Origin: Girardia tigrina
Lineage: Eukaryota
Direction: 5' to 3'
Assembly: GCA_001938485.1 (NCBI GenBank)
Contig: MQRK01192128.1
Coordinates: 1 to 55,195, forward strand
DNA length: 55,195 bases
The position numbers and the translations under genes were made by a program. Below the pieces are notes generated by a model. That model did no database searches, was not told where the DNA came from, and was given only the letters and a program-made list of their open reading frames with translations. This document shows, piece after piece, positions 1 to 55,195 of the stretch. Positions within the stretch are counted from its first letter, which is position 1. Each line of letters begins with the position of its first letter.

Positions 1-43
<43 letters not shown>

Positions 44-45
<2 letters not shown>

Positions 46-1223
46 AAGGTCTTTTATTCAATCGATTTTCTCCAATCTTTGCACATTTACTCATTATCGA
101 TGACAATAAATGATTATGTGAAAATTTGATCGAAAAAAACTTTTTACGATCCCAAAATGGAAAAAAACGGAAAATTCGGAGTTCTCGAACAATATTAATT
201 GCAAGATATCTACTTATAAATTATAAGTAGTTTATATTGATTTTTTATGTTTTTTTTAATTAAATTTTTTTAAATTTTAAAAACTTTGTAGTAGAGTTCT
301 GTCTGCCTAAAAAATGGATTTAATTTTTTGAATTACTAGTTTATACTTGATTTTATAACTTAGTGTTTATAATTACTGTCAGAAATATAGAGAAGTGGAA
401 AATAAATTTCAATATTTTCTTCAATAAATGATGATTGTGATGATTCTCGTATGTTAAATTAATCGAAAACTCTGGACATTGGATGAGATCATTGATCTTT
501 AATGATGACGAGATGCTCTTACATGACACTCAATAGTTATTTTTAAAAATCTTAATACAATTCTCATTGTCATTTGAATTATTTAAAATACTTTACAACT
601 TTAAAATTAACCAGTAAATCAAAAAAAATTATACACATTCTTTATGCAGACATAACACTACTTTTAAAAAAATTTAAAATTCTGTTGACCAAGTAGAGTT
701 CTGCCCGCATAAAGCATGGATATAAAAAATATTTTTTTGATTTACTAATTAAACTTTAATCGGTTTACTGGACTTTATTTATTTTTCAATTTATTTTTTT
801 GCGTAATATAAACTACTTATAATTTATAAGTAGATCTTTTATGCTAATATTGTTCAGGAACTCTTGTGGGACCATTTTGTTCCAATTTTGAGACCTTAAA
901 AAGTTTTTTTGATCAAATTTCCACATAAATATTTATTGTCATCAAGAATGAGTAAATGTATAAAGGGTACATACTGTTTTGGTCCCAGACAGTTTTGGTA
1001 CCTTGGTATATTTATTATAAAATTTTTAGCTGAAGTAAGTATGATCTGTTATGCCGAAATCGTGAATTAGACAATAATACAAATTCGGCATAACAGATCA
1101 TACTTACTTCAGCTAAAAATTTTATAAATAAATATACCAAGGTACCAAAACGGCCTGCTGTCATGTGCAAAGTTGGAAGAAAATTGATTGAGTAAAATCT
1201 TTCAAAAATAGGTTTCTAAATTC
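44..1223. mobile_element. Long-TIR MITE / foldback element; related fragments at ~29840-29930 and ~30400-30465
   Basis: ~45-240 is an imperfect inverted repeat of ~805-960 plus ~1165-1205. Confidence 0.65.
992..1151. mobile_element. Palindromic MITE inserted into the right arm of the larger foldback element
   Basis: Near-perfect ~67-bp arms (992-1058 and 1084-1151) with a ~25-nt spacer. Confidence 0.8.
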
Positions 1224-1437
1224 TGAACTATGATAAAACATTTAAAAATTATGCGTGGAATCAACTTAATAATATATAATACAATAATAATATATATAGA
1301 AAGTAGGCCAATAAAAAGAATGGGAAAAGAATGAAAAAAAGAGAAAAGTTTACAAAAACTAAAGTGGTGTAATTATTGAAATTCATATTAAATAGATCAT
1401 TATCCGTTCAAAGTTTATTCTTCATTGTTTAATAATG

Positions 1438-1617
1438 TCAGAAATACTTGGAATGTTTTGTGTGTTGTTTGAATATTATTATTTTATATATTTCCCATTC
1501 GATGACAACGATTGCGAATCATAAATATCAATGAAATGCAGAAAATAGTAACCGTTATTGTTGGAAAGTATTTTACGTAGTTCATCAGGACAACTTTCTC
1601 CAACGATTTTTAAAAAT
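1438..1617 (-). CDS. Putative RBBP6-like terminal exon 8
   Basis: ctaatag acceptor, open frame to TGA at 1438; no homology support. Confidence 0.4.
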
Positions 1618-4600
1618 CTATTAGAGATAAATTCAATGAAACTAATTGAAAAAATATCTAAATTACTTCATATATATCACAGGATCAAATTCCAAATCGT
1701 TTATCGGTATATTATTCATATCTTTGGTAGCGGGATTGGTTTTGATTTCTAATTGTTTGACAAAATTAATACAGCGTATAAAACTTAAGGTTTGTGATAA
1801 AATAATGCAATAAGACAAATCGGATATGAAATAAGAATATCAATTTTCTGGTGCATTTTTATTATGTTCATTAACTCTAACAGGAGAGTGATAAGATATT
1901 TTCATAAACAAGTAAAATTTGTAAACTTATAATCAAGATCGAATACTGCTTTCTAAATTATGGTGGAGTAGTAAATTATGATGACTGCATTTTATGTTAC
2001 CGATTAACCGGTAATGAAATCACTATTGATAAGAAAACTAAGACTTTGCAACAGATAATCCGAAAGATATTCATTTATTCGATACAGAAGAGTAACTTGT
2101 AATGAATCCAGTAAACAACATAACAAATGTACGTATATACTTTTTGTATTTGTAATCATTTGACTAATTAAAAAGAAGTTCAGCGATCATTCAATTATAT
2201 CTTTGGCTTCCCTTATAATATTTACACATGTTCGACTATTAGTTCTTTTCCAAAAGGTCCAAAATTTTCTTGTTCGAAATTTTTCAAGTTCTCAAAGGTA
2301 TGAAAGACCTTTTAAATGTGACGATATAAAAATACAATTAATTTATGTGAATATTGTGCATTCATTCTATATTATATAGCTGTCTATAAGTTTGTTTATG
2401 ATAATGAAATAGCAATTCGATATGTTAAGTGAAAATGACGGTTGTCAATGGCATTCATTACAGTCGCGTCTTCATATTAAACTTTCTTCAAAGTAATTAA
2501 TAAATATCAAAACTTTTGATTAATAGTTTATTCGAAATGAATAAGACGATATTTAAAATATTTCCTAACCCATTTTGAAGAAATGAATGAATGAAGACTG
2601 ATCTTTTATTGACGAAAGAAGGTTTATGTCACTTTATGATAAAGATGTATGTCTAAGTGGACAAATGTACCTAAAAAAACATTCATTACGAATATAATTT
2701 TGGAAAATGGAAACAACCTGACCACTACGTTGTGCTATCAATAAGTACCCGGCCTGGCAAAGAAAATGAATTCCAAAAAAAGCCATTTTTATAACACAAG
2801 TTGAACGTATGTAAGCATTATTTTTCAACATAATGTCCATTTCAGTCCACACACTTATACCAACAAATAGAAACTTAGAAAACACCTTTATGAAAAATTC
2901 TGATAGGTATGCGGAGAAGAAATCCTCGCGGAAACCTTCAAATCGTCTTTGGATCCAAACTGGGTACCTCTAAAATGCTTCTATATGTTTTTGAAGAGGT
3001 AAGAATCGTTCGGTATCAAATCTGGGTTGTACAGTGGATGATCCATGGGCACTAGTCCAGCATTTTTAATTGTGGTCCGAGAAATGCCCGTTGTGTGCAC
3101 TGGCGGATTGTAGTGGAAAGACCAAAGTGGTGTGTTTCCGTTTTTCCATTTTCCTGTTTGTCACAAGTTGACTGTAATAATCAGTGTTGATGGTGACGCC
3201 TTTATCATCAAAATCCAGGAGAATATTAAGATCCTAGAAATCGCAAAGCATCATCGCTCATCCATGGCCTTTTCCAGTTCTAATCTTCGAAGATTGCTTC
3301 TCTCTATGCAGTTTCCAATCTACAGACTCACGCTTTGTTTCCGGTGAATACATACTGAGTTGGGTTTCATCCACTGTAATTAAACATGCCAAGGAAGTCT
3401 CGTAATGCTGGTCCCACAGGTTCAAGTTGTTCAGGATGCCCTCCAAGAGGTTTTGCATCATTTCCCGGTCAAGAAGCGGGGTACGAATCCAGAGCACATT
3501 ATTGTGACACCCATGGATTTAAATTTGGCGTGGACTGATGTTGAACTTCGTTTACAGTATTTTTATGACAATTCGACGCTCTTCTTGGATCATTTTCGCC
3601 AACAGTGTCAAAAAATTCTCGTGACCAACCAGTGTTTTCTTGATCGAAAAACGGATGTACGACAACCTTTAAACTCTCTGACCATATATTTAACAGTCGT
3701 CAGAGATGGGGAGTCATGTAGGTAAGTTGACTGCAAAAGATCATAGATTTCACTGTACATCTTCTTCTGTAACACAAAAAACTTGATAACGCTGTAATAT
3801 TCGACATCAGAAATCATCGCACTGACGAAAATTCAAAATGTCGCAATAAAAAATTCTAATGCATTTGATAAAATAGCACAATTAATGGAATTAAGACCCA
3901 TAATAATTTATTTAATCAAATAGAAAACTAAAATTTGGTATTACATTTTTTATCATAGGTCGGGTGTACTTATTGAACACACCAAGTAGGTAATATTGTA
4001 ATATCACAGGAAAATTATTTGATCTACATATTATAATTTAGTTTAATTCCCTTCGAAATATACAAACTATGGATACTAGGTAATAACATCTATTGGCAAC
4101 ATAAATTCATACCAAGATGCTAATTGTATTAATCGTCTTTGTGAGGAATATGGGATGTGTAATTGTTTTTTGTAGTGTTTGCATGTTAAAATGTTGTATG
4201 TTGATTTGTGATTGTGACTATGACTATAGAAATATTTTATTTCAGCAAATAAAATTTAAGTTAAATATTTTAATAAAATAATTTTCTCAAGTATAGTTCA
4301 GATTATAATGAGAGATATTGAAAATTGAGTGATAGATTATAGTGAAAGCAATACTATTGATCATCATAAAGATGATAAGAAATGTGAATGTAATAAATGT
4401 TCTGTCAAATGTGTGAGTTCTCTTAACAGTCTTAATTATTCCATTGTCTATTTGCAACTGTTTGAGTATCACTGTGAAACGTTTATAGATAACATCATGG
4501 AAGACATAGTGTGAAGGATGAAGCGTGAAGAGAATCAACACACTGAGAAATGAATCTTTGATGCTTTGTGGGTCTAAAATGAAAAGTCCATTTAGTAGTA

Positions 4601-7600
4601 ATATAATTGTCCTATCGTGTCCAATGATTTATTGACCCCACTTCGTAAATAGTTTTACGGCATTATCCTTATTTTAAATTTTCTGGGATTCAATACCTCC
4701 GTCAAATTGTCTGAAATAGCTTGTTCTCCGTTGATAAATCAAGCGCATTTAAAACCTAAACTTGATTATGAGGATTAAAGAGAAGTAAGAAATGTTTACT
4801 GTAATGACATGTAATCGCAAGATAAATGATGAATCAGAACAAAACAAAGATTTTTTCGTGACAAATTAAATAAAAAATATATTATGTTGGTCGAAAAATA
4901 ATGGCGGTTTTCGGACAAACTTCAAAAACGTACAAATTCACAGAAAAAAAGTTTATTAATCAAAGTATGAACCGTTGGCATCAATACATTTTTGCCAACG
5001 AGAAACAAGTTGTTTTATTCCATCAGCATAAAATGCATCGGTTCTCGTAGTGACGAATTCTTGGAAGGCATTTTGAGCATCATTTTGGTTTTTGAAAATT
5101 TTTTCACGTAGGAAGTTGTACAAATGCCTGAAAAAGTAGAAGTCCGTTGGCGAGAGGTCTGGTGAATNNNNNNNNNNNNNNNNNNNNNNNNNNNNNNNNN
5201 NNNNNNNNNNNNNNNNNNNNNNNNNNNNNNNNNNNNNNNNNNNNNNNNNNNNNNNNNNNNNNNNNNNNNNNNNNNNNNNNNNNNNNNNNNNNNNNNNNNN
5301 NNNNNNNNNNNNNNNNNNNNNNNNNNNNNNNNNNNNNNNNNNNNNNNNNNNNNNNNNNNNNNNNNNNNNNNNNNNNNNNNNNNNNNNNNNNNNNNNNNNN
5401 NNNNNNNNNNNNNNNNNNNNNNNNNNNNNNNNNNNNNNNNNNNNNNNNNNNNNNNNNNNNNNNNNNNNNNNNNNNNNNNNNNNNNNNNNNNNNNNNNNNN
5501 NNNNNNNNNNNNNNNNNNNNNNNNNNNNNNNNNNNNNNNNNNNNNNNNNNNNNNNNNNNNNNNNNNNNNNNNNNNNNNNNNNNNNNNNNNNNNNNNNNNN
5601 NNNNNNNNNNNNNNNNNNNNNNNNNNNNNNNNNNNNNNNNNNNNNNNNNNNNNNNNNNNNNNNNNNNNNNNNNNNNNNNNNNNNNNNNNNNNNNNNNNNN
5701 NNNNNNNNNNNNNNNNNNNNNNNNNNNNNNNNNNNNNNNNNNNNNNNNNNNNNNNNNNNNNNNNNNNNNNNNNNNNNNNNNNNNNNNNNNNNNNNNNNNN
5801 NNNNNNNNNNNNNNNNNNNNNNNNNNNNNNNNNNNNNNNNNNNNNNNNNNNNNNNNNNNNNNNNNNNNNNNNNNNNNNNNNNNNNNNNNNNNNNNNNNNN
5901 NNNNNNNNNNNNNNNNNNNNNNNNNNNNNNNNNNNNNNNNNNNNNNNNNNNNNNNNNNNNNNNNNNNNNNNNNNNNNNNNNNNNNNNNNNNNNNNNNNNN
6001 NNNNNNNNNNNNNNNNNNNNNNNNNNNNNNNNNNNNNNNNNNNNNNNNNNNNNNNNNNNNNNNNNNNNNNNNNNNNNNNNNNNNNNNNNNNNNNNNNNNN
6101 NNNNNNNNNNNNNNNNNNNNNNNNNNNNNNNNNNNNNNNNNNNNNNNNNNNNNNNNNNNATAAGATTTCAAATAATATCTAACACTAATGCATTTAAACT
6201 TATATACATATCAAAGTAGATAAACAAAGTATAAAGCTCAAAAACCGCCATTATTTTTCGACCAACCTAATATTAATGTTAAATAAAAATAGTATAAATC
6301 ATAAAAGTAATTTGTAATGAAATAAAAATACAATTCCCATAAATGACATTCAAAATTTTAAAGCAAATTATAAGTAAATTCATAGGTTTTCTATTCATTT
6401 TACAATTAGTCTTGATATTAATAATAAATATGTATCAAGAACATAAATAAAACACAGAAAGAGACTAACCTGTCGTCAAATGGGTCGTGTTAATCACCGG
6501 GATCCCTGTTCTATTTCCGAGCCTAGAATTAATTTGAAACCCGATGGATTCAAATATAAATTACTGATTATCGCTCATTAACTGATTGATGGTGTAGTTG
6601 TTCCCGTGATAATGCTGTTCAATCGGATTAACTTCTCCGATACAATTAATGCTCGCCGAATCCACGATGACACTCGAACGAACGTCTTCTGTAACCGGTT
6701 GAACTGAGTCTGTGTGAGTTTCGTGGACAATCGATTCAATAACAGATAATTGTGTCGATTGATCAGGAGTAAAAATAAAGCCACTCAATTCATTCGATTG
6801 ATTCCCCGATGATGGCAGTTCATTAATTTGATTGGAAAACGACGATGACATTGATGAGGATAAAGAATCGATATTATCCACTGAGTCCGCCCCAGTGTCG
6901 ATTTCCCCACTAAATACAGCATCTGGAACAGTTGAGGCGATCTCTATTTCATGAATATCGTCATCTCTAATCACCAATTCATCGGGATTAATAACGGGAA
7001 TCTCCATCAATTCTCTATCGATATTTTCACAATTTAATTTGCCTTGTTTGAGATCGCGAATCATTGAACGAATCTGTGAGTTTTCGATGAGATTATTGCT
7101 TCTATTTGACATCTGGAATGAGTGAATGAAAGATTGATATGATAGCTGAATTTAGGCTTTTATAAAAATGTTTGTTTATACTTTTAAAAACTAATGTAAA
7201 AGAACTAAAAATTTATGCACAAAAATTAATAATTTCTGTATAAAATAATATTATATATTTTGTATCACGCATTTACCTCTACAACTTTACCTGTAAAACA
7301 AATTTACCTCTAAAAAATTGATCAATAGAAATGTGATTAATCTGGTAAATTCAGTTAAAAAGATTTGAAATAAAATCAATCAATAAAATTCTCTAAGAAC
7401 AGATTAATTTATTTCAAAACTTTCGAGATGAATTTAATTTCGTATTTGAGTACTTCGAAGATAATTACGAGGGGTGTCCCAAAAGTTCACGGACTGAGAA
7501 AATATGGCGTGGTCAAGTGTGTGCGTGACTGTAACGCGCGGTGTGTGTACGATGACATTAGGGGGGAACCAACCAATTATAATTGAGGTGAACTCTCATT

Positions 7601-10600
7601 AGCTGCCCGTCGGCATGTGTGTGACATACGAATGTATTAATTTGTCATTTTTCTCTCTTAAAGTTAGTATGGAAGAGGCAGTGAAATCACAACGAGCAAT
7701 CATCTATTTCCTCTGAAAGGAAGACACCCCCACTGCAGATATTGTACACAGTTTACACCGTGTCTTTGGTGATACCGCTATGGGAAGATGGCTGTCTTTA
7801 AGTGGGTGCAACAATTCCAGACAGGGCGTCAGTCATTGGAGGATGATGAACACAGTGGGTGACCAACAACGTCTGGATGTCAAGAAAATGTGAAAGTTAT
7901 CGAAGAAGTCATTCTTGGTGACAGATGTCACCCTTTCCGTGAGATAGCAGCTGTTACAGGCGTTTCTAAAAGTCAGGTGCACCACATCATGTCAGAGGAG
8001 CTGCATATGAGGAAACTGACTACCAGGTGGGTGCCACGCCTCCTGAACAACGACCAAAAGGCTAATCGAAAGTCTGCTTGTCAAGAAATGCTGCAACTGG
8101 TTCTGTCACGGATTGTGACAGTGGACGAAACGTGGCTCCCGTTTGATCGTTCTGAAACCAAGGAGCCGTCCCGTCAATGGTGCCGCCCATCTGACAGACC
8201 CCCTTTAAAGGCGAAGACCGTCCCTTCAACCGGGAAGGTAATGGTTACAGTCTTTTGGGACTGTGATGGGATAATTCACATTGATTACCTGCCAAAGGGG
8301 TCACCATCAACAGCGCATACTACACGAACCTGCTCGACAAAGATCTGCGCAAAGCTCAAGAACAAACGGCTGGGAAAGTTGTCATCCATCCCATTATTGC
8401 AACAGGACAACGCACGTCCCCATACGGCAAAATTGACTGTCAGTACCGTGCAACGATTGGGCTGCACACTTTTGCCTCGCCTGATTATCACCTTTTCTCG
8501 GAATTGAAGAAACCCTTTCGAGGACATCATTTCGCGAATTTGAATGAAATGAAAACAGCAGTCAGTGCGTGGATTGCGGAGACACTGCGTATTTTCTTCG
8601 ATAATGGTATTAGGAAGTTGACACAGAGATGGGAAGAGTGTGTAAAACTGAATGGTGATTATATTGAAAAGTTCGATAGCAATTCTGATGAGGATTGATC
8701 AATTTTGTTAACTGGAAGAAAATTTTTGAATTTGTTGTTACTTATCAGCCCGCGCACTTTTGGGACACCCCTCATATATAGGTCATTTTGACCATATAAT
8801 AAACTGTCGCAGAATTCCTCCATTTTCAAAAATTTTATGGAATGTTAGAGATGCAACATTTAATAATCCGAATAGAACGAATAACGATGTGGAGGGTTGG
8901 CACTCATCGTTTGCAGAGACGGCAAACTGTTCACATGCTTCTTTATTTAAATTTGTGGATATTTTTAAAAATTGATGAAAACTTTCAGCGTTTAGTATAT
9001 CAACAAAACAATGGGTTAACCGATCCGGTACACAGAAGAAGAATGTACCGAGTACTATACATGAGATTGCAAAGGAGAAGTAATACATGAGAGGGGAGAT
9101 GATTTAAGATTTTTAAATGATGTTTCTCTTGTTTGAACATTATTAATAAAAAGAATTATAAAGTATTGGGTTGGCAACTAAGTAATTGCGGATTTCACTC
9201 ATAGATGGCTTCAGTTGAATTTTTAGGTTTGTAGACGTAGTACAAATGTAAAACACATTTTGTTATTTGATAGTTGGCAACTCAGCTGTCAATCAGTAAA
9301 AAAAGTTTTTTTATCGGTTGCGTAGCTTTCGTTTGGCCTTCGTTGAAAATTGGAAAATCAAAAGGAACATTTTCGTCATATTTTGCTTTTTTATTTCCGC
9401 AAAGGGAAAAACGCATCGCAAGCTCATAAAAAGTTATGTTCTGCTTATGGTGACGAAGCCTTAAAGGAAGGGTAGTGCCAAAATTGGTTTGGGAAATTTC
9501 GTTCTGGTGATTTTTCACTCAAATATGAAAAACGCCATGGTCGTCCAGTTGAAGTTGATGACGTCCTAATCAAAGCAATAATCGATTTGGATCGTCACAG
9601 TACAACACGTGAGATCACATACATACATTGAAAATCACTTAAAACAATTTGGCTATATTCAAAAACTCGATACGCGGGTTCCTAACGAACTGAAAGAAAA
9701 GCATTTAACGCAACGCATTAACAGCTGCGATTTGCTAAAGAAACGTAATGAAAATGATCCATTTTTAAAACGACTGATAACTGGCGATGAAAAATGGATT
9801 GTTTACATCAATATCAAGCGGAAAAGAACGTGGAGCAGGCCAAGTGAACCAACTCAAACAACATCGAAAGCTGATATTCATCAAAAGAAGGTTTTGCTAT
9901 CCATTTGGTGGGATTACAAAGGAATTGTCTACTTTGAACTCTTACCACCCAATTTAACGATCAATTCTGATGTCTACATTGAACAACTAACGAAATTAAA
10001 CAATGCAGTTGAAGAGAAGCGGCCCGAATTGACAAATCGAAAGTGTTGTATTGCATCATGAAAATACAAAGCCACACATACCTTTGGTCACTCAGCAAAA
10101 ATTATTGGAGCTTGGTTGTGATGTTTTGCCACATCCACCATATAGTCCTGACCTTGCACCATCTGATTACTTTTTCTTTCGATCTTTACAAAACTCATTG
10201 AATGGTAAAAGGTTCCATAATGATGATGATGTCAAATCGAACCTGATTCAGTTTTTTACTAATAAAAACCAGAAGTTTTATGAACGTGGGATTTTGATGC
10301 TGCCTGAAAGATGACAAAGGGTCACTTATCAAAATTGGCAATACATTACAGAATAAAGTTCTTTAGGTCCATGAAAAAATTGACTTTGATTTTCTAAAGA
10401 AAATCCGCAATTACTTAGTTGTCAACCCAATATTATTTCTTTTAACTTTTTATGTATATTTTTTATCAAACTTTTTATCAAAGCATTTGGAGGTTGATAT
10501 TTTAGAGGTAAATACGTGGGATTATATATTTGTATGTATTAACTAATAATTTCTACAAAAAAAGAATATTTGCTATATGTAAACGAAAAAGAACGCAAAC

Positions 10601-13600
10601 ATATGTTGAGATTTTTACAAGCTTTTATTACGTTTCATTTGTTTGTCTGTCTGGATGCATCAAATCTTGGGATCGAAAATTCACCCACTTCCCGTTCACC
10701 TAGCGACATGAAACTTTCAGGACTGATGTATTCTAGGTGACAATACACTTTTTCCCTGTCACTGCTCATCTACCGCCTTTAGTTTGGCCGCAAAAAGTAA
10801 TTAAAGTGTCGTTCTCATGTTTTCCTCAGTAGTAGGCTTTGAAATTTGCTACATCTAAATGCAAATAGAAAGAGGGTTTTCGCCTAGTAGGCTTTGATAA
10901 TTCAGTCAAAAAATGTGGAAAGTGGGTGAAATAGATACAGAACCGCAAACATGATCGTCGGTGTTCTACATTGTTGTAAACAATCCATTTTTCGATACCC
11001 GTAATCAAGCGCTTCAAAAATGGATCACTTTGTTCTCGCTTCAAAAGGGAATTGCAAATGTCTACGTTTCACGAAATGAATTTCTTTCAGTTCATGTGGT
11101 AACCATATATCGAGTTTACTGACGAATCCAAGTTTCTTTAAATGACTTCCAACACTTGATTTTGATATTTCCAGAGTCTCTGCAACTTCTCTTGTCGTCA
11201 TATGTGGATTAGATTTGATCAGTGCTGTTATTTTGTCGCCATCAACTTCAATTGGTCGACCGGAGCGTGGTGCATCTTTCATGTGAAATTTTTCAGAACG
11301 AAATTTAGAAAACTAGTATTGACACTGTCGAAGTTTTAAGGAGTCACTAGCATATACAAAACATATCTTCTTATGAGCTTGCACAGCGGTTTTACCTTTG
11401 CGAAAATAATGCAACAAAACATAACGAATATGCTTATTTTGATTTTCCATTTCGAATTTCCGGTAAAGTAATAAATTACAACAAAATCAATTAACCCTAC
11501 AATGCGCAATTTTTTTAATTATCATAAAAAAAGCGGCCAGTATTACAAACCAAACTGTCATTTTTGTTGACAAAATATATTGCGTCTATGACTTTATGGG
11601 CAGTTATCATTCCATAGACAATGTTTTTGGTTCACAGTATGTAAACATTCAAAGAATATCACGTGATTAAAAGATATTGAGGTAAAATATGGTTGATTCA
11701 AATATGAATCACGGCGCATTGTAGGGTTAATATTTGGTATAAACATAGTCTGGAAATTGAGGTTTCAGAATATATAATTGAATTTAAATTTTATCACATC
11801 GTTTTATATTTTCAAGCTGTTTATTAGGACGTACTCAAAAACGCAATGACTTTTTGGCCAACCCGATAATTTAGAATTTTTTATGTATTTCGGACTATTG
11901 GAATTAAAATTTACTTTTTAAAACATGTGTAGTTATAATCGATATTTTCAAATCAGATTTTAAAGTTCCACACAAATTGTTCCTGTTTTATTATTCATTA
12001 TTTTTAATTTTACAAGTGGTTATAAAACTTTTATTACAGGTCGAAACAAAATTAAGAATAATAAATTCGACTAAACTAACAATCGATCTGCAATCAGGAC
12101 ACTCGAGAGACCCAGATATGTCGGGATCGAACAGATATCCCGTGATACATTGGTAACAATAGTTTTTCTTGCAACAATTTATCTGTATCGCATCTTTCAT
12201 CAGATCATTACACAGTGGGCACTTTAGAGCATTCGGCACTACAAACACGGGCTTCTCAACGACCGTTTCAATTGGAACAACCACATCGACACTGTCGGCA
12301 ACATTGAATTTATATCACAGAAATAACAACATTAAAACTTTATTTTGTCATCATTTTCAATTGCTGATGTTTCGGGACGATTTATCTCGATTAAATTATC
12401 ATTGACATTACTTGGAATTGAGACTTCTTTCTTTTTCTTGTTGTCACTATTTACGATTAATTGTCAAATAGGTGATTTGTTGAAAATATAATCATAAATA
12501 TTGCCCAAGATCTCACCAAAAAATATTAGTTTTGTTTCTATTTTACCTAACCCAAAAGATATTATTTGAAGAAAAATTTACTATTTTGCCAAAAAATCAC
12601 TCAGATTTAAGTGACTGACATTTTTGAAGAAAATTTTCATAAAGAGTTAGGTGGTCTAGATGATTTGATTTAAGCATGAGGTTATGTATAATCATGATGT
12701 TAAAATATTTCATGGTATGGATGCTCAAGCAGCAATTTTATTAGTGATGTACCGGAATCTGGCTCAAATCCGGCCGGAGCTGGTTTTCTGCCCTTTTTAG
12801 AAAACCAGCTTCGGTCATAAAATTTACCACTTTTGAGCCGGATTTTGTAAGGGTATACAGATGTGCAAAAAAACATCTAAAAGCTATGTATTGAAAAATG
12901 ATTGCTTCCCTTCTTTTATGACCTTCATTCCCCTCCACAATCAATCTTTGTTTAACATATTCGTTAAGGCTATATACTTTGGGACCCATTGAGTACTGCC
13001 AATAAATTGACAAATTGCATCACGAGCTCCGACGTATGTGCCCGAGATTGGCCAATATGAAGGGGCCAATTCTCCTCCACGACAACGCCCGGACACGCAT
13101 TGCAAAACGGACCCTACAAACTCTGCCTCCTCCACCCTACTACCATTGTTTAAATCAACTTCCTCCTGGAAAATGCTTCAAAAACCCAGACGACGCCTTT
13201 GACGCTTTTATCGCATCCAGAATTCAGGAGTTCGACACTAACTACATCAATAAACTTGTTTCTCATTGGCAAAAATGTATTGATTCTGATGGTTTTTATT
13301 TCGATTAATAAAGTTCATTCTGTGCTGAGTTACATTTGTTTAAAGTTTAGGTTCAAAAACCTGCATTGTTTCTGCAACAACCCAATATTACAACTTCAAC
13401 ATAATTTATTTCAGAACAGAAACATATTGATTTTGATTCTAGGAAGTGATTTTCATTAAAATTTTCATAAGAAATATATTATCAAATATTATCATAAAAA
13501 ATTTTCATTAGATAATTTATCGGGTTTTAATATGAGATAGATAATATGAGACGATAGATAAATTAATGAATAAAGAACATGAGGTTAAAGACGAATTAAA

Positions 13601-16600
13601 ACCCAATAAATTATCTAATGAAAATTTTAATATTGGATATACGCTAATCGTTCCTTATTCAGAAGGGTACAAAAATTGAAATTGTCTATTTTAAAATTAA
13701 TCGATAGTAAAAATTTGAATTTAAAAATCATTTCTAAATCTTACAAAATTCAAAGTATGTTCAGCAATAAATCTCGTACTCCTTTGAGTTTATGTTCCAA
13801 TCTGGTTTATNNNNNNNNNNNNNNNNNNNNNNNNNNNNNNNNNNNNNNNNNNNNNNNNNNNNNNNNNNNNNNNNNNNNNNNNNNNNNNNNNNNNNNNNNN
13901 NNTGGGAGTAATATTGCTGGACATATGAAGGGTTGTAAGTCGGAGGTGAAAACAACTAATTTTAAAATATTGTGCAGTAATTTTAAAAATTATTGGGAGA
14001 GAGTTACTTGTGAGGCATTATTGATTAAATCACTTAATCCGTCTATTAATGTACAAACAAGTCTCTCTTCCAATTCGTTGAAAATATTTAATTAGTTATT
14101 ACGCAAGATGTTTGCATAATCATCAATTTGCTATAAGACAGAGAAATTGTTGTTAATTCAGCCTGAAGATGGTGGAAAATCCACCGAAATATATTGCAAT
14201 AAAATTTGATTTTAATAGCGTCTTAATTATAAAATTTTACCATTATTTTTTTAATTTCTTATAAACAATTTTAATATATTTTTTATTAATTTACTTGTTT
14301 CCATTAAATTATTCAAACTATGAATCGGATTTATAATTATAAGATTAATGAAATTTTTGAAATATTTTTTCACTGTCGAACTTTTTTCTAATTTAAATAG
14401 AAAATTCAATTTTTTAAAATAGTTATTTATTTTTATTAATTTTTTAATGAAATTTATTTTTTACTAATGCGATTATTTAAAGAAATTTTTTTTGAAAAAA
14501 AATGATTGATTTTTGTATTTTAAATTTGATTAATTAAAATATTTTGATTAAAAATTTTACTTTGATTAATTGAAAAATTTATGAAAAAACATACAAAATT
14601 TTATATTGGTAAATGGACATTATATTAACAAATGGTCCTAATATTATGTGTGTATGTGTGTTAAGGGGTAGAAAATATTATTTCATATATTTTCTATTCT
14701 CAAATGGACATTTGAGTAAGTATTTTTTTAAATTAACATTTTGATTGGTTAAATTTTATTTTTCTTTCAATTTTAGATATGGATTTATTAACAAATGGAT
14801 ACATTATATAATTAAATGGACCTCCCTGTATGCTGTTTTACCGTTTCTGTATCTACCGATGGGAACCTTGTTTGATGGTTTAATTATAAACCGCTGGCTA
14901 GTAGGAGTACTACCGCATTCGGAATAAGTTTCTTTGACGGCGTCGCTTGTGGTGTTGAGGAATTTGGTGCCTTGGCGGCTAATTCATCCTCATCTTGTTT
15001 CGACGCTTTGCTTTTCTTTGTTTTGCGGGGTCTTACTTCAGTGAAGTTTTCATTTTCGCTTTGGGGTGTCTCAATGGTTGAGGAGGTTTCAGCTGCAATT
15101 CGTCTCTTCTTTTTAGGAGGGGCAGCGGGTGGATTAATTGCGTTGACTGGGATGTTACTGGGGAGTAAGGTCGGGGTGACTATCGAGGTGGTTTGAATGG
15201 AGGGGCTGTTTTCGACAGGATCTTCATCAGAATCTTCATGAGCTGTTCGGAGACGACATGAGGAGATGATTGAGAGTCGTCGGAGTAAATGTGCATTCAG
15301 TGTTTTTTGTAGATTTTTTACCAAAAAAGGTGATTTTTGTTTGAAATTTCGATTTTACTCAATAGAAATTGGATTGATCTTGAAACTTCTTCACAGAATA
15401 CCATAAGAAATAAAACGTTTTTTATGTATAAAATCGTTTCACTCCCAACTACATTTCAAAACATTTACAATCTTTTGGTCACTATGTATCATATATGATA
15501 CATCCTATATTTGTTTATTGACGACTGGATACAAAACATTGTAAAACTGTGTTCTGGAAACCCCCTTACCCAACTACAAGAACATATTTCATAGAGATAT
15601 TCACAAGGAAAATAATTCATGACTGAAAGGGTTAAAATGATCAAATATTAACTAAAAATAATTGAAAGAAACAAAAAGATTATTTAAAAAATTGAAAACT
15701 AAAATTAAATATTTGTAAAAAAAACTATCAATAACCAACGGAAACCTATAGAAAATATTGTAAAATTTAAATTAACGAGTTTTGTTTTACGAAAATCAAT
15801 TATTAGGTGTACAAGTATGAAATGCGGATTTCAGAAAACGGATTGTGCACAATGCAAAAAGTAGGTCAATGGTTAGGCAATGATGTCATAATATTGAGTA
15901 ATTATGTAGTGTCNNNNNNNNNNNNNNNNNNNNNNNNNNNNNNNNNNNNNNNNNNNNNNNNNNNNNNNNNNNNNNNNNNNNNNNNNNNNNNNNNNNNNNN
16001 NNNNNNNNNNNNNNNNNNNNNNNNNNNNNNNNNNNNNNNNNNNNNNNNNNNNNNNNNNNNNNNNNNNNNNNNNNNNNNNNNNNNNNNNNNNNNNNNNNNN
16101 NNNNNNNNNNNNNNNNNNNNNNNNNNNNNNNNNNNNNNNNNNNNNNNNNNNNNNNNNNNNNNNNNNNNNNNNNNNNNNNNNNNNNNNNNNNNNNNNNNNN
16201 NNNNNNNNNNNNNNNNNNNNNNNNNNNNNNNNNNNNNNNNNNNNNNNNNNNNNNNNNNNNNNNNNNNNNNNNNNNNNNNNNNNNNNNNNNNNNNNNNNNN
16301 NNNNNNNNNNNNNNNNNNNNNNNNNNNNNNNNNNNNNNNNNNNNNNNNNNNNNNNNNNNNNNNNNNNNNNNNNNNNNNNNNNNNNNNNNNNNNNNNNNNN
16401 NNNNNNNNNNNNNNNNNNNNNNNNNNNNNNNNNNNNNNNNNNNNNNNNNNNNNNNNNNNNNNNNNNNNNNNNNNNNNNNNNNNNNNNNNNNNNNNNNNNN
16501 NNNNNNNNNNNNNNNNNNNNNNNNNNNNNNNNNNNNNNNNNNNNNNNNNNNNNNNNNNNNNNNNNNNNNNNNNNNNNNNNNNNNNNNNNNNNNNNNNNNN

Positions 16601-19146
16601 NNNNNNNNNNNNNNNNNNNNNNNNNNNNNNNNNNNNNNNNNNNNNNNNNNNNNNNNNNNNNNNNNNNNNNNNNNNNNNNNNNNNNNNNNNNNNNNNNNNN
16701 NNNNNNNNNNNNNNNNNNNNNNNNNNNNNNNNNNNNNNNNNNNNNNNNNNNNNNNNNNNNNNNNNNNNNNNNNNNNNNNNNNNNNNNNNNNNNNNNNNNN
16801 NNNNNNNNNNNNNNNNNNNNNNNNNNNNNNNNNNNNNNNNNNNNNNNNNNCAAATGTATCATTAGTAATGGAGCATATTTTGAATAAAGCTTTTTTATCG
16901 TTCTTTTGTTTTTAACGTATTTCTTTTCAAAATTTAATCCGCATTTCATACTTGTACACCTAATACATAGCTTTAATAAATTGGTGGAGATTGTCGCTTG
17001 AACATTGATTTTAGGATGGCGGATCCTGATTAATAAAGCCTCACGCGCGACTCTCTCCCAATAATTTGCAAAATTTGAACACAGAACTTTAAAATTATTT
17101 ATCTCAAAACTACTTTCACATTTCTTTCCATGTTCCGCAGTATTACTATGGCCATAAGTTCGACTGTGTTCTGGGATTCGTTTGCAGAGGTGATGTGACG
17201 TCTCTCCGATGTATGTGCCATCGCACCCATCACAAGAATATTGATAAACCAAATCCGAGAACACAGGCCAAACTGAGTGATTATTTATTAATTAATTTGT
17301 GATTATTTATTAATTAATTTGAGATTATTTATTAATTAATTTGTGATTATTTATTAATTAATTTGTGAATATTTATGAATTAATTTGTGATTATTATGAA
17401 TTAATTTGAGATTATTTATGAATTAATTTGTGATTATTAATTAATTAATTTGTGAATATTTATTAATTAATTTGTGAATATTTATAAATTAATTTGTGAA
17501 TATTTATGAATTAAATTGTGATTATTTATGAATTAATTTGTGAATATTTATAAATTAATTTGTGATTATTTATTAATTAATTTGTGATTATTTATAAATT
17601 AATTTGTGAATATTTATGAGTTAATTTGTGATTATTTATGAATTAATTTGTGAATATTTATGAATTAATTTGTGATTATTTATAAATTAATTTGTGAATA
17701 TTTATTAATTAATTTTTGATTATTTATGAATTAATTTGTGAATATTTATGAATTAATTTGTGATTATTTATAAATTAATTTGTGATTATTTATAAATTAA
17801 TTTGTGAATATTTATGAGTTAATTTGTGATTATTTATTTATTAATTTGTGATTATTTATTAATTTATTTGTGAATATTTATGAATTAATTTGTGATTATT
17901 ATGAATTAATTTGAGATTATTTATGAATTAATTTGTGATTATTAATTAATTAATTTGTGAATATTTATAAATTAATTTGTGAATATTTATGAATTAAATT
18001 GTGATTATTTATGAATTAATTTGTGAATATTTATAAATTAATTTGTGATTATTTATTAATTAATTTGTGATTATTTATAAATTAATTTGTGAATATTTAT
18101 GAGTTAATTTGTGATTATTTATGAATTAATTTGAGATTATTTATTAATTAATTTGTGATTATTTATTAATTAATTTGTGAATATTTATGAATTAATTTGT
18201 GATTATTATGAATTAATTTGAGATTATTTATGAATTAATTTGTGATTATTAATTAATTAATTTGTGAATATTTATAAATTAATTTGTGAATATTTATGAA
18301 TTAAATTGTGATTATTTATGAATTAATTTGTGAATATTTATAAATTAATTTGTGATTATTTATTAATTAATTTGTGATTATTTATAAATTAATTTGTGAA
18401 TATTTATGAGTTAATTTGTGATTATTTATGAATTAATTTGTGATTATTAATTAATTAATTTGTGAATATTTATGAATTAATTTGTGATTATTTATAAATT
18501 AATTTGTGAATATTTATTAATTAATTTGTGATTATTTATGAATTAATTTGTGAATATTTATGAATTAATTTGTGATTATTTATAAATTAATTTGTGAATA
18601 TTTATTAATTAATTTTTGATTATTTATGAATTAATTTGTGAATATTTATGAATTAATTTGTGATTATTTATAAATTAATTTGTGATTATTTATGAGTTAA
18701 TTTGTGATTATTTATTTATTAATTTGTAAGTATTTATGATAAATTATTTAAAAAATATTATCCCAAAAATCGATATTCAAAAAACAAATTATTCCTCAGT
18801 GTTATTTGGGGCAAGATCGGTCACAATCGCTCGTGTCTCACTTGATCTGTGTCGTCAGCGATTTCGCCGTCCGCGGAACTCGCGAGACAATTATTTTCCA
18901 CTTCAAATCGATCAGATCGTCATCGTCAGTATAAACTAAATCCGATTAAATCCCGATAATAATCGATATTGTCGATTTTAAACCTGTTCCTTCGGAATCT
19001 TTAAATTTTAAATCGAAACCACTCGTTTTGATCGATTGTCTTTGATTTATTAGATCTTTGAGAACCCGAACTCGAATTGTCGGTTGGTCAAACTGAATAG
19101 TTTCAAATGACAAACTCGATTTGAATTTATAATTGATTTCCGGCAT
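1438..19146 (-). CDS. RBBP6: RBBP6/Mpe1-like protein (DWNN + RING, no evident zinc knuckle), up to 8 exons
   Basis: N-terminus MPEINYKFKSSLSFETIQFD...FDLKFKDSEGTVYTDDDDLIDLKWKIIVSRVP follows the DWNN pattern. RING has RBBP6-type spacing CPLC..CCKKNYCYQC..CPDC followed by NLIENSQIRSMI. Exon phases are mutually consistent. Confidence 0.8.
1667..1748 (-). CDS. Putative RBBP6-like exon 7 (EIKTNPATKDMNNIPINDLEFDPVIYM)
   Basis: caattag acceptor phase 1 matches exon 6; gtaatt donor, 49-nt intron; no homology support. Confidence 0.45.
2728..3986 (-). mobile_element. Degenerate mariner (irritans-like)
   Basis: TIR-like ends (tcaataagtacccggcct / aggtcgggtgtacttattga), TA flanks, transposase remnants (YSVIKFFV, LITVDET). 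Confidence 0.8.
4882..6270 (-). mobile_element. Mariner (cecropia-like), interior is an assembly gap
   Basis: TIRs tta(t/g)gttggtcgaaaaataatggcggtttt, TA flanks, transposase C-terminal remnant. Confidence 0.88.
6470..6522 (-). CDS. RBBP6: RBBP6-like exon 6 (LGNRTGIPVINTTHLTT)
   Basis: 42-nt GT-AG intron after exon 5, frame kept, gttagt donor. Confidence 0.6.
6565..7112 (-). CDS. RBBP6: RBBP6-like exon 5 (post-RING helix and acidic/Ser-rich tail)
   Basis: cattccag acceptor directly before the ORF's ATG, phase 0; NLIENSQIRSMI resembles the RING/U-box L.PN..LR helix. Confidence 0.78.
7468..8774 (+). mobile_element. Mariner (irritans-like), full length with frameshifts
   Basis: TIRs cgaggggtgtcccaaaagt, TA flanks; WVPRLL, VTVDETW, QDNARPH motifs. 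Confidence 0.93.
9166..10430 (+). mobile_element. Mariner, mellifera subfamily (Famar1/Ammar1-like), pseudogenised
   Basis: TIRs ttgggttggcaactaagtaattgcggattt, TA flanks; ITGDEKW and [13 protein letters not shown] motifs. Confidence 0.95.
10945..11866 (-). mobile_element. Truncated mariner, same family as 32161-33436
   Basis: Near identity to 32750-33436; one TIR; KDAPRSGRP and LITGIEKW motifs. Confidence 0.92.
11495..11726. mobile_element. piggyBac-type MITE (232 bp) inserted in a mariner
   Basis: TTAA-CCCTACAATGCGC...GCGCATTGTAGGG-TTAA; the paralogous mariner at ~33297 has a single TTAA (empty site). Confidence 0.92.
12081..12291 (-). CDS. RBBP6: RBBP6-like exon 4 (RING finger)
   Basis: VPNALKCPLCNDLMKDAIQINCCKKNYCYQCITGYLFD...CPDCRSI; gttagt donor. 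Confidence 0.88.
12339..12446 (-). CDS. RBBP6: RBBP6-like exon 3 (linker)
   Basis: aaatag acceptor, phase 2-2, open frame, 47-nt intron to exon 4. Confidence 0.7.
13015..13385 (+). mobile_element. Mariner 3' fragment (cecropia-like)
   Basis: GPILLHDNAR...KLVSHWQKCIDSDGFYFD and a terminal TIR remnant ending cccaa-TA. Confidence 0.85.
13500..14225 (+). mobile_element. Penelope-like element 3' fragment (GIY-YIG end and pseudo-LTR)
   Basis: CSNLVY...FKIL...EALLIKSLNPSINVQ followed by a hammerhead motif. Confidence 0.85.
14157..14198 (+). ncRNA. Minimal type I hammerhead ribozyme motif (Penelope-associated)
   Basis: CTGAAGA-T-GGTGGA-AAA-TCCACC-GAAA-TATA: both core boxes, perfect 6-bp stem II, palindromic loop III. 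Confidence 0.75.
15803..16963. mobile_element. Mariner-type element, interior mostly assembly gap
   Basis: Perfect TIRs ttaggtgtacaagtatgaaatgcggatt with TA flanks. Confidence 0.88.
16966..17265 (-). mobile_element. Penelope-like GIY-YIG endonuclease fragment
   Basis: LVYQYSCDGCDGTYIGETSHHLCKRIPEH...REALLIRIRHPKINVQ. Confidence 0.9.
17275..18740. repeat. 22-bp AT-rich minisatellite (~66 units, consensus attatttatgaattaatttgtg)
   Basis: Directly visible tandem array with recurring variant units. Confidence 0.97.
18842..18935 (-). CDS. RBBP6: RBBP6-like exon 2 (VYTDDDDLIDLKWKIIVSRVPRTAKSLTTQI)
   Basis: gatttag acceptor, gtgaga donor; completes the DWNN domain. Confidence 0.85.
18984..19146 (-). 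CDS. RBBP6: RBBP6-like exon 1 (DWNN N-terminal part)
   Basis: ATG at 19146; INYKFKSS...FD motif; GT at 18983 opens a 48-nt intron. Confidence 0.87.
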
Positions 19147-19569
19147 TTGTAAAAAAATCACTCGTTTCTCTCGATTTTTTTATTTAGTTGTTAGTGATTT
19201 TTTTTAAAAAACAAATAGAATATAATTTTGATTAAAAAATTAATTGTGATTATAAAAACAATTTTTTTCAATTGTCCACATAAAATTCGTATTTAAATTT
19301 GTTTCAAATAGTGATGATTTAAACAAATTCGATTTTTTTCTTTTTAAGAAAAAATATTTTAAATTTTACGAGTTAATTTAGTTTTTGAAAGTTAAGAAGC
19401 ATGAAAAAATTTCAATGAGTTTCATGATAAAAAAATAGTTTTTTTAACATTTTTTTTAATATTTTGATAAAAAAATTTAAAATTGTGAAATTACATTCCA
19501 GGTAAAAGTCATATTACGAGTAGATGAAAAGCGATTGTATTTTTGGTTATTAAAGAAGAATTTTATATT

Positions 19570-20250
19570 TAATATAGTTTTAATAATTTTAGGTTGTATT
19601 TTATATTTAGTTTTGAAAATCACAATTTAAAACGTTATAAATTTTATAAAATATCAGAACAAAATATTAAGCATTATATTTTTATAAGAAATTTTACACA
19701 TTTATATGAAAATTTTTGGATTCCACACGAGTGCAGTCAACTCGCATGTCATGCGAGTCGAGTTCAGTCGATTAATTATGACTCAGGTCAAATTCGAGTC
19801 AGATTTTTTTACTCATCTCAATTCAGAAACTCTTGAGTTTACTCGTTATTTTACATTTTAATAAAAATATGTCCATTACTGAGATAACATTTCAGGCCAA
19901 ATTTATATCACGAGATCAGTTTTTTAGTTTTAAAAAAGTTTATTCTTATTTTATACAGTTTTAATAATTTTAGCTTATTTTTTATATTCCAATTTGAAAA
20001 TCTCAATTGAAAACGTTGAATTTTATAAAAGATCAAAACAAAATGTAAAACATTATTTTTTATGAAAATATTAAATCTTAGGAATTTAACACATTTGTGG
20101 GAAAATATTGGGAATCACCGCGAGTCCAGTCAACTCACATGTAAGTCAAATCGAGTCCAATAGATTAATTATGACTAATGGGTCAAACTCGAGTGAGAAT
20201 TTTTTACTCGTCTCTATTCAGTAACACGCGAATTGAATCGTAACTTATTA
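19570..20250. repeat. Diverged ~380-bp direct duplication upstream of the RBBP6-like start
   Basis: 19570-19860 aligns by eye with 19955-20250. Confidence 0.75.
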
Positions 20251-21049
20251 AGAATAAAATTATGTATTCAAATTAATTTTGGATTATTATGTTAGTTTTT
20301 GAATTTGATTTTCATAATAATAGTTAATATTAACAAGTAAAAGATACTTATTAATAAGAGATTATTTAAATTTTTAAAAATATTTAAAAAAATTGGTTAT
20401 TATGTTAATTCTTTTTCTTGTAATTTTTTAAATTTAAATTTTTATGCATGTACATATAATGCTCAATTACTGCTTTACTGCCTTTGACAATGTGAGGGAA
20501 TACCGTTTCCTTAAATCTTGTGTTTTTGAAATAAATATCTAAAGTGCCTTGGCTTCGTTTCATTTCTAAAAATAAATAGAAATGTTCAAGAAAGTTGTAA
20601 ATTAAAAATTTATTAATTAAAATATTTATTTTATAAAAAATTGTATAAGAATTAAACTAATTTAAATATTGATCAATATGATTAATATTTGAATGCATTT
20701 TAAACTTCTATTAATGTATTAATATTAAAATAGTAAATTTTAAATGGTCAATGCAAAATTGTTATCTCGAAACATTTTGATTGACAACAATAAAATATAT
20801 TTTTGATTTCATTTACATAAATTTGCTTTCAAACATATAATTTTTATTCTTTTATTTTTTAATTATATTTTATCCTAAAACCAACAATTATAGTTTTAAA
20901 TGATTATTAAATGAATTTTTTACAAAATTTTATCGATTAATAAGAAATGGAATGTACAATTTCTCAATTTATACAAACTTTTAATTTATTTGTATTTACT
21001 GAAGATGGCCAAATTACTATTGTGATATTTTCAAGATAACAAAGCATGT

Positions 21050-21520
21050 AAACAAAACACATTTATTCTTCGAAATAAAGACCTTTATTTTGGTGTTTTT
21101 CAACCATCTTTCAGCTAGTTGATCGATTCACCGGATATACCACTGTGTCGTTTTGGAAGCAATGAAATGGCGACACCTTTGTTCAACATCTTCTACTGAA
21201 TTGAACTGCCGCCCTTTGAGAAAATGCGCCATTGCAAGAAAGAGGTGTAGTCACTAAAAGCAAGGTCGAGGCTCTATGCAGGGTGTGGTAAAACTTCGAT
21301 CGCCTGCAGCTCTTGCATTTTACCACGAGTCAAACGTGCAGTCATTGCTGGAGCGTTGTCTTGTTCTAGAAGAACTCGGTTGAGATTGACCAATGCCGAG
21401 TAACGCTCACAAAGAATGGCGTAGACTCTTTCTAGCTGCTGAGTGTAGAGGTTGGCATTCCTTTCCTGAACCAGGTCAAAGTGGATCACTCCTCGAAATT
21501 CCACCATACATAGAAAATAA
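21050..21520 (-). mobile_element. Mariner 3' fragment
   Basis: GVIHFDLV...LLEQDNAPA...EVLPHPA, degenerate SPDLA.SDY. Confidence 0.85.
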
Positions 21521-21909
21521 CTTTGCAATCGAACGCGTCCTTTGCAATCGAATGCGAAAATGCAAAATCCAATAACCAAATACATATATTAAAACAAAAA
21601 ATGAAAATCATAGAGTTGATTGAGAGTCTTCGGAGCCCCTTCGTTGGCGGGCGGCGCCCTTCACAGTTATTGGAGTGATTCTTTTGCTTCCCCTGATCTG
21701 AAAGGATATATAAATAAACTCAAATTCGTTTATATCGCGTCAAGACTCACCCAGTGGTAGAAAACTCAAATCTGCCTTCCTTCCATACAGATTTCAACAA
21801 GCGCAACTCATAGAAGGAAATTGCATCTAAGTAGAACGAACCCTTGAAGAGATTATAATAAAATTAGATATAGGTCAATCAAGCTGTAGATGCAGTGCTC
21901 ATATATATT

Positions 21910-23060
21910 TCTCTCAAGTCACGCCTTTAATGGCTTCAATATTTCTCCAAAGTTTGGAGAAAAAATCCTATTGTTATGAAGGAAACATGACTTTATTTTA
22001 CATTAGATATGTTGATGATATTTTCTTGATTTTTGAAAATAAAAACCATATAGATAATTTTTTACAATTTATGAATCAACTTCATTCAAATATAATATTT
22101 ACCAGTGAAATCGAATTAGCGGGCAAAATTTCATTTTTGGATGTATTAATTGAAAGAAAATCGAAGGGCTATGAAACTGAAGTATTTCGAAAGAGTACTG
22201 ACACGGGTTTATACAATAATCCTATGAGTTTCTGTGATCCCAAGTACAATAAAAATATGGTGAATGGATTAATTCACAGAATATGGAATTTATATTCTAC
22301 GTATTGTGGTGTGGATAAGGGTATTGTTGATCTTAAAAGCAGGTTAGAAAATAATGGGTACAATAAAAATTATTTAAATAATTTGATACAAAATACAATT
22401 GACTCAATTCGTGAAAAATCTAATAATAAAAATGAAAACATTATAAATAATGATAGTAGTGATGTAATAAAAACAATAAATTTAAAATTAACATTTTCTG
22501 AAGGCGCGTCTGATTTGAGGAAAGGCCTAAAGAAAAAGGTTCCTTCGGGTTTTAATTTGCGGGCGATATTCATAACTAATAATCTATCGAGATATTTCTC
22601 AAATAAATCAAAAACTCCATCGGGTGTCCAAGCTAATCTAGTATATCAATTTAAATGTCACAATTGTGAATCCTTGTACAATGGAAAAACAAATCGTCAT
22701 TTCCACACTAGAATGGTCGAACACACCAAATTGAGTAGGAATAGCTCAATTCTAGATCACATTAAAAATGCAGAAATAGAGATAAAGTTAACTATGAAAC
22801 TGAATTTACCGTTTTGAAGAAAAATTTTGAAACATATCATTAGAGGATGGTCACTAAGGCATTATTAATAAGGCATTTAAAACCATGCTAAAATGTTCAA
22901 AGTGAATTATCCAATCATATTAAAATCTTTTAATATTAATTAAAAAAAGAGATTAATTGCTTAATAGTCAATGTGCCATATAAATGACTTGTTATTTGAA
23001 ATTTATTTCACAACTGATGATGCCGTAATGGCAAAACATGTTTTGACAAATAAAAAACTT
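21910..23060 (+). mobile_element. 5'-truncated Penelope-like retroelement (RT C-terminus, thumb, GIY-YIG)
   Basis: YIRYVDDIF, ISFLDVLI, VFRKST.TG, NLVYQFKCHNCESLYNGKTNRHFHTRMVEH. Confidence 0.93.
23008..23046 (+). ncRNA. Degenerate hammerhead motif at the Penelope 3' end
   Basis: CTGATGA-T-GCC-GTAAT-GGC-AAAA(for GAAA)-CATG with flanking tcacaa/ttttga stem. Confidence 0.55.
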
Positions 23061-23079
23061 TTAAAATGGAGTTTAAAAA

Positions 23080-25213
23080 AATGTGTTAAAAAACTAAGAA
23101 GTTTCCTTGGACTCACCAATTACTATCGAAGATTTATAAAGGATTATACGAAATATTCGAAAGTTCTAGAATCGTTATGCGGCAGCACACAAAATAAAAT
23201 TTGTTGGACAAACGACTGCGAGGAGGCGTTTCAAAATTTGAAAAAAGAACTTACAAAAGTTCCAGTTTTAGCATTTCCAGATTTTTCAAATGAATTTATC
23301 TTGGATGCTGATGCAAATTTTGACCGAATCGGAGCGGTTTTATCGCAATTGGACGAAAATGGACGAGAAAAGCCAATAGCTTATGGATCACGAGCCATGA
23401 ATAAGCATGAGCTTGGTTATTGCATAACAAGAAAAGAATTATTAGCTATATTTTATTTTACCCAACATTTTAAGCACTATTTGTACGGAAAACGCTTCAA
23501 ACTCCGTACTGATCACTAAGCCATAACGTTTATGTTGAAAACAAAAAAAACCTATAACTCCTCAATTTCAGACATGGATTAATCATTTGAGTAGCTTAGA
23601 TATCCAGATGGAGTATAGAAAAGGGGAAGAACACTCTAATGCCGATGCACTATCAAGAACAGATTGTAAAACTTGCGCTCAATGTCAAACAATACATGAA
23701 GATCACAAAACCGGCAAGTTGAAGTCCAAGATTTTGGCTTTAATGTTAAAAGATAATGGTTCAGAATGTCAGGAAGATTCCAAAGAAATAAACGATATAA
23801 AGAACGAGATTGAAAATAATAAGGAAACAAAGTGGAAAATATTGAATAACATTGTTTATACACAAAAAGATAAAATTTGTATTCCTGAAGACAATACAAG
23901 AAAAATTATAACCCTTATTCACGAGCTGCTATGCCACGCGAGAGTTAAGAAAGTTCACGAATACATATCTCGAAAATTTGATATGACAAATAGAAAAAAA
24001 TTAAAACAATTGTGCAGAGTTGTGAAAATTGCCAGAAGAGAAAAGTGTTGACGACTAAAACGAAAGAAAAAGTAGTTAAAAGTAAACCAACTTTCTTATT
24101 TGAAACGATTCATATTGATTTTTGTGGACCTTTTAATACATCATTTGGAAGACAAAAATATATAATGGCAATCATTGACCAATTCAGTAAATATATAATG
24201 CTGACTGCAGTTCCAGATCAAGGAGAACGCACTGTAGCAAATACTTTGAAAAATAAATGGATTTTTAAGTTTGGCGCTCCAAAAATTATAATGTGTGATT
24301 GCGGTAGATCATTTGAATCAAAACTAGTAAAAGAGTTAGCAGAAAATTGTAAAAGTAAAATATTATTCTCTAGCCCTTATCATCATTCTAGTAATGCGCA
24401 GATTGAAAGACAATTTAGGACAATAAGAGATGTCATCCACATATCATTGAAAGACAAAAAAGGCAGAGATTGGACTGAAATTCTGCCTGAAGTAGAATTC
24501 ATGATCAATGGTACTGTAAAAAGTACAATAAAAATGAGCCCAGTAGAACTCATTTTTGAGAAGAAGATTTCAAGAGAATGGTAGAACGAAACCGACAAAG
24601 AAGATGATGAAATTAAATACGTAAAAATACGACAAGAGAAAATATAAAAATTGTATAAAGCAATCCGAGAAAATAATAATAACGATAATAAAGATGAAAA
24701 ACAACTTATCGAAAGTGAATTTAAAGTAGGTGACTTGGTATTGATCAAAAAACCAAATGTGTCAAAAACCGAAGATAGATATGAAGGACCAGCTAAAATT
24801 GTTGAGAAGAGACATGATAAAAGCTATATTATTAGATTCGATGGGGGGCGTACCATTGTAAGAAACGTTGAATGGATAAGACTTTTTAAACCGAGAGGGA
24901 TGTAAGGAAAATTATAATCAAAACTAATAAATGTATGTTGCGTAATTTATGTATGGAATGTTCTAGGTGTGATCTTTGTATTGTTGTGTAATAGGTCACG
25001 ACAGAAATAGTGTGTATGGTGAAATGAATGAGTGTATGTTTGACCCAGATTGATGACGGCATTAATTAATATATATATACTGATGATATTCCTCATTTTA
25101 TTGTCTTTAAATAAATATTATGACAGTCTCAAAGTCTTCTAACAACGCAGACAGATGATTCAGTGTTCTTGTCTGCAGTATTCTTGTCTTGACAATTGTC
25201 AAGAACATTTACA
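23080..25213 (+). mobile_element. Ty3/Gypsy LTR retrotransposon 3' part (RT end, RNase H, integrase, 3' LTR), inactivated
   Basis: LRSFLGLTNYYRRFI, LDADA..IGAVLSQ, TDH, IHIDFCGP, CDCGRSF, IERQFRTI, RYEGP; order RT-RH-IN. Confidence 0.95.
24901..25213 (+). repeat. Gypsy 3' LTR
   Basis: Purine tract gagaggga immediately before TGTAA...; ends ...TTACA. Confidence 0.75.
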
Positions 25214-28200
25214 AGTATATCATCGTAAAATTCATCAAAACAAATTAAAACCAAACCTATTCGTTTTCTCAAAAAATCATTTAAAGTTTAAAATACCTAA
25301 AAGAATAAGTATTCATGGGGCAACCACTTGTATTTTAAAAGTAATTTTTTAATTTGCCTATGGAGGAAGGTTGCCTTAACCAATCCCTAAAGCAATCTAT
25401 TCGCTTTAAAGGATGGGCGGATGGGATACTAGACAGAAATCTAAACATGAATACGATCAATCAGAATTAAAGGATGTTATTGGTGCTGCTCTTAATATTC
25501 TGAAAATTAAGAGAAAATTAACGATGAAACCACGGAAAGTATCAGAAAGTATAATCAGTTCGGTAAGCCTTACGACAATTAACTGGGTCGGGCAAAGCTA
25601 TGTTTTTAGTGTTTAATAAACCCAAAAGTTGGACTGATAGAAAGAAACCAAAATTAATTAGGAGAACAAATTAAGTAGGGTTAGTCGGAATGAAAAAAGA
25701 CGAGTGAACAAAGGTTAATAACCGTAATCAGAAATAAATAATTCGGAAAATTACTTAGAGATTTTCCCGAAATCTCAATGAGAATTAAACACTAATTCCG
25801 TTTCGTTTAATAATTGATTATTATAAACTAGACTATACAGTGATATATACTCAAAAAGTAAACACTCGATTAATCCTGAACTAACAAATAAGAATAGACT
25901 ATTACACAAAATGAGCGCGACATAAATTGGTATTTCTGAATATTGTTGGAATCTGCTTTCCTCAAGAAATTTCTCTTGGGAACATCACTTAAAATTATAT
26001 TGCTAATAAGATTAAGAAAAGTATTCTACAAGGGCATTATACAGACCAGAAATGCGGACCACTGAGTTGAATTCTAATAATATCCATCTGATTAGGAGAG
26101 ACACAATCCCAAATCAACAAACAACATTCAAACATGCAAACTGTTAGGAAGAATATTAGTATTATAAAATTATTATTCAAAATTATAATCATTCAAATAA
26201 ATATTAATTTATATAAAATTAATTAAATGTGGTTCCAATTATTTCATCATTAATTCTCGCATTTTTTATGTATTTGTTTTAATTATTAAATATATTTTGG
26301 GAAACGAAGTTATTGTGTAATTCTTATTAAAAACTAACACAAACAATACACAAAACATCAACATTCCAAATATTCCTCACAAATACGAAGATGCGACTTC
26401 AATTTCTTTTCGAAATGCAAAAGTGAAATCAACATTTTAGAGGATAAAAACTTTAGTCAATGGTGAATAAAATAATTGATCAATTGAGACAATAGAAAAA
26501 GTCTGTAATGAAAGGTATGTGATAATTATTGTGATTAGAGACTGAGTTAAACATGTATTTATCTCAAATTATGACAGAACTAACCTTTTTTAAAATGTAA
26601 CATTGTGATTGTCCAAGCATGTATGGGAGCGTGGCATAATATTTCCCTTTGTAAAGTGATGAGCTCTTGTTCAACATTTACAAGGTGGTCCGGCAAATAT
26701 TTATAGAACTTTTGCCAAACTTCATCACCGTTTATAATTATAGAATGCTATAGAATGTATGCAGTAGTTTTTGTATTAATATTTAAACTTTAATTATATT
26801 TGAATAAGTAAATTTAGTTATAAATGTAAAGTGGAAGAGAAATCTTTCCATTGCTCACTGATAAAAGACATACTTATTTTTGGTTGATACTTGTTAGGAA
26901 TTAAAAATGCTATGAAAATTTTTGAAAGGTTATATTAAATATGTAAAAATTAAAATTTTTATATAATTAAATATGTAACGTTTGAAAAAATAAAATTACT
27001 AAAATTAAGAAGATCAATTAAATTGCTAATAATAAAATTTTTTAAATGTTTTTTAATATAATATAAAAAGTAAAATGTATAATTTTTATGTGGAATGATT
27101 TAAAAAAAATAATAAAATTAAATGAAACGATTAAATATTTTAAAATGTTATCGTAATTTAAAATTGATTTATAAAAGTAATGAAGAAATCAAATATGAAT
27201 ATTTATAAGTTTTTTTTATTTATATTGGTTTAAGATTTATAAAACAATTTGATATGTGGTATAATAAAATTTTTGATGTCAGAAATATCTCATAGTAATA
27301 ATTCCGACGATGTCCCTAGAACCCCTAATAATACTGATTTACAATTTTGTTTCAATGGTGTTTTTATTATAGACAAAATATTTTAACAAGTTAAAGTTCC
27401 AAACTAGTGTTCCTATCAAACTTAAAGTTTGATAGGAACCTTTGCATATCAATGATAATATAAAAGAACAATTAATAATTGTTTCATGGGAGCACGTTTT
27501 GCAAATTTGTTTGGACTGGTCGTAAAAATCCTAGCACGAACCGATACATTACATTTTGCACAGGTAGCTGGATGTCAAAGGCTTTCACATTTTCACACCG
27601 CTTATAATCTTTAGAATCTTCATTTCTTATTAGATACAATAACTGTGAAATATATATTAAAATTCAATTACCTTAAAGTTCCATATAAAATGACTATCAA
27701 AAACATTAACAAATAGTGAAATAGCTGTAAGCCTACTTTTGATCTATCCTGCTGTAGTTATTAGCCATTTGTTATTGGATTTAATCTGATTAAAATTGGT
27801 CCTCTTTTTATAAATTTATTAACTTTAGTTTTTTTTGTGCTCAGGTTTTCTGTTAAATCTCACTGAAGTCATCATTTACTGTTAATTAATTCTACACTCA
27901 ATAAACAGATAATGTGTCAAATAAAGGTGTATCTCTTCTCAGAGGAAACAAAAATTACAATCGATAAAAGTCTTAAATTTAAGAAAGATTCCCTACATAA
28001 GACCCTCTGTGAAGAAAAAAAGAAAACCTATCGAGTGATCAAAGAAAAGAAAACATTGATCATCGAAATAGACTCAATTCTATTTTAGATGCAAAGAGAA
28101 ATTACTGGCAATAAAAATACAAAAAAATAAATAAAAAAAGAGAAGATGTGATCAAATTCTTTATTAAAATGAAAACAATTAGCAAATCATCGAATATAAA

Positions 28201-28576
28201 TAACAAAGTTCCGGTGACTAAATAGCGACGCGTATATGCGCCATATGAGCGAGTCAAAATTTCAATAAGGCCCGTAAGTCAATAATAATAATGATAATAA
28301 TGATAATAATAGTAATATTAATAGTAGTAATAATAATTAATATGCATAAGAATAAGAATATAACATTCTACTCATGACAATAAAAGGACAATTATCAAAA
28401 TATTGACAACAAAATCTTCTGTATATATGTATATGTAGATCTATGCATATCTATATATATCATTATAATAAATATAAGAAAATAAATTCATTCAAACAAT
28501 TTTTGCTATTAATAAAATTTCAGTGCCACAACAATGGAATGTTACATAAGAGATATAAAGGACATTGTTGATTCAT

Positions 28577-28764
28577 TTACAGAACATCAACAACAAATGG
28601 ACTTCCAGGGATATTACTATCTCCCCATTTAACCATTAAATAATGACGACCTTTCTCTTGGACTCGATAATTTATTATAAATTGATTGTTTCCCATATGT
28701 TTCACTGACACTTCTTCGCATTGTGATGTTGGACCCGCAATTCCAACAAACAGAATATCGTTTC
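28577..28764 (-). CDS. FLN: Filamin last coding exon (dimerisation repeat)
   Basis: [25 protein letters not shown]...[13 protein letters not shown], stop TAA. Confidence 0.94.
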
Positions 28765-29503
28765 CTATAATAGAAGAAACTAATTTTGAAAGGAGAGACG
28801 AAATACAAAAACATTGACAAATGTTTGAAAAATTATAATAATGCATTCTACAATATCTCTGATCCTATTGAACTTCAATAAGTGCAATATACAATTATTG
28901 TATATATATACAGGGTGGCCCAATGGGTACGCAGCCTCTAATTTTTGCATATTCTAAATCTACTCGTCAAGACGAGTATTTTGATATATAACATGTGAGG
29001 TGTAAAAATTCCAAAACTTGACCTTTATATATCAAAAAGAATATATCAAAAAACTCGTCTTGACGAGTAGATTTAGAATATGCAAAAATTAGAGGCTGCG
29101 TACCCATTGGGCCACCCTGTATATATCGCAAAATAACAAATGATACACATTTTTGATTGTCTCTACGTTCTCAATCAGATTCTATTGGTTTCAGTGTGAA
29201 AACGTAACTGAATTATTTTTCGAAAAATCTGAAAAATTTGATTTTTTCGAGAATTTTTTGGTTTAAATGATTTAATTTTATCACAACTGAATATTTTAAG
29301 GACAAACTGGATTCACAATGATATTTATATAAAAATTCATTGAACACTTATGACAGAAACGTGTTAGGCACAATAGAAAATTCAATAAATCTAAAGGGTT
29401 ATATCACCAAATATTTATTGCATATAAAAAATCGCAGTTTTCTTTTACTTCACGTCTCATAAAATAACAAATGATGCACCGTTTTGATTGTCTCTATGTT
29501 CTC

Positions 29504-29567
<64 letters not shown>

Positions 29568-29617
29568 NNNNNNNNNNNNNNNNNNNNNNNNNNNNNNNNN
29601 NNNNNNNNNNNNNNNNN

Positions 29618-29653
<36 letters not shown>

Positions 29654-32600
29654 TGTATGCCATGGAAGTTTGAGTACCCCTAGGATATGTTATATTTATA
29701 TAATCTAGTGAAGTACGTACGTACATATATACAACAACAATCACTATTACAATTATATAAATTAATATTTTTATACCTGATGCTAATCAATATATTTTTC
29801 CATTCTTTTTATTAGCTTACTTTCTATATGTATCCATGGAATTTAGTAACCTATTTTTGAAGACTTTTTACTCAATCCATTTTCTTCAAACTTTGCATAT
29901 TTACTCATTTTCGATGAAAATCAAAAAAATTACTTTTGCATAAAATGTTGAACCTGTTTTACATAGCAATGTTTTGGTTTTTTTCCTTCCATGCTTTATT
30001 ATGTTATTGGTAACTATTTAATTGCAAAATGGAGTTGTAAAATTTTTTTTTGTATAAAATTTTACCTTCTACAAAAGGTTTAACCCTTAAATGCATGATT
30101 TTTTATTTTTTCATGAAATATTTGATGACAGCTAAAGAATTTTGACGTTTATATCAATATTGGTGGGAGTTTTGACATGTTTTGTTATAATCGTCATAGA
30201 CAAAAATGTACAAAGATAATTTATTTACAAAGGACAGCAATTATTTACACAAACTGGATGCATGGCACTTTCAAACGTTTGTTGTATCATTTTTGATACA
30301 AGATGCATTCAAGGGTTAAATAGTTGCTATAACCGTAATTAATTTATTAAAAAATGTAATAGTAATTTTCCCTTCTACAAAAGATAACAAAAAAAATTCT
30401 GTTGGCCAAGTAGAGTTTTCTCCACACAAAGAATGGTTATGTAATTTTTTTTTAGATTTACTAGTTATTCTGTCTATTATTTTTTTAATAATATATGAAT
30501 ACTGATTTGATTTGTTAAGAAGCTGTTTTATTGATATCACTACTTTGCTTTTTTCATTGTTGTTGCATTTTTTAAAGCAACCCTGCTTGGTTGGGAGAAA
30601 CGCGCTTTTGCTACAGGCAGTGTCAAAGATAGACCACACAGTGGGAGTAAGAAAACATCAGAAGAAACCTGTGCGCTATCAATCAATCAATTGAGCAGTC
30701 ACCAATTAAATACATTCAGAAAAGATTTCGGTAAAAAAGCATGTATATAGTGTCCCTAAAGTCTGGAAAAACTTAAAATCTCAATAACTTAATTTTTATC
30801 CCTTGAAGATAAGTTTAAATGAACCATCTTTGTAAATCTCACAGAGTGTTTAAATAAAATCCGCCAATGGAGTTTATGTTTTTGCTGTTCTCTTAGGCTT
30901 ATTTTCATACAAATATTAAGGTAGTCCACGAAAATTTTGTAATTTATGCGTTCACAAAAGTGACAGATTGCCGACTTGTACTCTAGGTAATTTTCCAAGT
31001 AATCTCGGTTTTTTATGACTGAAATTTATCATAACATTAATAGAAATTATTGAAATAGAAAATATTGAGTACCAAATGAATTTAGGTTTTACATACAAGT
31101 AGGTAAATTTTAGGATCCCTACCAAATTAATATTAATGTATCTTTTATTACCGGAATTAAGAAGACCTGTACTAAATTTAAGACACAAGGAAAGAGTGAT
31201 CGAAAATCACAAATTTTATTTGAACCATAACATATTAATCATAATCCTTTAGGTCATACAATTTGACAGACATAACATGATCGTTCAAGCAATTAATTTT
31301 TTTGAAGTTTATATTTTTACATGCATACTGACGGTCCTCTGACAGTTAACGTTGTTCATTTTGGTTGACACATTATATAATGATGTCAATCCAATAATTA
31401 CTGGTTATTTTTCTGAGTTCACATCGTAGAACAGTGTTGCCCACGTCATAAACGATATCCATTGTTCGTTTGGAGACGATACTTTTAATCAATTGAACGT
31501 GCTGAAATTAAAAGAGGATGTTGTTCAGTTTAATGCTAGTCGTTAACGACTCGACATTTGGCAACCAAAGAAAGTATTGATGAGTCTCACGTTACTGTAT
31601 TTAACACACTGAAAGAGCTAGCTTATAAACCTTAAATTACTCGTTTGTTCGATTACCTAAGTGATGATTACCTAAACAGGCGAATGCCGAATTGTGCGAT
31701 CATTGACGAAATGTTCAGAACAGATCCTAAAAGAATCAGACTAAGATTATCATTTACATTTGAATAATCGTAATTGCGTTTACTGGAACGCTACCAACTT
31801 GCATCACGTGATCCAAAAAGAAGTAAATTTGACAGGAGTAACTGTTTGGTTCGGTATTTCCTCAGTGAGAATGAGGCCCCTCAGTGGTGTATTGAAAGAT
31901 GAAGTGTACTCCCGCAAACCTATGTCACTTCATCAAATGAGGTTCGAGATTTTTGTACAGATAAACACAAAAAATGTGCAGATCGAGACAGAATAGCGAT
32001 CTACATTCAAAACGATGGCGGATGCTTTGAAAAAGTTTCTCGATCCTTTTCTTTGTATTCCACTTACTTATTTAGTTGAAGAGTAAATAAACTTTAGAGC
32101 AGGGCTGCGGAGTCGGAGTCGTGAAACTCGAGTCCGAACAAAATAATAGCAAATATCATATTGGGTTGGCCAAAAAGTCATTGCGTTTTTTACTAAAATA
32201 TTTATTATCAAAAAATGACATGGATGCACAAATATTTTTACACGATATACTGTCCATTATTTTCAATCACTTTCTTTCACCTTTCCGGTAGCTTCATTAT
32301 TCCTGATTCATAAAAACCTTTGCCTTTGTCAGCAAAAAAGCCGCCTAGGAAAAATTTGATGTCATCATTGGCGAATGTTTTTCTGTTTAAGTAATTCTGC
32401 AGTGATCTAAATAAGTGAAAATTCGATGGGGCCAAGTCTGGAGAATACGGTGGGTGCGGCAAAACCTCCAAACCCAGTGATAAGAGTTTCTGGCGAGTGG
32501 TCAAACTTGTANNNNNNNNNNNNNNNNNNNNNNNNNNNNNNNNNNNNNNNNNNNNNNNNNNNNNNNNNNNNNNNNNNNNNNNNNNNNNNNNNNNNNNNNN

Positions 32601-35600
32601 NNNNNNNNNNNNNNNNNNNNNNNNNNNNNNNNNNNNNNNNNNNNNNNNNNNNNNNNNNNNNNNNNNNNNNNNNNNNNNNNAAGCATAACCTTCTTTTGGT
32701 GAATTTCTGCTTTTGGGATCGTTTTGGCAGGCTCACCACGTTTTGTCCATGATCGTCGGCGTTCCACATTGTTGTAAACAATCCATTTTTCGTCACCCGC
32801 AATCAAGCGCTTCAAAAATGGATCACTTCAATGGATCTCGCTTCGAAAGGGAATCGCAATTGTTTCACCACGTTTCACCAAATGAATTTCTTTCAGTTCA
32901 TGTGGTAACCACATATCGAGTTAACTGACGAATCCAAGTTTCTTTAAATGACTTCCAACACTTGATTTTGATATTTCTAGAGTTTCTGCAACTTCTCTTG
33001 TTGTCATATGTGGATTAGATTTGATCAGTGCTGTTATTTTGTCGCCATCAACTTCAACTGGTCGACCGGAGCGTGGTGCATCTTTCATGTGAAATTTTTC
33101 AGAACGAAATTTAGAAAACCAGTATTGACACTGTCGAAGTTTTAAGGAGTCACTACCATATACAAAACATATCTTCTTATGAGCTTGCACAGCGGTTTCC
33201 CCTTTTCGAAAATAATGCAACAAAACATGACGAATATGTTCATTTTGATTTTCCATTTCGAATTGACGGTAAAGTAATAAATTACAACAAAATCAATTAA
33301 TATTTTGTATAAACATGGTCTGAAAATTAAGGTTTCAGAATATATAATTGAATTTAAATTTTATCACATCGTTTTATATTTTCAAGATTTTCATTAGGAT
33401 GTACTCAAATACGCAATGACTTTTTGGCCAAACCAATAAATCGACCTAAAAAGGAGTCGGGGTAAGGCAATTTTAGTCCAATTCCGCAGGCCTGCTTTAG
33501 AGCAATACAATTTCGCATTACTTTTTTCAACATCCTATATACGAATAATACAAAATAATTATTATAAAATGAAAGATTGATGCGATAGATGTTGTTTAAC
33601 ATGATTTTCTCTCACGATTAAGTTCTGATAAAGATTCAGACTTTACATTAACTAGTCGAACCGATAAACAGTCCAAATAAATACCGACATTTTATCATGA
33701 AAAAAACAAAACCAAGTTTAATATCGAGGAATAACAAATATGTGAAATCATACCAGCTTGAGACGCGTCAACATTAAATGTATTGACTTGGTTAAGACTG
33801 GCCTTTTTAACGCCCATTCCATTACATTGGACTTTATGAGAGAATGATGTCTTTTGTAAAGACTTAGCACTGACAAAAGATTTTCCAACCGTTTCGACCT
33901 TCAAATTTGATTGCTGGTGAACTGGAATTTCGGAACCATTGTTTACGGATCCAGTTATATTAGCCTTAATTCAATCATTAATAACGCTATGATATTTTAT
34001 CACAAATTTACAGTGAACGGAGATCCGGTAATATGATAATTACCCCCATATTTGACTGTTATTTGATATTCTCCTGACACTGAGGGTACATAGATAAATT
34101 CATAGCCCTCTTCATGTTCTTGAGAATAAAGTTGGACTTTACTTGGACCATCAATTGTAACATTAAGGGGTCCAGTTCCAGAGTTTACAGTATTAACAAT
34201 AAAACTATTCTTTTTACCTGATTTAAAAAGAAAACATTAAAATAAAATCTTTAAAATTTTTTCATAATTTAATCAGATTTTATTTAGTTGGTTCGAGTTA
34301 GCAAAGACAAGAACAAACTACAATCATAATGATCATTCTAAAAAATATATCCATGAAGACGCAAAACGAAAAGACAAAGTCCATCGGACAAAGAATCTTT
34401 AACAACCATGTGACAATACGAAGATATTTGATGAGATGATTAAAGTGAAATTTGATATTATTAATGATGAAATAAGAATTCGAAAAGGGTTTATGAAGTG
34501 ACAGAGAGAGAAAGACTTGATGAGTTGTAGATTCTCAACAGGCTCATATTTCTATACTCTCTAAATTATCAATTCCATATTTTTATTACCACAAATTAAG
34601 TTAAGTATTGCTTTTTAAAGACAAATTCGAATAATGTATACATTCATTTTTATTGCTTTAAAAAAAGAAGAAATGATAATCAAGAACCAAAGGAAAACTA
34701 AAATTTTAGTCCGATAGATTTTTGAAATAACCACTTAATTTATATAATTATTAATAATTATTTTTTTCTTTATTTTCTCTTAGCTCCTTTGTGATTTCAA
34801 TCTGAGTTTATTTCTCTTTATATTAGGTTGGGGAAAAAGTAATCCATTATTTTAATCCATTATTTATCGATCAACAATTTCAAATTTATGCTCTTTGTCA
34901 AGGTAACATTTCACAGTAATTTCACAAAAATTTTTTTGCTTTTTTATTCAGTTCTGAGTTACAGGGTGTTAAAAATGGAAGTCAACAAAGAAAAAATTCG
35001 GTATATTTTACAGTTTTTATTCGATAAAGGCGAAAATGCAAGCCAGGTGGATGTTATAGTGAATGGTGTTTATGGTGCCAATATTGTAACAGCTAATTAC
35101 ACGCAATTTTGGTTTCGTCGATTCCGTTGAGGCATTTTTGATGTTAAAGATGCACCTCGCACAGACAGGCCTATCGTTGAAAATGTCGATAAAATCTAGG
35201 CAATGATCGAAGTTGATCGGCATGTTAATAGTCGTAGCATCGCACAGGAGCTGAAGATCGACCACACAACGGTTTTAAACCATTTAGGCAAAGCAGGATT
35301 CAAAAAGAAACTTGATGTTTGGGCTCCACACCAATTAACACCAAAAAACATGATGGATCGAATTTCCATCTGCGAAGCCTTGGCCAAACGAAATGAAATC
35401 GACTCATTTCTTAAACGGATGGTTACTGGGGATGAGAAATGGGTCCAATACGACAATATTATACGAAAACGATCGTGGTCAAAGCACGGTGAAGCACCTC
35501 AAACGGTCGCCAAACCAGGACTAACAGCCAGGAAGGTTCTACTGTGTATTTGGTGGGACTTGAAAGGAATCATTTATTATGAGTTGCTTCCGTATGGCCA

Positions 35601-38600
35601 AACACTAAATTCAGATCTGTACTGTCAACAACTGGACCGTTGAAGATGGCAATTGATGAGAAACGACCAGAATTGGCCGACAGAAGAGGTGTTGTGTTCC
35701 ATCACGACAACGACAGACCACATATGTCTGTAGTGACTCGCCAGAAACACAGGAGCTTGGTTGGGAAGTTTTAATGCATCCACCATATAGTGCGGACCCG
35801 GCACCAAGCGATTACCACCTTTTTCTAACATTGCAAAATTTCCTGAGTGATAAGAAATTGGGATCAATAGAAGATTGTGAAAATCGATTACTACAGTTTT
35901 TCGTGAATAAGGACCAAGACTTCTACGAGAGAGGCATTATGAAGCTACCTTCAAATGGCAACTAATTATACAACAAAACGGTGCATATTTTACTCCAAGA
36001 GGACAATCCGAAACATGTTAAATAAAGTTTTGAATTTCACGGCAAAATAATGGATTTCTTTTTCCCCAACCTAATTTATCCAATGAATTTTTGTTTTATG
36101 TCATAATTATAAGGATATTCGTATTTTTCAACTGGAATATACAAAATATAATCAGTAAAATAAATAAGTACAGTTGAAATGCAAATTAAAATTTCTAAAC
36201 TAATCAAAGTTTTAAAAGAATGATTCTTGAAACTTACCAACATAACCACTAACAAGACCTTCTCCTCTAGCGATAACCATTGCTGGATCGGCATGTTGTT
36301 GACTGATTACCACTCTAAACGGACTGCCGGGAATATGTTTATTTGTAGCTTCATCTGTAATATTAATTAAATGTTCTCCACTTTCTTTTGGAATAAATCT
36401 TATAGCATATTGATTTTTATCAATATTTTGTATTACAGCCGGTTCTTCAATCTTAGAGGGACCTAAAATTGTGGCTTTTAATTTACCGTCCCACCGACCG
36501 GTGCTTGATTGTGGATAGTTAACAGTAAAAGCAGCAGGTTTTCCGATCTAAATATTTATATTAAATGTTTTTAAATTTTTAAGTATGACTTTATATATTA
36601 CATTATTATTGTTATTATTACAGTGTTTTAGAAATCTATAAATTGTATTCTTAAAACATATTTTTGAAAGATGTTTTTGGTGCAATTGTTACCGTATATA
36701 AATCAAATGAACAAATTATTTGTTAATTATACAAAGTGAGATATTTGATCGGAATATAGAGAGATAAGTGATTAAAAACTACGAATCAGAAATACAATTT
36801 AAATCTACAAACAAAAAGTGAAAAGAAAGTTTTGTTAAGAGGAACAACAACCATGAAATCCTTCATGGAATTGGAAAGAAGTTGCATATAAGTTCTACAA
36901 ACCCTCAAGAACAATACCAGTTTCAAATGCTTTGAGAAAATTTTAAAAAAAGTGACTGTAACTCGAAAACGTCTTTTGCTGATTTTCACAAGATCATATT
37001 GATGCAAGGAGAGTACGCGTTCCAGAAATTGGAATGTCAAGAACTTAGGTTTTCTAACGGAGATAGGATAGGATATCTTTATTTATTAGAAAATAAAATA
37101 CTTATTTTACCAATGTTTTTTAAGGTTTCCAGCTGGGTGTAACCTAAGAAAATGTGGGTATACAGTATAACATTTATTTTTACTCAAAAATTGTTACATC
37201 ACACATGCACACTGAATTTAAATGTTTAAGAACAAAAGCGTGTATGTGCGAGGAGAGAGAGCGGGTGGAATAACAGTGCGGTCATTTTTTATTGAACCCA
37301 TGCTTTACCTATAAATAGCCAAATTTTGGGTGTACATCTACAAAAGTTGGGTGTACATTATTGACACAAAATGGCCTTTAAAAACCCTGTATTTGAGTAT
37401 TCCAGAGGGTCGTAGCATAAATAGGAGTTCATTTCTCTAGATAACAGTTAGCAGCGTATTTGCATTGAAAATTACAAATAGTGATTTTAATTCTGATATC
37501 TTTACACAATTTTTCCAGGAATCTCCAAAATGTTTTAATTATGGACAACGTTAGGTTTCACAAAACAAATACTGTGATCAATTTAATTTAAGAAAATAAA
37601 TTATTGAAGCAATTTAATCCAATTGACATCCTTATTTTATGATTAAATCTAGGCTTCGCACTAATAGAACCGCACTAAGTGAAATTTTAGTAAAGGAAAC
37701 TAATAATTATGGGTAAAAAAACTCAGCAGAAAACAGCCAACTTTTCTCAATGTACCGGTTTCTATCGCTACTTTGCAAGATAACAGAGACATATAATAAA
37801 AATAACAATTGACAGCAAAGCAAAATCTAATGTTTGAGATGAAAATTCTCACACTCAATGTAATCCACTCAATTTTAGCTTTCACATCAAACCCAAAACA
37901 ATCTGAAATCTTATCCATGTAATTTAACTAAAATGTCTGACCAAATGACAATCTTAGAGAACAGTATATTCTATCAACTGTACCAGGTTTGAGACTAGTA
38001 ACACTCAGTATAATAGCACATTCGGTCAGTGCAAGACAATCACACCGAAAAAATACATTTTGCTTTGAATTTCTTCGTTCTTTCCAAATAATTCATAAAT
38101 TATTGATTTTATCATCAAGATATAAACACTGAAAAGTAAAATCTATATACAAGGGATAAAAAGAAGAAGACTAGCTTTTGGCTTGCTTTCAATTGTCATC
38201 TTTATCATATGTCTCCATTACCTTCGTAAAGTACGGAACAAAAAAGTAAACATATCGTTTTCTCAAATGGAAATTGATAGCTACCAATAGTTGGTTTGTG
38301 AGAATGGAATTGATCACTTTATAAGAAAAAGAAATAAATTCATTTTAAATCGAATGATTTATTGGTAAAATGTTTTTTTTAACTATTGTATAGTCCCGTT
38401 TAAAGCGTTACTTTAATACATGGCGTGGATTGATCTAATGATTTGATTATATTCTCGAAACGCGTCGTCTTCTTATCCATTGTACATAAATATACATAGA
38501 TATTTGTATTTATTTGTAAAAAATATTTTTGTTTTGTTCATTATTATTCGTTTAAGTGACCTTATAGATCACAATAATTCGGTCAATCTGTCAGCTCCCT

Positions 38601-41600
38601 TATACGCCATGTTTGTATGTGATGCTGACTAATGTCATCTCAAGTAATAAAGTATAACCGTACAATATAAATAACAATTAATAATTTATTGAAAAGTTAG
38701 GATTAATTTTAGCAAAAAATATTATGAAATGAAAGAATATTTAAAATTTGAAAAAAAAGATTAGTTAAATTATTTCATTTAATGTTTTTTTTAAAGAATT
38801 TATTAGAAAATCATTTATTGTAAAAATCAAAATGAAACATAGATTAAATGAAATTATTTATTAAAATAATCAAAATTAATAGTTGTTAAGAGAACTCACA
38901 CATTTGACAGAACATTTATTACATTCACATTTCTGATCATCTTTATGATGATCAACAGTATTGCTTTCACTATAATCCATCACTCAATTTTCAATATCTT
39001 TCCTTATAATCTGAACTATACTTGAGAAAATTATTTTATTAAAAATAATTAATTAAAATTTTATTTGCTAAAATAAAATATTTCTATAGTCATTTTTAAA
39101 CATTAATTTGATTTTAATTATTTAAAAATATGCAAAAATAAAATCAATAAAATTATTTAAAAGTTGCAATAATAAAAATTAAAAATTTGAATATTAAATC
39201 TAAATTTAAATAAATTAGTTTCAGATAATAAGAATTAAAATATTGATCATCCATCTGGTTAGGAGAGGCACAATCCCAAATCAACACACAACATTTAAAC
39301 ATGCAAACACTACAAAAAACAATTATACACCCCATATTCCTCACAATAGTAATAATATAAGAATATTATTTTAAACTTTAACAATATAAAAAAATAATTT
39401 TTCGTGACATTTTATAGGGACCTAGTTACTGATAAAAACACAACCTTCATAAATTATATGAACCAGTAACGTTCTTTAATACATAAAATTTAACAACCTG
39501 GGTTTCAGATTTACTTACAAGTCAAATGTTTAAGAGTGCTTTTATGTTTTATTTGATCTTTAAACCTTAGAGATTAGTGATAACACGAATAAGTGTTGGA
39601 TTCCAATTATATAAATGATAACAAAATTATCACTGAATACAAAGTTTAGTTCAATATTGGAATTAAAAGAATTTCTCTGAAAATAATATTAATCGATAAA
39701 TAATTATTTATTTGCACAATTTTATTTATATTTCCTTTCTAATTGATTTCTTGAATGGTGATTTATTATTTATTTATAAATAAAATACAAGTCAATTATT
39801 TGGAAAACATACCGTCCAATCTTTCGAAAATGAGCCACTGCCGACCGGAATCACAGAAACGAAATCCATGGCTCTTTCGTTGACAAATATTCGGAATGGA
39901 GAATTGACAATGTGATCATCGTTGAATTTGATCGAGCAGATGTATTCTCCTGGTTCAGTGACAAAGTATTTCACAACACAAGATCCATCTTTACGGTCCT
40001 AGATTGAGATGGGATAATCGTTGATTACATGAATGACCAAGCATTTAAACCTCAAAATCTATTTCTGCTTTGCTAGGACCTTCAACAGCAATTGATAAAC
40101 CTCCAGCTCCAGCTTCTCTTGTATAAATGTTGAACTCATTTGGTACATTTATGTATCCCAATTTCAATCCATTTCCACTAGCTACAACTTTATGAGCTCC
40201 GCCGTCAACAATAGGTCCCACAGTAAATTGGAATGGACTTCCTAATTTGATAAAATGTTCAACAGTCACATAATTCTTTAAAACGGATTAGTACCAGGAA
40301 TATGCATATTTTTGTGTTGAACTACAACCGTGTGTAGACCCATTTCTTTAGGAATAAATTTAATGCTATAGTGACCGTCATCCAAGTCGATTATTTCGCA
40401 AACTTCTGTCACTCCATAAAGATTGGTAACCGTCGCCTTCATATCATGAGGATTTGTGCCTAATTATCGTTTCGTTTATAACTGTCACCAGAAAATACAT
40501 TTCCTACCAGGAACTTTCAATGTCAATTCACATTGTGATCCAACTTGAGTGATATCGGCTGCTTCTTGTCTACAAATGATCTTTTCCATTAATTTCGCAG
40601 ATGGTTCTCCGGTGATTTTCACTGCAAAAGGACTGCCCAAAACATGTTCATTGGCAAATTTGATATTGATCATATAGGTTCCCGGTTCGTTCGGTGTATA
40701 AGAAACTTGACAAGTGCCATCATAATTATCCCGACATTCAATTTCTGCTTTACTGGGGCCTTCGATGGATAAACTTAAACCACCATAACCTAAAAATTAT
40801 AATTGGATTTTATGAATAATTCATGAGATAACGAATAATCAATGTTTTGATACTCATAATATATTTTTAGTACTTAAAACAGTCCTTTATGAATAATAAA
40901 AATTTCGATGAATTAAGAAACATTTTTTTCATAAAATAATATAAAATATAATTACCAGCTTCCCGAGTGTCAACAATGAAGGAATTCAATTCATTTGATA
41001 TTCCCGATCTTAAACCATCACCGTACACTCTAACTTTTGATGCGTCTCCGATTTCATTAGGTCCAACGATGATCTTGAATGGACTTCCAAGGATGTGAGC
41101 ACCCGATTGATAGACATTAATCAAATGATGTCCAACTTCTCTTGGAGTGAACGAAATTCCTATGTAAAAGAATAATTTGAACTTAATATTCAAATATAAG
41201 TTTGAAGAAAGGATATACCGAGATTATCATTTGGCATTTTCTTAAGAATGCATATTTCTTCTTTTCCAGACGGAGCTTTAACATTTGCCGTTAAAGTGCT
41301 TATGTCGATATTTTGGATTTTCAAAGGTATATCACTTGCACTTCCAATACAGACTTGAGATCGTCGTTGAGGTTCACCTGAGAAACGTAACTTAATATCT
41401 CTAATAAATACTTTTGAAGACAATCAAAGAAACGTTAAAATAAACATTAAACAGATTTACGTTGAACTAACTCATTTTAGACTTCTCGAAGCCTTTTTCT
41501 ATGTACAAGAAAATTAAGATATAATTTTAACTGTTTTAGAAAACAAAATTATTATCTTAAAAAATAAAGTACAAAAAAATGTAGAATCACATCAAACTCC

Positions 41601-44479
41601 TTACTGAAGAAGAGAATTATTAAGAGAGAATTAACTAATTAGAAAAAAATAAAGTGGTTATTTTAAAAATTAAAATTAATTTAGTAATTATTATACAAAT
41701 GTCACATTATTTTCGATATTTTTTGTTATTTGTATTATAAAAAATGATTAATTTTTATTTTTTATTTGATTTATTTTATTATTAGTAATAAAAGTTATCG
41801 GTAAATTGGAAAAAAATAAAAATCAGATTTTATTTTTTTCACAAAATTTTAATGAAGAAAAATATATAAAATACTCTCACAATTGAATAATTTTTTCTTA
41901 ATTAATCATTAAAAATTATTTTTGATATATTATTTTTAAACTGATACAAAAATTACTTTTTATTTATTAGTGATGCAAAATTGTAGATGTTTAGTAGAAT
42001 AAAAGAATAAATAAATATAAAAATAAATTAAAATTAAAAAATAGAAAATATATATATGGGTAGACGTTAGTGTTATTTTCTTTTACATAATCCATAGTTT
42101 ATCCAAAATTAAATACAATAATTAAATTAATAAATAAAAAAAACTTACCTGATTTATTCCCTTTTTTAGAAAACATTAAATAAATTACACGAAATAACAA
42201 GTAAAATTAGAAAGTACTGATCAGTCGAGTAGAATTTAATATATGTATAAGTATAAAAATGATAAATATTATGTTTATGAAAACACTTGACAATTAAATC
42301 AATAAAATAATGATAAAGGCGATAAAATGTGCTCAAATCAAATAATCACTGAAAATAAAGCATTGAAAATTTACCGATTATGTTAGCTATGAAAGGAGAC
42401 CCAGGAATGTTATGATCTGCAAATTTAATGATGATGCTGTAATCACCAGGAATCATGGGATAATAAGTGACATCACAACTTCCATTTTCATTATCCTTAC
42501 ATAAAATCTCGGCCTTTGAAGGTCCTTCTATTGCCAAAGATAATCCTCCTGATATCCATGAGTAAAACTAAAGATTAAAAATTGTAATAATGAATTTACC
42601 TGATCCGGCATCTTTTGTAACAATGGTAAATTCAGCTGGTAAACCAGTTCTTCCGTGACTTAATCCAGGCCCGTATGCGGCCACATTACCAAAACCAGCA
42701 TTTTCAGCGAAAAACCTGTATGTACTACCTTGAATTGGAACCCCATCACAAGTAACATTCATTTCATGCATTCCACGTTCATGAGGTTCGTACTTAACTG
42801 TCACCGTTCCGTTATTATTGTCTTGGACAAAAGCATACTCTTTCAGACCACTGGGAGTTGTTACAATTGCTGAAAAAGATTATTTGGTTAGGCTGAATAT
42901 ATTAATTTTTTATCTGTTGACGCACAGATCATCAATAAATATAATTTTAAGTAATGGGTAATAATTTGTTTAATTATTTATCGAGTTTACAAAAATAAAA
43001 AGCAAAAATTGTTTTCAACAGTGATTCAAACACATTGTCTTCCTCCATAACCTTTGACATCTCAAAAACTCAACCAAGTAAGAATCCAGTTGATTATGCT
43101 CAGTCCAGCGATGTTACCTCCTGGATCAAGTTGTAGGATGAACGAAGTTGTACTTCTCGTTAATCGAGAAATACTCAAAACGAACGTCTTCAAATTGATC
43201 TGTTTTATAATGGCGCCAAATATTAAATTACTCGATTAATCCTTCTTCGATTTTGTCTTGGATTGCTGATAAAAAGGTCTTCACTTAATCTTACCCGGCA
43301 CTTTAACTAATAAGCTGATTAGCATTAACAAAAAGATCGATAAAAGAATATTTTAATTTCTTAATAGCAAATTTTGACTGTTTTTTTTTCTTTGATGGTA
43401 AAAGTAAAGCATTTTTTTTCACACAGTTTAAAAAATATTTTAATAATTCCATTAAAATTCAGACACTGTCGTACAAAAATAAACGGGGAAGAAGAAGAAG
43501 CTCAAATTTAGTTTTAAAGCTCTTATAGAGGACTAAATCGAGTTTGTAGATTTCAAGTATATTTTTGTTTTTAACAACTATTTCAAAAAATTAAAGTTTC
43601 ATTAAAAATAAATTTACAAATAGAAATTGGACAAAAAACCGAGCAAAAAATTTTGCAATAATTTTTACTATTACGAGTGCCTGTACAGTGTACACGTCTC
43701 TGAATTTTTTTTGCATAAATCCATAGGAATCCATTAGAAATTTTAATTTCTTTCAGGTTTTATCCAGTAAATGACCCACAGATAAAAGACTAAACAATGG
43801 GGTTAATTTATGAAGATTCGGTAGGCCATGGCTTTACATCTATCATGCCCGAATTATTTCATCACATATAAGGATTTAGCTTCGGATCATTGTCCTGTTG
43901 AATCTTGTCGAGGATGGCGAAACCCACTTACTCTTAGAAGAGTTTCAATTTACTTGCTAAATTATTTATTTATAATTCTATCTATCGTCCAGTGGATGAC
44001 ATGGAATCATACAACCCGTGCTTTACAACTGGCCTGCAATTGATCGACTCTAAGGCTGAATTATTTTACTTCATATTTTTTTCTCTTAGTAGATAAAAAA
44101 ACTTATTCATTACTTATTTAGCGTTCTGACCACAGTCTTTGGTTTCCTGATACCATTGACACTTAAAATTACACTTGATCTTGGTCTCCAAAAATGTGAG
44201 CTGGTCCTGTCTGCGGGAATTTTTTCGCAAGCATATCCGATTCATCTTATATTTTTACACTTGTGGATTAAAAAGTCAGCTGCATTCTTACTTCATCGTT
44301 GATTATAATTTTAAAATATTTTGGGACAGAAGTGTATTCAAAGTTGAAGAAACGACACTGAAGATAAACAAAAAAGTTGCTATTGTAACGATTTTTTATA
44401 AAGCTTTTGATTGTTGAAATTCAGGTTAACTTGAAAATGAGTTGCGGTGTCCAATACAATAGGACATTCTCTCTTTCTA

Positions 44480-44518
<39 letters not shown>

Positions 44519-47500
44519 TTATTTATTAACTAAAATTCGAAGTACATCAAAATAAACTTTAGTTCAGAAGCAGTAGTATCACACTGATGATTCATTTATA
44601 TGTGATCAACCTCTCGGAAAAAATACGGCAAAGGCGACATGTTTTAGTAAGGGGATGTAATTCTCTTAATCATATACACAGTATTCACAAGACATTTGAC
44701 GAAGAATACATCAATAATCAAAGATACTTCCTGAAAAAGACAATGTATTACCTTCAATTAAACGGACATTGTCCGGAATCGGCAATCTGAACTCCACCGG
44801 GTACATACCCGTAGTATATTCAGAAGAATCCTTTCCAAATGAAGTGAATTGAGATTTCGTTTTTTCAAATTGGATCTAAATTAAATTTGAATTGATAATA
44901 CAAGCAAATGTTGTTGCAGCAACTCACCACTTCGTCGGGCACATTATTTGGGTCGATTGCCTATAAATAAAAATAAAATATTAACCAATCACATTCCTTA
45001 TTTTTGTGCTATTTAATAAAATTCCTTCCGTGTGTAACTCCCAAAGGGATTTTCTTTGAACTCACATTATTTCTAGAGCACTATTTAGAGAATTCTTACA
45101 AAACCAAATTTTATTCTAACACACCTCAGAAAAAAGGAAGCAATTTTGGATTTGCTATTTGAAAGAAGAATATTTATGCACGAATTTATACATTTAATTT
45201 TCCTTAAATATAAAACAATTTAATTCTTTGTGAATTTCGTAAAAAAATTTAAATAAAAATTTCTATTTAATATTTTTAATTTATTTAGAATTCATGATGT
45301 TAAAATAACAAATACCAGACCCCCCTTTTTTTGGGTGTGCATTTTTGGAAAAAAATTCAAAAAAGTACCATAATTCATTCAAGAAAATAAATTGAAATCT
45401 TTTGGGTTGGAGAAATATTTCAAATATTTACTAATATTTAAAAATTCGCGTTAAATGTTCATTAAATTTTGACAAAAAGGGGGTCTTATACACGGAAAAA
45501 TACGGTATATACTGTTTATTAGGAAAACATAATTATGAGGAGGTAATTAATTTTTGGTTCTCTGATCAAAATTTAAATAGTTTTAAAAAAGATTATTTTG
45601 AATTAAAATCAAATTGAAAATTTTAAAAAATTAATTTGAATTAAAAAAAACATTCTTAATTAAAAAACATTCATTAAAAAACATTAATTAAAAAACATTC
45701 TTTATTAAAAAAATTTTATTAATATTTGTAAAAATATATTTTCTAATTTTGAATTAATTTAATGATATGATTAAAAGATTAAATACCGTATTTATCGGAC
45801 TATAAGTCGCACTCGCATAATATTTTTTTTAAATTTTGAAAATTAAATTCAACAGCGTATAAGTCGCACTAGCGTATAAGTCTAACCAACTTTTTTTAAT
45901 TTCCATACTGTTTTCATATAAGCCGCGGTATGAACCATTACTAAAAGTCAAATTGAAAGGTAGTTGAAGAGATTCAAATTGAGCGATACGAATGTTAACT
46001 ATCAAACACATTGGACTATTGCGGAAGAGAATGCAAGCTTGACAAGTAGAATGTTAGATATTTTGTGATTGTGTCGTCTCCAAAAGATAGAAAGTATATT
46101 AATTGGCTTGATAGGTTCCACACAAAATCTCCAATGTCATCTACGTCAAGCATGCCGGAACTTTCACCGATTTACTGCACTAAAACGAGCAAACTCCGTT
46201 TCTAAATAATCTTCCCATTGGTAATAAATTGAAACTTCTTCGAAAAAATGAAAAGAAATAAGGCTTCATTTCCCATTGAGTTTCATCTAAGAAAATATCG
46301 AAAGGCGTCCACTATAAGAAGGCAATGTGGTACGTTTTGCGAGACAGAAACAGAACTGTTCACTTGGAAATAATTTAAAGCGGAATTTATTAACTAGGGT
46401 CATTGAGTTTCGGGTTCCGGACAAAAACGACAAGCGACAGTGAGATATCAAAAGTGACTAGATGAAAAGACTGTCCAACAAGAGTCACATAGGTGGGCGT
46501 CGTGTTTATAAATCTATCGTCATATTCCCCACAGAAGTGCTTAAGCATTATCATGTTAATCAATCGCTGAAAAATTTGCTCTTGAATAAAATGTATAATG
46601 ACTTAAAGGACTTGTTGGACAATCAATGAGTGGATTGTCTCTACAAACAGTAACTTTTTCCGTCACTGGAAATGATCCGATTGCTAAGCAAATGAGAAAC
46701 AGTAATTGAAGTAGAAATAGTGAATATGTTGTCGAATATTGATTTAAAGATGTTTTTATTGAAAAAAAGGCCGCAATAATAATAACTAGGTTTTCACGAA
46801 TTCAGATTTTAAATTCTCCGTATTGACGATGACTTTTTTAATCACTCTACAAACACATTTGTTACTTCTTTAGAAACAAATCTGTGGTAGTCTCGATAAT
46901 TCTCACTATTATTTTTTAGTATTTTTTGATCGTCAAAAATTTGAATTTACAATTCATTATAAAGTTTTCAGAATTCTAAATTTGTCATTACCTTTTCTTT
47001 GAATTGACCATTTGGAATACTGACTCCTCCATATTTGATGTCCACCAGATAATCTCCGAGTTCTGTGAGAGTATAATATATGGTTTGAGTTCCATTTTCG
47101 TTATTTTCAATCTCTGTAGGTAGAGACAAATGAGATTTTATATCACCATTTTCGGTAAGTGGTAGAATTCTACAAGAAACTTTTCCTTCTCCAGCTTCAA
47201 CCGTATTGACAGTTATCATTGTTTCAGTATCAATCAAGATGTATTCTTTAATTGTACCTGAATAATAAATATTTTTATAGAAAGTTTAAAATCAATTTTA
47301 CAGATTTCATTAAGCAGAAGGAATTTGGTAACACGGTAAATAGATTTCAACGACATTTTTTACCACTCGAAATAGTTCAGTACACGTTGTCGCAAAGAAT
47401 GTTTTATTTAAATAAAATCTATCGAAATCTTTGAAACATTTGGGATTCACTAATAACTAAACAGGTAGGGAAATCATGCTAACTTCACTCTAAGAGTCAC

Positions 47501-49795
47501 TACTTGCAATATCGACTAAATTTTAATAAAGTTGTTTTTTCAGAAAAAAATCATTTAGGTGATTCTGTTTGTTGGTGATTCTATTCAAGAAAGGAGGTCA
47601 AAATACATAGACAGGAAAGTCAAGATTTAAGGTATGGTGTTTCCTTCCGTTGAATGTTTGATTCAAAAAATGGACAACAAACAACAAAATAAATATATAG
47701 AGTGATCCTACTTTGCTATTCCTCTTATAAAATCAAAGCTTTGGGACAATTTTATATTCCACCAGGACAATCACCAGATTCATGTTTCTTATTTGATGAT
47801 GAACTTTTCCAAAAAAATAATATTTGATTATTAACCGATTGCAGTCGTAAATTGTTTCATTACTCGCTACCACAGGTCGATTTTTTTAAATACATAAATA
47901 CACACTTACATAATTGTTACAAAATTTAAATACTAAAAAAAACTATTTCACGTTGTTTTTTTTATTTTTCTTTATTAATAAGGTCTTAAATCAATTTAAT
48001 AATCAAAAGAAAATGTGTTCTTTTTGTAAGAAGTTTGAAGGAACCCATGTAAGTCTTTCTGCTCAGTATACATTTATTACAAAGAAATGTTACAAACTGT
48101 ACACCTTCTCAAAAATACTGTAGAATAATGTACTTTGGAATCTGAAAAATGTATATGTACATTGTAATGCTAGTAAGTTTTCTAAATTTTCAATGTATGG
48201 TGTCTCTCAAAACAGTCATCAGGATGCAATCCTGGATTCTGCGGACAAGTTTTACAATAATAAACAGTCTCTCGGCTCCCTCCTTTCACTTTTATATTAC
48301 TGCACGCTATCAGCTATATATCTTTTATCACAGGGAGAGTCTAACTCGACATTACCAGTGAATATGACTGCTGTAAACATCATGTCGAGCTATACTATAC
48401 GTACGACCGCAACTGGTAGTGTGAGGAATATTTGAATGTTTGATGTTTTGTGTTTGAATGTGTATATTGATTTGGAAATGTGTCTCTCCTACCCAGATGG
48501 ATGATTAATATTTTAATTCTTATTATCTAAAATATGTAATGTTTAAATTTATTTTTAATTTCATATAATTTTAAAATTTTAAATAAGTTAATTAATTTTT
48601 ATAATATTTAATAAATAAATCAAATTAATATTTTTTAAATAATTAATTATCATTTTAATTATTATCCAATAAGTTTTGAGTGAATATTTTATTTAAATAT
48701 TTATTTCTCCATTTTCTAAAAAAAGTAATGCGAATTAAACCATTAATCAATTTCGCTTTGAATGCAAATGTACGAAATTGTTGTTTAAATAAAAATATAA
48801 AAAATCAAATTGGTGTTTTTAATAGGTAGATTAAAATGGTCTGCTCAAAGTCCAGATTTGAATATTACGGGAAAGTTTTGGAAAACGATTACACAAAATT
48901 CATTCATGATTTATTTGTTTAACAGTTTTGGGAAATCGACAATTTATTTGAATTAATAAATAATATTCCAACAGTTAATTAAAGAAAATTAATCTACCTT
49001 CAATGAAGCATTTACTGGCATCTCCAATAGGAGCAACATTGACCACAAACGGACTGTTATTTACCGGTACATCGTCGAAGGAAACTGTAATACAATGTTT
49101 ACCAGCATCAATGGGAGTATATTGACAGCAAAATATTCCATTGCCTTCGTCAATAATTTCGAATGGTAAAAGTAAATCATCCGGATTCTAAGATCATTAA
49201 AATAACTCTATCATTTTCAACATTGTTAAGGAGTGGAAATACCGATAGTGACAACTGAATATCACCATGACCAGCTTCAGACACGTCAATGTGAAATTGG
49301 ACTGGTACCGACGGAGTCAAGAATCCACCGGTGGGTAACACTCCTTCTCCGATAACTTTAACTTTGTTTGGTTCGGATTTCGGTAGGATGTTCATGTGAA
49401 AAGGTGCATCTGGTATAAGTGTGTCGGCATGTTTGATTTCCATAGTGTGAGGTCCAAGCATAGTTGGAGTGAAAACAATATCATAAATTCCCGGAACAGC
49501 ATTTTCTCTCGGTTTTACTTCACATGGAAATTCTAGTCCTTCTTCATTCTTGCAAGACACCTTAAGTTTTATAAGTTTTATTTGTTTTCCAATAAAGTTT
49601 ATGCTTTAAAAATTCATAAAAATTTCAAGAAAAAATCCCACACCTTAAGTGGAGCTTCTCCAGCTCTTGAGGCATCAATGGTGAACTTTACAGGGTCACC
49701 CAGTCGATTAACAGTGCTTGGTTTCAGGCACTCTCCGTAACATTTCACTTTAGATGTGTTTATAGGATCGCGAATTGGCAGTTTAAAAGGACTAT
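28577..49795 (-). CDS. FLN: Filamin (cheerio/FLNA-like), 3' portion, 18 exons; 5' part lies beyond the window end
   Basis: Repeated filamin Ig motifs ([27 protein letters not shown]...G.Y.I.IKF...HIPGSPF). GT-AG exons total 3,629 nt and stay in frame to the TAA at 28577 (C-terminus ...[17 protein letters not shown]). Confidence 0.95.
28911..29119. mobile_element. Tc1/mariner-type MITE in the last filamin intron
   Basis: Perfect ~66-bp TIRs beginning CAGGGTGGCCC, TA flanks. Confidence 0.93.
29506..29652. repeat. (TA)n microsatellite with gap; others at 1-42, ~44495-44517 and ~54830-54861
   Basis: Direct reading. Confidence 0.95.
30084..30315. mobile_element. piggyBac-type MITE (232 bp)
   Basis: TTAA-CCCTTAAATGCAT...ATGCATTCAAGGG-TTAA. 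Confidence 0.85.
30560..32040 (+). mobile_element. Highly degenerate rosa/DD41D-like Tc1-mariner remnants
   Basis: [13 protein letters not shown] at ~30610 and [14 protein letters not shown]...GVTVWFGIS...[10 protein letters not shown] at 31760-31920. Confidence 0.55.
32100..33494. mobile_element. hAT-type MITE interrupted by a mariner
   Basis: Ends CAGGGCTGCGGA / TCCGCAGGCCTG with a perfect 8-bp target-site duplication ctttagag (32092-32099, 33495-33502). Confidence 0.88.
32161..33436 (-). mobile_element. Mariner (mellifera-like), full length, pseudogenised
   Basis: TIRs ttgg(g/t)ttggccaaaaagtcattgcgt, TA flanks; [13 protein letters not shown]..., [16 protein letters not shown]. Confidence 0.95.
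33754..33964 (-). CDS. FLN: Filamin exon Q (hinge 2 and start of last repeat)
   Basis: ANITG...[10 protein letters not shown]...[14 protein letters not shown]...FNVDASQA. Confidence 0.9.
34012..34217 (-). CDS. FLN: Filamin exon P
   Basis: [23 protein letters not shown]...[14 protein letters not shown]. Confidence 0.93.
34823..36074 (+). mobile_element. Mariner (mellifera-like, [12 protein letters not shown] type), full length, pseudogenised
   Basis: TIRs ttaggttggggaaaaag; [27 protein letters not shown]. Confidence 0.95.
36238..36547 (-). CDS. FLN: Filamin exon O
   Basis: IGKPAAFTV...[13 protein letters not shown]...HIPGSPFRV...[13 protein letters not shown]; gtaagt donor. Confidence 0.92.
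37111..37389. mobile_element. Non-autonomous element (hAT-like CAG/CTG ends), copy 1
   Basis: Inverted near-copy at 54877-55183; short TIRs. Confidence 0.7.
38880..39345 (-). repeat. Unclassified dispersed repeat; other copies at ~4140-4430, ~26080-26385 and ~48421-48530
   Basis: 38880-39095 and 39270-39345 match the reverse complement of 4140-4430. Confidence 0.8.
39813..39998 (-). CDS. FLN: Filamin exon N
   Basis: [35 protein letters not shown]. Confidence 0.93.
40051..40241 (-). CDS. FLN: Filamin exon M
   Basis: [19 protein letters not shown]...[24 protein letters not shown] (repeat-21-like). Confidence 0.95.
40295..40459 (-). CDS. FLN: Filamin exon L
   Basis: [12 protein letters not shown]...[15 protein letters not shown]...HIP. 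Confidence 0.92.
40508..40789 (-). CDS. FLN: Filamin exon K
   Basis: [19 protein letters not shown]...HVLGSPF...[12 protein letters not shown]. Confidence 0.93.
40956..41159 (-). CDS. FLN: Filamin exon J
   Basis: [13 protein letters not shown]...GSPFKI...[12 protein letters not shown]...DTREAG. Confidence 0.93.
41219..41377 (-). CDS. FLN: Filamin exon I
   Basis: [19 protein letters not shown]...[13 protein letters not shown]; AG/GT boundaries. Confidence 0.9.
42149..42176 (-). CDS. Candidate internal first coding exon (MFSKKGNKS) or 12-nt microexon of filamin
   Basis: ATG TTT TCT AAA AAA GGG AAT AAA TCA G followed by a consensus GTAAGT donor; phase 1 fits exon I. Confidence 0.45.
42375..42548 (-). 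CDS. FLN: Filamin exon H
   Basis: [31 protein letters not shown]...IPGSPF. Confidence 0.93.
42600..42869 (-). CDS. FLN: Filamin exon G
   Basis: IVTTPSG...[13 protein letters not shown]...AYGPGLSHG...[10 protein letters not shown]; AG/GT boundaries. Confidence 0.92.
44752..44875 (-). CDS. FLN: Filamin exon F (hinge 1 / start of next repeat)
   Basis: [10 protein letters not shown]...[17 protein letters not shown]; phases link exon E to exon G. Confidence 0.78.
44928..44960 (-). CDS. FLN: Filamin exon E, 33-nt hinge-1 microexon ([11 protein letters not shown])
   Basis: tttatag acceptor, gtgagt donor, phase 0-0. Confidence 0.75.
45785..46800. mobile_element. Degenerate pogo/Tigger-like element; another pogo-like end at ~45480-45507
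   Basis: TA-CCGTATTTATCGGACTATAAGTCGCAC terminus with repeated tataagtcgcac subterminal motifs; right boundary uncertain. Confidence 0.5.
46992..47257 (-). CDS. FLN: Filamin exon D
   Basis: ORF 46968..47237 ([11 protein letters not shown]...[15 protein letters not shown]); ttcag/gtaatg boundaries. Confidence 0.9.
48998..49187 (-). CDS. FLN: Filamin exon C ([31 protein letters not shown]...NNSPF)
   Basis: Manual translation; AG/GT boundaries in phase. Confidence 0.88.
49243..49560 (-). CDS. FLN: Filamin exon B
   Basis: ORF 49177..49560 with [29 protein letters not shown]; AG/GT boundaries, 318 nt. Confidence 0.9.
49644..49795 (-). CDS. FLN: Filamin exon A ([24 protein letters not shown]...AGEAPLK)
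   Basis: taacag acceptor (phase 1), gtgtgg donor (phase 0), filamin repeat motif. Confidence 0.88.
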
Positions 49796-50199
49796 CTGTT
49801 AAAATAAAATTTAATTACATTATGACTTTTTGTCCTATATTTAAACAATATAAAATAAACATAAAACAACAATAAACATCAACAGTTTTACAACTCAGTA
49901 GGAGGTTAATGTAGGATATTTTTGATAAAAATGCAAAAAATAATTAGAATTATAAGAAGAAATTAAGGAACGACTACAAAATTTGTTTCATAAAAAATAA
50001 AGTGTCCAAAATGATTTTATTTATTAATAATCATCATCAAACGGGAAATATTTATTTTTTTATAATATCTTACTTTAAAGCAACAAATTATATTAATTAG
50101 TTTTTGTAATCGCTCATTAATTTCTTGATAATTCTTTTTTTATAAGATTTTTCTTATATTTCTTATATTAACCTCTTTCCGAAAAATCATTTTAACTAC

Positions 50200-53100
50200 C
50201 GGTTTTTATCTGTGATAAGCTTTGACATCCCATACATAGACCAAGGATTCGTGACTCGGACAAATTACTTCTTTCAGGACTAATAAAAAGATTCTCAAAC
50301 ATGTTAGAACTTGGTGGGTCATATCTTGAAATTTTATTTAAATCACACAAAGATTGAGTATTTGCTTTTGTGGAAATTTCATCGGATGTGGGTAAAAAAA
50401 TATTACTATCTGCGAATTGGTTACGAGTTGCCGTTATTGCAGAATAGCCACGGAAATGCTTTATTTTGTTACATAGCTGTTTATCAGTATTGCTCAAGCA
50501 TCTGCTGTTTCTTGAGATGTAGTCGCAATTTGTAACATTCGCCAACAATGAAAGTGAATCGTTTAAATTGGATTTTAATGCATTTATTTCACTATTACTA
50601 CCAGAATGATAAGTAATAAGTTTCCTTTGACTGGAAGACTTGTTATTATCAAAAACATTAACATCCAACTGCCGTAAAGAATAAGTATGGTTATCTCCGG
50701 CAATGGAAGAAACATCTGTAATGGATAACTTCCCCGATTTGGATGTTAAATCTACTTCATTGACATTTTTCATATTCCTTTGAGAACTGTTAGATCTTTT
50801 CGAACATTTGTTAAATAAAGTGATTATCGGTTTTTTTGTAAAGTTATTTGTAACGGCCGTGTCGTTTGACAAAGTAAACGATGTGATATTGGATGTTAGA
50901 GTGTCTTCACAAACCGAGGACGCTTTAACTGAAATACATTTCTTTGGTTTACTTTTGGTATAGGTCTGTATAGGACCAAAATGATTAGCACCGGACTGTA
51001 CAGATTTAATTTGATTCCACGTTTTTATTTTAGGAGGATTACGAAATTCATTAGCAAAGGATCCTGATTCATAGCTGAGTTCTTGTCGCAATGATTCTGA
51101 ATTTCTATTTATTAACTCCTCAACAAACAAAGTTTGATTAAGCAGTTCTTGAGGTGATATCTTATTCAGATCTTCAGAGAAGTTCTCATGGAAATTCAAT
51201 GCACCAAAAGAATGCTTTGCATTATTTTGAGTGAAAATATTTTTTACATTCCGATTTGTATTGGTTTTGTTTTCTTCTGAACTATTTGTTAATTGTTGCT
51301 TCAGAAAACCTAATGGTGGTGGCAAAGGCGGCGGAGGAGGAATTGGAAATTCATCTGTTATGTCTTGGATACAGTTCAAGGAATCTGCTTTCGACCAAGA
51401 AAAACGTACATCTTCTGGTGTTTGGTAGTCGATATTTTCATCATTATTTAGTGCTTTATTAATTTGTGAAAGTCTTACAAGAGAATTAGATTTAATGAAA
51501 TTCTTAATTAGTTTTGAAGAATCATTGGGAGAAAAATTCTTTCCATATATCCGATCTTGATTCAGAAGAGATGAACATGAAGCTTCTAATTGAATCCGTT
51601 TAGGATAAGTGTCAGACAATTGAGTGAAACTTACATAAAAAGGCAGTTTATTTTGAATAAAAATTGAATTTCCATAATTACAAGACCTAAAAATCTGAGG
51701 AGATATCTCACTATAAGACTGACTTATGTCTGGTAACGTTTCAAGGTGTTCAATACTCAAAATCTTATTAGAATTTGATGTACTTCTATTACTTTTATTA
51801 TTTACATTATTCGAAAAATTATTTTGATCAGTTATATTTTCACAATCGACAAATTTTTGACTAATTAAAACATTGCAATTATTAAGAAATTTACATAGAA
51901 AACTTTCATCTACTTTTAATTGTGTATTCGAACAGGCAACATAATTAAAATTTGGAAAATTGTTATCACTAAAACTTTTTATACCAAGAATGTCTGAATG
52001 TTTTGTATAATTATGATTGTCCATATCCTCGACGTCTGCGTATTCTTCATTAATCTTATGTTTGTAATCATCAATATGTGGTTCTTGTTCATTGAAGCCA
52101 TGATAAAAATATGATTCCAATACTTCATTACTTAACATTTCAATTCGTGGGGAAATCACACAGTTTATCCCATTAAATATAATATTGTCACTACATTTAC
52201 TTCGTTTTATAAAATAATATTGTATTTCGTCTAATTCTAAAATAGTTGAATTTTCAATTTTGCTCAGTGGTTTTGGTTCGACATATTTCAACGAATCTTT
52301 AGCAGATAAAGTGAAATGTGTACGTTCATCTTCAGGGTTATCTTTCTTACAAAAGGTCTTTCTCTGTGAAGAAAGTAGAACATCTTGTGTTTGATGTCCG
52401 ACCATTAATTCATTACCAGAACAGTAAGAGTCTTGAAACTCAATATTTTCATCAGAAGGAAAACTTGGTAACTTAAAAGACTCATCAGATAAAAGATTAG
52501 TCATAGAACAATCATAAGAAAATTCACACACAGCCAAAGAAATATCAGATGGTGGTTCTGGTAATATATTTTCCTTATTAATAGTGGCTTTATTTGTTTT
52601 TGTTACTGAATGTTTCGGACCATGACGAGCTATGATTGGTAAAGGTGGTTTACTAGAATCCACTTTTTCAGGACTAATATTTGTTAATTTCGGATGCATT
52701 GGTATTGAAAAAGTTATAACATCTGAATGTATTTGAACCGGTCTTAAATTATCTGATGATAAAGATCTGCGACAAGGAACATATTTTAAACGAGAATCAC
52801 CATTCGGAGTATTAGGGGCACTATGTCTTACTGCAATATTTGGTGACCTGGAATTTCTTCTTACAGGAATATCATTATCTTCATCACCACTTGCGATTTT
52901 AATTAAATCCTCTCTCAGGGATGACTGACTGGTAGCTTGGGATGTAAAATAACTATTTATCAAAGTATTTTCTGAATATCCATCTTCACTGCTATCCTCA
53001 AATAATGGTGGCAATCTTGGACAACCAGTTAAATCTGAACATGGTTTCAACAAAAACCTTTGCCCCATATTATCGATATCCATATCATTAGAAAAAAAAT

Positions 53101-53847
53101 CCATATTTTCTTTAAACGATACATCATTATAATGTGGTTTACCTGGCAAGGAATTTATCGAATCTTTGTTTTGGTTAGTCATAATTGTGTACTTACGATG
53201 TAAATATTCCTCTGCATCTAACAAACTACCAGCGGTTGCGTCAAGAAACAAATCGGAAAAATCCGAAGGAATAGATAAACTATCATTTATATCTTCAAAT
53301 CTTCCCTCATCATCTGAATTATTTTGTTGATTATAAGTACCCTTATCAGTGAGATTAGTTAAATTGGTTTTCGTTGTTAAAGTTTTGATTGTCCCAAGAT
53401 CAAGATTAGCGGAAGAAGATGAACATTTATTACCTGGTCCTCGATAGTTATTGATAGCTTTTATTATATTTTGTCGGTTAGTCTTCGAACTGAATTTTGA
53501 TTTACTACTTTTATTTTGACTCAGACTATTATTTGCAGTATTTGATACTGAATGTTGTTCAGAAACTGTTGATACTAAACTTAAATTGTCATTTAAGGAT
53601 TTAGATTTCCTATCATTGGACAAGTCCTCACTATTAATCGGTGGCTTCGGTGGAATACTATTAGATAAGTCAAAATATGAATCGAAATCAGGAGCTTCAG
53701 GGAGGACAAGGTTTTCATCATATCCAGAACTATTATTAAATGATTGAAGAATACTATCGGCATCTGTACGCTCATCATCCATAACTGCATTTATTGATAA
53801 CAGTTCTTCATAAGTAGATTCTTGGTGAAAGACGTGTTTCGGAAAGC
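50200..53847 (-). CDS. Giant (3,648 nt, 1,216 codons) Ser/Asn-rich low-complexity exon candidate inside a filamin intron; cassette or alternative terminal exon, or else a nested gene (ORF 50192..53782)
   Basis: Stop-free 3.6 kb in ~70% AT DNA. Phase-1 acceptor (attattag at 53848) sits 65 nt upstream of the first ATG with the frame open. A possible phase-1 GT donor at 50199 precedes the TAA. Confidence 0.75.
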
Positions 53848-54307
53848 CTAATAATTCAATTTTTGTTAATTATAGAGTATTTAAATAAACGATTTTAACA
53901 AGTGTCATTTTTTGTCATTAACTAACATAAATTATATCTACTTATAGTATGGAGTAGCATTTGAATAATACATTTTTTTATTTTTAAGACTATAATTTAT
54001 AATTTCAATTGAACAATAAGATTTTTTGAAACTTTTTTGATCGAATTATGAATTTTCAAGAGGAAAAATGGAATGCTCGATTACGCAGGGCACCCAAAAA
54101 ATGTTTCATTTCATTTTTTAGTGTTTCTTATACAATTTCGGCGTGTTGATTCTAGTGGTAACAATTATTTTTATGTGGCTACAGCGGTTTGGATGAAAAA
54201 GCCATTTTTCTAAAAATTCATTTTTATAACTCCGCTAACCATTATTTTGTTATATTTTTAACGATTTTAATATTAATATTGATTTTGTTATTTGTTTATA
54301 GATAAAA

Positions 54308-54547
54308 ATGTTATCTAGACAATGTAAATTATCATCTGACTGTTTTTGCTACGTTTGTGGATATTATTTTGGTCCCTCTCAAATCAAATATAATATATCT
54401 AGGGGCACGAAGTACTGCGAAGCATATGAGAAATATTTTGGAATACACATAGGAGATCAAGATAAATCCTGGGCTCCTCATGTTATATGTGGATGCTGTA
54501 AACCAACATTGGAAGGGTGGCTAGGAGGTAGCAGGAAACGAATGTAA
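54308..54547 (+). mobile_element. Chapaev3-like (CMC) transposase N-terminal fragment
   Basis: C...DCFCYVCG...YEKYFG..IGDQDKSWAPHVICGCC...L.GWL.G motif; truncated where the transposase normally continues. Confidence 0.7.
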
Positions 54548-54828
54548 AAAATCAAATTTATTCGCAAGAGTTGCATTGTAAAAATCGTCCCTTTCTATAA
54601 TAATATAATCCAAGTGGTCATATCTAAAATTACAATGTTAATATAATATGTTTATCTTCCTAGATTTTTGAGGTCCAACAAATATTTATGGACTGACTAT
54701 TTAATAAATGAACCTTTCTTTTTGTTAACTAATTCCATTATTAACATTACAACACCCAGATAACATCGTTCTTTGATAAAAATTATTTTCGTCCTATTCT
54801 ATAACTTTTTTTTAAATACTCTTAAAAC

Positions 54829-54865
<37 letters not shown>

Positions 54866-54876
54866 CAATGCTTCAC

Positions 54877-55183
54877 ACAGGATTTTTAAAATCCATTTTG
54901 GGTGTACAATGTACACCAAAAAATTTAGCTATCTATAAGTAAAGCATGGGTTCATTAAAAAATACACACACTGCTATTCCACCCACTCTTTCTCCCTCTC
55001 GTACATACACAAGGTTATTTATAATTGTATACTTATTTAATAAGTATAAGACATTCTTTTGTTCTTAAACCTTTAAATTCAGTGTGCATGTGAGATGCAA
55101 CAATTTTTGAGTAAAAATAAATGTTATACTGTACACCCACATTTTCTTAGGTTACACCAAGCTGGAAACCTTAACAAACACTG
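54877..55183. mobile_element. Non-autonomous element (hAT-like ends), copy 2
   Basis: Reverse-complement match to 37111-37389. Confidence 0.7.
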
Positions 55184-55195
55184 TATATATATATA

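Follow-up and report, generated by a model that had tools for sequence, protein, structure and literature searches.

Optional and inserted segments in filamins

Among actin cross-linkers and mechanosensors, filamin is a textbook case. To our knowledge, the recognised differences between its isoforms are small (hinge 1, segments of 41 and 82 residues) or arise via alternative starts. Outside the family, titin carries long disordered regions, the PEVK-type segments, which are alternatively spliced. In FLNa, Ig9-15 make up the second F-actin-binding segment (PMC2099194). Human filamin C carries an 82-residue insertion in Ig repeat 20 that serves myotilin binding and localisation, and hinge 1 of filamins B and C is alternatively spliced (PMC7216277). 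The Drosophila Cheerio classes CherA-D are products of very different size from one filamin gene (PMC5521747), and a report on Zasp52 describes an alternatively spliced long disordered region (PMC13521563).

The window analysed here is a stretch of 55,195 nucleotides from the planarian Girardia tigrina (contig MQRK01192128.1), and its filamin gene contains a skippable single exon of 1,216 codons in rod 1. The filamin C insertion resembles this giant exon as an unstructured insert within a filamin Ig repeat, where it adds isoform-specific partner binding; however, it belongs to rod 2, is constitutive, has one fifteenth of the length and shows no sequence similarity. Hinge 1 is likewise an optional, flexible, non-Ig segment of the rod, and its splicing is regulated, but its ~30 residues separate repeats 15 and 16, whereas the 1,216 residues found here fall within a repeat, before its last strand. 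Cheerio differs in using mainly internal start sites and in varying the number of Ig repeats, and a giant disordered cassette is not described for it. The Zasp52 region and titin PEVK share with the giant exon that a long disordered region occurs in only some isoforms of an actin-associated structural protein; however, they belong to different genes, show no homology and lie between domains instead of inside one. Our search of the literature on filamin isoforms, insertions and planarian filamin found no such exon, and for no named filamin did we find an insert of ~1,216 unstructured residues inside an Ig repeat.

The filamin gene and its giant exon

The preliminary description of this locus had reported a 3.6-kb stop-free frame on the filamin strand, bounded by a phase-1 acceptor and a donor and surrounded by introns with decayed transposons. 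We located the following features at and downstream of this frame (a slash marks the splice site).

50200..53847, minus strand, giant exon of the filamin gene, probably a cassette, 1,216 codons in 3,648 nt, both ends in phase 1
53848..53849, minus strand, AG acceptor of the giant exon, ..attattAG/GC; first exon base 53847, phase 1
53780..53782, minus strand, in-frame ATG at exon codon 23, conserved without change in three species
50198..50199, minus strand, GT donor of the giant exon, ACCG/GTAGTT
49796..50199, minus strand, 404-nt intron between the giant exon and the filamin exon at 49795, contig depth zero at 49891-50087
49644..49795, minus strand, filamin exon after the giant exon, coding for (D)SPFKLPIRD, the strand that closes the split repeat, and for the beginning of the repeat after it
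49561-49643, minus strand, 83-nt intron, RNA joint 49556/49640, canonical GT..AG when the cut is shifted by +4
49243..49560, minus strand, following filamin exon, Pfam PF00630 (Filamin), E 1.5e-11
28577..28846, minus strand, last filamin repeat exon (C-terminal repeat), ending in a stop codon, Pfam PF00630, E 4.3e-10

Judged by its repeats, the host is a classical filamin gene. Pfam matches to PF00630 fall on two exons of the window (49243-49560 and 28577-28846) and on P0001, a protein of 1,568 aa from a third species. Along the minus strand we counted 13 strand-G motifs, with last strands of the SPF type, and the window downstream of the split repeat holds 12. The nearest named relatives are filamin-A, filamin-C and cher, at 27-38% identity. 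Named insect filamins reach only ~27-35%, which speaks against an insect host, a possibility raised by the AT-rich DNA and the mariner remnants. Filamin exons could be traced as far as contig position 63545, and the 5' part of the gene extends past the readable contig.

The coding frame from 53847 to 50200 contains no stop, whereas the remaining minus-strand frames have 75 and 190 and those of the opposite strand 52-90. Calculated with the base composition of exon or introns, the probability that 1,216 codons stay open by chance is ~1e-42 to 1e-50. The frame opens at 53869, behind an in-frame TAA at 53872-53870, and reading through the donor GT at 50199 gives Gly-Ser-stop. Starting at the ATG at 53782, the minus-strand ORF reaches TAA at 50192 after 1,196 aa. 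The phase-1 acceptor, the donor, the length divisible by 3 and the stop two codons past the GT were thus all read from the sequence as previously described. The same applies to the product, which had been called Ser/Asn/Asp-rich (S 14.0%, N 11.1%, D 6.9%) and in which FPIPPPPPLPPP, PPKPP, LPEPP, RRSLSS, RRNSRSP and RHSAP were all located, and to the neighbouring introns, where mariner-type transposase remnants are present.

The giant exon splits one Ig-like repeat just before its SPF strand. At the next exon the acceptor at 49795 reads ..aacAG/ATAGTCC, and the frame resumes using the carried-over G. This exon (49644..49795) lies on a spliced RNA contig with a depth of 180-243 and is 71% identical to residues 1331-1381 of P0001. 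Counted from the C-terminus and assuming a 24-repeat layout, the split repeat is about repeat 12, in the middle of the rod, with 11-13 possible. The repeats that P0001 carries on either side of the exon homologue have collinear counterparts in named filamins, where they are adjacent, as in an eel filamin-A-like protein (residues 1240-1341 and from 1349 onwards). The exon at 59475-59753 was considered as the upstream partner and rejected, because it closes a different repeat (..DSPFMANILP SADKTDVSKV).

Conservation and splicing of the exon

The earlier reading depended on conservation in relatives, and we found the exon both in an orthologous genomic contig (L010) and in P0001. In L010 the exon has 3,636 nt, is open, is divisible by 3 and is bounded by a phase-1 AG and GT. 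The acceptor context is ..ttatcAG/GCTTCCC, in the same phase as in G. tigrina; the donor is ATTG/GTAACT, again in phase 1, and an intron of ~130 nt leads to (D)SPYKLAIRD. Of the residues, 46% are identical, ranging from 0.17 to 0.82 in windows along the exon; the introns of L010 are unalignable to those of the whole stretch. Since synonymous sites are saturated (pS 0.78), we report pS together with pN (0.34) in place of a dN/dS ratio. These values, together with the conserved open frame, phases and divisible length, bear out the selection that had been proposed for the frame.

P0001 joins a filamin repeat, a homologue of the giant exon and further filamin repeats in one frame. Its upstream repeat, ending in ..YIKFNDVDVN, is joined to GFPKHVFH exactly at the acceptor site; the homologue follows at 48% identity over full coverage, and its downstream edge reads ..FKY before filamin continues. 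The ragged ends of P0001 run into apparent intron sequence, and it probably represents an ORF from a transcript contig that was only partly spliced. The orthologous exons are collinear with the giant exon over its entire length, and protein searches gave only three relatives, P0001-P0003. On these alignments and searches, the giant exon is conserved, under selection and lineage-restricted.

The same comparisons bear on a nested gene, that is, an independent gene inside a filamin intron that runs from ATG 53782 to TAA 50192 and is unlinked to the filamin protein. Such a gene would account for the complete ATG-to-stop ORF of 1,196 aa and for P0002, a stand-alone ORF call from a genomic contig. 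However, the stop is not conserved, as the frame of L010 continues 55 codons past the donor, whereas both phases and the divisibility of the length by 3 are conserved, and in P0001 the homologue continues into filamin at either end. In G. tigrina itself, splicing uses the donor that lies two codons ahead of the stop, and neither the stop nor the intron after it is covered by any contig. We consider a nested gene very improbable.

The RNA data consisted of assembled contigs, not reads, from four runs (X1-X4) of one sample. RNA-derived contigs cover the giant exon from 50200 to ~53830, with zero depth in both flanking introns. In all four runs, position 50200 is joined to 49795; the joint skips 404 nt, and its CT..AC ends on the plus strand correspond to GT..AG on the gene strand. 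All depth in the bin 50088-50284 is due to a spliced 511-nt contig that starts at 50200. The main filamin contig has a loose end at 49797 that translates to ..IKFNDVDVK, directly before 49795. Because ..IKFNDVDVK is the end of the repeat that precedes the giant exon in P0001, this contig represents the exon-skipping form. Two of the joints on which the cassette reading had been staked, 50200 to 49795 and upstream exon to 49795, were thus recovered in contigs, while none crosses 53847. Outside its repeated segment the exon is covered at a depth of ~4-12, while the constitutive filamin contig reaches 180-243; since these are contigs instead of reads from one sample, the depth ratios are rough only. 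The giant exon is skipped in the major form and included in roughly a few percent in this sample, and with its symmetric phases and divisible length either form keeps the reading frame. The 30 letters of the loose end, which derive from the upstream exon, had no match in the contig, where a run of N spans 55196-59185 outside the window, and the upstream exon (..IKFNDVDVK) lies in this run.

The preliminary description had further suggested a three-way switch between normal filamin, filamin with a large spacer and a truncated filamin. Among the RNA contigs, the first form is represented, and the second by its downstream joint. The truncated form found no such counterpart: among the contigs of the four runs none reads through the donor, depth is zero at 49891-50087, and the early stop of G. 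tigrina is not conserved.

At the other end of the exon, no RNA contig of this sample crosses the acceptor at 53847; the contigs end at 53824-53830, 17-23 nt short of it. We infer the upstream junction in G. tigrina from P0001 and from the coding conservation of the 21 codons preceding the ATG at 53782. These codons (FPKHVFHQESTYEELLSINAV) are conserved in P0001 and L010 right up to the acceptor and not beyond.

The contig ends would also suit an alternative first coding exon, in which an internal promoter, or spliced-leader trans-splicing at AG 53848, leads to a start at ATG 53782. Its product would have a disordered head followed by the C-terminal dozen Ig repeats and no actin-binding domain, comparable to the short Cheerio isoforms. 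Planarians trans-splice some mRNAs, which is in line with such a start, as is the invariance of the Met at 53782 in three species. The short isoforms of Drosophila cher use internal start sites (PMC5521747). Against it, the upstream filamin repeat of P0001 is fused in frame at exactly the acceptor, and conservation at the protein level takes in the codons ahead of the Met as far as the AG but no further; moreover, low depth (~5) is enough on its own to account for contigs breaking near the exon end. An alternative first exon is unlikely as the full explanation; it may coexist with the cassette form, and the ATG at 53782 is a possible start of a product without the actin-binding domain. Our preferred reading, to which we assign a probability of about 0.8, is that the exon is a cassette in the classical filamin gene of a freshwater planarian, alternatively spliced and lineage-restricted.

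Origin, motifs and possible role of the insert

The introns around the exon are full of mariner and LTR-element remnants, and pieces of the exon occur in at least 14 other genomic places. Both observations would fit an intron that trapped an ORF of transposon or viral descent, or an exonised repeat. We searched the whole frame against Pfam and no family reached its cut-off; the match to E2F_CC-MB, with 17 bits against a cut-off of 33.9, was taken as chance. A full HMMER scan of 1.84 billion representatives yielded only the orthologue P0002 and an 86-aa fragment, P0003. Neither search returned a transposase, reverse transcriptase, integrase, capsid or viral homologue, which speaks against such an origin and agrees with the preliminary description, for which homology of this kind would have been adverse. 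In the ESM Atlas, the best score was 0.83, and the disordered look-alikes listed there (exophilin-5, APC) gave no lead. A word search with the first 300 exon residues for junction-spanning fragments of 165-525 aa found nothing, and none of the retrieved insect filamins contained a relative of the exon. The fragment P0003 derives from a 744-nt metagenome contig (L015) with stops and frame changes, and was set aside as a decayed or low-quality copy.

50583..51072, minus strand, exon segment with scattered decayed copies, at least 14 elsewhere in the genome at 90-96% nucleotide identity

All of these copies carry stops or frameshifts, and only the filamin-resident one is intact in the genome. Since the pieces are partial, decayed, 90-96% identical and located in orthologue-collinear stretches, they are copies of the exon and not its source. 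Within 50583..51072 the exon copy is ancestral, because the orthologues carry this stretch collinearly (IKSVQS, CISV.ASSVCED). One scattered copy is transcribed, which explains a mismatched 239-nt RNA contig and a loose end at 50583. A mobile or viral source for the exon is, in our judgement, extremely unlikely.

The AF2 model of 1,196 residues has a pLDDT below 50 at every residue (mean 26) and only five short helices, as expected from the disorder that had been proposed; the model rests on a shallow alignment of three sequences, and its support for disorder is limited accordingly. The insert is probably intrinsically disordered, with conservation confined to short islands. The following islands were found, with motif matches made by regular expressions only.

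53201..53263, minus strand, acidic-hydrophobic block DFSDLFLDA..GSLLDAEEYL, conserved, containing a predicted helix that is the sole one of the N-terminal third
52961..53017, minus strand, RLPPLFEDSSEDGYSENTL, longest invariant block, acidic, with CK2-like sites
52754..52828, minus strand, basic Ser/Thr sites R[HR]SAP.TPNGD and RRS[LF]SS, invariant columns
52547..52564, minus strand, LPEPPS, second conserved motif of the [FYWL]P.PP type
51314..51349, minus strand, FPIPPPPPLPPP, EVH1 class-I type pattern [FYWL]P.PP with polyproline/PPLP

The [FYWL]P.PP pattern is conserved at ORF residues 812 (DE-FPIPPPPP) and 407 (LP[ED]PPS). The first of these proline motifs is preceded by a predicted short helix and acidic DITDE, and its pattern occupies identical columns of the alignment in each of the three sequences; AF2 places a helix of low confidence at ORF residues 798-809. 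Among the basic sites, RRSLSS lies at 52754-52771 and RHSAPNTP at 52805-52828. The block at 53201..53263 also matches the fragment P0003/L015.

Under the cassette reading, most transcripts would skip the exon and give ordinary filamin, and the included form would gain 1,216 residues before the last SPF strand of a repeat. The insert may form a long flexible loop with motif islands: FPxPP/polyproline, PPLP, basic and proline-directed Ser/Thr sites, and acidic-hydrophobic helices. Judging from these motifs, rod 1 of the included isoform could become a docking platform for actin regulators and kinases. The insert may also loosen or lengthen the rod, by analogy in the segment that gives human filamin A its high-avidity F-actin binding.

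A bolder possibility, which we regard as rather improbable, is a 'split' Ig repeat whose last strand is tethered by the 1,216-residue motif loop. Strand G could then leave and return, and the filamin of one cell type would be a force-sensitive switch and a recruiter of the actin-polymerising factors Ena/VASP and profilin directly at cross-links. As a substitute last strand, GFPKHVFH at the start of the insert matches SPF.V.V only in the Pro and one hydrophobic position. We know of no filamin for which cross-linking is described as coupled to filament growth in such a way.

An optional loop of 1,216 residues in a rod-1 repeat would mean that an Ig repeat tolerates, and selection keeps, an insert of more than a third of the protein. 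Gene models of filamin would be corrected by the giant exon. In planarians, exon-specific RNAi and in situ hybridisation would make the cell type of the isoform (muscle, neoblast progeny or epidermis) and what it recruits directly testable.

Reading frame and splicing of the giant exon

The window makes up the first 55,195 nt of its contig (79,225 nt), which belongs to an assembly of 1.43 Gb and 255,254 contigs. Filamin Ig-repeat exons with PF00630 matches run in series on the minus strand from ~49800 down to 28577, and the filamin introns hold mariner-type transposase and Mos1 HTH remnants. The relevant features are as follows.

Features of the giant exon and the host filamin gene
59475-59753, 59858-60205 and 63010-63545: further filamin exons, upstream on the same contig
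AG 53849-53848, minus strand: giant-exon acceptor ..attattAG/GC, from sequence reading
53847..50200, minus strand: giant exon, 3,648 nt, phase 1 at both ends
ATG 53782 to TAA 50192, minus strand: ORF, 1,196 aa
GT 50199-50198, minus strand: giant-exon donor ACCG/GTAGTT, from sequence reading
Start 49795, minus strand: next filamin exon, which with the carried-over G encodes the final strand of one filamin repeat
7890-10314, 32277-33256, 35203-35643; 21930-24905: mobile elements, coordinates listed jointly, comprising broken mariner-type transposase genes (PF01359, Mos1 HTH) in or beside the filamin gene and an LTR-element remnant with RNase H and integrase downstream of it

The earlier observation of the giant exon is confirmed. 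The preliminary description had claimed a stop-free 3.6-kb frame on the filamin strand, and we counted 0 stops in this frame versus 52-190 in the other five; given the local base composition, 1,216 open codons would arise by chance with a probability of 1e-42 to 1e-50. The open frame begins at 53869, after an in-frame TAA at 53872-53870. Also borne out on the sequence were the phase-1 acceptor at 53848, the phase-1 next exon at 49795, the GT at 50199 giving 3,648 nt, the early stop beyond that GT (translation past the donor yields Gly-Ser-stop) and every motif quoted for the product.

The RNA evidence consists of contigs, without raw reads, from four runs of one sample. The contig sets measure 32-37 Mb each versus the 1.43-Gb genome, and hold 83-90% of the giant-exon words. 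When mapped on 49300-55195, the contigs show zero depth in both introns flanking the exon (49891-50087 and 53831-54815) and lack the 83-nt intron 49561-49643; therefore, they behave as RNA. They tile the giant exon from 50200 to 53824/53830, and a 511-nt contig present in all four runs carries the joint 50200 -> 49795, in which 404 nt with gene-strand GT..AG ends are skipped. Beside this joint to a filamin exon, an independent gene nested in filamin is a highly improbable reading.

The main filamin contig (depth 180-243) carries ahead of 49795 30 letters translating to ..YIKFNDVDVK, which is the end of the repeat preceding the giant exon in the orthologue, and it is therefore the skipped form, the major one. 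The depth of the giant-exon contigs is ~4-12 outside the repeated segment versus 180-243, which places inclusion at the order of a few percent, a rough figure because contig depth is a poor measure. Thus the proposal that the exon can be included or skipped was upheld by the downstream joint and the skipped-form contig, with no contig in this species crossing the acceptor at 53847 (four runs, one sample): skipping of the giant exon is shown to yield ordinary filamin, and its inclusion a minor form. The truncated filamin proposed as a third outcome found no support, since no contig of the four runs (one sample) reads through the donor.

The 30 loose-end letters of the main contig have no match within the 79,225-nt contig. 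Directly beyond the window end lies an N run of 3,990 nt (55196-59185), and the exon encoding ..IKFNDVDVK most probably sits within it. The stretch 54816-55195, intronic and upstream of the giant exon, is covered by RNA contigs (depth 10-33) that have a loose end on either side and adjoin a (TA)n tract; they probably stem from a repeat family, not from filamin. A ~465-bp repeat with at least 40 genome copies at ~90% identity occupies 54080-54545 and contains a 79-aa Cys-rich ORF (54308-54547, plus strand) with no match in Pfam.

Homologues, selection and decayed copies

In a word-indexed protein search, two proteins, P0001 and P0002, span the entire ORF. P0001 (1,568 aa, PF00630) has the order filamin repeat ..GTYDIYIKFNDVDVN / GFPKHVFHRESTYEELLS.., giant-exon homologue, ..FKY / filamin, and two and a half further filamin repeats, and both joins coincide exactly with predicted splice sites of the window. 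Both of its ends continue into non-filamin residues at points matching window exon borders, which suggests an ORF called on a partly spliced transcript contig. P0002 (1,247 aa) lies on a genomic Logan contig of 4,494 nt (L010), whose open, phase-1 exon of 3,636 nt is bounded by ..tatcAG/GC and ATTG/GTAACT; after it come a short intron (~130 nt) and then (D)SPYKLAIRDPINT.

The window exon, P0001 and P0002 are approximately equidistant, at 44-48% identity. Between the window and L010, pN is 0.34 versus a pS of 0.78, at which synonymous sites are saturated, in agreement with the selection claimed earlier; the introns of the two are unalignable. The 21 codons preceding the invariant Met are conserved as far as the acceptor and not past it. 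The main rival reading is a main form that starts at the giant exon, through an internal promoter or trans-splicing, and is translated from this Met, which would give the C-terminal half of filamin preceded by a disordered head; we consider it unlikely, and such a product may exist alongside the cassette form, in which the exon is included by splicing.

A HMMER search over 1.84 billion representatives returned only P0002 and one 86-aa fragment (P0003), whose contig is decayed; the giant exon is therefore limited to a narrow, poorly sampled clade. The fragment's contig (L015, ENA metagenome, 744 nt) carries a relative of exon residues ~194-466 that has decayed through changes of frame and in-frame stops, which points to another related animal or an exon pseudo-copy in that environmental sample.

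The filamin-resident copy is the only intact one in this genome. A partial copy of the exon 5' end, ~1.5 kb at 94% nucleotide identity, is found on C212589:24840-25839 and C213889:4160-6967; it includes 30 nt of the upstream intron, carries frameshifts and a ~1.5-kb insertion at the point matching window 52872, and its flanks share no similarity with the filamin locus. The 490-nt stretch 50583-51072 has at least 14 copies (for example L013:1501-1986 and L014:287-774) inside a dispersed ~666-nt unit, a pattern that resembles the capture of a gene fragment and its amplification by some mobile element. At least one of these copies is transcribed more strongly than the giant exon, and one transcribed copy accounts for a 239-nt contig with mismatches as well as for a loose contig end at 50583. 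All copies elsewhere are 90-96% identical and broken by stops or frameshifts. Since the copied stretches are collinear with the orthologues, the exon is the source of the copies, not an exonised repeat, and with the copies elsewhere decayed, a mobile-element origin of the exon has very little probability. The decay of these copies provides an internal control when judging selection on the exon.

The exon product and its place in the filamin rod

The giant-exon product matched no Pfam family at cut-off, and an Atlas search gave no lead. The disorder claimed for the insert was supported by AlphaFold2 on the three-sequence alignment (mean pLDDT 26, no residue >50), with only short helices predicted at ORF residues 189-196, 798-809 and 877-900. 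Conservation occurs in islands (window identity 0.17 to 0.82), including DFSDLFLDA..GSLLDAEEYL, RLPPLFEDSSEDGYSENTL, R[HR]SAP.TPNGD, RRS[LF]SS, NKLPFYV.FT, PEDV.FSWSK.DSLN.IQDI.D-FPIPPPPPLP, QELL.QT.F..L.NRNS.S.RQEL and CISV.ASSVCED. Two [FYWL]P.PP motifs (EVH1 class-I type), two PPLP and one run of at least 5 prolines fall in the same columns of the three sequences. The predicted product thus has the hallmarks of a disordered scaffold that carries short linear motifs, whose partner binding is putative.

Within the window, 12 strand-G motifs follow the split repeat, which the exon interrupts just before its SPF strand (strand G), and the order of regular and irregular repeats among these 12 agrees with that of repeats 13-24 in the vertebrate layout. 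The flanking filamin repeats share only 27-38% identity with named filamins of fish, insect, crustacean and mollusc, which places the host outside both insects and vertebrates; the results are compatible with a freshwater planarian. The P0001 repeats flanking the insert align to adjacent parts of named filamins, such as 1240-1341 and 1349 onward of an eel filamin-A-like protein. The motif count and adjacent alignment place the split repeat in rod 1, at about position 12 (range 11-13).

Among the variants described for filamins are an 82-residue insert in repeat 20 of FLNC and a hinge 1 that can be spliced in or out (PMC7216277), as well as the Cheerio isoform classes, which arise from internal starts (PMC5521747); a giant exon in a repeat is not among these. 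Long optional disordered regions are described for Zasp52 and similar Z-disc scaffolds (PMC13521563), which are non-filamin proteins. We found no giant optional disordered exon within a filamin repeat in the filamin literature or the protein databases searched.

The second F-actin-binding region of human filamin A comprises repeats 9-15 (PMC2099194). Inclusion of the giant exon would turn the F-G hairpin of the split repeat into a 1,216-residue flexible loop, which could serve as a docking site for kinases and for EVH1, profilin or WW/SH3-type partners, and could make rod 1 differ in stiffness, length or actin avidity.
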